A DNA stretch of 64,000 bases from Tubulanus polymorphus (Eukaryota > Animalia > Nemertea), in NCBI RefSeq assembly GCF_964204645.1, contig NC_134026.1:11927950-11991949 (forward strand), in the 5' to 3' direction. Both the position numbers and the translations under genes were made by a program. This document shows, piece after piece, positions 1 through 64,000 of this stretch (position 1 is the first letter of the stretch; the number at the start of each line of letters is the position of its first letter). The notes beneath the pieces are model-generated. The model had not been told where the DNA came from. It worked only from the letters and a program-made list of their open reading frames with translations, and searched no databases.

Positions 1-293
1 AGTCCAACGTCTTCATCATTTATGTTAAGTTTAGATTTTTCAATTAAATCTTCTAATTTAGGTATTTTGTTTAAATTATCTAAATCTTGTTTTACTAAAC
101 CTGGGTCTAAATTTTCAGGATTTAATTGTGATTCTGCATTTTTAATATAATCAGGCATATTTAAATTATTATTATATTCTGGCTCATTACCATCATTAAA
201 ACTTGTTTCACTAAAATCAGGTTGTTGTTCATCAGTTATACCAGGTTCATCAAAAGGATCCATTCCAATATCTTCTCCACCTTCTACATCCAT
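1..293 (-). CDS. Polinton hypothetical acidic protein, N-terminal part (MDVEGGEDIGMDPFDEPG...), runs off window
   Basis: ATG within TATATAAATG at 293; frame open to position 1. Confidence 0.6.
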   Translation of the reverse strand, partial: MDVEGGEDIGMDPFDEPGITDEQQPDFSETSFNDGNEPEYNNNLNMPDYIKNAESQLNPENLDPGLVKQDLDNLNKIPKLEDLIEKSKLNINDEDVG

Positions 294-309
294 TTATATA
301 ATAAAAAAA

Positions 310-1395
310 TTAAAATTTAAAATATAATATTCCTCCTATAACAATTCCTATACAAGTAAAAGCTAATTTAGTATTTTCATGTAATTTATTATGATTATCA
401 GTTTTAATTATATCATGTTGAATATTATCAGTTTTAATATTTTCTGTAGTATTGTAATCTTTTATTTTGGAATCATTATTTAATTTAATATTATTAGTTT
501 TAGTTTCTGTTGATTGAATGTGTTTTTTATTTTTTTCACCTTCCATTAATTTTGGAGCAGTAATAATCTTTTTATTTATATCATTCAATCCAAATGAATT
601 ATTTATTGTTGCAGTTTTAATTAGATTATTATAACCAATTATATTTCCCATCTTTAATACTAAATCATTAGAAATAATAAATAGATTAGGGCCTATACAA
701 TAATTTAATCTAATATGTGATTTATCTAAATAATTTTGATATCTTACAATGTTTTCCGGAATCGATCTATTTTTATCATTATGAATTGAATCTTCAAATA
801 ATACTTTGAATTGTTTCTGCGCATCGAATGAAGTGTTATCATTTCCAATTATTGGGGATCTTGTTTCAACTTGCGCACCTAGAATACATATCAAATAAGT
901 TCTAATAGATTGATTTATTCTTTGTATTCCAGCTTTAGTAAAACCTTCACTATTTTCTAAAATGAAATTAACCCAACCATTATTGTTTTGTTGTTGCATA
1001 TTATTATAATATTTTGGTAATTCATTCCAATTTAGTGTTCTTATATCTGAATTTGTCATTATTTTTCCAAATTCTTTAGTATACAATATTCCTAATCCAC
1101 CCATTGTTCCAATTTTTGCTCTAAAATCTTTATTTGAATTAATATTAAATTCATTACATATTTTATAAAACTTAGAAAAATTAATATCATTATTCAATTC
1201 TTTAAAATATTTTGAACCTGGTAAAGGACATTCTAATTCATCTAATATTAATTTTATTTGAAAATATGTATGAAATCTAAAAAGTGATAACATCAATGGT
1301 AAACTTGGTTTGTTTAAATGATCATTCCAACTAATTCCACATCCTGTTGTTGCACAATAAACAGCAAAATTTAATTGGTTCTGCCAATACTTCAT
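310..1395 (-). CDS. Conserved Polinton hypothetical protein (WQNQLNFAVYCATTGCG family) with C-terminal TM anchor; probably 5'-truncated
   Basis: 361 aa ORF. I recall this motif from invertebrate Polinton-like elements. Hydrophobic C-terminus; no TAAATG at the start; frame continues upstream (QNEAKQWLLKSNM). Confidence 0.65.
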   Translation of the reverse strand: MKYWQNQLNFAVYCATTGCGISWNDHLNKPSLPLMLSLFRFHTYFQIKLILDELECPLPGSKYFKELNNDINFSKFYKICNEFNINSNKDFRAKIGTMGGLGILYTKEFGKIMTNSDIRTLNWNELPKYYNNMQQQNNNGWVNFILENSEGFTKAGIQRINQSIRTYLICILGAQVETRSPIIGNDNTSFDAQKQFKVLFEDSIHNDKNRSIPENIVRYQNYLDKSHIRLNYCIGPNLFIISNDLVLKMGNIIGYNNLIKTATINNSFGLNDINKKIITAPKLMEGEKNKKHIQSTETKTNNIKLNNDSKIKDYNTTENIKTDNIQHDIIKTDNHNKLHENTKLAFTCIGIVIGGILYFKF

Positions 1396-1423
1396 ATTAG
1401 ATTTTAATAACCATTGTTTTGCC

Positions 1424-1711
1424 TCATTTTGAACTTATACCAGTTAAAACACTTGAACTTAATCCTAATACACCAATTGATATAGCTAAAGGTGTTAATG
1501 GACTGAATATTGCTAGAAATGTTATTACAGAACTAATTGTAACCGAACCACTTATAATCAAATAGTATATAATTTTACTTTTTAAATATTTTTTCTTTTT
1601 AACTTTTAAATCATTTTCAAATTCTAATATTTGTTTTTCTAAATATGATTTTAATTTAGTTTTATTTATATCATGAGGAATAATGTCAATATTATCAACT
1701 TTATCTTCCAT
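1424..1711 (-). CDS. Small two-TM membrane protein (possibly 3'-truncated)
   Basis: TAAATG start; two hydrophobic segments. Confidence 0.55.
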   Translation of the reverse strand: MEDKVDNIDIIPHDINKTKLKSYLEKQILEFENDLKVKKKKYLKSKIIYYLIISGSVTISSVITFLAIFSPLTPLAISIGVLGLSSSVLTGISSK

Positions 1712-1730
1712 TTATTTAGAAAAAAAATTA

Positions 1731-2157
1731 CTAATTAGTAAACTTATAAGCAACAAATATAACAATAACTGTTCCACCTAAAATCCAAATTATTTCATAT
1801 TTCTTCTGTTCATTACTTGGGGTATAATAATCTGATATTGTAGGTTTATGTAGATGTAATTTTTCTTTATTGGTTACCGCGTTATATAAACTCTTTGCAT
1901 CATCAACTAATTGAAAATCTCTATGTGAAATCTTCTGATCATATAATTCCTTGTTAATATAATCCATATAGTTTTTTTTGTCGTTTCTCTCTATATTCTT
2001 CTGCTGCTTTATTATATTTCTCTAATGCTAAGTTATGTCTTTTTTGTTCTGTTAATGATCCATTTTTATCAATATGTTTAAATAAATAACCACCACCAGT
2101 AAATGCTAAAGCGTTAACAATTGCCGATCCTATAATAGTCATAACTGCAGAAGCCAT
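1731..2157 (-). pseudogene. Polinton membrane/virion protein (MASAVMTIIGSAIVNALAFTG...PTISDYYTPSNEQ...TM), split by a frameshift in an A-run near 1975
   Basis: ORFs 1954-2157 and 1731-1967 overlap at a poly-A run; only the first has a TAAATG start. Confidence 0.65.
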
Positions 2158-2181
2158 TTATTTAGTAAAATAATTATGTAT

Positions 2182-2403
2182 TTATATGGGAGGAATATAT
2201 TTTTGCTTTTCTAAATAATCAATAGTTAAATTAGATAAAGTAACTGCTAATGTTAATTTTAAAATATCATTGATATCAAATCCATCAACATTAACACTTC
2301 CCATTTTGAATACCTTTTTTAATACCATTGAATAACCAACAGTTCCAACTGATAGTAATGCTCCATTATATAATCCAGTTATTATCCACTTATTATCACT
2401 CAT
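2182..2403 (-). CDS. Small hydrophobic Polinton protein (ends DYLEKQKYIP)
   Basis: 73 aa ORF with TAAATG start. Confidence 0.6.
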   Translation of the reverse strand: MSDNKWIITGLYNGALLSVGTVGYSMVLKKVFKMGSVNVDGFDINDILKLTLAVTLSNLTIDYLEKQKYIPPI

Positions 2404-2410
2404 TTATTTA

Positions 2411-2764
2411 TCAAAAAAAATTACTATCATCAAAATATTTAGTTATCTTAGTGATGATTAATTCAACATTTATTTCATTACTGCTTTTATGATTATCATA
2501 TATTTCGGTTAATATGTTTTTAATATCATCTATGATAAAATCTTCAATTAATTCATAAAATCTTAAAGATACTCTAATTAAATAAGTAATCTTTTCTACA
2601 TTTAAAGTTTCTTTATCTATTGTTGTTTCATACTCAAATGTTGTTTCATTAGAAAATGTAATATTTTTGATATGTGTAATTACATCATTAATGTTAAATT
2701 TCATTTCTTTCTCACGTTTAAAATCAAATCCAAAACATATACTTGGTCCAACAGTTATATTCAT
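2411..2764 (-). CDS. Hypothetical protein
   Basis: 117 aa ORF with TAAATG start. Confidence 0.5.
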   Translation of the reverse strand: MNITVGPSICFGFDFKREKEMKFNINDVITHIKNITFSNETTFEYETTIDKETLNVEKITYLIRVSLRFYELIEDFIIDDIKNILTEIYDNHKSSNEINVELIITKITKYFDDSNFF

Positions 2765-2780
2765 TTATATAGTGAAAAGA

Positions 2781-3538
2781 TTACTCTTTACATCTTATAA
2801 CTAATTCATAAATTACAGGAAAGTTATTCAAATCAATTAAATAACCATTATGATTTCTTATTTCTAATTTAAAATTATTGAAATGTGGAATTCAAGGTTT
2901 AAAATCACATTCAGTTAAATTATAATTTATTTGCGTTCCAAATTGTTTAACATTTTTTAATGGTAAAATATTTAATATACTAGAATTACAAATTGTATCT
3001 TTAGTTGCTTCAAATGTTTTTGTTGGGTCAATTAAATTGCAATAAATATAAAAATGTGTAAAAGGTATTAAGTTTGATCTACCTTCTGCGTATGCTGTAA
3101 CAATATCTGGGTTAATTCCTAACAGTTTACCTAAAGGTTTTCTTACTGTAAATTTAAATTGTTCGTCATTAGCTAACCTAATCTTTATTTTATTAGAACT
3201 ATCACTTTTTAAAATTCTAATACTAAATCCGGAATCACTTCCTAATTTAGCTCGAGCTTTTCTATTAATTTCTTGTGCTAATGTATCTAAATTATATAAT
3301 CCTGGTTTTAAATATAAAAAAACCATTTATTCCTTTTTTTGTAAAAGATTGAAAAAATTAAATGTTCTAGACTTTTATCCGATACATTATAAAAAGAATT
3401 ACATAAACTTATATTTACTAATTTCAAATCAACACAATTCTTAAATTCTCTATCTAATTGAACTATTAAATTATGAGATTTATAATTTGTAAGTTTTCTA
3501 GAATCAACAAATATTCTGTATTCTTTTAATTCTACCAT
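2781..3538 (-). pseudogene. Minor capsid protein (penton-like), one frameshift (~3330) and one in-frame TGA (2892)
   Basis: Motifs IFVDSR..LIVQLDR..LVNISLCNSFYNV and FYIYCNLI..SILNILPL; after the stop, FNNFKLEIRNHNGYLIDLNNFPVIYEL. These are typical of Polinton pentons. Confidence 0.7.
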
Positions 3539-3606
3539 TATTTATAACATGAAAAAATTACCGCTCATCACTAAAAATTAATTTTAATAAAATTTGTCCT
3601 TAATAA

Positions 3607-4918
3607 ATGGATGAGAAGATAGCATGCGAAATTTGTGGTGAACTTCTAAGAAAAAGTAATATGGCTCGACATGAAAAAACATGATGAAAATTATAAACCC
3701 CCTAAACTAAACTGCCCAAAATGTAATAAATTATTCTCAAGAAATTATGTTAAAAAACATTCAGAGAAGTGTAAAATTAATGGCGCAACGGCTAATGTTG
3801 ATAGTAATGAAAGTAATAGTAATTCTGTTGAAGTTGAACCTGAAGGTATTTGGAAAAGACCTTTCTTATTCTATGATAAGGATAATATAAAAGATCATAT
3901 CTGTGAGCCTTGTCAAGTAAAATATAGCCCTGAAAATATAGAAGATTGGGAGAATCATCAATTTCGTAAAGCACATATAGATAAAATTTCTAATAAATTT
4001 GAAAGTGAATTCAACGAAAGAAAAAATAATTTATTAGAAAAAATAAAATATGAGAAAACGTTACCAGATAAAGAAACAGTTGAAAAGTTAGAAAAACAAT
4101 ATAATGAATTAACAAGAAAAACATATTATTGTAAATATTGTAAATTGATTATTACAACAAGTAATTCAAATCTACATAATAGAACAATAAAACATAAAGA
4201 AAACGTAAGAAAATTCCAGGAGCTTAATGAAGATCTATTACCAATAAATTATAAACGAAAATGTCCACAATGTAGTTATGCGACCTTAAGACAAGAAGGT
4301 ACTGTGTTATTTTGTAATGAATGTGGATGGCAAAAGAATTTATTGGGTGAAGAAAAAACTAGAAATTTTCTCATAGATCCAAAATTAAATTATCTAGATG
4401 AAATTTTTAAAATATTTTCTGTAGAAGATCATACACCAGAATATATGCAATGGCTTGAAAAAATGAAAATAATAGAAAATAAAAATGGTGAAATAACTAA
4501 AAAAGATATTATAAAAACAATTATTCCATCAACATTTAACACAAAACAAAAGAAAATGTATCTATATTTATTATTTAACGATTATTATGAAAAACCTAAA
4601 TTAACAGAAGAAGATATGAAAAATATAAAAGAAATATTCAAACAAATATTAATGTATCATTTGGAAAATAGAATAACAGATTCAATAAATTATGAATTCT
4701 TTTTAAATAAGATTGTAAATTATTCAAACATAGATATTATAATTCCATTTGACGAATTAACAAACAAAAAGAAACAAAGAGAGCGAGATGAAATGTGGAA
4801 CAAGATAGAACTTTATTTAAATGAGAAAAATGAAATGGAAGAAGAACCTAAACAATTAAATGAAAATGAAGAAGCCAATAGTGATTTCGAGTATGATGAT
4901 ATTGATTTTATGTTTTAA
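3607..4918 (+). CDS. Multi-zinc-finger protein with C-terminal poxvirus VLTF3 (A2L)-like domain; frameshift near 3670
   Basis: TAAATG start at 3607 (MDEKIACEICGELLRKSNMARH). C2H2 fingers, a CPQC...FCNECG ribbon, and C-terminal SINYEFFLNKIV...KKQRERDEMWNKI resembling VLTF3. Confidence 0.65.
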
Positions 4919-7900
4919 TAACCATAAGGTAATGTTTTTATACCATCATCTGAAATATGCCTTTTATCATCAAATGGATTCAAACTAGTTTTTTCAACTT
5001 CATTAATGTACATCTCATGATCTTCTGATCTTAAACAATTCATTTTGTGTTTCATTACAATTGAGTTATATAAACACTTTATATAATCTTAAAATTCTAT
5101 ATGTTTATCAACCACATGTTTTGTTATTCCTTTTAACTTTTTAGCTTCATGATCTTTTGTTCTATAACTATACATTTTACTTCTTATCCCAACAAATTCA
5201 ATCATTTCATCACCCCCTAATTCATCTTTAAACTTACCAGGAATCTTTTTATTATCATTGCTAAATAGTTCATGATCTTTGGGATAATTGCTAAAAATCA
5301 AAATGATGTTTTAATGTTTTTAGGTCTTTTGTTATGTCATTTGTCTTGATTTTAGTATGTAGGCGTCAGTATTTTTTTGGATTAATGGGAACCCAGAATT
5401 GAATGTTCCATCATCTGTTGATAAATCATAAACATAGTCAGTTGGGTTATATATTTCAAATAAATCTTTAACTTCTTCAGTTAAATCTTTTTCTACATGC
5501 CTTAAATTAAAACAATTTGGTTTAGATTTAATCAACCCAATATTCATATTGAAGCCTAATGAATTACATAATATATTCAATCCTGATATAGCAACTTTTC
5601 CTTTCTGTGCAAAGGTTATCTTTTTATCCTTTGTAAATTTTTTAGTGCCATCTGCGGCATAGAATCCAATGAAGAACCATTTTCTTAAAATATTTTTTGC
5701 ATTTAATACATAATCTGGAACTATCTTTTCTTTTGTTGAAGTATTACTTTTCACTATTGCATGAATATAGAATTCATCATTATATTTTATAGCAAAATCT
5801 TTAGGATTATTTACAAGTATTCTATAAACTGCTGATGATTTCATAACATCCATGATTTTAAATGTTTTATTTGGATAAACTTCTTCACAGAATTTCTTAA
5901 TTCTTTCTAATAATTTTAAGTCTTGATTGCATAAATACCAACAATATTTATTACCCCAAACATAATTATACACACCTGCTGAACCATCACCCATGAAAAA
6001 TCCCTTGATAAAATATTCTTTTTCTTCTAATGTTTTGGGTTCTCCATTATAAATATTATCAATTATTTCATCAAATGACATATGATTCATTCTTTGGAAA
6101 AATCTTTTATGTAATAATTCATCTCCAATTTTATATCAGTTGGTTTTATTTCATCGCCATTTCGTTTAATTAAACTATGATTTTCTGTAACATCTACAAA
6201 CCCTAATTTAGTTCTAACTCTATAGATATTCTTATTTGTTTTATGCCTAATAATATTCTTTAATTTTTTCCATCCATTTCTTGTCCAAACACCCATTAAA
6301 CCATTTATTTGTATTAATTCTTTTTCACCATATGAAATATAACATTCATTTTGTTTTGGAATTATTTCTGAAATTCTTCTTATCAATATTCTATCATTAC
6401 ATTTTAATAATATTGGGGTGTGAGCTGTTACAGAATCAAAATATAATATTTCAATATGCTTTTCCCCAAAAAGTGGTTGTAAAACGTTATAATAAAAATC
6501 ATACATTAATAATTTTGATACTTCTAAAACAGTTGAACCAATAAATATAGGTTTATTAAATTTCATTGACGTTCTTTGTAATTTAACTGCTGTTAAATAA
6601 TCTTCAAATCTTTTATTTCCTAAATGTCTAGGACTTGATTGTAAATGTCTTAATCTTTCAGAATTATTCACTAATTCAATATCATTTCTATTTCTAATAT
6701 TTTCACATGTTTTACCATAAAAACTATTATTCATTAATTTGAAGAAATCTTTTTCAAAATCTGTTTTTGATATTGTTCTCTGTTGAGTATTGAAATCTAT
6801 ATATTTTTCTAACCACTTCGATTGATTAAATTCAATATATCTATGTACTTTCTTTAATTTCATTCCTTGTTTTAGATAAAATTTTTACATTCTATAATGA
6901 ACAATATAATTGTATTTATTATTTTGAGTAAGTATTAATTTTTCTGTAAAAACATGATCTTTCGTTTTTATTTTCTTCTGGTATTCACTTAAATAACTAT
7001 CATCTACAGTTAAATGTTCTGGGCAATAAGGTAAGTTTCTTGTTTTAAACTTTATATTTTCAGGATATTCTAAATCAACTACAAAGAAATAACCAATTGG
7101 TGCTTCATCTTTTAAACTCGCAATTGCGCTTTCCCAATCAGTTTTATCACCATTTTCAACTTCTGTTAATATAAAATTTGTGTATGGTTGAGGTTGCATC
7201 ATTGCCCAACCATATAAATTATTGGCATCAATATATAATAATTTATATTCATCATTTGCTTTAAAATACCTCATAATAATCTCCCATAACACCACTAATT
7301 CCACCTCTAATTGATTTTTCAAATAATAAAACCATATCTGGTTCTTTTAATAAATCTAATTCTACATTTGTATATTTTAAACCACATTGCCAGGTTAAAC
7401 CAGGACTAGAGTAGCAATAACAAGGATCAACATTAAAATGATTCAAATTAACTTCTCTAAATTTTTCAAATATGTCAGCCAATATCATAACATCTGATTT
7501 TTAATATAAATCAACTAATTCGCCATGATTTTTCATCTTAAAATGGTTCCAAATATTTAATGTTTTATTAAACACTTCGTCATTCACATACTCCTCTTTT
7601 AATTGATCATAAAATTGATCTTTTAATAATTCTGTTACATTAAAATCATTGTGTGTTTTATAAAATGAATAAGGAATTGCGCCTTTATATCTCAATAATT
7701 TAAAATCTTGGTCATTTGGATAATAATATCGAGTTATTATAAAATCATTATCAACTAAACTTTTTGCTAAATTATCTAATGAACTTGAAATTGAAATGAA
7801 ATATAATTTTCCGATGTTTTACCTAATAGTTTAAAATCATATTTTCTTACATTTACACCATTCATAGCATTATATTCTTCTATTTCTTGATTAATTGTAC

Positions 7901-9947
7901 CCAATTTCTTTGATAATTGTTTTATAAATAGATGGGTATCATAACCCGATAAATTATGAAATAATATTGGTACGAAATTAACTTTCTTAGCTTGTAAATT
8001 GCAATCTTCATGAGCAGCTCCACGATATTTTCAATTTAAATGATCATGATCTCTAACTTTTTTTATCAAATGAATAAAAACGTTTTTCACAATAACAACA
8101 ATGAGTTGCATAATTAAAATCAATTTCATCTTCTTTTGTCATAACTATTCTTTTATTTTTGTTTAATAATTTTGCAAAATCACTTTCTAATTCAATCATT
8201 TTATCACAAAAATCATTAACTACATTTTCACCTCTAAAAGAAATATATTGACTTTCATATAATTCAGGATAATTTGATTTTATATAAATTCCATAAGCAG
8301 CAGCTCTTTGATGAACTTTTTTAATTGTATTTATAATTGGTGGGTCTTGAATTATGTCTTCATTTAATTCATGTCCTTTGTCCATTGATTTTAATAATTG
8401 CTTTTTGTTATATATTTCTTTTCTATCTTGATCAGTTAATTCTTTATTCAACGATTCAAAATCCCCATAAATTACAAATGGAACAATATTCTTAAATTTA
8501 TGATTAGTAAATTTCAATTTATAATCTTTTTCTGTTGGCATTATTAATTTACAAAAATCTTTATTATCACTAAATTCTTTATGTTTTAATAATGTATTCT
8601 CAGCCATAAATTTAGATAAACATTTTCTACATAGATAAATTTTACGATGATGATCACTTTCTGTTGTTCTAAAGAATAAATCAGTTTGTTTTAACCACAT
8701 ATAATGTTCATTTTCATCTTTTTTGTAATATAACAAATCTATAGCATTTTCATCATCATAATATTCTGTTAAATATAAAGCTTCCAATGTATAATCTTTA
8801 ATATTTTCACCTTTTGTTTTTGGTAATTGCATTAATTCGAATACATTTATTTTCAAATTATTAACTTTTTCTATTTTAGGAATCATTTTTATAGTTACTG
8901 GATATTGATCAATTTTATATAATGTTTCATATTTCCGGTAATCTGTTATTCTACAAACATTTTCCCGTGTTGGATGTAAGCAACTAATAATTGACCATAG
9001 AAAACATTTATTATCTTCATTTTGAATATTTATTACTGCTTTTGTTGTAAATGGTAATTTAATATAAGATGATGCTTTAATATCCTTTTCTGTTGTAAAG
9101 TTTGAATCATTTTTAAACATTTTATTACGTTTTGATGTTTTATTTCTTTTTGTATTATAAACATTTAAATCTAAATATATAATTTCATTCAATGTTAAGC
9201 CAGAACCCTCAAAATATCTTCAATATGACGTTTAAATTCATTTAATATTTTTTCTTACTTCTCTTTTATTTGTGTTTTTGAAATTATTTCTTCAGAGAGT
9301 GTTTGAATATTATAATTCTTTTCTTCTTCTGACTTTATAAAACTTACTTTCCCAGAGATACTAATTTTTGGATATTCAACATCTGTTATCAAATCTAGTA
9401 TTTTTTCTATTATTTCATTAAATTTACTATAATCCTCTATTGTTGTTCCTTTAAAAAATCTAAATATAATAGCTGCAGGACCAATTTTACTATGTAATGT
9501 TTCTAAGATTTCAATTGTATCTTTTATTTCTAGTGAATCAATATAATTTCTAACATTTTCCATGTAAGGTTTATTTGAAATGGATTTAGTTTTTGAAGTT
9601 GGTTTTTTTACTTCTTGAGGTTTATCATCAAAATAATCTTTTCCTAAAACATCATTACTCAAATTTTGGTGGTGTTTTTGTCATTCGAGATGTCTATTAT
9701 AATTCCTTTTTACTATAAATTCATTACAAACTTCACATTTTATTTCATCCACATTCATATTTTCTAATCTTTCTTTTCTTTCATTGGAATTTTCTGGAGT
9801 TTCAAAATCTATTACATTTTTTATATGATTTGCAGTTTTTTCATGTCGTGTTGTATGAGATGTATCGATGTATTTTTTACAATATTGGCAATAATATTGA
9901 TTTTTATTAACATTATTGTTTTCTGGCTGGTGTTCATTCTCCCCCAT
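4915..9947 (-). pseudogene. polB: Protein-primed family B DNA polymerase (zinc fingers, OTU-like NEDNKCFLWS, endonuclease VII-like insert, exonuclease, polymerase), several frameshifts and stops, intein-containing
   Basis: Motifs YGDFES, DHDH..YRGAAH..CNL, FHNLSGYD, YSSPGLTW, YIDANNLYGWAM, KLMNNSFYGKT, YFD/TD, GKFKDE, GIRSKMYS, NPFDDKR..TLPYGY*. Confidence 0.93.
5371..6434 (-). mobile_element. Intein with LAGLIDADG homing endonuclease (~355 aa) in PolB motif C
   Basis: Block A SVTAHTPILLK directly after YFD; block B VTENH; LAGLIDADG blocks FIKGFFMGDG and FFIGFYAADG; block F YVYDLSTDDGTF; terminal KN followed by extein T-D. One 1-nt loss in an A-run near 6130. Confidence 0.9.
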
Positions 9948-10032
9948 TTATTAGGAAAAAAAATTACTTGTGGTGATGAGTGGTGTCTCGCCCTCTCGCC
10001 CTCTGATCTGAAACCCCACTTTTACAATTACT
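9944..10032 (-). repeat. Polinton terminal repeat including the polB promoter
   Basis: Near-identical to 61948-62035; first ~45 nt also match 60596-60641. Confidence 0.85.
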
Positions 10033-10600
10033 GATAAACAAATCATTTTCACGTATGAAAACAAAATTTGTAAGACTTTGGTTAAAAACAATCAATCTAA
10101 GCCTTTGGACTGCGGAGTTTACAAAATTATTTGTTTTGGCTGTGATAAAATTTACTTTGGAGAAACTGGTCGTGATTTAAAAACTCGAATTTCGGAACAC
10201 AAAAAGGATATAATAAATCAAAAACCGTAGCCAATCACGTTTGGAACACTGGGCATCGTTTTAATTTTGATAAAGCCGAAATTATTTATACTTCCAGCAA
10301 TTACACTAAACGCCACATAGTTGAGTCTGCCCTAATTACTCGTCACTCATATATATGTACCAATTTAAATAATGGCTTTTCTCCGCATAATTCCCTTCTT
10401 TCTAAGTATATTTCTTCATGCCTTGCCAAACACTAATTATTTACTCACTCACCAATTTACTCAATTAACCTGTCCTCCTCTGTATATATACCCCCCTTTT
10501 TAATCTTAATCTCACACCTGACGATGATCTCTAGGGTGAGATTGAAACGTCGTGTCTTTTATATATTTTTGATTGAATAAATAAATTCTGGTTTTTAAAT
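10033..10600 (+). mobile_element. Penelope-like retroelement 3' fragment (GIY-YIG endonuclease plus pLTR)
   Basis: Translates GVYKIICFGCDKIYFGETGRDLKTRISEHKKDI...NHVWNTGH..IVESALI..NLNNG; followed by a hammerhead and AATAAA. Confidence 0.85.
10514..10555 (+). ncRNA. Minimal type I hammerhead ribozyme
   Basis: ACAC-CTGACGA-T-GATCTC(loop)GAGATT-GAAACGTC-GTGT. Confidence 0.75.
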
Positions 10601-11374
10601 TATTTTAATCTGTAAATAGTGGGATTTTATCTTAACCCTTACTTTGATCGATAGTGCCCCTTCCCTGTTTTTTTTTTTGTTTGGTTTAAACATGTCTAAC
10701 AACTAAGCTCCCGAATTCATCACTTTTTCAGAAATTCTTTCAAATATTGAAATAGGGCGATTGACCTCGTTATTTATTCGATTGGTAGATTTCGTTTGAT
10801 TTTATGATTTGGGTCCAACATAATGAGTTTTCCGGTTTGCTCGGCTACCCGTACTGGCGGGGTAGTCTAGATAGGCAAATGAAAGCTCCGGTTTGCTGAA
10901 CTACCCCTCTTTGCGGGGATGCGGTATGATGTTTGATCTGACAGTTTCAAGTGGTTAATGGGTGTTTCAAGTGCTTACAACGATGCTTATTACTTAATGT
11001 GGTACATGGTGGTTTAAAAAAAGATTTCATAATGATACGCTCAAAGTATAGGCCTACCGCGTGGGCTTCGTAGAAAGACCACTGTCTGTGGCCTTCCCAA
11101 ATTTTAATTGTTCTGTCCGATTTGGTTTCGTCCAATTGAAAGACTGCCTTTTCCAGTTAGGGCATTTTTGGATCACATCACTCAGGAAATGACTTACGCT
11201 TTTGGGCCCTTTCGTCGGTCCCACGTGTTTCATTTGAGCTGTAGACCACATGGTGACACCATGATGGTCAGAAACTGACCAATTGAGATATTCCCGAGTC
11301 TGAACACCTGACTGCGAATTTCGGAAATTTATCAAGTCATGTTTGTTTTCAAACTACCGAGGTATCATCATTGC

Positions 11375-11652
11375 AAATTCATAAATTGACCATCACTGAC
11401 CACCACTGACCAATTCAAACTTCTCGAATATGAGTTCGATATACCGCGTTATGGTGTCAAACTAGAAAGGATTCGCCATAAATATTGAGAATTCATAAAT
11501 TTACCATCACTGACCACCACTGACCAATTCAAACTTCTCGAATATGAGAACGATGTACCGCGTTATGGTGTCAAACTAGAAAGGATTCGCCATTGAAAAT
11601 TCATGAATTGACCATCACTGACCACCACTGACCAAGTGAAACTTCTCGAATA
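11375..11652. repeat. ~115 bp tandem repeats with a triple (AC)TGACCA motif
   Basis: TGACCATCACTGACCACCACTGACCAA repeated 3 times; mirrored at ~27500-27870. Confidence 0.8.
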
Positions 11653-13374
11653 TCGTCGAATTCGAAAGTGGTTGTCGTCGTATTGTTATTTCTAGAGACC
11701 AGCAGTATGTTTCGCTACTGTTTCTGAATGGCGTTGACATGATGGAAATATATTACTCCTAAATAGGTTACACATCTGGATCACAGCACCTCACTTGCCG
11801 CAGTGCGTAATTTTGACTGCATAGTAATGCTAATACATAAACTTTTTTACTACTTGACTCAAAGCTTGACTCGAATCATCTGAACAGTACTGCGTTTGAA
11901 AACGAATAGAAAATGTTTGCGAGAAGCACCTGCAAATAAGTTATGATAAGATTAAATCTATGGTTAATCGATGCTTAAAAAAACAATTAAATCAGAGGCA
12001 AGATGACTAACAACCGTCTTTCAACCAATCAGCGCGATGCCAATTAATTAAATCATTAAACGCATTAGGCTCCTAATATTTGTAATCATTTGTCGTTCTT
12101 TAAACTTGGCCACTTTTGTTTCAGAAAACCGCGTACTAGACAAGTGGTCACCAAGGCATTAAAAAAGTTTTGAAAATTCGATGGTAACGATTTGTTTCGT
12201 TAATATTTCAAGTTTTTTTAACTCTTGTACAGAATTCACTATATGAAAAGTGTTCATAGGAATTGAAATTCGGTGTGATATCAGTCACCTGTTACCCCTT
12301 TTTCATTGTCAGTTCTTTATTGCACTATCATGCGCTCTTCTAAAATAGAAAAGAACATGTGTGTTTCGTTATAAACAAGGTTAAATTCCAAACGCACATG
12401 AAATATCACACAATATACACATCTAGCATTTTCTCTAACTAGGCCCTTTCCAAATGGCAATTGTTTAGTTTTTTAACGGCCGACATTCAGAAGCTCCTAA
12501 AAACCAGTGGTAGCGCTTGAGATTTTCAGTGTAGGTCACATCTCACATCGACTCGGCTCGCAGTCGGTTCGTTAAATGGGAACACATCTGGTTGACACTA
12601 GTTTCACAGTTGACGAAATCAGAAAACTTTTTTCAAATGCCTTTGATAACATCTTAAACATAGTATTCTTCTTAATTACATTTCGTTGATTCCATAGATA
12701 TGTTTTTATGAAAATTGCTCCAGTTATAACGGATTCAAACATACATGTGAAATCATTATTTTCAAAATATTAAATTTTCTCCGCTTTTGAAGAAATTCTG
12801 ACACAATATCATCTCCACTCGACACATGATTTTACTTCGGCGCCTTTAAGGGAGTGTCCCTTAAAGTTGAGTTCTTACTTAGTCAAACAAGGAGATATGC
12901 CTGATTCCTTTTTAAAATTTAGATTTCGACATATATCATCAAATTACTAGAAAGGGACAGCAGCGTTCGGTCATCCACGAAAAATACCTAAAATGCAGTC
13001 CTAGGGTTATGGAAAAACAGGACACGAAACATACAGAAAAATCCTTTGTTTGGTTGACTGAAATTATTATTGAACTCTTAAATAGCGACATTCAGAGAAA
13101 CAAAAACATAAGAATATATATAATCTCGCCCACCCGTTAAAAAACATAACGTAATGAGGCCATGTGTCATCTTTAATTGAAATCACATTATATTCATTCT
13201 CATGCGAGGATGGGTCCCCAAATTCATAGGATAAGGAGAATAATGGTTTGAATGATGAATACAACTGATAAAGCGCCAATTTCACTGATTCTTGCATATA
13301 AATGCTCAAAGGCGCTTTACAGTAATCGAGTAAACAGGTGCGTTTTTAGGAGTCTTTTGAATTTGAATTCAAAT

Positions 13375-13801
13375 CGGGTGTTCATGACGACTATAGGCGC
13401 TTTTACGAAACTGAATCTTTGTAAATCGATTTAAGTTTCACGTTTACGGCACGCGGTTTAGTGAATCCGATTTGGTAAATCAACTCGTTTATGGACGCGG
13501 TTTAGTAAATTGATTTATTAAATCGACTAACTTGCTCGGCGAGCAAGTTAGTGGCGATTTAGTCAGTGAAATCCAACATGGCGTCATCTTCGACCGCGGG
13601 CTAAAGACATCTATTGCAGACCATCATCTATCAATAATTCGGTCACCATTGACGCCCATTTTCTTTCGAATCGCGACCTTTAGATTGATAAATTGATTCG
13701 ACTCATTTACGAAAAACGATTCGATTTACTAATCCTTACGTTTTCAAACATCGAATCGGATTTAGCTAAACCGAATCAGATTCAATTTCGTAAAAGCGCC
13801 T
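13375..13801. mobile_element. MITE present only in the left arm
   Basis: TIR AGGCGCTTTTACGAAA/TTTCGTAAAAGCGCCT; absent at the matching site near 24550. Confidence 0.8.
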
Positions 13802-16800
13802 TATAATTGAGCATTCTAGGGCTGGAGCAAGAAACGTGTGGGATCGTCCGCCAAGGTATCGCTAAGGAGTCAGTCCGTGGTGGCTTTTGAAAGCGACGAC
13901 CGCATATGAATGCATTGATTGAATGACATCTCAAAAGTCAGATTATATAAAATTAAACATGATATACGGATAGGTTCTTCCAATTTGGCCTATACTGGTA
14001 GGCCTAAAAATGAAATGACCCAATATGTGATATAAATGTTCAATCAAAAAGTAGAAAGTGAATCCGTAATTCAGTATGGTAGGCCTATTGTTACAACATC
14101 AAACACTCAAATTCAATCCTTTGTTAAATTGGAAGCCAGTGTAGATGAGCAAGTATCGTGGTCCCTGATTTTAGTTATCGTAATAATTCAAGCCACGCGA
14201 TTTTGAACTGTTCAACAAGTTGGAGTTTGTGTAAAGATGAATGAGTTTGAAATGGAGTGGACTTCAGATATTACTGTTCGCATGCCTATGTCTATTACTT
14301 AATCTTTTTACTTATCATAGAAAATTGTGGTAAAATATTTTACTCGACGGTTGGTTTTAGATTGTATCTCTCCAAGCCAGAGGTAATCACGGATATCGGA
14401 CTACAAAAAATTCCTTGTGTAAAGCTCAACTTTGTAAATTCCTGGAAAAGCTCGCCTCGGATATTTCAATAATGATTAAACATTAATTTTCCCAACGAAA
14501 AACCTAAACAACCAATGTACGCTTGCTTTAAGTTTACCAATGCACTATCGTTGCTTTTTCTAGCTATTTGTACTGTTTGCCGCAAAAAGATTGCATCCTC
14601 TATTACAGGATTTAAGGATACAACTCTAAAACCAGTTAGTTTAAATTAACCATTATACAATATGATACATGACCAAATACACTGTTAATATGAAAAAGAT
14701 CCAATATGCACACATTTCAAATCTCAAACCAAGTTTTATCATTAGAAAATAACGACACGACGTTCGATCGTTCACTAGAGATCATGTTTTTGAATTTGTA
14801 CACAGTGAATTTTCGTATCGTATTATGGTATTATCAATTCTCCGCATTTGAGGGTGACTATTCTACGAATACAAAGTTATTTTTAGCAATGAAGTTTTAA
14901 TTGTCATTTTAAATGTTAACTATCCACTGGTATGTAAACTTACTAACTTTTGGCAACTGACCTCAAATCGTGGAATGGGCTCAGGTAGCCTGCTGATCCA
15001 CTCTTTATTAATACTACTAAAGAAATATTCAGTATAAGACGTAAAAAGTATATTAAAGTACTATTTATCTTTATATCGCAATAATTTGTGTACGTATGAT
15101 TGAAAAACGATATTCTATGGAGTCTCATGTTACGTACTTATGATTATTGTGTATAAGATCAATAATTAGCAACCTTCCACGGATACGAAGCGGCCTAAGT
15201 TTACATCCTACCATAATTTTCTCTAAACTCTCAGCATTATATCAAGATCGGTCTTAGAAAATATATGAAGGACGTGTTCACAGGTTAACGAGGCCAAAAA
15301 TCTTCCTCAAAATTTCAAATTTTTACGAGCAAAGATAATATACTTCATGCTTTTGGTGCAGAAATAATGGATGTCCACAAATTGCAAATTGTGTTTTCAA
15401 AGTAAACGATCCGAGTGTGGAATTGTTTCGAATTCAGGGTTCTCCCATTTACTCTCCGGTATTCTACAATGTTTCAATAAGATACGTAAGTCGCACTTTT
15501 GTTGTGATACAGCTTTCTCTATTGGTCAGCGTTGTGATCACTTAAAATTACCCATAAGTTTGAATTCTCACTGAACTACTACATCCCTTATAACGAATAT
15601 ATATTTCATATGAGGCGATTAACTTTGATGATCTGTGGTCAGTGGACAGCAGTTACGAAACATTCAAAACTACTACATAATCTTCCATCTATTCATTATT
15701 CATATATATGATATGATATGATATGATATAATATCTCCTTTAGTGTTCAGTTTAAACGTCTTGAACGCAAAAGTTTGACAAGTTTCGCATAATGGTACCG
15801 ATACGCACGTTCACACTAGTGAAATGTGCACGTTACAGGTTCAAATGCGCACGTTACAATTACAAATCGAAACGTTGTTCGTTCAAAACCCGATGTGAAA
15901 ATCTTTTGCATTTAGTGGGAAATTTCAGAGTTAGCTCGCTTCCTACAATAAAAATTGGACAAGACTTTTAAATCGACACATTTAATAAGAGTAGTACTGA
16001 CGAAGGATTCAGGCAATACCCCGTGTTATTTCTAAAAACATTTAACCGGTAATTAGACAGTACTGGTGTAGCTTGTACAGGTAAAAGAGTTATTATATTT
16101 ACGTTCAGACCGAATGAAATTATTTGATACGAGACACGACTAAGTTGTGTCCGAAACAGATAAATATAGCTATGTGGTCAGTATTGGTCAAGATTTGGTC
16201 ACTTGAATAGTTGTTAGATGAAAGCCCACACTATTTCTAATTATTTGACACCAAACACGACTGTGTTGCTTCTAGAATAAACAAATTACTTTAAGGTCAG
16301 TATTGGTAAAATATTGGTCAGTTAAATAGTTGTTAGATCATAGCCCGCACCGTATCTAGTAGCTCGACGCCCAAACACGATTTTATTGCTTTACTAAACA
16401 TATAAATTACATATGGTGGGTTCTAGTTAGTGGTAACTGGTCAGTACTGGTCAAGCATTGGTCAGTTAAACAATTTTTAGTTTAATGTCCACATTATATC
16501 TAGTTATTTGACACCAAATAACTTAATTGTTTGCAAAACAGATAATTTACTATATAGCCAGTACTGGTCATGCATTGGTCAGTTGATAAACCAAGGTCCA
16601 CGCCACGAGTTATTTGATACTAAACATTATTGTGTCGTTTCGGAAAATTTATCTGTTGGGCAACTTGTGGTCAGCCCTGGTTCGTTAGTTCTTATTTTGC
16701 GGGCATTTTATCTCGAACCACCGAAAGACTGAATTACTAATCAATTCAACAGATCATTAATTAATTAATGGAAATGAAGATCAGTGTTAACTAAGTCCTT

Positions 16801-16849
16801 AGTCTGAATAAAATGTATGTGGTATTATATGGGTGCTATGGTGCTGTAC

Positions 16850-17115
16850 ACATCTTCACCCGTCAAGGGATTCGAACCCACTACGCTAAAGCTGTTCCCC
16901 GAACCCCTTGACCTCACGAGTCGTTGGAGTCGTTACTAGCCGACCAGAATCCGGTCGTACCAATCACAGCGCTTGTAACAAACCGTAAGTAGACTTCTGT
17001 TGGGTTTCCCGTTAAATTGACCAATCAGCGAACGTTTTACCGAACAAGGAAGTATTTCGCAAATCGATATATGACGTCACGCGCAACAGCTCCAGTAATG
17101 AAATCACGCTTCGTG
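16850..17115 (-). repeat. Dispersed repeat with a Pol III B-box-like GGTTCGAATCC
   Basis: Inverted copy at ~38335-38550. Confidence 0.6.
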
Positions 17116-17286
17116 AGGTCAGGGGGCTCATTATGAGAATGCCGGTTTGCTAGCGTATCTATTTAACACCCGTATTGCTCGGGTTAGTTTTACTATCAAC
17201 GGGTGGCGCTGTATGTAAATTTCACATACTTCGTTGAGTACGGACGTGTTTTCGGCGCGCTCTGCAAATTCTATTCAGTGTCAACC

Positions 17287-18105
17287 ATGGCGAACAACAG
17301 CAGGCTGAGTACATCACCGCCGAGAAAGCAGCAGAAAATAGGGAAAACAACTCAACGTATTCAGATATCCGAAAAGCAATTAAAACAGATTATCGAACAG
17401 AAACCCGCGACATCGGCAACATCGTCACGTGTCGGTGGAAGAGCTGACGACGAGTTATCGACTAAACTTGATACGATTATTGCGCAACTCACTAAACTTG
17501 ACGTGTTACAAAAGGATATGTGCGAGGTTAAGCAATCACTCGAATATTGCCATGAAGACGTCAGGCAGTTGAAACAGGAGAATGTCATGCTTAAAAACAA
17601 AGTAAGGGACTTAGAACAGTTAGTTGCGGATCAAGAAGCGATTGTGCGATCGGATCACGAGCTCTTGCTAGACCAGCAGTGGCGAAGTATGAGGGATAAT
17701 CTCATATTTTACGGAATCGAGGAGAGCGATAACGAGGATACGGAGAAATTGATCAAGGACTTTTGCGTGAATGACTTGAAATTGGCGAAGGAGAAGGTCG
17801 ATTCGATGGAATTCGCGAGATCGCATCGAATGGGCAGCAAAAAGAAACAGCTAAAAAAACCTCGTGCTATCGTTGCGAAATTTGAGCACTATAAAGATCG
17901 CAAATTTGTGCGCTCCGCCGCGAAAAACCTTGCCGGATCATCGTTGGGGCTTAGCGAGCAAGTCCCGGAGGAATGGGCAGCCCGCAGGCGCGAGAAACTT
18001 CCAGAGTTGCGGGCTGCGAAAGCCAGTGGTAAGCGTGCGTTTTTCGTCCGCGACAAACTAGTTATTCGTGATCCGTATGATCGTTCAGCTATGGACAGCG
18101 CCTAG
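17287..18105 (+). CDS. LINE ORF1 (coiled coil plus RRM-like)
   Basis: SMRDNLIFYGIEE, FARSHRMG, PRAIVAKFEHYKD motifs. Confidence 0.8.
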   Translation: MANNSRLSTSPPRKQQKIGKTTQRIQISEKQLKQIIEQKPATSATSSRVGGRADDELSTKLDTIIAQLTKLDVLQKDMCEVKQSLEYCHEDVRQLKQENVMLKNKVRDLEQLVADQEAIVRSDHELLLDQQWRSMRDNLIFYGIEESDNEDTEKLIKDFCVNDLKLAKEKVDSMEFARSHRMGSKKKQLKKPRAIVAKFEHYKDRKFVRSAAKNLAGSSLGLSEQVPEEWAARRREKLPELRAAKASGKRAFFVRDKLVIRDPYDRSAMDSA

Positions 18106-18147
18106 GAAGTCGCGGAGGGCTTCTGCTTAGAGTTCGTAGATCGCGCG

Positions 18148-21100
18148 GTGCTCCAGTCGAGAAAGCGGTGTTTTGTTGTAGAGTTTGTTAATAGTATTCA
18201 CATATATCAAGATGTAAATAGCGGAAGTGAAAGTTTAGATTCATGTGTTCCTGTAAATAGCCAAAGATTTAATATTACGTCAGATAGCGAAACTTGCAAT
18301 TCTTGTGATGAGCAAAATGTAATTATTGATGATCCTGTTGGTATGAATTTATCTACTCTTAATGTGTGTGGTTTGACAAGCAAACTTGACATCCCGGAAT
18401 TTTCAGATTTTATCTGCAGTAACGATATTGTATGTTTGACCGAAACTCATCTAGATGATGTAGATGGTGATCTAAGCAGTAGTTTGCCCGCTTCTTATGT
18501 AGGTCATTTTAAAAATAGGAAACGGTTTTCGAAGAAAGGCTCTGGTGGCGTTGGCATCATTTACAAGAAACTTCTACAATCTAAAATAAGACCAATTTCG
18601 ACTGACAGTCAATATGTATCTTGGTACCTATTAGATAAGTCTTTATTTAATTACGACAAACATATACTTTTAGGTGTGGTTTATATTCCCCCCGAAAATA
18701 GTCGCTACTATTCGGAAGGAGCAATTAGTGAAATCGAGTTAGAACTATTACAATTAAGAGTCGAACACGATATCAATGTATTAATTACTGGAGATTTTAA
18801 TGCCCACACTTCTTGTTTGCCTGACTTATTAGAACCTGATATTCATATCATAGACGAACATAATTTACACTCTATTGTTGACTCGCAGCTGTCATCTAAT
18901 CTAGGTGTCCCCACTACTAGAAACAACCAAGACAAAAGAACCAATAATACCGGATATCAATTAACTGACTTGTGTAACAATCATTCACTAATCATTCTTA
19001 ATGGCAGGTGTGGCAGTGACCAGTCTGGTAATTATACCTTTAAGGGCACTAGTGTTATCGATTATTGTTTGAGTGATGTTGAGTTGTTTAATTATTTTTC
19101 TAAATTTGAAATAATGCCTTTCGATCCTTTATTATCCGATGGACACAATGCTATCTCGCTCTGTTTGTATGTGGGCATTAGGGACACTGTTGTTGATAAC
19201 GAAAATAATGGGCGGACGGAAGAGATCCCGTCAGTGAGATGGGACAAAGAAAAATCAGATCAATTCTTTGCTACCGTTGAATCAAAATTGTGTAACGCTA
19301 ACCTGAACGATTTACTGTTGAACGGGCTTCAGAATGCAGATACGCAAACAGCTGACTGTATAAATGAACTTACTGATAAATTTGTATCGTCATTATTAGA
19401 AAGTGCCGATGAGTGTAATCTTATGCAGCATAGGAAAAGCAGTAGCCGTAAAAAGCAAGCGTATAATAGGTGGTTTAGTCGGGATTGTAGAATAGCGCAA
19501 AAAGAGTATAATTATAGGCGAAATAGATATAGGAGCTGTCCGAATTCCGCAAACTTAGAATTTTTAAAGAACTCGTCTAGGAAATATAAAAAAACTATTC
19601 AAGAATCTAAAAGAAGACAGAAAGAAAACTTTATCAAAGAATTAAGAGAATGTGAAATTAGTAACCCTAAGAAATACTGGTCTATGCTGAACTCAGCGAC
19701 AGTAACAACAGTTGACAAAGATAATATCGATATCGATACTTTCCTTGAACACTTCATGAGACTGAATGATTTGAATATTAACGTATACGAGCAGACTGAT
19801 ACCATTACTGAAACTCAAGATGATGACCCACCTGATTATGACAACTCCATGTTAAACTGTGAAATTTCTACTGAAGAAATAGGCAAAGCTATATCTTCAT
19901 TGAAAAACAACAAGGCATCTGGTATAGATGGAATTATCAATGAAATGCTGAAAGTTAATGAGTATCCATGTATAACAAGGATATTACAAAATATTTTTAA
20001 CTTAGTACTTAAAACTGGCCATGTACCAGAGATGTGGTCCGTTGGCGTCATTAAACCCATTTTTAAAAACAAAGGAGACCCCGCCAATCCAGATAATTAT
20101 AGAGGCATCACACTAGTTAGCTGTTTAGGCAAATTATTTACAAGTATATTGAATCAAAGACTGTCTTCATTCCTAGATATTAACAACATTATCAGTGAAG
20201 CTCAGGCTGGTTTTAGATCTAAATACTCAACTATTGTACTGTAAACTACAGTTACACTTAGATACATTATTTGAATATTGCACAGACAACGGCCTCACTG
20301 TAAATGTCGATAAGACAAAAATATTAGTTTTTGCGCGAAGTAAATCTAGAATTAAGCAAATTCCAAAATTTATGTTTGGCAACCAAGAATTGGAGATAGT
20401 TGAAGATTATTTGTACCTCGGAGTTAAATTCAACTGGAACGGTAGTTTTGTTAAAGCAAGAAAATATCTTTACGATAAAGCTATGAGAGCTATGTTTTCT
20501 ATTATCCAAAAGGGTAGGCGCCTGAAACTCCCAATCGACGTAATGTTTAAATTATTCGATATGTGCGTTGCCCCTGTTGCCATGTATGGTTGCGAGGTAT
20601 GGGGATACGAAAATTTAGACTTATTAGAAAATATTCATTGTCTTTTTTGCAAGATTTTAATGAAGGTAACAAAGTATTCTCATAATTTACCGGTGTTAGC
20701 AGAGTTAGGGCGTTATCCTTTGTTCATTGAAGTAAAGCGTAGAATGATTAATTTTTGGTGTAAAACTGTATCTGGCAAACAATCTAAGCTTAATGCAATA
20801 CTCTATCGAATTTCCTGTAATCTGTATCTAAATGACAAACATACTAGTCCTTGGCTTTTCAGTATTAAACAAACCTTTGATGACTGCGGTCTGTCCTATG
20901 TATGGATGCAACAATATATGCAAAGTTCTAGGGCGTTCTCAAAATATGTAAGACAAATTCTACGTGACCAGTATGCACAAGAGACTATTTTCAAAATCAA
21001 TAATAATCCGTTATATATTAATTTCAGGGAATACAAAAACGATATTAAATTTGAGAATTATATTAACCAACTAGGTGATAATTGTGTTTTTAGTTTTTTT

Positions 21101-21361
21101 CAGTTTAGAATAGGATCCCACCTATTACCTGTACATAGATTTTCTAATCTCCATATACCTAGAAACGAAAGAATGTGCCCAATCTGCAATGTTTTTGGGG
21201 ATGAATTACATTTTCTCTTTGATTGTAAGATTCTTACCGAACTTCGCAATACCATTCCGAATTTAGAAACATTTAGAAACTTTGATATATTAAAAACTCC
21301 AAATTTTCAATTAGCACAATTTATAAAAGATGGTTTAGATGTATATAGATCCCTCCTGTAG
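18148..21361 (+). pseudogene. LINE ORF2 (AP endonuclease, RT, Cys motif), RT core deleted at ~20240
   Basis: CLTETH, TGDFNA, SVIDY, SDGH, NYRGITL. QAGFR then jumps to LQLHLDTL..NVDKTK with no QG or YADD motif. C-terminal CPIC..DELHFLFDC. Confidence 0.85.
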
Positions 21362-24233
21362 TCTGTCAATTGTAAATAGTACACTGTATTTGTATATATT
21401 GTAAATACTCTTGTTATGTTTTTAAAATATTTTTTATTTTTCTTTCGATATGTAAATATTTGTAAACAAAATCTTTTTTTCCTCCACGTACCATGGAAAT
21501 GGTTGGAGAGTAATAAATTATCTTATCTTATCTTACATAAATCAACGACTTTCGGCTATTAGCGGTACTTAAGACCACTTGAAAACATCATAGTCAATTA
21601 CGGTAGTAGTGAACATAAAAAGATACAGTACAAAGATACAGTACGGTGTACAGTTAAGGACATGATTCCATAGCACCCATACTAGAGACATTTTGTTCAG
21701 ACAAGGACTATTAGTTAAACACTAATCTTCATTATCAGCAATTAACGATCTGGTGAATTAATTAGTGATTCGGTCTTTCGGTGGTTCGAGATAAAATGCC
21801 CGCAAAATAAGAACCTAACGAACCAGGGCTGACCACAAATTGCCCAACAGATAAATTTTCGAAACGACACAATCCAATCATGTTTGGTATCAAATGTGGC
21901 GTGGACCATGGTCTTTTAACTGACCAATGCATGACCAGTACTGACCATATAGTAAATTATTTGTTTGCAAACAATTAAGTTGTTTGGTGTCAAATAACTA
22001 GATATGATGTGGGCATTAATCTAAAAATTGTTTAACTAACCAATGCTTGACCAGTACAGACCAGTTACCAGTGCTAACCAGAACCCCCATAAGTAATTTA
22101 TATGTTTAGTGAATCCTTCGTTAGTACTACTAGCTCTTACATTTAAATGTGTCGCTTGAAAAAGTCTTGTCCGATTTTTGTTGTAGGTAGCGAGCTAACT
22201 TTGAAATTCCGCTAAAATGCATAAGATTTTTACGTAGGGTTTTGAACGAACAACGTTTCCATTTGTAATTGTAACGTGCGCATTTGAGCCTGCAACGTGC
22301 ACATTTCACTCGCGTGAACGTGCGTATCGGTACCAACATGCGAGACTTGTCAAACTTTTACGATCAAGACTTTTAAACTGAAAAAAGAAGATATCATATC
22401 ATAATATATATATACATGAATAGATGGAATGATAATGTAGTAGTTTTAAATGTTTCGTAGCTGCTGTCCACTGACCACAGATCAAAGCTAATTCCCTGAT
22501 ATGAAATATATATTTTTGTTATAGAGATGTAGTAGATCAGTGAGAATTCAAACTTATGGTTAATTTTGAGTGATCACAACGCTAACCAATAGAGAAAGAT
22601 GTAAGGCCTAAGAAAAGATGCATTAAGTATAACATATCTTTCAATATAATGATGAAGTATTCAACTGGCCATCACAACAATAGTTTGACTCATCTTATTG
22701 AAAAATACCGGAGTGTTAATGGGAAAACCTTGAATTCGAAACAATTCCACACTCAATCGTTTACTTTGAAAACACAATTTTCATTTTGTGGACATGTATT
22801 TTTTTCTGCACCAAAAGCATGAAGTATATATCTTTGCTCGTAAAAATTTGAAATTTTGGGGAAGATTTTTGGCCTCGTTAACCTGTGAGCACGTCCTTCA
22901 TATATTTTCTAAGACCGAACTTTGAAATAATGCTGAGAGTTTCGAGGATAATTTTGGTAGGATGTTAACTTAGGCCGCTTCGTCAGAGGAAGGTTGTTAA
23001 TTATTGTTTCTATACACAATAATCATAAGTACCATGAGATTCGATAGAATATCGTTTTTCAATCATACGTACACGAATTATCGCGATATAAAGATAAATA
23101 ATATGTTCATATACTTTTTACGTCTTATACTGTATATTTCTTTGGTAGTATAAATAAAGAGTGGATCAGCAGGCCACCTGAGACCATTCCACGATCTAAG
23201 GTCAGTTGCCAAAAGTTAGTAAGTTTACCAGTGGATAGTTAACATTTATAATGACAATTAAATTTTCATTGCTAAAATAACTTTGTACTTGTTGACTCAA
23301 AAGCAGAGAATTGAAAATACGATAATACGATACGAAAACTCAGTGTACAAATTCAAAAAGATTATCTCTAGTGAGAGATCGAACGTTGTGTCGTAATTTT
23401 CTAATGATAAAACATGGTTTGAAATTTGAAATGTGTACATAGTTGATCTTTTTCAGTGTATTTAGTCATGTATCATATTGGATGATGGTTAATTTAAACT
23501 ATCTTTTGAGAAACGGGTCCCAGAGCTGTATCCTTTACTCCTGTAATAGAGGATGCAATCTATTTGCGACAAACAGCTAGTGCAAATAGCTAGAAAAGGT
23601 AACAATAGTGCATTGGCAAACTTAGAGCAAGCGTACATTGGTTGTTTAGGTATTTCGAAGGGGAGAATTCGTGGGAAAAATAATCATTACTGAGATATAT
23701 CCGTGGCGAGCTTAAAGTTGAGCTGTACACAAGGAATTTTGTGTAGTCCAATATCCGTGATTACCTCTGGCGTGGAGAGATACAATCTAAAACCCTAGAG
23801 TCAAATATTTTACCACCATTTTTTATGATCAGTAAAAAGATTGAGTAATAGACATTCAAACAGTATTATCTAAATTCCACTCCATTTTAAACTCATTCAT
23901 CTCTACACAAACTCCAACTTGTTGAACAGTCCACATTAAGATTAGGGACCACTATTCTTGCTCATCTACACTGGCTACCAATCTAACAAAGGATTAAATT
24001 TGAGTGTTTGATGTTATAACAATACCAGACTGAATTATGGATTCGGTTTCTACTTTTTAATTGCGCATTTATATCACATATTGGGCATCATTTTTACCAG
24101 TGTATATGGAATAACCTATCCATATATCATGTTCAATTTTATATAATCTGACTTTTGAGATGTCATTCAATCAATGCATTCACATGCGGTCGTCGCTTTC
24201 AATAGCCACCACGGACTGGCTCCTTATTATTTC

Positions 24234-24477
24234 ACGATTGGTAGAACACTATATCCGTGTTGACGCGATGAGGAGAGAATCCCACAATGATAATAAATAG
24301 TCCGAAAAAGAAACTTCGAGATAGTAGTTTATTTCAACGTTTCGACTATATCCTAATAGTCATCTTCAGGAATAATTCCTGAAGATGACTATTAGGATAT
24401 AGTCGAAACGTTGAAATAAACTACTATCTCGAAGTTTCTTTTTCGGACTTTTTATTATCATTGTGGGATTCTCTCCT
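24234..24477. mobile_element. Penelope pLTR-only palindromic insertion with two opposed hammerheads
   Basis: ~105 bp near-perfect inverted arms; duplication CTCCTTATTATTTC at 24220-24233 and 24478-24491; same family as 51617-52428. Confidence 0.85.
24376..24415 (+). ncRNA. Minimal hammerhead ribozyme (mirror copy at ~24333-24372 on the minus strand)
   Basis: TTC-CTGAAGA-T-GACTAT(loop)ATAGTC-GAAACGTT-GAA. Confidence 0.75.
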
Positions 24478-26005
24478 CTCCTTATTATTTCTTTGGCGAT
24501 ACCATTGGTGCACGATCCCACACGTTTCTTGCTCCAGCCCTAGAATGCTCAATATTCGTCATGAACCCCGATTTGAATTTAAATTCAAAATACTCCTAAA
24601 ACACGCCTGTTAACTAGATTACTCTAAAACACCTTTATGTGCAAGAATCAGTGAAATTGGCGCTTTATCAGTTGTATTCATCATTCGTACCCACGAATCT
24701 CGTATCGTTTCCTATTAATGTGGAGACCCATCCTCGTAAAGAGAATGAATAGGCTCTGTTGCGTTCATATCATTTGATATGAGGCTACGTGTTATCTTCA
24801 ATTGAAATCACGTTGTTTTTTTAAAGGGTGGGCGAGAATATATTCTTATGTTTTTGTTTCTCTGAATGTTGCTATTTAAGAGTTCAATAATTTCAGTCTA
24901 CCAAACAAAGGATTTTCCGTATGTTTCGTGACATGTTTTTCCATAACCCTAGGAGAGCATTTTAGGTATTTTTGGCGGATGACCGAAAGCTGCTGTCCCT
25001 TTCTAGTAATTTGATGATATCCGTCGAAATCTAAATTCTAAAAAGGAATCAGGCATATCTTCTTGTTTGACTAAATATGAACTCAACAACAAGTGACACT
25101 CCCTTCAAAGGCGCCGAAGTAAAATCATGTGTCGAGTGGAGATGATATTGTGTCAGAATTTCTTCAAAATCGGAGAAAATTGAATATTTTGAAAATAATC
25201 ATTTTACATGTATGTTTAAATCCGTTATAACTGGAGCAATTTTCATGAAAAAATATCTATGGAATCAGCGAAATGTAATTAAGAAGAATACTATGTTTAA
25301 AAAGTTATCAAAAAGTTTTCTGAATTCGTCAACTGTTAAACTAGTAACAACCAGATGTGTTCCCATTAAACCACCGACCGCGAGCCGAGTCGATGTGAGA
25401 TGTGCCCTACACTGAAAATCTCAAGTGCTATACAACCGGTTTTTTAGGTGCCTCTGAATGTCGGCCGTTAAAAAACTGAACAATTCCCATTTGGAAAGGG
25501 CCTAGGTAGTTAGAGAAAATTCAAGATGTATATATCGTGTGATACAGGCTCCATATTTCATGTGCGTTTGGAATTTAACCTTGTTTATAACGAAACACGC
25601 ATGTATTTATGCTATTTTAGATTTAAAAAGAGCGCACGAAAGTGTTTCATGAGACCCGCAAATAACGTCAAGTTATTCATGCATTTTTGATTTATATGAA
25701 TAAATTTCGCTTCGAAATCTTTAAATTTCTCAGGTGGATTATTCAATAAATTCACAACAGTCCATTATAGATTAGTTTGACGCCAATCGTTCTTTTAAAG
25801 ATCTTTCTTTCTCGAAGAAAGATTTTCTTAAAAACTTTCATTATGGCGAATCTTTTATGTGTCCGATAGTTAAACCTTCGGGTATTATACTAGAACACAA
25901 ATTTTTAAAGATTCATAACATACTGAAGGATATCACAGTTTATACCCGAAGATATGCAGTTGGATAGATCTTTTTGTTTCGACTCGCATGCGACAGTAAA
26001 AACGG

Positions 26006-26768
26006 CGGTACTCGAAAAACGCCTAATGAAATACACCATAACGCCTAATTCCTAGAAAATGACCTAATTTCGTAATTGGACCATCTACTGAGACTCACAA
26101 TCCAACTCATCAACGGAACAGTTTGAAAATACATGTGTTTTACGCTTCACGAAACGAGACTACTACTCTTATAAACTTCATTATAGGATGATGATAGAAT
26201 GTCCGCCGTGCAAGCAATCAATTACATAACGCCAGAGAAGTGTAAACTGAAACAGTTTACACTTCTATGATAACGCGAAAACAGACGCCGCGGTTATAAA
26301 CCGGCTTTCTTGAATTTTGAAACCGGAATGCATAAATATGGTACAACCTACGCTCGTAGGTACAACGCACACAAAGACTGATAAAATAGCCTTTCTCAAA
26401 ATTATCCTCCAAAACTGTTCACAACCACGCTAATGTGAACCTACCGAACCAATGAGAGACTAAATAATGTCCAGCCCCTGAACTTCCTTGAACAAAAAAA
26501 AAATAAACTATATGTTCCATAAAATGATGTCATTTATTATCATAATACTCTGTCTTAATATGAAATAATAACACAGATAAGCCTGTGTAACCAAAGACAG
26601 TAGAAACGAAGATGGAACAGGCGGCGCTCCACGCACTCCGACGTGAACTATGTAGCGTTGCGTACATAGTTCACGTAGGGATTTAGGTCAATTTCTTGGA
26701 TGTTACTTGAATTAGGCGTTATGCGTTTTCCGATTCGGTGTTTTTCATTAGGCGTTTTTCGAATACCG
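26006..26768. mobile_element. Mutator-like non-autonomous element
   Basis: TIR CGGTACTCGAAAAACGCCTAATGAAA; 10 bp duplication GTAAAAACGG on both sides. Confidence 0.8.
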
Positions 26769-28520
26769 GTAAAAACGGTACTTGATATAATAAGTGAACT
26801 TCATCATTGATATCTTCACTAATCTACTTGAATTCCAAAAAAGAACTGACAATGAAAAAGGGTTACAGCTGTGACTGATATCACTCCAAATTTCAATTCC
26901 TATGAACACTTTTCATATAAAAAAAAACTATTTAACGAAACAGTTTTTAGAGGCGAAGAATCCGCGTTACCATCGAATTTTCAAAACTTGAAGAAATTTA
27001 ATGCCTCGGTGACCACTGGTCTAGTACGCGGTTTTCTGAAATGGAAGTGGCCAAGTCTAAAGAACAACTATTGTATCACATGATTTCAAATATTAGGAAC
27101 CCAATGCGTTTAATGATTTAATTAATTGGTATCGCGCAGATTGGTTGAAAGACGGGTGTTAGTCACCTTGTGATTTAATTGTTTTTCATGCATCGATTAA
27201 TTAATCTTATTATAACTTATTTGTAGGCGCTTCCCGCAAACATTTTCTATTCGTTGAGTTTTCAAACGCAGTACTGTTCAGATGATTCGAGTCAAGTAGT
27301 AAAAAAGTTTATGTATTAGCATTACTATGCAGTGAAAATAACGCACTGCGGTAAGTGAGGTGATGTGATCCAGATGTGTAACCCATTTATGGGTAATAAA
27401 TTTCCATCATGTCAACGCCATTCAGTAGCAAAACTTTCTGCTGGTTTCTAGAAATAACAATACGACGACAAGCACTTTCGAATTCGACCACGATATTTGA
27501 GAAGTTTCACTTGGGCAGTGGTGGTCAGTGATGGTCAATTTATGAATTTTAATGACGAATCCTTTCTAGTTTCACACCAAATGCGGTACCGGTATATCGT
27601 TCTTTCAAGAAGTTTCAATTGGTCAGTGGTCGTCAGTGATGGTCAATTTATGAATTTTCAATGGCGAATCCTTTCTAGTTTCACACCAAATGCGGTACCG
27701 GTATATCGTTCTTTCAAGAAGTTTCAATTGGTCAGTGGTGGTCAGCGATGGTCAATTTATTAATTTTCAATGGCGAATCCTTTCTAGTTTGACACCATAA
27801 CGCGGTATATCGTTTTCATATTCGAGAAAATTGAATTGGTCATTGGTGGTCAGTGATGGTCAGTGATGAATTTGCAATGATGATTCCTTAGTAGTTTGAA
27901 ATCAAACATTACATGATAAATTTCCGAAATTCGAAGTCAAGTGTTCAGACTCGGGGATATCTCAATTGGTCAGTTACTGACCATCATGGTGGTCTATAGC
28001 TCAAATGAAACATGTGGAACCGACGATGGGGCCCAAAAGCGTTAAGTCATTTCCTGGAGTGACGTGATCCAAAAATGCCCTAACTGGAAAAGGCAGTCTC
28101 TCAATTGGATGAAACCAAATCGGACAGGACAATTAAAATTTGGGAAGGTCACAGGTACTTTCTACGAAGCCCACGCGGTGAGCGTATTATTATGAAATCT
28201 TTTTTTAAACACCATGTACCACGAAGTAATAAGCATCGTTGTAAGCACTTGAAACAGCCATTAACCACTTGAGACTGTCAGATCAAACATCATACCGCAT
28301 CCCGCAAAGAGGGGTGGTTCAGCAAACCGGAGTTTACATTGGCCTCTCTAGACTACCCCGCCAGTACGGGTAGCCGAGCAAACCGGAAAACTCATAATGT
28401 GGTGGAAGCGAGTTCGGGAGTGATACCGAACCCCTGGCAAGCGAGGATGTGCTGTACACCGAACTGTAACTTTTTATTTTCACTACTACCGTAATTGACT
28501 ATGATGTTTTCAAGTGGTCT

Positions 28521-31500
28521 TATGGAAGACCTCGGACGACATACGAGATATGAGATATAACATACGAGATATGAGATGCAACATACGAGATACGACATAT
28601 GACATACGAGATACGACTTATTTACAGTACGGTGTCCGTCCGCTAGCGCCACCGCAGTGTATGTTTTTCAATATTTGCTGCATATAAATCGTTTAACATG
28701 GTGACGCGTACAGTCATCGTCAATTATATGAAAACCAACATAGTCAACATTTAGAAAAACAAATAGATTTCTTTTGGATAATGGACACCTGGACCGGACA
28801 CAACGATATTAGGCCATACTGTGAACACCCTGGACTAATTAGGCGCGCCGGCCGTTCCTCTCCCGCGGGCGACGAAAAGTTTTTCAAATCACAAAACTAA
28901 AAAGATATCAAACTGTTCAAGTTCATAATATTATGCTATTTCTTGTCTTCCTTTGGTCTGAAAACGGCCTGGTGTTCAGGAGCCGGGGTTCCGGTTACTC
29001 AATGCCTGCAGAAAAAATAACTACTGTTCACCGCCGCCGTAACCGCCGGCTTTTCTGCATCAGAAATCAAAATTCTAAAAAAAAGTCCGCAGCCGGAAAT
29101 CCCGGCCCCCTTGTACCCCTCCTCCGCTGTTTGACACCCCTGCCTGAGTTCTTGAATCTCAAACAACCCGGGAACCCGTACATCGCCCTGGTATCCAGAT
29201 TAAGAACTCCCGTGCTCTCTCTCAAGGTTTGAAATCCCCAGCTAAATTCCATCCCTATCGAGCTACCGGGGCTGACTGGTGAGTCCACTAGACCAGCCGT
29301 TGAGAGTCGAGACTGGCCAGTTTTCGCTAACCGTCAGGGCAGTATCGGCACTGTCTTTCTGAAGCCATAGTCTGGGGTCCTCCCCTGAAAATTTGTTCAA
29401 TTTAGGTACTTGAGTATTCTGAGGGCTTTTTGGCTATCTTTTTTTTCTGACATCTTTCATGAAAAGGGCCAATGGCTGAATCTGAATAACTTTCATAATC
29501 GGAGAATCCAATTTAAGATCATTCTTATCAATTATCATGGCCAGTTTTAAAACTGTTTATTGACAAAAGTACAGGAACCACCTAAATAAGTCTTCAGCAA
29601 AACACAAGAGCTCTTACATTTGTAAAGATAAGAGATCCATGGAAATATCAAGTAACATTTCTTTAGACAGGGGAATTAGCGGAACACCGGAACGTTGCTC
29701 GTATGGTGCGTTTGCACCCGTCGCAAAAAACGTCGTGATAAACGAAATCAGCTGGACTAGGGCCAGGAGCTGAGAGTGATACAATGGAACTCCATTCTGA
29801 TATTTAATGAATAATTCATTCAATAAATTTATGTTATCTTTAGTATTTTTAATTCATGTCCATGTTTCAATTCATTCGTTGAAATCATAGTACACTAAAC
29901 AGATTCCGCGTGTGTCGGACTTTTTTTAAAACTCTTTGGTCATCGGCATTCGTAATATACATACATCTTTCACTCTTCATCGAAAACCCTCGATCGAACG
30001 CGATTTTTGGTGGATTAAGGGGCTGTAGCCCCGTATTTGGAGCCAACTCGAATCACCGGACCATCGGTGTCTCACACTAAGAGTGGCCCACTGACGTCTC
30101 ACCGCGAGAAGCCGGTCCCCGGGAGTGGTAGATCGAATATTTTTAAATATTTTTCGTTTCAAATGAAACGTTTTTCGCATATTGATATTCATAGTTAATG
30201 TATACGCCACTGCCTGCGCACGTGTCGTGGTATGCGCCGCAACGCCGAGAGGAGGCCTTTTTATGCGAACCAGCAAAATCGAAATAGATTAGCTATTTAG
30301 ATTATATAGCCGATTAGTGCAATAAGCATAACCGGGTATGTTGGTTGATAAAAACGCCAGGTAGAAATTATTCAATTATGGCCTACTCAGCAGCGACTTC
30401 TACCGAGAACACCATATCGGTTGGATTAGATAATCGGCATACTTGCTCGCCGAGCGAGTATGCTGAGTATGCTAATCGATTATGATAACCAATGTTCATA
30501 AAAATGACGGATTATGACATAATCCATGCTCATGAAAACGTTTTGCATACTCGAATATACTAAACGAGTGTTCATAAAAAAGGCCTCTAAGTTGAAAAAT
30601 ATACACTGCGGTGGCGCTAGCGGACGAACTTGAACTTGAACTTATATTTATTGCGCCGTATATAACATTTATACATAGGATAAGACATGCAATAAATTTA
30701 CAGGACAAAACATTAAAGAATGACATTAAATAGAGAATACATAATACATAGTAGCATTAAAAAAAAAAAAAAAAAACTTATACAAGAAATAATTAGAAAA
30801 GCGCCCTCAGTCGCAAAGCTGAGGAATTACTATGAAATGGAATCGAGTCTTAGCTTAACCAGTTTATTGACCAAATCGCATACAATTGTGGAAATTTCGG
30901 GATCGTTGTTATTGTAAGACATTAGAAAGGCGAATTTATCAAAGTGAGACATGGTCCTGAAATCGGTAAAAGTGTCCAAATACGTGAAAATATCAGACCT
31001 GGCACTGTCGGAGTATGAACAGTCGATCAGAAAATGCAGTTCATCGTCAACAGATTGATCTGAGCAAAATTGACAGATCCTATCGGTAACCGGTATTGGA
31101 GGTTTGTGATGTCGTCCAGTTTCAATACGGAGATGATGGGACCCGAGGCGTAATTTGGAGAATTCGCGTCGATTTGTGAAGTTGTTGGCAACAATATAAT
31201 TTTCTATAATGAAGCGTGATTTAAATAGTTTGTAGGATCGGAGTTTTGGGTTTTTGTTTGAGTCGTTAATTTCTTTGAGCCAAATGGAAGAATAAAGAGC
31301 TTTTATTTTAGACTGCAGTAGATTAATTATCTTTTTGGGATGGTTTGACCCTTGATTGCACCAAACACCTGAGAGGTCGAGGCATTCCAGAAGTGAGTGG
31401 AGACTTGTGCACCAGTTCTGGGTTGAGTGCATGGACGTTAGGTTTTCAAGATATGCTTTATATCAAAAATTCATAGTCTTTATGAATTTTTGTTTATATA

Positions 31501-32242
31501 CCATAGTCGAACTGTCTATTTTACAGATGCGCAGCCAGTAATTGACCATGAGTGGCAAGAAGGTTACAAGTAGAGGGAACTGTCCCAGATCACCACGAAC
31601 AGCAGCATTAACGGAGCGTTTCTTTACCCCGAGTAGATATTTGCCAAATTTGATGAACAATTTTTCGCAGGGTAGAGAGTTACAGATATCGTAAAAGTTA
31701 GATGGGTCTAATTTAGTGATATAGGCGGAGCCCCATATCTCACAACAGTACCCAATGATGGGGCGTATGAGGCTATTGAAAAGGCTGTAGGCTGTGGTTA
31801 GATTGTTTCTGATGTCTATGGTTTTCAATTTAAACAGGGCTTTCGAAGCATTATCACAGAGAGTTTCGCAGGCATTCTAATTTAGTGATATAGGCGGAGC
31901 CCCATATCTCACAACAGTACCCAATGATGGGGCGTATGAGGCTATTGAAAAGGCTGTAGGCTGTGGTTAGATTGTTTCTGATGTCTATGGTTTTCAATTT
32001 AAACAGGGCTTTCGAAGCATTATCACAGAGAGTTTCGCAGGCATTGTTGAATTTGCCAGAGGGGCAGAATGTAATGCCAAGGTAGCTATAGCTTTTAACG
32101 ATTTCTATATTAGCGCCAGCGGACGGACACCCGTACTGTAAATAAGTCGTATCTCGGATGTCATATGTCGTATCTCGTATGTTGCATCTCATATCTCGTA
32201 TGTTATATCTCATATCTCGTATGTCGTCTGAGGTCTTCCATA
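28521..32242. mobile_element. Non-autonomous TIR element (~150 bp TIRs with CATACGAGAT subrepeats), right TIR split by a LINE
   Basis: TATGGAAGACCTC.../...GAGGTCTTCCATA; CT duplicated relative to the empty site GGTCTTAAGT at ~57311. Confidence 0.8.
30627..32112 (-). mobile_element. 5'-truncated RTEX/CR1-like LINE with an internal ~169 bp tandem duplication
   Basis: SYLGI, RPIIGYCCEIWG, CQFC..DDELHFLIDC; (TTCAAG)n tail; ~13 bp duplication GCGCYAGCGGACG. Confidence 0.85.
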
Positions 32243-32609
32243 CTTAAGTACCGCTAATAGCCGAAAGTCGTTGATTTATGTGAAATTTACACACAGCGCC
32301 ACCCGTTGGTAGTAAAAGTCACCCGAGCTATACGGGTGTTAAATAGATACGCTAGCAAACCGGCATTCTCATAATGAAACCCGCCGTCTGCCCGGGGAGG
32401 TCTTGCCGACCGGCGGGTGCCGCATGTTAACGGAACACAGAAATCTATTGTTGATTTTAATGCAAAATTGAAAAATGGTGGCATTGGGCGGATAGCCGAA
32501 ATATATAAAAGATTGTCGTGAATAGGCTACAGTCAGACCGAGGTCGAATGCCAAACTAGCGTAGGAAAAAAAAAACATTTGAATACGAAGACGGTTCCTC
32601 TCGGTACAT

Positions 32610-32662
32610 AGCAAGCCGGAAGTGAACAGCCTTTCGCATCAAACTGGTCGAAGTGAAGTTAA
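32610..32662 (+). promoter_or_regulatory. RPL26: Candidate RPL26 promoter and non-coding exon 1
   Basis: ETS site CCGGAAGT, pyrimidine initiator GCCTTTC, then AAG/GTGTGT donor; typical ribosomal-protein gene layout (inference). Confidence 0.5.
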
Positions 32663-33024
32663 GGTGTGTGATTTTAACGAATTTAATCCGCTAACATCGC
32701 GTCGAGGATAACAATTTCAATGTATTTTATGATGGGCCTTAATTTGTTGTATTTTGATTTATCCATTTTGAAGGCTAAACCCTTTCTACATGTACACCTA
32801 AAAGTGCGAAATGTGTGATAAGATACGATAGATTATTTCAACCGATTGGTCATATCGGCTTTCCTCGCTAGGTATTTGTTGCTGGTTTTCCTTGATATCT
32901 GTGAATTCACATACTGTCCATTTGCTAATCGATGGGACCGGATTTCCCTGATATTTTTGCCGAATTTTTGGGGCATCACTAATTTTGCTTTAACCACGTC
33001 CCTCAAAAACGCTGACAACTGAGT

Positions 33025-33646
33025 AGGCCTAGCCGTTAAAAGTGCAGATCCGCACTTCTCGTAAATGGTTCAATAAATTACATTAAATAACACTGTTTCA
33101 GTACAGTGGTTTATTTGATGATATCTTCACTTGTAAGTAGATTTTTAGACTGGATTTTGTCTCGAGATCGTCACGATTTTTTGGACCAAACACCATATTG
33201 GACGGGTAAATCTGAAGTGAAGATTTGTTTAGAATATTTGCTGAAACAATATTTCATGAAAAACTCAATTTGAGGAAGAAAAATAGAAATTTCTTATTAA
33301 TTTCAACGAACATATTAGACAATTTGGCTAGAATTAATAACCCCAGTGACAGTTGACAAAAAAGTGATAAGTTTTATGCACTGATTAACCTCACATCGTT
33401 TCAGCAAATACTTTAGACAAATCTTCACTTTAGATTTACCAATCCAATATGGCGTCCTTTTGACAAATCATCCCGATTCCGAGTTAAAAACCTCGCCAAA
33501 AATCTACTTTCTAGTGAAGATATCATAATACAAATCACTGCATTGGATTCCGTGAGACATTCAGAAGCTAGAACAGTGATTTATAATTCAGTATATTGTG
33601 TCCATCGCGAGAGGTATGGATCTGCACTTATACCGGCCTAGCCCTA
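33025..33646. mobile_element. Foldback MITE
   Basis: Long imperfect inverted arms (AAGTGCAGATCC/GGATCTGCACTT; TTTGCTGAAAC/GTTTCAGCAAA). Confidence 0.7.
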
Positions 33647-34233
33647 TCCACTGCACTTGCTGATGGGCTTGGGATACACTTCTGGGGGTTATTGATATTG
33701 TCTCTTTGTTTTGAGTGGTTTATTAAAAATAGAAAACCATAGCAAAAATGTTCTAAAGTTGAAGATGTGCTGTGTGTCAATTTCCGACTTCAAGAATCCT
33801 GCGTTGAGACAGATTTTGATAGGAAAATCGATTGAAAAAATCTGGACCTTGGAATTTCAGCCAACTTTGTTGATTTTCGACTTTGAGCTGTCAGACTTAT
33901 GTCAGTCCACTGCCTTCGATATGAAGTATTCTAATTATTGGGAACAATATGAAGACAGTTCCATGTTGACTGCATAAGCCACGTCAAAACTTACCACTTA
34001 TGCCCGGGTTACGCGTCTACACCATCGGTGAAACACAGGTTCCATTAGGAACCGGGTTGTTAGAAACCCTTCTTGAAAAAGAAGGGTACACTTGCATTTA
34101 ACCCGTGTATGTGTTAAACTCTGTGTAGACGGTAAACCTGAATTCGATGCAGTGTTTGGGAGTCACAATTGAACTTGGACAGCAGAATGTTGATTCGTGC
34201 TAACGAAGTTGAGTCACGTGAAGACGCTACTCA

Positions 34234-34700
34234 GGGAGCGTCCAGAAATTACGTACCTCATAATCTCCAGTTTTTCTGACCCCCTCCCCCTTGTACCACC
34301 TTTGTACCTAATTAAATTCACTGACCCCCTCATAGGTACGTACCATGTTACCCATGACCCCCCAATTATATTGATGCAAAGAACACAATTCAAAATATTA
34401 AGAATATAAATACCTGATTCCAACAAGTGGGTGAAAGATCGATACGGGTGCCTGGTATGGAGAATTCCCAGTTGAAGTCTACTATAAGTCACTTGAACAA
34501 GTCACTGAAAGCCGATAAAACACCAGTATCGGCTATTTTCATTTGAGTTTGGGTGCATAAAGTACGCACCAAGATTGATTAACACCCCCTCCCTCAAAGT
34601 ACGTACCTTTTTGCCTGACCCCTCCCCCCATGTACCACTGTGTACCAAAATTCAGTAACCCCCTCCCCCAATCAGAGGGACGTAATTTTTGGATGCTCCC
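34234..34700. mobile_element. PIF/Harbinger-type MITE
   Basis: TIR GGGAGCGTCCAGAAATTACGT; TCA duplication. Confidence 0.75.
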
Positions 34701-35133
34701 TCACTGCGTTTTCGTCAAAACCTAGTCCCATTAAGCCAGTGTAGATGTGTTAACATTACTACATATAACTGCTGCGTCGATAGCGATACACTGTGTACAC
34801 AAGTCAAGCTCTTTCAATACAGTGTATGAAGCGCCGCTTTTTTTTTTGGTTTCATGACTGACATATCTGCCTGTTTTGATATAAGCTGATTTTCAATCGT
34901 ACTGAAAATAAGAATACTTGGGCCTAAATGTTGGCTGGCAATAAATAGTACTGTTTTCCGAAGAATGTTTCAATCCTAACTTCCCTTACTCCATCTTGAT
35001 CTGACTCATGCGCAGTGTACTGTAGTTGGTAATTAAGTATCCAAAATATCCTAAGATATACTAGGCCTTAAAAGGGTCTTTTGTTAGTACGATTGAGTCT
35101 TTTTTGCAGGGTTTTGTAGAATGAGTGAGAATG

Positions 35134-35768
35134 CAGTGTTCTCCATAATGGGATTTTGAGGGGCGAGCCGCCCCTTGAAAATCTGCCCTATTATTTTTTG
35201 CCGCCCTTCTATAAAAGTCAAGCGCCCCTTCAAAAAAATTGATCTACTTTGTCCCAATAAGCTGAAACACTACTGAGGTACGTCAATAATTGTATAAATA
35301 GAGTGAGTCAGACAAACCTTCACACCAAATAAACTAATTACATACATCAATAAATGTAGAAACGGCTCACCACGAAGCTACGTGGTGGCGCTCAGGTATG
35401 CCTATAAATACCCTGGGATTTCCTGGCATGCTAAAAATTTTAAAAAAATCAATGCGTGCGAAGGTCCCGACACTGCAGCCTCAGCCGCTGAATTAACGAA
35501 ATCAGCGGCCTCAACTTGTCAGGTTTCAATGCCCGTAGATAAACTTTTTTTATGATAAGCAAAAATTTTTTCCAAAATTAGGAACAAAAAGCTAGTTGAT
35601 TATGATCCCAAATGCTGTGAAAATGCATCTGAGCAACTGCAAATAGAAAATTTTTCTGGGAGAGGAAATTTTTCCCAGACCCCCTTATCCTGATAAATGC
35701 TCGTGCCTTCCGCACTCGTTCTCCTGTACATACCGCCCCAGAGAATATTGTTGCAATGGAGAACACTG
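35134..35768. mobile_element. hAT-like MITE
   Basis: TIR CAGTGTTCTCCA/TGGAGAACACTG; no clear TSD. Confidence 0.55.
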
Positions 35769-35828
35769 AGATAGGTATTTCATAATATAATTTGTTCATT
35801 TTTTATTTTGTTCACTACAGGCCTCACC

Positions 35829-35996
35829 ATGAAGTTCAACAAGATGGTTTCTTCTTCACGAAGGAAAAATAGAAAACGTCACTTCAATGCTCCATCGCAT
35901 GTACGACGAAAGATCATGAGTTCTCCTTTGTCGAAGGAACTGAGACAAAAATACAATGTCAGGAGCATCCCGATCAGGAAGGATGATGAAGTGCAG
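35829..35996 (+). CDS. RPL26: 60S ribosomal protein L26 (uL24), coding exon 1
   Basis: [24 protein letters not shown]...RKDDEVQ; AG acceptor at 35820, GT donor at 35997. Confidence 0.97.
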
Positions 35997-36513
35997 GTAT
36001 ATCTCCTGGTGTGCCAATCACTGTTCCTACAAAATATATATTTAACAGTTTGTTGCTTATTACTTCGTTTCGATGTCCTTCGACCGAAAGTTATATTTGG
36101 GCTTCTGAAATACATTTGACAGGGAATAAAGGGCTGCCAGAGTTCCATGCTGTTTTGCCCATGATGTTGTGGTCTCTGGGATCGATGTAAATTTGATCTA
36201 ATAATATTGGGGGGATGGGTGAGCTTAATAGACTGGTTGCGTGTCGAATTCTGAACCTATGGTTGCCTGTTAATGCTATGATGAATTACTCAACTGCATG
36301 GCTCCTTTCTGCAAGTAAACCACCTCATCATTAGGGCCCCTCGAAAATACCCTTTTGTTTTTTTTATGAAACGAAAAGGAATAACTGCAATTTACGATCA
36401 AACTTTTACTGTTCATTATGACAGCCTGGTTATGATATAATGTACATTGCATTACAGAGTGATTATGACATATTGTGGTATACAAATTGTTGCATTCTAC
36501 ATTTATTTCATAG

Positions 36514-36654
36514 GTTGTCCGTGGGCATTTCAAGGGTCAACAAGTTGGTAAAGTTGTTCAGGTTTATCGTAAAAAGTTTGTCATTTACATTGAAAGAATT
36601 CATCGTGACAAAGCCAATGGCGCCACTGTTAATGTAGGCATCCATCCTTCAAAG
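36514..36654 (+). CDS. RPL26: RPL26 coding exon 2
   Basis: [47 protein letters not shown]; canonical splice sites. Confidence 0.97.
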
Positions 36655-36986
36655 GTAAGAAATAGTTGACATTATGGTCGAAGTTTTGCTGAAATGCACA
36701 ACCTGTACCAATTGCTCATTCGTCTGTGTGAAGTGTAAGCCTTCTACCTACTACATTCGTGTAAACAAGATGAAAATGAATTGTGTTTTCAATGATACGG
36801 GGCTTCGACTTTTACCATATTCAGATTAGTTGCTCAGACCTGCCAACCATTCTGTTTATCCCCGGAATGGTTACGTAAATTCAAGTGGAATTAGTCTTAC
36901 TTTTTTCCAGAAATGTTACCTATTTCATTAAGATTCAAAATCCGGGAAATTTTTTACCCTAACGTTTGAATAAATTTCATTTATTA

Positions 36987-37596
36987 GGCCAAAAAAAAAG
37001 ATGTCTTGTTTCTCATGATTTTGAAATCCCACCCGCATCGGAAAAATCGGCAAATTAGCGATAAAAATAAAGTCCGCCCCCCCGCATCATAGCTCGAAAA
37101 TAAATGTGTTTTTTATAAAAATTAAAGTCCGACCGCATTGATATAATACGCATATCGTCATCTTTTTATCATTTTATTTCTCTATGAACGTATCGAGAAA
37201 AGTTGATCATATAAATATCATCGGCACCACACTGGTGACTCGAACTCATATCAATGGAGTCGGTTACCGTAGGCCTAAATGTCAAATGCCAAGGTCGCTG
37301 TGGAGCTTGATTTCTGGCGTGATTCTTATTTCGAAGCGATTTCTCTTGGTAAAATGTGGTGCTCCGGTTAAATAGAAATAAAAAACTACCTCCCGCATCT
37401 GAAGAAAATATGTCAGAGGGATATTTTTATTGATATAATAGAAATAAAAAGACACCTCCCGCATCTCCAAAAAAAATTCAAACAGTTCTTTTAATTTCTA
37501 CTTTTTTTTAAAAAGTACATAAAAATAAAAACCGCCCGCCCTCGTCATGGTAAAAAACAAAAGTGTGATGAGAAACGAGGCATCTTTTTTTTGGCT
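36987..37596. mobile_element. Harbinger-type MITE
   Basis: TIR GGCCAAAAAAAAGATGTCTTGTTTCTCAT; TTA flanks. Confidence 0.7.
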
Positions 37597-38030
37597 TTAC
37601 ACTAACAAAAGTTGCCATATTGTTCATTCACTTGCTTCTGCGGTAAATCACGCCAGAATAAATTTTTAACTATCTGTGGTGGACCACTGACTGCTTTGTG
37701 ACCCGCAATTGTGAAGTTTCGTCAGCTACCACCGTCTGTTTAAGCCAAAGTGGCACCTGGTGTGGATAATTCTGTCATATCTGAGGCAGAGTTTTCTTCA
37801 GATCCATCATCTCAATCTTAGCCTAGTGACACACACAAAATTCTGAGCTTGAGACTGAACGTACAGAAGTGGGTCCCGCCAAAAAAATATTTGATTTTGA
37901 TAGATGAAATTTTGATTTTTGTGTATATACCGTCTCATAGTCTGGATAGCAACGAAATGCTTGATTAACGTAATTGTTAATTCAGAATGAGATAAATATA
38001 GATTCCTTTTTATTCATAGCTAATAAAACG

Positions 38031-40428
38031 TTTTTAGGCCAGCCGTAGGCTGAGCCTATTACTATACAAATGGAGCGAATTTAAATGACATGGTTTCCAC
38101 ACAAAAGGCTCTTTTGCTTGCAAAGTGAGGGCATATTCGAACAAATCACGTATTTAAGCGTAAATATCCTCGGAATCGTAGCGAGCAGAATTTTGAAATA
38201 GGCTTTCATAAAAATGTTTTCTGCATTTTTCACGAAAATAAAATCGGGAAAATTTCAATTTTTATCAGCCAATCAGGAAGTTGTGTCTTCCCTGTGATTG
38301 GTTTATCTAAAAATATCAGCAGCTGTTCACGTGAATTATCGTGATTTCATTACTGGCGCTTTTGCGCATGACGTCATGTATCAACACGCGACAATACTTC
38401 CGCGTTCGCTACGTGTTCGCTGATTGGCCCATTTACTGGGAAATTCCACAGAAGCCTAATGTGGTTTGTTACAAGCGCTGTGATTGGCCCGACCCGATTC
38501 TGGCACGGCTTTAGCTTAGTGGGTTCGAATCCCTTGACGGGAGAAGATGATGGATCCTATCGATGCTATCAACAAATAAGTTTCCCGGTTGGGCAGCTGC
38601 GGATATCTACCGAAAGTGTTGCGGTTCGATATTTCGAGGTTTCTTTGAATTTTGGAGTGATATTGCAATCCGGTAAACACCGGCGGTAGATTGTGAAAAC
38701 CCATTGCTTGATATTTGTACTACTTAATCAACGAAAAGCGTCGGGGCCGCGCCAGGAGTTTTCGCGATTCAAGTAGCTCAATAGCCTACTTCTTCGTGTT
38801 CGTCCACCTCCGCAATTTTCACTCCGCCGATCTCTGACACGGCTCTGTCGCCGTCGGCGCTGTGATTGCACTATTCGTACCACCAAAATTTTTTATTTCT
38901 ATATCAGGGAGGTCTGGAGGATAAAAAAGTCAAAATTTGGATATCACATAGGCCTGATTTCATCGAATAAGTCGACCATGGTCGTTACGTTTCCGTACTT
39001 ATTACCACCTAAAACCGTGGGAACAATTTTGTCACAACCAACATTTCGTTTACAGAAATCAGGTGTTCACGTGAACCCGCGGTATCGTCTATTGTTTTAC
39101 TTCCGGGTTTTATTTTAAGATTTAAAATCGTATTTCAAGATCGATTTCTATGAAATCTTTAGTTGATTTGGTGTTTGGGAGGAATTTTTATTTGCTCTAC
39201 AGAAAATTCATCCTTGACAATTGCGCAAGGTTCGCAAAAAATTTCTTTTCCCAAATCGAGTGTATGAACTTGATATGCTAATTAGCCATGTGCTCGAATT
39301 GCAAATTCAATCAAATTTTATTCTGCCAAAAAAAATGTTAAATCCAATTCGCTTTCCGAGAGTTAATGGTATGCTGCATGGAACAAAGTTGTTTTGAGAT
39401 GGGTCTTGAAGCTATTGAGTCAAGAGATAACCATCTAGATAGTTCGTGAGAGTTCCAAAGTTTTGAAGACGCTTCAAGGTAATGTCTTGATATTTGGTTT
39501 ATACGTGTATCTACCCTAGACACATCTTCAGGCCAAAAACTGGCCCTGTCAGATTCAAGATGGCCGACTGGCAGCCATTGTTGTTCGCCAAAATCAGCAC
39601 TTTTTACACATTTTAGAAGTTTTCGAGGGAAATTTTGAAGACACTTTTATCAATAACCTTGATCATTCGTATGTATTTGTATCCCCCAAGGGCCCATCGG
39701 CATGAGAAAAATTGGGTCGATCGGACTCAAGATGGCCGTCCTGTGACCTTTTTTGTTCCCAAAAATGTTAATTTTGGCCTGAATTCTGAGTCCTGTAGCT
39801 TTCTAATGGTGTGCCATTTTTCATTGCAATTTGTAATGGGTATTCTTTGGAAAAGGATCTTTTATATCCGAGAGGGTATTTTTTACCAGGCAATTATGAC
39901 GCAATTGGCGGCCATCTTGGGGTCATCAGTACTCATTTATAGGTGGAAAAAAAGTTTTGCCACATCATTTTGATACTTAAGCATATTTTGCTACCATAAT
40001 TAATTGGAAAGTTGTAGCTCATGACATGTTCTATGATTGAGGTGAGTTTCAAGCTCATTGGTTTTTGTTTATGGCCACCAGGGGGCGTTGAACAATACAA
40101 TAACTTAGTATTTCTATATTACATTCGTACCTATGCATATTTTGCTACCACAATCAATTGGAAAGTTGTAGCTCATGACATGGTCTATGATCTTGGTGAG
40201 TTTTAAGCTCATTGGTTTTTTGTATATGGCCACCAGGGGCGTTGAACAATACAATAACTTAGTATTTCTATATTACATTCGCTCCTGCTGTCTGTGTTAA
40301 CACACGATTGTACTATGTAAATGACATTGAGCAGGGAGTGTATATTGATAAATATAACCCACAGATTACATCATTTATAAAAAGCAAATCTGACAGGCTG
40401 GCCATTGTGCCCCTTGGGGCTCTTGTTT
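38031..40428 (+). mobile_element. Helentron-associated (HINE/DINE-1-like) non-autonomous element
   Basis: Starts in a T-run; subterminal IR GGCCAGCC/GGCTGGCC; 3' hairpin GCCC-TTG-GGGC; internal ~150 bp tandem repeat; related copy at 45577-47665. Confidence 0.65.
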
Positions 40429-40559
40429 TTATTTAGTCCTAAAACATATAATATTTTTTATAAATGTTGTAGATAAACATTGATTGAACCTATACTTGTG
40501 TTATTATTACACCGTATTCAGGCGCTTTTCTAGCACCGCTGGCGCAATAGGCGCACCTA

Positions 40560-41307
40560 TATTCTTGATTCGAATGACTCGAGTCATACCAACACTGTTT
40601 CATGTTGGTTAGTTCGGATAGGCTATATCGCCGTTAAAATTAATGTCTTGCAACTTTTTCAATAGTTCCAAAGTTAGTTTTACACCGCATCTAGTTGGAG
40701 TTACGTCGAAAAGCTCATCGTGTAGATCGTATTTTCGAATATCTACGTAAATACGATGATCGTGACTAGATCTATAGATTTTGATAAAGTTCGAACGACC
40801 AACGGTCATCGCGCCTACGCAAGCGATATCTTCTTTAACGCGCGCAATTTTGTGTTCGATATCGGCTTTACAATAATCTATATGTAGCCACTCTTGGAGA
40901 TCTAGCGAAATACCGTTCTTAGTGGGGTACAGTTGTTTTCTTCGCTCGCAACACTCGTAAGATCGTAAATCTATACGTTTTACCTCCTGCCACGTTTTCG
41001 CACTCGCATACACAAGCGAGCCTAGATAGTGAGGCTCGGGGTCATTGTTCCAGGTATTAAGATAAACTTTCGATGGGCCTGCTAATGCGTTGTCATTTAC
41101 GATTGAACCTATAAAACAATAAAAAATATTCTATATCGGTATGTGGCTAAAAATGATTACCGGTTTCGAATACGGAAATAGTAGTAGAAACTTACTAAAG
41201 TCGAGTTTAAGCGAGGGGTGTTTTCTTTTCCTAGATTGAAGAGAGGCCTTTGCTCAAATCAGTGTGCTTGACATTTCTAAGGTAGTTTGTCCACTAGTCG
41301 AATCCAT
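40560..41307 (-). pseudogene. Tandem PC4/Sub1-like ssDNA-binding domain gene, probably spliced
   Basis: RIDLRSY..PTKNGISLDLQEW and YVDIRKY..PTRCGVKLTLE match the PC4 pattern; GTAAG donor at ~41195 and TAG acceptor at ~41110. Confidence 0.65.
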
Positions 41308-41559
41308 CTGGGCGATACAGGTCGTTGTTGACGAATGATTAGTTTATGAATTTACAACACGTTTTTATTGTCTGAAAATAACTTGTCCGATCACGATTTA
41401 CGGTTTCACTTGTTGTTGCGAAATATTTTTCGCCAAAACTTGTTCATGTCGAAACTTGTTTCACAATGGCTGTTAAAAGACTCCATCTTGGAAGTATCCC
41501 CCACTTCCCCTCCTCTCACACACACGCATAGGATCGCGTAATAGTGGCGCCATCTAGGG

Positions 41560-41825
41560 AATTAATCAGACCACTAAATCGATTTGGGAATTTACATAGT
41601 CAGTCAATGATTTAAATTTTCGCGCCAAAAAAGAAAAAAATATCTTCAATAATCTTATGAAAAAAATCTTAAGAAAAATATCTTAAAGAAATCTTATGTC
41701 ACTTCCGGTCACCATCTTGGATGACGTCACTTCCGGTATTATGTCACTTCCGGTGTGACGTCATCCCTCCCTAATCCCTCACTCCACACACACGCACTGT
41801 CCCATAGTGAAGGACCCTAACTACT
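41560..41825 (-). repeat. Possible terminus of a second Polinton family (AGTAGTTAGGG...) with GTCACTTCCGGT repeats
   Basis: Minus strand begins AGTAGT at 41825; three CACTTCCGGT copies. Confidence 0.45.
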
Positions 41826-42346
41826 CTTGTCAGTGCTAAAACTTAGGTTATTGATATTTAAGTGACTTGGGAACATTTCAGGGATGAAAATCTTCCTTCC
41901 GAAGACAGATTTTTGACTTTTTAGTTTCACTTCATCGTCCTTAAGAATGGTGTTGATATGGGTCACAAAGTTCTGAGATCGGTAGATCACAGCGGCCGTA
42001 AAAGCACTATGAATTGTAAAAGCGTCCATTATGTGTTTTCTCGATCTCCATTTAAGAAGACATGAAAATGGAATCAATAATTGTATCTATTTGAATAGTA
42101 AACATTGTATTGACTGAACGGTTTACAAGGAAGAAGCCGATTGTGATGTAGAATTGGCCCATGTGTTTTACGTGAGGCCGGAGCCGAGTTTTTGACTTGT
42201 GGCTGCATCCGGGACTGATCGTGTTCCAGGTGCTACTGGCCCAATTCAATTCAAAGGTTGATTCTGTGGACCAACTTCGGGAAGATTAAATGAAGAAATC
42301 CCACACTTCGAATTAAAATTGTACGATCAAATTTATTATTATGAAA

Positions 42347-42388
42347 CCACAACGTTTCGGCTGTTGACTAACAGCCATCATCAGGTGG
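42347..42388 (-). ncRNA. Minimal type I hammerhead ribozyme
   Basis: CCAC-CTGATGA-T-GGCTGTT(AGTC)AACAGCC-GAAACGTT-GTGG. Confidence 0.8.
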
Positions 42389-45377
42389 AATGTAGAATAG
42401 TAGAAACCTCGGGGAGATTGTGTCAATTGCAGGGATGAGAATTCCCTGTGGATTTCGGTATTGAAAATTATCATTTTTCCAAATAGTCCAAACATGATGT
42501 AAAAGTATGGGTGGGGGGGTGATGATGGTTTCACTTAACTGGTCTGGTGTGATTGTTAATCAGGTGAACCGTAAAATTAAACTTTCTGCCTTTGGTACAA
42601 AATAACATCCAAACAAGGCTTAGTCACCAAAATCAACGAAGCCATTATGCACGGCGTAGTTTGCAGTATTTACTTAAACTTGGAGCTGTGATGATAGCGC
42701 CCTCGTTTTAGTAACACGTGAAGCTCACCAAAATCAACGAAGCCGTTAATCTTAGATAAAGGATATTCTCTTCATAAAAGAAAGATTAGTTTGAACATAT
42801 TTGAAATAAAATTTTTGTATGGAACAGAGTTTGTATGGAACTTAGAATACTTTCTCATCTCCGGATACAGCTAGATTTGATTTCGGCTCCAGCTACAAAA
42901 ATATAAATATGACATCTGAGATGCTTTAGATTTGACGAAACCTTATAATCTATTAGGAGGCTTATAATTTATGATGTTTATATGTATTTCATTTCAAAAT
43001 CTATTAGGCCTACCTAAAATGTGTTATGTATTTACCTTCTCTTCCTTGTATGGACAACTGTTCGTCATTTAAAATCTAGTTACCTTATACTTTTATAACA
43101 TGCATTTCCTTTTATGTCAAGTATAAGCTGATAGAACTACTTACTAAACCAATGTATGGTCTGGTATGTGGTGGATATGATTAACTCCTTCAATTCACTA
43201 ACTTCTGCACTGAATCTAACAGAGCCCATGGGCACCTTGTATATGATTTGTGTAGACCTGGTTTGATTTCCATCATGACGTCATAGCATTCGTTGAATAT
43301 GTAAGTTAGGTGAATCAGCAGATGCGCATTATTTCGCTAAACATAATGGCGGCGCAATTTGAAGAGGTTTATATTCTGTCTCATCATTTCTAGCGCCAAT
43401 GCTGATACTCAAGGTGTATGATATAACGATTTATTGCGTGCGAAGTGTTCAATGATTCATGTTGTTTTGAAATCACGTGCATAATGTAACGTTGCATCAA
43501 GATATCTGACAAAATTCTGGTTTCAAATTGCAGAAATTTACTTCCGTGTTCGCCAACGGCTGATTCACTGATGATACTGATCAGCTGATAGCATCGAATT
43601 TTTTAAGATGAGTCTGATATTTACACGACTGGAATAATTGTTTTATCATCATTAATTGAAGTCATTTATTGACGTTCGCACTTACGATCCGTTTTGGAGC
43701 CTGATTATCTGTATTAGTTTTTTAATCGCCGCACAGTGATGAGCGTTTGCGTAAGTAACAGTCGTGAACAGTCGTGTGTACGATATCGCCTTATACTTTC
43801 GTGTTCACTGCGTGTGTGTATTAGTTAACGCGCGCTACGGTGTATATCACGCGTAACAATGATTTGTCTTGAGTGAAGATGTAACCTTGCCTGCCCACTC
43901 AAAACAATCCTATCGTGAAATTATTAAAAAACATGGCAGTCGATAAACTTAATTTTCGTCAGTAACCGGCACTGGCCTCAAATTTGCATACTAGAAGCTA
44001 CATGACAAATTTTTTACTTCTCACCAGTTTAGCGAGCCACTAGACCATTGGTCCTTTATTTAATTACTATTTATATCGATTTTAAAGGGTAAATACTATT
44101 TAATTCTTAACGAGAAGAAATTCACGTTTATATATATATAACGACCTAATATCTGTCACATCGAAAAAAGTATATCTTTTTACGACCAAGTCGTAAATTA
44201 GTCATTTATTTATCCTTCACTTTGTGCCTATAGTTCACATACCACCTGTTGTGGCACTTTTTATTCTACGTTTATCATGTCATATAAAACAGTAGCATCA
44301 GTATACAATGGTAAGAGTTCACAATCCAAAGACAATTCTTAAATGATTAAATACCCTATGAAATGTCTAGTGAAATGCCTGGAAACTGTAAGCGCTTGTG
44401 TCAGAGATGACGTCAGAAACACACACCTGCTCACATAAACAATTACAGTGAGCACGTGCTGAAATTGCCGATGTGAAAGTCGTATTTCTCAGTAATGGCT
44501 GAACTAAAATTCAAACCAGTTGCATATTTGATATAAGTTGATATGTCACATATGAAAATAACTTTTTACAATGTGCTATTTGGACAGCATTTGCTCTTTA
44601 AGCTTGTTGATTTCGTCTGATCAATAAATAACCTTTGTGTCAGCCGATAAACATGCGTCACTCAATTCAGTTTCTCGAATATGGAAAATCTTGGAAATTA
44701 TTTGGAGCACCTTTAACATGACTCCTCTATAAATCTTTACCATTGAACAAGTCAAAGTTAACCCCTCTTTGGCGGTACTCTATACATCTTAAATCACTGA
44801 TATGAATGGGTGGTTGACTGTATTCCCATGGAAAGGTGAATTAAAGACAAGTATACCTTGATTTAACGTCACCCTGAGGATTCCTTATTTTGGCTGTTAA
44901 AGGAGTGTCGCGGTAAATCGGGGTTTTAAGTCAAGTCACTCAAATACCTACGCTATACCTACTATCTGCTCGGAACATACATCTATGTATATTGATGTGA
45001 TGAATTTAAGGCACATTCTAAAAACATACTGTCAAAATTAAAAACTTGTAAATTGAAAAAATATTGTAATACATTTGTGTATGGTTATACTAGGAGATTA
45101 CGTTGGTGGTGGCGCTATGCGAGAGGCGGTAAATCGGGAGTTTTCCTGCACATTTTAGATACAAATGTTCAGTTTCCGATGAAATGTAGTTGGTGGATCG
45201 GGGGGGGGGGGGCGGCGTTAGATCGAGGTATGATTGTATTATGACCGTGAAAGGAGGGGATGGTCTTCAAGCTGCGATCAACCACATCAAATAACAGATG
45301 TTCGCAATGGTTGAGTTCGCTAAAAGTACAAACAATGATGAAGTTGTGCTAACAGATTTATTTTTGTGACTTTCCAG

Positions 45378-45500
45378 GTTGTTGTTGTAAAATTAAAGAT
45401 GGATAAGGACAGAAAAAAGATTCTGGAACGTAAAGCAAGAAGCAGACAGGATGCTGATAAGGGAAAGCATACCGAAGAATCTATCATGGAAACTGCTTGA
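45378..45500 (+). CDS. RPL26: RPL26 last coding exon
   Basis: [40 protein letters not shown]; TTTCCAG acceptor; 143 aa in total. Confidence 0.95.
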
Positions 45501-45576
45501 ATGTTTGCGTGAATAATAATCGAAGAAAAACAATTCATCTGAATTTTAGTTCATATTTATGTTGGTTCTTTAAGAG

Positions 45577-47665
45577 TTTTAGGCCAGCTGTAGGCTGCTC
45601 CGATTGCAATACAAATGGAGAGAATTTAAATGTTATGGTTTCCAGAGGAAAAGCCCATTGACTGCACTGCACGACTGAGTATATATTGAATTGGTACAAA
45701 TCATTCGTTAAAGCATTATCCGTTCACCACTCCGTAGGGAGCTGAATTTAGAAAAGGGGCCCTCCTTTTACATGTGGTTTTTTGCCAACATCTGAGCGCA
45801 GAGATATGATGAGCATATCTGATCATCAGATTTATAAAACCATTCTCAATGCAAAGTCTCGAATGATTAGCTTAGCCGCCTGAATCGGCAGGTTTTCATG
45901 TGAAACTGCTGACGGCTAATGTTCTATTTCAGGGTTTTATTTTAAGATTTAAGATTGCATTTCAAGATTGTTTTCTGTGAAATCTCAATTTGATTTGGTT
46001 TTTGGGAGGAATAGTTTTTACAGTCAACCACAGTTAAACCGTATAAGTGCTTATTCCGTATAAATAAATTGGTCCCGTTTTTCAGTCACGTCATTCCCTT
46101 TTAAATTCTGTGTCTAATTCCTACTCCATAATCGGTATTTTCACTTATTCCGTAGACAAATGCATGGTCCCGTTGTCTTTAATCCTTGTGTAATCCGTAT
46201 CAGCTATATCAGCTGTTGGGAACATACACTTGAATAAAGAAAAAGTATAAAGATCTGTAAGGCCACACCAAAAGAAAATCCTGTTTCTCTGGCAGGGCAA
46301 TCACCAAAATGGGTAGGTAAGTAGGACATTTAAAAAAAAATCGTTTATTCTTCTATCAGTGGGTATGTTGCCGTAAATAATTTTTACTGAACTAAATTTT
46401 TAGTCAGGAATATGATTAACAGCTAGTAGACCACAATAATAAAAGGAAATTGAGGTGTTTGTACAATTAACTATTAAATAAAACTATATTTTGAGCATAT
46501 TTCACGGAATTCCTAGAATTTTACAATCCAAAGTCGTCATCGAAGTCCGATTAGCAAAGTTATCAGAGCATGGCTGTGCCATTTCAAGAATCAAATTTTA
46601 AATCCGACATAACAAAATGTTTTTATGTTGTTGATATCTGTGCCGACATCAGGATTTGGTGAAAAAAATATTAACGAGAAAGGAGTTTGGTAGTCAGTCG
46701 GCCACATATATATTTTTGAAAAAAGTTATTTCACCTAAAATTTTGAAAAAGGGTCAGTAGGTGATAATATTTTATTCTGAAAATGATTATTTGAAATGGG
46801 GAAGTATCGGGTCGGTTGTGCCCTAGAAACAGGGTTTTTTTGGTGTGGCCTAATCTTTAGGGCTTAATGTGGTCAGTAGGAAATATGAGAAACTCCAGAA
46901 AACACTGAAGTTAATCCATCAATGTCATAGTCTCAATTTTCACTTAATATTCAGTATTCAGTACAGATGCTATTATTTGTCAGCATAAGTCCTTTGATGA
47001 ATCGCCCTATAGTACATGGCCTGTGAGTTATCTGTACTAGACACACTTAATGCGGCTTTAATGCCGATGGCTTCAAATAGTCCTACTCTACTGAAACCAG
47101 CTTTTCCATCACACCAGGGGGTGTTTTCTTTTCATGTCTATGAATGATATCAAATTGATCTAATTAACCATTGGATACTATGAACTTTTTATCCCCCCCC
47201 CCCCCCCCATGGATCGCTAGAACGTGGTTCTAGAGATAACTAAACCAGCTATTATACGGGTCGTGCACTTAAATCATAGTTTGGTAATAGTTAAATCGTA
47301 TCAATTACAAATTATCTGTTATCCGTATATCACTTATTCCGTACTAAAAAGCTCAGTCCCTAGTAATGCGGATTAACCGATGTTGACTGTGTTCGCACTA
47401 CAGAAAATATCATTGAAGATTGGATGGGTGATTATGGATGATGATGTTCTAAAAAGCCATGTGCTCGAATTCAATCAAATTTTGAATCACAAAAATCCAA
47501 TTCAATTGATCTGATGTATTTTTTCCCGCAATCTCCCCATTATTGATACCATGATTACTATGTGTAAATTGTATCAAGTGGGGAGTGTATTTTGACAAAT
47601 ATAACTCACACGATGCATCATTTGTCATAAATGAAATACCAACATGCTGGCCTTGGGGCTCTTTG
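45577..47665 (+). mobile_element. Second HINE-like copy carrying nested MITEs
   Basis: Ends similar to 38031-40428; contains CAGTCAAC...GTTGACTG (46021-47389). Confidence 0.6.
46261..46850. mobile_element. Harbinger-type MITE
   Basis: TIR GGCCACACCAAAA; TAA duplication. Confidence 0.8.
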
Positions 47666-48715
47666 TCATAAATTGTTAAATCACACAATAACCTGCTAAA
47701 GTTTGACATTTTAGACCAATCTCATCTGTTTCAGGGGAAATAGGGGTTTTAGGTCGTACGTTCACTTTCTCTGGACTAAAAATCTGGGAGTCAAAAAAGA
47801 TGGGTTTACCACTTAGCAGCCCAAAAGCTTATCAAACATTCCAGTCCATCAGCAGGTCAAGGAAGATTTGATGCATGGTCGAGGACCAGTATATGGCCTA
47901 TGAGCCCACTCAATTTGTGCAACGGCAGTATGTGTACCCCCGAACCATAAGTGCGGAGAAGAGTTAGAACACTTGAGACTGGAATTACCTTATTATCAAC
48001 GGCGATAATGGGTTTTTTTTTCTGAATTTCACATTTGATATGATAGGACTGAAATTAAAAAGTTCATTGCCGGGGATTTGAACCAGACAATACGAATCGG
48101 GCGTAACTGTGATGATGCTTGCGACAAGACGTGAGATTATATGATACGAATATTTTTTGAGCAATCTTCTTTTTTACCTGACGAAAACATGGATTAACAG
48201 CATATCTCAAAAATAACATGGCAGCACAACCTAGTTCTGGTGGCAGCAATTAGTAACTTCTAATTAGAATTCGGGATATCGACAATGACAAATTCTAATC
48301 CTGACGATGTGTTGGATTCGATATGGCCTCACTTCAAATGCTAAAGATCGCTAAAAATCTCAAGGAATTACAAAAGAATCAAATTTAGCGATGACGCTCG
48401 AAGCAGTTAACGGAAGTTAAGACTGGTGCCACGTGTCACCACCTTTGTTGTTGAGTTCAAGACCCTTAAGGTAAATTTATTGCTTGCTACACTGATTAAT
48501 ATGAAATCATTAATATGAAATCATTAATATTAAGAACATATAGCTGCAAAGCAGCGATACATGTTTTCTGCACATCGTACGTATTCTTGATCTTGTCTGA
48601 ATATTGTGTCGACGATCGCGTGTAAGCTGATGCAGCCGCTACATGCCATAAAATCGAAGGGAAGTTAGAATCCTGTTCAACTGTCAAAACGCTTTTATAA
48701 ATGGACGGTTGACAA

Positions 48716-49836
48716 AGACCAGGAGCCACGGACATTTTATTCATAGGAAAAGAGAAAAATTGTTTAACATGCCCAATTTGTAGGAAACCACCCGAGTAAC
48801 AACGAATGACGTTGCTACCTTTGGCCTAGGCGGGCCCCTAAAAGGGGGATAAAATTTATCTTTATTCAAAGATCATTAGAAATGCATAATTTTAATCGAT
48901 AATCATAGAAATGAATGTAGGTATATCATTTTTCAGCATGACAGCAGTTTTTTTCTGTACCGGGGCCTAAACAGTGACATTTTTTTTGGGGGGGGGGGGG
49001 CTGAAAATAAAGTTTTTCAAAGATAGCGAGAAATGAATGAAACTTACATTATTTACTTCCATGTGTATAAGGCTACTTGAAAATGTGAGTGACAGCAACT
49101 TTTTCCTGTACGGGGTCGCACACAGCAGCCACATAGACCCCAAGATGTCCCCGGATGACATTTTTAAAATATGGTGAGAAATAGCTGAAACTAATCACAT
49201 CTTTTCTAACTGATAACTTTGAGATGCAAGATATCAATGACAGCAATTTTCTCCTGTACGGGGGTCGGGACAGTGGCTTTTGGGGGTCCCGGACCATGGA
49301 TTTATTCAAAGGAAGAGAGAAATGCATAATTTGAATTTCAAAGTGATGTAATGACACGATACTAACTAAAAATACTCGTGACAGCAAAATCTGCATGTAC
49401 AGGGCTCCAGACAGCAGTCCAATTTACAGACGCCTGAGACAGTTTTTATTCAAATGGACACAGAAATTTATACTTGTGTCAATGACATAGCTACATAAAA
49501 AAAAACTTCAACAGCGGCTTTCATCTGTACCAAGAAGGTACAGACAGTAGTTTTATTGATTGTTGATCTAAAACAGGTCATTCAACAGCAGCTTTCACCT
49601 AAAACCATTTCGATACAGTCCACCCTTATACTAGATAAACTAAAGGGCTACCAACACACTAAGTTTAAATCAAACGAGTTACAAGAAATCATTTTAGGGG
49701 CCTGCCTAGGCCAAAGGTACAGGCTATGACCCGGCAGCAACGTCATTCGTGGTTACTCGGGTGGATTCCTACAAATTGGGCATGTTAAACAATTTTTCTC
49801 TCTTCCTATGAATAAAATGTCCGTGGCTCCTGGTCT
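48716..49836. mobile_element. Non-autonomous TIR element
   Basis: ~100-130 bp TIRs beginning AGACCAGGAGCCACGGACATTTTATTCATAGGAA. Confidence 0.85.
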
Positions 49837-49914
49837 ATGAGGCCTACTTTGAAACCATGGATGACTGGACCAGATGGTTATTTGACTCTGGAAAATGGAC
49901 TGTTAGGCCTCAAT

Positions 49915-51370
49915 TAATGGAATTCAAAAAAGCATTTGATAAGGTCCAACATCAGCGATTACTAAATAAGCTATTCGGAAACGGTATCAATGATAGGTCG
50001 CTTAAATGGCTCAGCATATTTCTCTGAACGAAAACAGGTGGCCGAATTCAATTAAACTGTCTCATCTTGGAATAAATCGGTCTTACTAGTGGAGTCACGC
50101 AAGGTAGTATCCTCAGTCGTCTTCTCTTCGCTCTGCTGATAGATGATTTACAGAGTAATTCAAAATGTACCGGACAGGGTATATTTCCAAAACGACCTAA
50201 TCTAAAATGTACCCAACAGAGTATATTTCCTAAACAAGCTGTGTTCCGTTCATGGTCAGAAACACGGAAGATGGGAAAGGGAAAATCTGAAGTAGTAAAT
50301 TTCCTGTGTATCGGTAATATGATTAAATGAGGAAAATGGGCTATTGTTAAAATTAGTTTTTAAAAACCGCGACTGAATGTGTGTCACAGAGCGGGATCCT
50401 CCGGATCGTTGGGCGAAGATATTTCGTGGAGACTCCCACTCCGCAACCAAGATTTCAGGACCAGTTTGACGGGGGAACTGCTACCATATCACAACCACCA
50501 ACTGTCGTGGCGATTGACCAGCCGTTTCTTCTCTCCAGGAACTGCGGACTAAATAAGATAAAGTTTTCGTTGTATATGTACAAGAAACTTTATTCCAAAA
50601 TCACAGAATATCCTGCCTATATGGCAGAATTCTAAAGACTGACAACACCTCCAGGAAGTCAACCGTGATTCCACGAACACCCATAGAGGGGCGCCAGCTT
50701 ACAGTAAATAATTTTCACTCTATCACAGTGCAATCTTTGGGTTATAAATGTGTTAATTTATGCTTGAATTGATAATCGATGTGACAAGAAACGTGAGGTA
50801 AATTTCGGAAAGACGACTTAAAAAAAACATATCGGCATTTTGAATGGGGCTCAATTTTCGATGTTTACGGCCCGATAATGCTTTTGTAACGTCGATTCTT
50901 CAAAATACGCATGGAGTATTTGTAGATCGAAGTGAGATGAATGATATCAGACGGATTGTATTGGCAACAGCGGTAATGGAAATAAGCCTATGTACTTTTG
51001 ACAAAAAAAGTGTGGAAAAAAATAATAAATATAGCTGCAAAGCAGCGATAACGGGTTTTCTGCACAGTCTTAGAATCCTGTTCAACGGTGGATTTCGACA
51101 AAGCATTTAATATGGCACAACATCAGCCATTACTAAACAGGCTGTTAGGAAACAGTATCAATGATAGGTCGCCCAAATGGCTCAGCAGTTATCTCTGAAC
51201 GAAAACTTGTAGCCGAAATCAACGGAACGCCTCATCTTGGAATAAGTCGGTCTAACTAGTGGAGTCACGCAAGGTAGTATCCTAAGTCGTCTTCTGTTTA
51301 ATGTCCTGACAAATGACATACACAGTAATCCAAAATATACCAGACCGAGTAAATTTCCAAAACGACCTTA
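49915..51370 (+). pseudogene. Two degraded CR1-like RT fragments (~49915-50200 and ~51090-51370)
   Basis: KAFDKVQHQRLLNKL and TSGVTQGSIL remnants, present as a direct repeat. Confidence 0.65.
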
Positions 51371-51616
51371 ACACGCTGACCTTAACTTAATGATCCGACA
51401 AGAAAATCTTGTTCGAATGAAAACAATTCTGTTTGATCGAACAATACGCTTTTTGTTTGAACCAAAACTTTTCTTCATTCTGAAAGCTATGTTATTGTTG
51501 AAATGAAAAACTTTTTGTCCCGGCAAAAAAATTTGGTTGAGCGAAAACAATTTTTTCGAACGAATGTTTGAATGAAAACAATTCTGTTCGATTGAACGAA
51601 ATACTTAATACTTTTG

Positions 51617-52428
51617 ATCACGATAGGTAAAACACAATATCCGTGTTGACGCGATGAGGAGAGAATCCCACAATGATAATAAAAAGTCCGAAAATGAAAC
51701 TTCGAGATAGTAGTTTATTCAACGTTTCGACTATATCCTAATAGTCATCTTCAGGAATAATGAGATACTACAGAAATTATGAGATATATATACAATCCAG
51801 AGACAAAGAGACTAATTCAAGTAATCAGAGATGATACAAACTAAAGGAAAATTAACGTAGAAACAGTTACACGCTAAAATAGATTAAAGGGAAGCAAACT
51901 AAGGGGTGATTATAAACAACAATAGTGAGTAAAAATATAAATGAAACTTAAAGTCAGTAGTAAAAAGAAAGACAAACTAAGGGACACTTAAATTAAAACA
52001 AAGGTGAATACAAGTTAAATTGATGAGAGAACAAATAACAAATAATCAAAGGGGAAATCAAGTGTTGAGTTTAACCAGTTTACAGAGGAATTTTGATATA
52101 AGTTTATCATGGGGTGAAAAACCATTGTTAAGGTTTACAACGTTGTTCGAATTTTCAATAATTAATGCAGATTCCAAAATATGTCTTCTAGTTTTATCGC
52201 TGCAAGGGTAAACTAATTCAGCATTAGCAAAATCAAAATTGTGTGAAGTCTGAAAAACATGATTACTTGAATTAGTCTCTTTGTCTCTGGATTGTATATA
52301 TATCTCATAATTTCTGTAGTATCTCATTATTCCTGAAGATGACTATTAGGATATAGTCGAAACGTTGAATAAACTACTATCTCGAAGTTTCATTTTCGGA
52401 CTTTTTATTATCATTGTGGGATTCTCTC
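51617..52428 (-). mobile_element. Penelope fragment with inverted pLTRs, GIY-YIG C-terminus and two hammerheads (~51718-51757 minus, ~52330-52369 plus)
   Basis: NHVFQTSHNFDF..ILESALI..NLNNG; ~170 bp inverted ends; duplication CTTAATACTTTTG at 51604-51616 and 52429-52441. Confidence 0.85.
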
Positions 52429-52713
52429 CTTAATACTTTTGGTTCGGAGAAAAAACTTTATAATATACTTGTTCGAACGAACTTGTTCAAATTAAAACGA
52501 TTGTGTTCGATCGAACGATTGTTTCGAACGAAAAACCTTTCGTTTGGACAAAAAAGTTTGTTCAACTTTGTTCTAACGATTTTTTCAAATTGGTTCAATC
52601 GAACAGAATATTATTGGTTGGAACGAAATAAATTTTGTTCCGACGAAAGAATTTGCAAGCGAAAGGTCTTTTGAACGAAAAAAAAAGATATTTCTGGGCT
52701 CCCCAGTAACTTA

Positions 52714-53014
52714 AAGCCGGACGTAGGTCGGCCTTTCGACGCGATGCGATTCTCGCGTTGCATCGCAAGTTCCGGTGTAAGTCGGTTGCGATACGATTGT
52801 CAGCGACTGTGTGCGACTAGTTTCTGCCAGTCGCAAGAGCGCGTAGGTTGGTTGTGACAGTCGCAGAAAGTAGAACACTTGCGACTCCTTGTGACTGGCG
52901 TTGCGGAAAGTCGCAACCCGTCGCAAGGGAGCGTGGGTCGTTGCGACACAATCGTCGCTGGTGGTCGCAGTGATTGGCGTCGCAGTGAGTCGCAAGGCCG
53001 ACCTACGCCCGGCT
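52714..53014. mobile_element. Harbinger-type MITE
   Basis: TIR AGCCGGACGTAGGTCGGCCTT/AAGGCCGACCTACGCCCGGCT; TCGCA subrepeats. Confidence 0.75.
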
Positions 53015-53559
53015 TAAGTCATTAGGAATTAATGAAATACCAGTTTCATTAATGATGAAAAAACTAAAATGAAAAGTCTGGCTTATATAGCTGTCTGCTC
53101 AGACGAAATTTTCAAAAAAAATCTTCATTTTTGGCAATAAAATTGATAATTGTGATTGATCGTTGCAAGTCACAACCAGTTAATCACTAATTAACATGAA
53201 TTTTAATAAATCTGATTCCTACTTTACAGTGAACTTAGCTTTAACTTATTAGAGGCTACTAGCCTATGTAGGCATATGTATATGCGTAGGCCTAACAACA
53301 TCCGGACAGATTGGTCGTAGGCCTATTGAATAACAACCCTCCTAAATATCGTAAATTTTGTTTTGAAGTTCAATCCAATGAGTCCGTTAATAAACGCAAC
53401 AATATTACTGTTTGTTTGAAACAATGATCGGTATGTACTGTAGGAAATAAAGAGTATTGATGGTATTGATATAGAGGTTGAAGCCCGCGGCCGAATAAAG
53501 TAATATATTTTTTATTTTGATACCTCGTCGACAAAACAGCTTTAAGTAATCACCAAATG

Positions 53560-56500
53560 TTGCTCTGAAACGCGGGAACGCCCAATTATCGATAATGGAC
53601 AGTGACGGAAATCGTACAGAAAGAGAACTGAAAAACGCCTTGTACGTGCCCAGCTATCCGCAGAATATCTTTTCAGTACAGGCGGCAACTCAAGAAGGTG
53701 GAACTGTAATTTTCAATCCTAATTCGGAAATGTTGAAATATGCCGATAGAGATTATGATATCCAAAAGAAGGGTAGGTTGTATTATTTAGAGATGTTGTC
53801 TGATAAAATAGAGTATCAAACTGATTCGTTTAGTGTAACTCGTGACCTACAAAGCTGGCACGAGATTTTAGGTCATTGTAACCATAATGACGTATTACAA
53901 CTTGAAAGTGTTGTTGAAGGGATGAAGATTTCTGGTAAAACAAAAAACCTATTGATTGTAATATATGTACCTTAGGTAAATTCACAAATCACAGAAATAG
54001 AAACCCTGATGCTAGGGCAAAATCAAAATTCGATCTGGTTCACATAGATCTAGCGGGACCAATCGAACCCACGTCCAAAGAAGGATTCCGGTATGCAGTA
54101 TCATTTACTGATGATTACACCGGAGCTGCATCTGTTTATTTCCTCAAGAGTAAATGCGATACGGTAATCGCGACGGAGAAGTATTTCTCAGATATGGCCC
54201 CTTTCGGAAAGATTAGATGTATACGTTCTGATAGAGGAACTGAGTTCATGTGTAAGAATTACAAGACCTTATTGATAAAGAATAAAATACGACATGATAC
54301 CTCAGCCCCATACTCTCCTCCCCATCTGAATGGTACCGCTGAGCGCCAGTGGTGAACTTTATTTGAGATGGGAAGATGTATGTTGTTTCCAGCGAAACTG
54401 TCAAACGATTTGTGGCCGTATGGCGTCATGGGAGCGGCATATAGTAGAAACCGCTGTTCCAACAAAAGGCCGAATAAAACGCCTTATCAAGCAATTACAG
54501 GGAGAAAACCGAATCTATCCAATTTGAGATTATTTGGGTCTGAATGTTATGCATACCTCCAGAATAAATCAAAATTAGACCCGAGATGTTCAAAAGGTAA
54601 TATTCGTAGGGTATGATAGAAATAGCCCATCATATTAAGTTTACTTCCCAGAGACAGGAAAAGTTATGAGGCACAGAGTTGTAAAGTTCAATCAGAAAAT
54701 AGTAACTGAACAGCAAACGCGAACACATGTTGATATCCGAGCTTATGACGATGATTCATTGTGCGAGTTTCCAAAGGAAAATTATGAAAATAGGTCACAA
54801 CCTAGCAGTCAAAAAGTTCAAGTATCGGAAACTGACTCACAGAATGAAACTCGAAATTCTAGGTATCCTCAGCGAAATTGTAAACGTCGCGGATATTTGG
54901 ACGACTATTTGTTAGAACCTAAGAATGAAATGTAGGAATGTAGGAATTGGAATAATGTGTTACACGAACATCTTGAAAAACATGGATTCAAACAAAGTTT
55001 GGTTGATCAATGTTTGTATGTTATGAATGTAGGAAATGAAATGGTTATTCTCTTAGTCTGGGTAGATGATGTAATCCTGGCGGTGAGTAGCAACAAATTG
55101 ATGTTAAAAACCAAACACATGTTAAGCAACAGGTTCAACATGAAGGACCTAGGAAAACTATCCTGGTTCTTGGGTATCGAGTTCGAACAGAACAATGATG
55201 TTGTAACAATGAGTCAACAAGTGTATATAGATAAATTGCTTCGCAGATTTGAAATGTTTGATTGTAAACCTAGAAAAACACCTTCAGAACAAAAATTGAA
55301 ATTGAATGCAAATTCTGAGAAGTTTGATCCAAAGAAATATAAAGAGTGCGTCGGTAGCCTGATGATATACGCCATGACGTGTACCAGACCCGATATTAGT
55401 TTCGTAGTAACCAAGTTGTCACACAGTATCTAGCGAATCCAACTGTTGAACATTGAACCTCAGCTAAGCATGTGCTGCGATACTTAAAAGGGACAATTGA
55501 TTACAAATTGGTGTATAGAAAGGATGATAGCTCAGGTTTAAAACTCACAGGCTATAGTGATGCCGATTGGGCTTCGTCGATTGACGATAGGAAAAGCATT
55601 ACGGGTTATTGTTTTAGTCTATCTGAAGGTAGTGCATTAATATCATGAAACAGCCAACAGTTGCGCTGTCATCATGCGAGGCGGAATATATGGCATTAGC
55701 AGCCGCAACAAAAGAAAGCCTCTATTTGATCCAAATCATGAAAGATCTTGATTATGAACACATGTATACCCCAGTTCTCATTCACGAAGATAACCAGGGA
55801 ACAATTAACTTGTGTAAGAACCTAGTAAATCACCAGAGATCAAAACACATAAACATACGGTACCACTTCATTAGATCTGAACTAAGTGCTGGGAAAATAA
55901 ACATAGAGCACGGCCCAACAGACTCTATGGTAGCAGATGTTTTTACAAAACCAAGTCTCTGTTTCAAATTAGAACAATTCTATAGTTTCATTTTTGGAAA
56001 TTAAAGTGTAATTGTTAGTGCTATGAAAAACGGATTTTGAGAGTGTTGTTTTTAAGTATTGTGGAAATATCTATAAGCTAATATGCTCAACATGAAATTA
56101 TGTCATGTATCACGTTTCCTTATGTATTCTGTATTTAGGTAATGGGTGAATTGTAATTCCTTTTGATTGTATTTGTCAAGTAGTATTTTTATTGTAAAAG
56201 GCTGAGATCAAGTGGGGGTGTTGAGAGATGATCTCTACTATTAATAGATCAGTACTGGCGCGATATTTTCCTGCGCTTTCTCTGTAACGTGCATGAAACC
56301 AAATGTTGACCTGATGTAAATTCAATTTAGTTCACGAGTAGTTGTCAATGACAGAAGACGTGTTTTTCTTAGGGATCATTCATTTATTACGTACGCATGA
56401 AATTTGAATTTTTCAACCCCCCTTCCCCTCTGTACGCATAATCGGCCAGTTTTATATACATTAATCATTACAGTACCAATTGCACTGACCCCTCCCCCTC

Positions 56501-56610
56501 CCCTAATGCGCACGTAATAAATGAATGACCCCTTAGTTCCTTTCTTGATCCTATGTCAGCAGTAGACGGTGACTCGTCAGTTTTCCCGGCACGACAGACT
56601 CTAATTCAAC
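53560..56610 (+). mobile_element. Ty1/Copia LTR retrotransposon remnant (integrase, partial RT, RNase H, 3' LTR)
   Basis: WHEILGH, VHIDLAGP, IRSDRGTEF, NGTAER, VWVDD, YSDADW, SSCEAEY; purine tract then LTR TGTTG(56219)...CAACA(56610). Confidence 0.92.
56372..56531. mobile_element. Harbinger-type MITE inside the Copia LTR
   Basis: TIR GGGRTCATTCATTTATTACGTRCGCAT; TTA duplication. Confidence 0.8.
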
Positions 56611-57010
56611 ACGTAAAGATTTACGATCTTACGAGTGTTGCGAACGAAAAAAACAACTGTATCCCACAAAGAACGGTATTTCGCTAGATCTCCAAGAGTG
56701 GGTACATAGGCCCATAGATTATTGTAAAGCCGATATCGAACACGAAATTGCGCGCGTTAAAGAAGATATCGATTACGTAGGCGTGATGACCGTCGGTCGT
56801 TCGAACTTTATCAAAATCTATAGATCTAGTCACGATCATCGTATTTACGTAGATATTCGAAAATACTATCTACACGATGAGCTTTTCGACGTAACTCAGA
56901 CTAGATGCGGTATAAAACTAACATTGGAACCATGGAAAAAGTTGAAAGACATTAATTTTAACGAAGATATACCCGAACTAACCAATATGAAACCGTGTTG
57001 GTATGACTCG
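56611..57010 (+). pseudogene. Second copy of the tandem-PC4 gene, cut by the Copia insertion
   Basis: Highly similar to the reverse complement of ~40575-40980. Confidence 0.8.
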
Positions 57011-57174
57011 ACATTAATTGTGTTCCTTAAAGTCACCGACAATATTTTGAGTGTTTTCGTTACACCCGTATACGTGAATGAGGTTGTTTTCGGTCAATTG
57101 CTATAAGCTTATGATTTCTTGCTATGAAAAATTTAATCAAGCATTGACCATGGCGTCCGTCAACATATTAGTCG

Positions 57175-57370
57175 TTAGTCTGAATAAAATGTCTCTGGTA
57201 TGGGTGCTATGGTGCTTGGAATCATGTCCCTAACTGTACACCGTACTGTATCTTTGTACTGTATCTTTTTATTTTCAGTACTACCGTAATTGACTATGAT
57301 GTTTTCAAGTGGTCTTAAGTACCGCTTAAGTCGTTGATTTATGTGAAATCTACACACAGCGCCACCCCTT
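57175..57370 (-). repeat. Uninterrupted copy of the repeat split at 17228/21540 and 28520/32243
   Basis: Direct sequence match. Confidence 0.8.
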
Positions 57371-57679
57371 ACTATCTACATGCGCGGAGACTGCCCCCCC
57401 CCCCCACAACGGACAGCCCGCTGTGGGGGGGGGGGGTTTCCCGCACTGGGCGGCTCCGCGGCTCGAGCCAACCCTTATTCGAGCAAACCGCATAATGGGT
57501 CAGTGACCGTGTTGAATGTTAAAACTGTTATTTCTTTTGATAACTTGTAAATTGCTATAACTTTTATCTCTTTTGTTTGTAACTGTGATTGTGATTTGTT
57601 CATTTATTGTCGTATATCTGATGATGTAATGTTTCAACAATGATCAATAAAGTGTGAATTGAATTGGATTAATATGAAC

Positions 57680-59895
57680 GATCCAAAATGGTAGACTGGT
57701 CGCCTGTCCAATTCTGCGCCACCTGCATTCGCAGTCAGAATAGGACAGGTTTAACCCGTCCGCCATCTTCCGCGGAATATACGGATCCAATCAGATTACA
57801 GTATTTCATCACGTGAACAATGTAACATGGCCGCCTCCAGAGTGTCTCAATTTCATATGAGTTAAACTGCAGCGATGAAGAAAGAGACTCGACCAAAACT
57901 ATCAGGTAACGCTTCTGCGGGCACCTGTATTGCGTGTGGCTTCGAAAATATCGATATACAATTCAAGATGTCTCCGTTACAGCGCCGTCAAAATCTACCC
58001 TGCTCGAAGGAACGGTCGTCAATCGACAGCAACAACGAACTTGAGATTGGAAAACCAATCTCCACTGATTGACGTACTTACTGAACTGAACCAGCCATGC
58101 AGCAGAGGCCACGACACCAGCAATTTGTCTGTTCACTTAAGATGATTGATTGATTAATCTGAATGTGATACTGGACATTAGCAGTCAATTTCAGTGTGGT
58201 GAAAATATTATACGACAGGTAACTTCCCTTACTTCACTTCAATGACAATGTCTTTTAAAACTTGTGAACAGTAAATGAATACTTATTTACAAATATACTG
58301 TTGATTGTCTATTTGTAGGTCATTGTGTGTGTTCTGATGAAGATTTTCTGAGATACAACTCAGAATTTCTTGAATTAGAAGTTATAGGCCTACGTATTAA
58401 ATTGAATGAGCTCAACATGCACAGAATGAATTGTCGTTGTATCATGGTAAGTTTGAAAAATGGATGAGACATGGATTGAAAAGTCAATCCAGGTTTAATT
58501 GTTGGTGATATATATGTTGATTCAATTTCAGAAAGTAACGTCAATCACGAATCAAAGAGATTAACGAATCCAGCACTAATCGTAAAGAAATTAGATTCCA
58601 AAAAACGATGAAACTCCTTGATTCTGATACAGTGATGAGGTTTAAAGAGCTGGAATTTATGAATAACTACACGAGCGAGCATGGATTTAGGCCTACTGTC
58701 TGGTCAAGACTTGGTCTTTTTGATTCGAGTTAAGTTAGAGATATCAGTGTCATTGGGATGAAATTGGGATGATCCTGATGTCCCTGATTTGAATGATAGT
58801 GTCTTTAGAATCATAAAAACCATGTCTCGACAGATAATCCAATGACTATTCAAATTGAAGGCTCGCTAGTGCAGTTATTCACAGAATCCAGCTGTTTAAA
58901 CCTCATCAGTTTATCAGATCGTGAGCAGTGGAGAAATACAGTACACAACATCTTGGCGCAGCGGCGCTTGCTGATGTAACTGATGATGAGTTTATCAGAA
59001 TCGAGGAGTTCCACCCCCTGTTATTTGGAATCTCATTTCATGACAGCTGGTGCTGATTCTTTATTCTCTTTGATTATTGCATGATATTATCATTCTGAAA
59101 TTAAAATACATATCACACTTACAATTAAGCCTGGATTGACTTTACAATTAATGGTTCAGAATCCATTTTTCAAACTTACCTTGATGCATTGCAATCTATT
59201 CTTTTCATGTTGAGCTAATTTTATATGCGTTACTTCAATTTCTTAAAACATCCTACGAGTTGTGACTCACAAAATCATCACTAAAACACTCACAATAATC
59301 TACAATGGATAATCAACATAGTGTTAGTGAAATAGAATATTCAATGTTCACATTTTTACGAAGTAAGTAAGTAGGTGAAGTTAACTTGTTGATGTCACTA
59401 TTTTCACTGGATCAATTGCTGATGTCCAATGCCACATTCAGAACAATCAATCAATCGCCTCGAGTGAACAAACAAGTAGCCTCCGCTGCAAGGTTCAGTA
59501 TGTCAGTATTGTTATAGTAGTATTGTATGTATTGTTGTTTCCATCCACCAATCCAAATTGCTGATTGACGACCGGTAGGTTTCGACGGCGGTGTCACGCA
59601 GCCATCCTGAATTGAATACCAATATTTTCGGTACCACACGCTAAACAAGTGCCTGCAGAAGCGTTACCTGGCAGTTTTAACGGAATTTCTTTCTTCATTG
59701 GTATAAAAATGACTTTAAAGAGGTCCATGGAACGTAAACGAGACACAGTGTAGGCGGCCATGTTACATTGTTCACTTGATGAAATACTGAAATCTGATTG
59801 GATCCGTAAAATCCGTGGAAGATGGCGGACGGGCAAATCCTGTCCCATATTGAATGAGACAGGCAACCAGTCTAGTAAAATGGAGGATGGGATCA
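57680..59895. mobile_element. Diverged foldback element with ~1 kb arms
   Basis: 57760-57840 pairs with 59745-59832; 58600-58660 pairs with 58870-59030. Confidence 0.7.
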
Positions 59896-60803
59896 ATGTC
59901 ACAACCCAAGTGGCAATCACCCCGTATTCAAACTATTATAAATTGAAGATTTCAGAGGTGGCAAACAAATCATCGTGCTCTCCAGGAAAAGAAGAAAAAT
60001 AGTTCATATGAAGTAGAAGATTAAGAAATTATATAAACGGAAGCCAAATCATTCATTACGAGCGGGTGGATCCGATTGTTTTTTGAATTTTTGCCACGCT
60101 GGGCGGCCCCGCAACCGCCAATTCGTTCGTTGGAATTAATACAATTTATATCTCCCAGTTTTGCTGTGATTGGGATTTTGAAAAATCGATCTTGTGAGAA
60201 TAGAATGGTACCGGTATTAGTAGTACGTATTTATAGTTTAGTATCACGTAGTAAAAGACTGCTTAGCGGGTGGATGATATCCTCGTTAGTAAGCCTGTGA
60301 AGTCCGTTCATTGGGTTATCATAAAGCCATTCGTCTAACATAATCCAGACGGAAAATATGGACCGAATCTCAACTGCATATTAAAACACAGCATGCTGTG
60401 TTTTAATATGCAGTTGAGGTTCGGTCCAATTAATAAAGCAACCGATGTGATGAATAAATTCGACGATCATACAAACATTTCGGGGACAAAAATCAGCCGT
60501 CAGATAATTTCCTATTATTGGCATTTAAGTCCAACTTTCCCTAGTTGAATAGCTCACAGACTTGGAATCATACCGAAAATAGCAATAGTGGAATTAGTAA
60601 TAGGAAAAGTAGGCTTTCAGATCAGAGTACGAGAGTACGAGCTCACTTAACATCTCTACCTCTAAAATGAAGCCTAAATTCCCTATTTCTCTTAATAATT
60701 TCATATAAATGAACATTAATTTACATGATCTCATCACTTTCATTTCCCACATAGCGATATTCAATTAATTAAAAAAATTATTTTTTGCTTTTTCTCTAAA
60801 ATA

Positions 60804-61145
60804 TTAATCCATTTTTTTTATTGTCAATTTTGGAATTTCAGAAGTATTTTCATTTTTGATAGCAGTTGTTTCAGAATTATTAATATCATGAATTTAATTT
60901 GATTTTTTATACCAATTACACCCAATCAAAATGAATACAATTACAAATCCAACGGTAAAATATAGATATTTATCAAATATTCTATTATTAGAAGGAGTAG
61001 AAATAACAATATTTTCACCATTTTTATTACTTATTTTTTCTTTTACAGCTTTTTTATATTCTTGTGATTTAATTCCTAATTGCCGAGACCATTCAATTTG
61101 TTTCGGACTTCTCGGTTTTTTCTTCACTTCTTCCACCTTGTTCAT
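60804..61145 (-). pseudogene. TM protein, copy A (premature end at 60894)
   Basis: Paralog of 63246-63599; TAAATG start. Confidence 0.6.
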
Positions 61146-61685
61146 TTATTATAGAAATATTTTTACTTTCAATATTTGAAAATCTTATAACTCCAGTTGA
61201 TAATAATGTAATAAATCCACCTAATTGAAATGATAAATATCCAATCCATTTATTTAATTCGGTCATAACTAAATAATCATTTTTTAAATCAGCATATAAT
61301 CTATTTTTATCTTCAATTAGTAGTATATAATTACATAATTTACTGTAACCTTTTACTACATTTTCTGATATCGCGTCATTAATTCTAGCTGTTCTCGCGG
61401 TTTCATAAATCTTAAATAATCTAATAATTTCATCTGATTTCATTGTATCTAATTCATTATAAGTTAAATTTTTACCGATAAAATGTTTACATTTTCCAGA
61501 TGCTATTAATATTTCTAATTGATGTTTACAATAAAGATAATATTCATAATTATTATTTGTTGTAACATTATTTAAAGCACCATCATCTGGAGTTAATTTT
61601 GTTTCTGTTATTCCTAAATCATCTAAAGTTTTTTCAATTGGAACATCGCTTTATTTTTAGATTTTATTTTCTTTTCACCTCCCAT
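61093..61685 (-). pseudogene. Conserved Polinton protein (KHFIGKNLTYNELDTMKSDEIIRLFKIYE), frameshift near the start
   Basis: TAAATG at 61685; open frame upstream of the Met at 61443. Confidence 0.6.
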
Positions 61686-62032
61686 TTATATAACAAAAAA
61701 ATTAGTTGTGATGTTGCAACTAGAATTTAACTAGAATGTAACTAAAAATCAACTAGATTAACAAACTAGTTGAATTATTATTGTTTTTATTTATTTCTTG
61801 TTAAATCTAGTTCATTTTTGTTCCAACTACCAATAACTAGAATTCAACTAGAACGTAACTAAAAATATACTAGATTAACAAGCTAGTTAAAATATTGTTG
61901 AATTTTATTTGATTTTTGTTTCAAATACCAATAACTAGAATGCAACTAGTAATTAGAAAAGTAGGCTTTCAGGCCAGAGGACGAGAGGACGAGACACCAC
62001 TCATCACCACAAGTAATTTTTTTCCCTAATAA

Positions 62033-62359
62033 ATGGGAGATAGAAAAGCATTCTTAGCAACAATAAATAACAGAATAAAACCAGCAAAAAAACAATTTGA
62101 AATAAAAAAGTTAGTTGATGTTACAAAAGAAATTGAACATAAAATATTGAAATTAGAAAAGATAAAAACTAAATATGGAGAGAAAGTATCAGCTAATTTA
62201 AGCTACTGTAATGTTAGTACATCGCGAGAATTTAAAGTGTTTTTACCCGATAAATGGGTTTCATTGAGTATGGAGGAATTGAAAGATTTAGAAGGATTTA
62301 AAATAATCTATCATGGGAAAAATGAAGACGGTCATCATGATTTAGAAATTGTTGATTAA
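62033..62359 (+). CDS. Small Polinton protein (KTKYGEKV..VFLP..IIYHG), possibly an OB-fold SSB
   Basis: Intact 108 aa ORF directly after the terminal promoter; fold is inference only. Confidence 0.55.
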   Translation: MGDRKAFLATINNRIKPAKKQFEIKKLVDVTKEIEHKILKLEKIKTKYGEKVSANLSYCNVSTSREFKVFLPDKWVSLSMEELKDLEGFKIIYHGKNEDGHHDLEIVD

Positions 62360-62516
62360 ATTTAAAAAAAATAAATTAATAAAAATAATGAATATCTAGA
62401 ATCCGAAATGACTTATCTGGACAATTTAATTGCTCCACATAGATAGACAAAAGTAGTGAGATATTCAATTATTTTTTTTCATACTCATCACCACAAGTAA
62501 TTTTTTTCCCTAATAA

Positions 62517-63209
62517 ATGGAACCAGAACAACCACAAACTATCAATATTACAAATAACACTGGCGTTATAAACATATACTACAAGAAGTGTTCTAAATGT
62601 GAATTAGATAAATCATTTACAGAATTTAGTAAGCGTAAGATTAGCAAAGATGGTTTTCAAAATTGTTGTAAAACTTGTTTTAAACTATATACCAAACAAT
62701 ATCGAGAAGATAATAGAGAATCTTATAATGATTATATGACAAAATATATGAGAGAAAGATATCAAACAGATCTTAATTTTAGATTGAAACAATGCTTACG
62801 GTCTAGATTAACACAATTATTCAACAAAGAAACACATTCAGAAACACTATCTAATTTATTGGGTTGTTCAGATGAATTTCTCAAATCATGGATAATATAT
62901 CAATTCGACGATAAAATGAATATAGATAATTATGGTGAATACTTTCATATTGATCATGTGTTGCCGATTTCTAAATTTGACATGAATGATGAATATGATA
63001 AGAAGCAAATCTAGAACTGGAGAAATTTAAGGCCTTTAGAAAAGAAAGAAAATATAATTAAATCTAACAAACTAGATATGAAATTATATTCAGAACAGTT
63101 AACAAAGGCAAAGAAATTTATTGATCAATGGAACAATAATCCAAATAATGAACGATACGTTGAGGAATCCGAAATGACTTATCTAGACAATTTAATTGCT
63201 CCGCAGTGA
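62517..63209 (+). pseudogene. NCLDV-type HNH/endonuclease VII-like nuclease with in-frame TAG at 63012
   Basis: CSKC..CKTC, DLNFRLKQCLRSRL, LGCS..LKSWI, NYGEYFHIDHVLP, *NWRNLRPLEKKENIIKSNK. Confidence 0.8.
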
Positions 63210-63245
63210 GATATTCAATTATTTTTTTGCTTTTTTTCTAAAATA

Positions 63246-63599
63246 TTAATCCATTTTTTTTATTGTCAATTTTGGAATTTCAGAAGTACTTTCATTTTTG
63301 ATAGCAGTTGGTTCAGAATTACTAATATCATGAATTTTATTTGATTTCTTATACCAATTACACCCAATCAAAATGAATACAATTACAAATCCAACTGTAA
63401 AATATAAATATTTATCAAATATTCTACTATCAGAAGGAGTAGAAATAACAATATTTTCACCATTTTTATTAACATTTTTATTACTCATTTTTTCTTTTAC
63501 AGCTTTTTTATATTCTTGTGATTTAATTCCTAATTGCCGAGACCATTCAATTTGTTTCTGAGTTCTCGGTTTTTTCTTCACTTCTTTCACCTCGCTCAT
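63246..63599 (-). CDS. TM protein, copy B
   Basis: 117 aa, TAAATG start, one TM helix. Confidence 0.6.
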   Translation of the reverse strand: MSEVKEVKKKPRTQKQIEWSRQLGIKSQEYKKAVKEKMSNKNVNKNGENIVISTPSDSRIFDKYLYFTVGFVIVFILIGCNWYKKSNKIHDISNSEPTAIKNESTSEIPKLTIKKMD

Positions 63600-64000
63600 T
63601 TATTATAGAAATATTTTTACTTTCAATATTTGAAAATGTTATAACTCCAGTTGATAATAATGTCATAAATCCACCTAATTGAAATGATAAATATCCAATC
63701 CATTTATTTAATTCAGTCATAACTAAATAATCATTTTTTAAATCGGAATATAATCTATTTTCATCTTCAATTGGTAGTATATAATTACATAATTTACTAT
63801 AACCTTTTACTACATTTTCTGATATCGCGTCATTAATTCTAGCTGTTCTCGCGGCTTCATAAATCTTAAATAATCTAATAATTTCATCTGATTTCATTGT
63901 GTCTAATTCATTATAAGTTAAATTTTTACTAACAAAATTTTTACATTTTCCAGATGCTATTAATATTTCTAATTGATGTTTACAATAAAGATAATATTCA
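63547..64000 (-). CDS. Conserved Polinton protein, copy B (start outside window)
   Basis: Paralog of 61093-61685. Confidence 0.6.
   Translation of the reverse strand, partial: EYYLYCKHQLEILIASGKCKNFVSKNLTYNELDTMKSDEIIRLFKIYEAARTARINDAISENVVKGYSKLCNYILPIEDENRLYSDLKNDYLVMTELNKWIGYLSFQLGGFMTLLSTGVITFSNIESKNISIINERGERSEEKTENSETN

Follow-up and report, generated by a model that had tools for sequence, protein, structure and literature searches.

A putative poxvirus-late-type promoter at the genes of a decayed Polinton in the nemertean Tubulanus polymorphus

Animal Polintons may live as nuclear transposons, as autonomous viruses or as satellites of larger viruses, and a helper is known for almost none of them. 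The stretch of Tubulanus polymorphus DNA analysed here (64,000 nucleotides, NC_134026.1, positions 11,927,950 to 11,991,949, hereafter the window) raises the question in a particular form: which RNA polymerase would read a Polinton whose genes appear to begin at a signal resembling a poxvirus late promoter?

Positions 1–10020 are recognisable as the right part of a decayed Maverick/Polinton, whose left end lies beyond the window edge, and a second fragment lies at 60600–64000. Both are AT-rich pieces of one common family (element GC ~24% vs. ~37% in the flank), and their contents are a broken protein-primed DNA polymerase B (PolB) with an intein, small genes and a zinc-finger/VLTF3-like gene. 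The original prediction placed the signal at 285–9990, an extent that suits the first fragment only, as half of the evidence (60600–64000) falls outside it, in the second. A homologue of the gene at 310–1434 was present in 356 metagenome loci, of which the best 80 served as relatives; the closest among these 80, locus L002, shares up to 88% identity with window genes and carries an MCP, an rve integrase, an A32 ATPase and a deoxynucleoside kinase, the first three of which were not found in the window, where the element runs off the edge. The main features are as follows.

1–10020, no strand: decayed Maverick/Polinton, right part; low GC, homology to Polinton locus L002, multicopy in the host
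60600–64000, no strand: second, rearranged fragment of the same Polinton family, with a tandemly duplicated two-gene unit
310–1434, minus strand: conserved Polinton gene, 5′ end and promoter deleted in the window copy; relatives' homologues 439–442 aa, 75–81% identity
3607–4918, plus strand: gene for a zinc finger and a VLTF3-like domain (4238–4825; VLTF3 is the A2-type late transcription factor of vaccinia), its frame broken near 3670
4915–9947, minus strand: gene of a protein-primed DNA polymerase B, broken into many fragments, which match the PolB of locus L036 (E down to 2e-42)
5371–6434, minus strand: intein with a LAGLIDADG-like domain inside PolB, frame broken; boundaries read from sequence
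9975–10020, minus strand: terminus-like block (AGAG-repeat), seen three times in all, the others at 60605–60640 and 61955–61995

Host-species reads map to the element at high depth and with mostly 90–99% identity, so the family is multicopy; 418 reads break off at 1426, indicating a deletion in the window copy, in which the gene at 310–1434 is without its start. One RNA run gave a single contig, which lies outside the element and carries no weight either way. From the range known for the family (accessible text of 10.64898/2026.06.19.733378) an animal host would be expected. The L036 PolB itself matches PF03175, and the protein-primed PolB expected of a Maverick/Polinton is therefore present, in broken form, in the window copy. 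The other long open-reading frames of the element all come from downstream parts of broken genes; the broken gene at 2787–3538, which is homologous to L002 565–1329, we take to be minor-capsid-like. The predicted intein was borne out (TIGR01445 at 26.1 bits against a cut-off of 24.5, and PF14528 at E 4.5e-6), whereas the predicted HNH gene, the broken and presumably HNH-like gene at 62517–63209, found no family match in Pfam or NCBIfam; neither an intein nor an HNH gene discriminates a helper-dependent from a nuclear lifestyle. No RNA polymerase gene was found among the window's open-reading frames or those scanned in the relatives, among which there was no complete TAAATG-type element. As the window copy is decayed, the motif here may be a relic.

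All thirteen gene starts named in the original prediction carry TAAAT at the right coordinate, twelve as TAAATG and one, at 3538 on the minus strand, as TAAAT-A-ATG, where the sequence reads TAAATAATG. The candidate promoter motifs (T-run, 8-nt spacer and TAAATG unless stated) are these.

291–309, minus strand: motif of the gene starting at 293
1709–1727, minus strand: motif of the gene at 1711, a 3′-truncated small membrane protein
2155–2173, minus strand: motif with ATT core variant, split small gene at 2157
2401–2419, minus strand: motif of the gene 2182–2403
2762–2780, minus strand: motif of the gene 2411–2764
3536–3557, minus strand: motif as TAAAT-A-ATG, broken gene 2787–3538
3591–3609, plus strand: motif of the VLTF3-like gene starting at 3607, divergent from 3538
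9945–9963, minus strand: motif of the first open-reading frame of the PolB region, starting at 9947; ~45 nt from the terminus-like repeat
61143–61161, minus strand: motif with weak TAT core, gene at 61145
61683–61701, minus strand: motif of the broken gene at 61685
62017–62035, plus strand: motif of the gene 62033–62359, same block as 9947
62501–62519, plus strand: motif of the broken gene 62517–63209, same block as 9947
63597–63615, minus strand: motif of the gene at 63599, tandem duplicate of the gene at 61145

TTT lies exactly 9–11 nt before TAAAT in 10 of the 13 (ATT or TAT in the other three), and AATTTTTT occurs upstream in 8 of the 13. The motif is bipartite, a T-run 9–11 nt upstream of TAAAT; the predicted T-run was confirmed, and the spacer proved to be fixed, at 8 nt or so, and not variable. 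Independent sites number about 10 of the 13, as 9947, 62033 and 62517 share a copied promoter block and 61145 and 63599 are a duplicate pair. Ten starts align with genes in related loci, 293 only weakly; 9947 and 61685 appear to be the starts of broken genes, and a further TAAATG at 3326 starts merely an internal fragment of a broken gene. TAAATG stands at 12 of the 13 starts, whereas of 545 other ATGs in the two element regions 30 follow TAA (Fisher 8e-14).

Enrichment over an AT-matched shuffled background, a check that the original prediction had proposed, was clear for the bipartite forms and weak for TAAATG alone. The hexamer was seen 31 times in 1–9990 against 22.5 expected, and 14 of 300 shuffles reached 31, a weak enrichment that reflects element DNA of 76% AT. 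Bipartite forms in the same region exceeded all 300 shuffles (T6-N4-10-TAAATG, 4 vs. 0.48 expected, 0/300). Over the whole window WWTTT-N8-TAAATG gave 11 matches against 1.64 expected (0/100 shuffles), eight of them listed starts and three in host DNA, before no real open-reading frame. The form AATTTT-N7-8-TAAATG had no match in the window, the spacer in that query being too short.

The motif is real, precise and lineage-specific. In the best 80 of the 356 loci, with the first ATG of each open-reading frame of at least 70 aa as the start set, TAAATG stood at 129/450 starts against 261/11934 other ATGs, and the trait was nearly all-or-none by locus (L002 15/16, L041 12/13, L035 9/9 and L062 8/8 vs. 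L006 0/16, L022 0/15, L027 0/13 and L052 0/17), with GC-rich relatives scoring 0/12 to 0/17. A quick maximum-likelihood tree, from an unfinished search and with SH-aLRT as the only support, put every locus that has the motif at most of its genes into a single clade of 35 rows (support 100); five motif-less loci share that clade, and two of the five are sister to the window's group. For the upstream sequence we chose 24 loci from motif-bearing clades, dropping three near-identical ones and leaving out L067 and L074; TAAATG at 104/120 of their starts is a circular figure, as the loci were picked by motif clade, and most starts without the motif are frameshift fragments or spurious frames. The test of the T core is not circular: at least two T at −14 to −12 were present at 94/104 starts vs. 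41/134 non-start TAAATG in the 24 loci. T peaks at −14, −13 and −12 with 88, 75 and 75% in these 104 starts, and G or C never occurs at −14 or −13. A matrix trained on 79 starts of distant relatives, the window's clade excluded, ranked the window's 12 TAAATG starts above the 30 other TAAATG of the element (p 3e-6), its top-scoring site being a match in host DNA. In the nearest relatives without the motif, genes begin at an ASFV-like TATA start, a hint that the promoter type tracks the helper.

The layout of the signal, in both its elements and its spacing, is that of the published vaccinia late consensus as far as sequence can tell, as the original prediction had it. In vaccinia late promoters TAAAT typically overlaps the start codon and has a G after it, and the 10th nucleotide upstream of TAAAT is a conserved T among less conserved Ts; intermediate promoters are without the conserved T (accessible text of PMC11980589); the same bipartite layout is given in the accessible part of PMC5294985. 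That 10th nucleotide corresponds to −13, where 79 of 105 Polinton starts have T, and the Polinton logo peaks at the 9th to 11th. The two thus share TAAAT then G over the start codon, a T core centred on the 10th nucleotide and no room for a 5′ UTR. They differ in that the Polinton motif sits in a ~15–20 kb integrating element among whose genes no RNA polymerase was seen, and in that it stands, as a putative promoter, before genes of all classes, those for replication and integration included. We infer that the T-run/TAAAT signal is a promoter.

The gene starting at 3607 is predicted to encode a zinc ribbon and a helical VLTF3 domain, as had been proposed, from language-model features and predicted fold. 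Residues 190–385 fell among VLTF3 (PF04947) clusters of the ESM Atlas (score 0.95, 27 of 30 hits), and a four-sequence AF2 model (pLDDT 81) retrieved by Foldseek, among predicted viral structures, cowpox and entomopoxvirus VLTF3 first (E 2e-6 to 3e-5; 7 hits at E ≤0.001). A single-sequence fold had a pLDDT of 43 and was unusable. Identity to the poxvirus hits is 14–24%, and VLTF3 is a conserved gene of the Nucleocytoviricota, reported before in polintoviruses (accessible text of PMC11131425), so the top rank of poxviruses is no proof of a poxvirus donor. Membership comes from fold and language-model features and not from an HMM score: a Pfam profile search did not detect the gene; sequence and fold searches of the PDB gave no VLTF3 match, word-based searches with the VLTF3 region (one limited to long proteins) gave no homologues, and a HMMER library search with that region gave 3 relatives. 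The TATA-type relative L006 has a VLTF3 as well; the 12-kb contigs L041 and L042, which are of TAAATG type and may be incomplete, yielded none.

We consider it probable that the genes of this decayed, multicopy Polinton are transcribed with the help of a co-infecting large DNA virus of pox-like kind, which would supply its RNA polymerase and late factors. The genes begin at a T-run, 8-nt spacer and TAAAT(G) signal arranged as in a poxvirus late promoter; transcription would start on the As of TAAAT and yield leaderless or poly(A)-leader mRNAs, and the element's own VLTF3 might reinforce or divert the late complex of the helper. As polymerase-region, integrase and VLTF3 genes all stand behind the late-type signal, the element would have no early class and would need the helper to start. 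The integrated copy would be silent until helper infection, as for mavirus, whose promoters copy the late motif of CroV and whose integrated copy is silent without CroV (accessible text of 10.1101/068312). The original prediction of a satellite rather than a transposon was too sharp: with an rve integrase in the family and many copies the element is integrated in the host and, likely, helper-activated. What counts against this reading is that the motif is short and AT-rich, with three of its 11 strict matches in the window lying in host DNA, and that coral polintoviruses are expressed with no helper reported and no promoter type given in the accessible text of PMC11131425.

A viral-type RNA polymerase of another origin, from some other lineage of nucleocytoviruses or from a linear cytoplasmic element that encodes one itself, in either case with the same initiator, is a less likely reader of these promoters, and we think it improbable. 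To our knowledge promoters are unmapped for most invertebrate large DNA viruses, which leaves room for such a helper, as do the many virus families among the VLTF3 hits and the yeast linear elements, which make pox-like poly(A)-leader mRNAs (accessible text of PMC6831550). Among the families reviewed, however, in the text available, poxviruses alone are credited with a late initiator TAAAT(G/A) preceded by a T core, ASFV using TATA and CroV TCTA.

Somewhat less probable again is a nuclear autonomous element that steers the host's RNA polymerase II to the T-run/TAAAT by means of its own VLTF3-like factor. The element does encode such a protein and integrates in the nucleus, but the VLTF3 gene itself is behind the motif, so that nothing would be expressed first, and VLTF3 went undetected in L041 and L042 (which may be incomplete). 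The usual distance from TATA to start is 25–30 nt, and a signal that overlaps the ATG has no space for it. AATAAA is moreover frequent and not avoided in coding strands (138 seen vs. 135 expected), weak evidence with no nuclear positive control. T5NT depletion in coding strands (22 vs. 38) was rejected as support, as the antisense strand shows depletion too.

It is very improbable that TAAATG, instead of belonging to a promoter, sets the context for translation initiation or arises from AT richness, from stop-start coupling or from an overlapping poly(A) signal. Although A-rich start contexts are common in AT-rich genomes, TAAATG-type loci are the more AT-rich ones, AATAAA lies near 37/105 starts and a Kozak-like G at +4 follows 64% of starts, the T at −3, a position where purines are normally favoured, is invariant, the base at −4 is free, stop-start coupling holds for only 5 of 47 tandem starts (42 of the 105 being divergent), the motif is present in loci of 38–44% GC (L062 8/8, L012 6/6, L010 3/4) and largely absent at 25–31% GC (L007 1/4, L008 0/4, L011 0/2), and a fixed T core 10 nt further upstream keeps register with TAAAT and not with ATG in the two starts with a displaced ATG (window 3538 and L004 960); a transcription initiator should behave in this way, a translation context should not.

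Scans of viral contigs in which the queries were the 374-aa gene, alignments of MCP and VLTF3, and a PolB returned no relatives. A motif scan of viral contigs gave 9 loci with one match each and no TAAATG-led gene set, which look like phages and were rejected as a helper. Known systems resemble the proposed arrangement. Mavirus, with Sputnik and Gezel-14T, is likewise a small element with pPolB and integrase whose promoters copy the motif of a large virus (accessible text of 10.1101/068312 and 10.1101/2022.07.28.501842); these differ in having protist hosts, mimivirus-type helpers, the motifs TCTA and AAAATTGA, and a dependence shown by experiment, whereas the window element is of Maverick/Polinton type, with a poxvirus-type motif and no known helper. 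PLVs occur in the occlusion bodies of entomopoxviruses (Barth et al. 2024) and are likewise proposed hyperparasites of poxviruses in animals, but, compared by description, they sit in occlusion bodies, have divergent capsids and showed no rve integrase in the PolB-bearing members; 'promoter', 'motif' and 'TAAAT' do not appear in the main text, as far as available (PMC11296320). The animal Mavericks/Polintons ('adintoviruses', Polintoviricetes, and the VLTF3-bearing coral polintoviruses) share pPolB, rve integrase, A32 ATPase and double-jelly-roll capsid (in L002), multiple copies and VLTF3 (accessible text of PMC11131425). For these, the available texts of PMC8502044, PMC11131425 and two 2026 surveys have 0 hits to 'promoter'.

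Promoter mimicry by protist virophages and PLVs, PLVs associated with entomopoxviruses and VLTF3 in polintoviruses are thus already known. In the main texts of the openly accessible literature, the available parts of PMC8502044, PMC11131425, PMC10328495, 10.1101/2023.08.22.554363, 10.64898/2026.06.19.733378 and 10.64898/2026.10.13.758929 among them, we came across no description of a poxvirus-late promoter in an animal Polinton.

A wider and more tentative possibility, which we put at somewhat short of even, is that a large clade of animal Mavericks/Polintons consists of endogenous virophages of cytoplasmic large DNA viruses, in which the promoter type records the helper, T-run and TAAATG a poxvirus-like one and the T-run and TATA of the sisters an asfarvirus-like one, with helper switches in evolution. 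If this were true, the motif would predict undiscovered poxviruses in invertebrate hosts, pointing to poxvirus-like viruses in hosts that have none on record. A strict poxvirus-late promoter at every gene offers a cheap and direct test of Polinton lifestyle, lineage-specific promoter types would be a way to pair integrated elements with their helpers by sequence alone, and the integrated elements may have an inherited antiviral role, like that of mavirus.

Three unrelated open-reading frames in the window are each preceded by a copy of one ~40-nt block, and two of the three copies adjoin the terminus-like repeat (the AGAG block), the positions of these and of the other features being as follows.

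Window 9945-9985, 61995-62035 and 62480-62519: the ~40-nt block, with TAAATG at its end
Window 5371-6434: inside the Polinton PolB, an intein that includes a homing-endonuclease-like domain
Window 10012-10560: GIY-YIG fragment, directly adjoining the end of the element
Window 17287-21361: element of LINE type, containing fragments of endonuclease and reverse transcriptase
L002 10340-10981: gene for a deoxynucleoside kinase (PF01712, E 2e-31)

The block is a putative portable promoter cassette. The closest relative among the metagenome loci, L002, likewise carries the T-run/TAAATG motif before its kinase gene. Head-to-head genes lie 14-15 nt apart in L070, L080, L019 and L041, where the reverse-strand TAAATG doubles as the T core (the T-rich positions upstream of TAAAT) of the other gene, each pair having one putative bidirectional signal common to both genes.

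The intein had no match in 80 related loci, and the word 'intein' was absent from two Polinton papers subjected to a term search. Beyond the element, the GIY-YIG fragment is presumably Penelope-like, and the LINE-type element sits within long interrupted inverted repeats (~10800-28400).

Among the close relatives L005, L006, L007, L008 and L011, TAAATG was found at one of 28 starts; TATA lay no more than 14 nt from the ATG in 16 of those 28, vs. 73 of 846 other ATGs, often preceded by a T-run. This start-proximal TATA is similar to the ASFV late initiator, given as TA(+1)TA (PMC7163114). L006 possesses a VLTF3-like gene (PF04947, E 6e-4); a Bcl-2 gene is also present in this locus.

Across 15 GC-rich loci (L013-L077), 49 of 140 starts had TTGAA in the 60 nt before the ATG, compared with 296 of 3778 other ATGs; it peaked at -40 to -30 and represents a third promoter-like signal beside the TAAATG and TATA types.

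Follow-up and report, generated by a model that had tools for sequence, protein, structure and literature searches.

A broken, full-length intein interrupts catalytic motif C of a Polinton-type, protein-primed DNA polymerase (pPolB) gene in an animal genome, that of the nemertean Tubulanus polymorphus. Its intact relatives are predicted to splice, are likely to home, and are likely to descend from one old jump out of a giant virus; we assign this reading as a whole a probability of about 0.8. The gene lies in a stretch of 64,000 nt of contig NC_134026.1 (hereafter the window), and the features of this stretch are collected in Table 1. Related proteins are designated by P numbers.

Table 1 Features of the window, with positions counted from its first nucleotide.
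Feature	Position	Strand	Details
AT-rich Polinton-like element, 22-26% GC	1..10032		continues past the left end of the window
C-extein of the pPolB gene	4918..5370	-	frame change soon after the splice junction; stop near 5091
Intein, pol-c (YxD|TD) allele, Hint halves and LAGLIDADG endonuclease	5371..6434	-	one frameshift near 6130; in-frame stops 0
C-terminal splicing region	5371..5433	-	block F VYDL 5422-5433; block G QKN, then extein Thr
Homing endonuclease core	5647..6003	-	GFFMGDG 5983-6003 and GFYAADG 5647-5667; PF14528 and motifs
N-terminal splicing region	6138..6434	-	Ser1 (block A) and block B VTENH 6177-6191; TIGR01445
N-extein of the pPolB gene	6435..9947	-	covers Zn finger, exonuclease and motifs A and B; frame and reading broken at several places by frame changes and stops (pseudogene)
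Likely inner end of a terminal inverted repeat (putative role)	9940..10032		89% identical, inverted, to 61948-62040
GIY-YIG fragment adjoining the element's right end	10033..10634	+	PF01541 E=0.00025; loose read ends at 10033 and 10634
RpL26 (ribosomal protein L26), animal type, intron-containing	35829..36654	+	two coding exons, 35829-35996 and 36514-36654

The intein and the decayed polymerase gene

The initial annotation had placed an intein in motif C at ILYFD|S...N|TDA, and both junctions proved exact: the N junction reads IEILYFD|SVTAHTPILL at 6435/6434 and the C junction NSGFPLIQKN|TDAYILK at 5371/5370. The insert comprises 1064 nt (~350 aa) and is split over two ORFs in different frames (6087-6884 and 5332-6135), as the single frameshift proposed near 6130 implied. 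Profile searches with both pieces bore out the suggested Hint and LAGLIDADG domains, with TIGR01445 (intein_Nterm) matching the N piece at 28.9 bits (curated cut-off 24.5) and PF14528 (LAGLIDADG_3) the C piece at 27.5 bits (curated cut-off 22.5). PF14890 matched the N-terminal splicing region weakly (E=0.045), and the C piece had no match among PDB sequences. The block A nucleophile Ser1 (SVTAHTPI), the block B TxxH (VTENH; VTEDH in relatives), the terminal Asn and the extein Thr (QKN|TDA) are present. The penultimate residue is Lys in place of the usual, though not obligatory, His. The initial annotation had remarked on this Lys, but it is nothing unusual: KN ends 129/243 non-pPolB site-C inteins and HN 94/243, and the pPolB inteins comprise 4 KN, 3 HN and 1 SN (n=8). 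As the commonest state in the pol-c family, Lys therefore needs no special explanation. Motif C itself reads YFD-TDA rather than TDS, a point absent from the initial annotation; TDA also occurs in the natural relatives P0186 and P0295-P0299.

The N and C pieces were 67% and 61% identical, respectively, to the intein of P0001, an intact pPolB of 1693 aa. The P0001 intein and its flanks were modelled with AlphaFold (pLDDT 63). In Foldseek, the best PDB matches of this model were 7qsu, 7qst and 7qss (best E=2e-14), and it matched the endonuclease-bearing inteins TliVMA, PhoVMA, PI-SceI and PI-PfuI. Both LAGLIDADG motifs are kept in all full-length pPolB inteins. On sequence grounds, the insert is confirmed as a full-length, class 1-type intein with a homing endonuclease at the pol-c (position III) site, and a chance match is excluded.

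In class 1 inteins, Ser1 undergoes an N-O shift with help from the His of block B, the ester then passes to the extein Thr, and the last Asn cyclises. Intact relatives of the window intein are predicted to excise the intein and to rejoin YxD-TD of motif C. Because splicing restores YxD-TD, the polymerase would work only with exact splicing.

The host gene is broken in many places, which also went beyond the initial annotation. In a tblastn search, P0001 matched the pPolB gene between 9219 and 4918 with 35-60% identity, the alignment being divided into five frame segments, and isolated stops lie near 8033, 7503, 6887 and 5091. P0001 scored 62.3 bits against PF03175 (cut-off 25.8), and the N-extein fragment gave E=5.9e-05 with the same profile, which is under the curated cut-off. 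The C-extein was 85% identical to P0186 over 46 aa. The window pPolB gene is a pseudogene, and the window copy of the intein is a fossil unable to make protein. At the intein break, 181 of the 229 source-organism reads covering it differ from the window sequence; the break is therefore absent from most copies.

The element and its surroundings

The polymerase gene belongs to an AT-rich element. The middle of the window has 38% GC, and a sharp step in composition at about 10 kb raises the GC content from 24% to 35-39%. The 93 bp match between 9940-10032 and 61948-62040 is shared with a second element, and the right end of the first element is interrupted. We take the adjoining GIY-YIG fragment to be Penelope-type. 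The proposed identification as a Polinton pPolB stands for the protein-primed polymerase, whose core is 53-60% identical to P0001; integrase, packaging ATPase, protease and capsid families were not found by Pfam and PHROGs in the scanned ORFs of the element's ~10 kb in the window. The label "Polinton" consequently rests mainly on the polymerase.

Several other genes of the element were considered. The region 2892-3541 may encode a minor capsid protein. The 374-aa ORF at 310-1434 (minus strand) was considered as a capsid candidate and rejected, being mainly helical rather than jelly-roll, with a likely C-terminal membrane helix. It is conserved (136 homologs; model pLDDT 81), had no fold match in BFVD or PDB and no usable match in the Atlas, and possibly represents an undescribed fold. 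The ORF at 3607-4918 (plus strand) encodes a Zn-finger protein broken near its start, for which Pfam returned Zn fingers only; to our eye the C-terminal half has a likeness to the VLTF3 late transcription factor, for which Pfam and PHROGs gave no support. In both AT-rich elements most genes start at TAAATG (293, 1711, 2157, 2403, 2764, 3326, 3607, 9947, 61145, 62033, 62517 and 63599), usually preceded by AGTAA and a T- or A-run motif, as a shared element-specific promoter or leader. These starts are reminiscent of the poxvirus late TAAATG. The second Polinton-like fragment (60500-64000) has an internal duplication with a spacing of about 2450 bp and an endonuclease VII/HNH gene at 62517-63014. 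A read joint at 9982/9957 contains TTAGG, which we took for a short duplication after considering and rejecting a telomere.

The window also contains RpL26. Exon 2 aligned without gaps to the 14 best PDB chains, and exon 1 ranked the same chains first; judging from the PDB codes, we take the best chains to be vertebrate and fly, and the plant, fungal, protist and nematode chains to be one residue shorter. By its sequence, this RpL26 gene identifies the host as an animal, in agreement with the initial annotation. The intein accordingly does sit in animal nuclear DNA as had been claimed, but inside a mobile element and not in a host gene. The rest of the window is filled with LINE, copia-type and PC4-bearing repeats. 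A large decayed inverted repeat, with many arms that are 90-95% complementary, extends over 11000-28200 around a LINE at 17188-21361, and an inverted repeat pair at 40612-41130 and 56573-57106 carries PC4-domain genes. Rfam gave 0 matches to the whole window.

Reads of the source organism were compared with the element. Between 44 and 47% of the sequence words of 4900-10400 were present in four source-organism runs, a small share (0.06) occurred in a marine metagenome, and no RNA dataset was among the matches listed. Depth was taken from a further, independent WGS run of the species dating from 2026, read to about 12% (1.9 Gb of reads). Summed depth over the element was about 140-820, with 138 and 215 in the two intein bins versus 256 and 250 in the flanking bins, and the element reads showed thousands of variant sites. 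The element is multi-copy in the source organism. No intein-skipping joint was present among the 15 joints listed (362 further joints exist), nor any read or contig bridging element and host DNA among those listed.

Relatives, allele states and descent

Relatives were collected with three queries. With the C piece, 6 longer proteins were retrieved out of 1490 candidates, the P0001 intein gave 1302 matches among 2604 candidates (120 of the 1302 are listed), and a profile search of 50% representatives returned, in its best 150 rows, mostly RNA-primed PolBs and 2 pPolB fragments only. By junction pattern, a site-C intein was called in 251/285 proteins, with 34 receiving no call; 8/251 carriers were pPolBs and 243/251 were other proteins, nearly all RNA-primed PolBs. 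The intein is not unique to the window: eight other pPolB clusters (90% identity), two fragments included, carry it at the same site (P0001, P0002, P0034, P0044, P0048, P0049, P0186 and P0193). Among the matches listed, the nearest relative of the window intein was P0186 (75% over 161 aa), followed by P0001 (61%) and giant-virus-type inteins (37-44%). Being closer to P0186 and P0001 than to giant-virus-type inteins, the window intein came through other pPolBs. The co-infection that had been postulated can be inferred for one old ancestral event, but not for the window intein itself.

Further searches returned no additional carriers: tblastn against INPHARED phages gave no match, a C-piece pattern search gave 20 viral and 182 metagenome pattern matches, none of them a relative, and a P0186 query retrieved 12 loci, all with extein-only matches, 9 of which have an uninterrupted motif C (script check). 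In P0048 and P0049, motif C of the pPolB has the odd forms SSD|TDS and ASD|TDS, without Tyr.

The trees were rooted on site-B inteins and did not include archaeal pol-c inteins. The FastTree phylogeny (238/275 rows after near-duplicate removal; root of 19 site-B inteins) placed the pPolB inteins as a single clade inside the RNA-primed PolB site-C inteins with support 100. The clade was recovered at 100/99 by IQ-TREE (LG+G4, 66 chosen rows) and at 99 in a quick C20 mixture tree of 46 rows, in which the enclosing group had 96. Site-C and site-B inteins separated at 100/100 in the IQ-TREE phylogeny, with the window intein, inserted at the YxD|TD (pol-c) site, grouping with site C. IQ-TREE joined the pPolB clade and eight mostly KN-ending inteins in a 17-row branch (92/86); the FastTree phylogeny gave the clade other neighbours. 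A C-terminal G[FT]PLIxxN was found in 9/9 pPolB inteins versus 20/209 RNA-primed PolB site-C inteins. One of these 20, P0055, retrieved 80 IMG/VR loci, many named GVMAG; both window pieces matched 13 of these loci, and the N piece matched 47. The sequence data support giant-virus-type PolB inteins at the YGD|TDS site as the nearest relatives of the pPolB inteins outside pPolBs. The donor was probably a giant virus, and the jump old, single and not necessarily in an animal.

The window intein and P0001 are a sister pair in both the intein tree and the extein tree. The P0044 intein groups with the window intein (99/89, IQ-TREE), and the motif A-C region of the P0044 polymerase had no BLASTP match to other pPolBs better than E=0.013. 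Since this intein nests with that of the window though its polymerase is unalignable, a second jump, between pPolB lineages, is indicated.

Intein-plus and intein-minus alleles exist in two related families. The P0002 cluster has 121 members, and the 15 listed comprise 5 plus, 1 minus and 9 not covering the site; to the two sides of the site, P0010 (plus) shares 99.5% and 98.3% identity with P0013 (minus), with an exact joint at YSD|TDS. The P0034 cluster has 136 members on contigs of up to 1 Mb, with 7 plus, 5 minus and 3 partial among the 15 listed, and its plus copies are full-length proteins that are 98-99% identical. Relative to P0034, the minus alleles showed 4-5/30 differences before the site, 7-11/30 after it, 2-4 in the next 30 residues and few beyond, versus 0 and 1-3 for the plus copies in the same 30-residue flanks before and after; for P0294, an indel farther upstream inflates these ungapped counts. 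Such a pattern is as expected if the intein arrived out of another pPolB with short co-converted flanks, and the divergent flanks could also arise by ordinary recombination between subfamilies. The survey for both allele states that had been suggested thus found them in these two clusters, but not among the source-organism joints listed, and the organisms that supplied the P0002 and P0034 alleles differ from the source and may not be animals. The intein-minus allele P0294 has YTD-CDS as its motif C, a form that might withstand endonuclease cleavage.

We propose that the LAGLIDADG domain would cut intein-free motif-C sites in sister elements sharing its nucleus and that repair off an intein-bearing copy would transfer the intein with short flanks. 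Homing among the element's many copies per nucleus would then maintain the endonuclease. Patchy plus and minus alleles, divergent flanks and the P0044 jump would all follow from homing with co-conversion of flanks. More tentatively, the founder may have come from a nucleocytovirus PolB in a cell containing both viruses. At slightly less than even odds, we entertain the possibility that a giant-virus intein entered Polinton polymerases once and is still homing across lineages in animal nuclei, which would make it an active natural gene drive.

All three trees nest the pPolB clade in RNA-primed PolB inteins, 0% of 200 bootstrap trees hold the RNA-primed PolB site-C inteins as one group, the C-terminal signature is common to one RNA-primed subgroup only, and pPolB carriers are rare. 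These results speak against another history of the same intein, in which it had an older common source or passed from Polinton-like viruses to giant viruses, without any jump from a giant virus to a Polinton. We consider such a history unlikely, although a clade of all 50 RNA-primed rows without the pPolB inteins was not rejected by the AU test (p=0.078), the stem of the pPolB clade is long (0.27-0.53 across trees), its sister group varies with method, and archaea also carry pol-c inteins according to the accessible text of PMC549080. The initial annotation's crossing from nucleocytovirus to Polinton is upheld with regard to kinship, but its direction is less firm in view of the AU result.

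A further alternative holds that splicing was kept and homing lost in this lineage, so that the intein travels as a passenger with its element and the plus and minus alleles reflect precise loss or recombination. The pairing of the window with P0001 in both trees is what co-descent predicts, the window copy is decayed, and no empty allele occurs among the source-organism joints listed; against this stand the LAGLIDADG motifs, both intact in all full pPolB inteins, the clustering of P0034-family differences at the site, and the P0044 jump between unalignable polymerases. Loss of homing seems to us improbable to a similar degree. Far less probable still is a location of the element outside animal chromosomes, whether in a mis-joined contig, co-sequenced protist DNA or a free virus. 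Stops and frameshifts occur throughout the copy, as in an old insertion, a host-type retroelement fragment adjoins it, the window contains another, related element at a distance of 50 kb, and coverage with its many variant sites is deep and even in the independent 2026 run; the GC step, the lack of a bridging read or contig among those listed and the marine metagenome share point the other way.

Known systems and significance

The window intein shares its site and size with the archaeal and nucleocytovirus pol-c inteins (position III, YGD|TDS), such as the 351-aa Mimivirus PolB intein described in the available part of PMC549080. It also shares their Ser...Asn|Thr ends, TxxH and LAGLIDADG motifs, at the identity to giant-virus-type relatives given above. 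Unlike in those systems, where the host is an RNA-primed, Pol-delta-like enzyme, the host here is the protein-primed polymerase of a small integrating element. The pPolB inteins also differ in forming their own clade and in their flanks, which are YFD/YMD/YSD/YLD and TDA/TDS rather than YGD/TDS.

Viral-like polymerase inteins likewise occur in eukaryotic chromosomes on nuclear scaffolds of Klebsormidium, Tetrabaena and Hondaea (PMC10710043, sections available). Those hosts are algae and a protist, whereas here an animal carries the intein in a multi-copy mobile element. As far as accessible, the main text of that source does not use the words polinton, maverick, metazoa or animal, and two supplements do not use the first three. 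Selfish-type nuclease domains inside pPolB are also known from the HNH and VSR insertions of Polintons (PMC10748475, partial text), and the idea was anticipated by the suggestion that these insertions stem from "intein invasions" (PMC11071308, partial text). In the accessible text of PMC10748475, however, the inserts are bare nucleases, no splicing domain is described, and "intein" occurs 0 times. The window-type insert, in contrast, has Hint motifs, splits a catalytic motif and has exact empty alleles. With Polintons/Mavericks (adintoviruses), the element shares the PF03175-type pPolB, an AT-rich compact form and a multi-copy state in animal DNA; "intein" occurs 0 times in the available text of the adintovirus paper (PMC8502044), and integrase, ATPase, protease and major capsid were unseen in the window's 10 kb.

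A published overview of inteins in eukaryotes (PMC5784728) records them from fungi, algae, amoebae, a few further protists and four families of giant viruses; in the part available, it names neither animals nor Polintons. Direct homing between such distant genes was called implausible (PMC549080), and relaxed specificity of viral endonucleases was proposed as a route (PMC10710043), both in the portions of these papers at hand. No such intein is described in the accessible portions of PMC3671162, PMC12220804, PMC5718144, PMC13768754 and 10.1101/299784. No report of a Hint intein residing either in a pPolB or in animal DNA was found in the literature covered, which was accessible in part and did not extend to subscription journals, Repbase Reports and InBase. 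The window intein thus appears to be a known intein allele in a new host-gene class and a new kingdom of chromosome, with no earlier report found.

The finding places a complete intein with a homing endonuclease in animal nuclear DNA via a multi-copy element, and in a polymerase class without inteins described in the literature found. It would mark gene traffic between Nucleocytoviricota and Polintons. The natural, matched plus and minus alleles offer a way to examine splicing and homing of inteins in animal cells, a question relevant to the lack of inteins in animals, and the family is a source of new mesophilic inteins and LAGLIDADG nucleases. The living evidence sits in the relatives, the window copy being a fossil.

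Three further arrangements were observed among the proteins retrieved. P0042 is a type II topoisomerase with two inteins, of which the one at DQD|TDG groups with the polymerase site-C inteins, as in a non-allelic jump. In the polymerases P0032, P0035, P0037 and P0087, motif C contains a pair of adjacent inteins separated by only two residues (YGD|intein|TD|intein|S). P0005 is a viral-type PolB with a dihydrofolate reductase domain between its exonuclease and polymerase regions.
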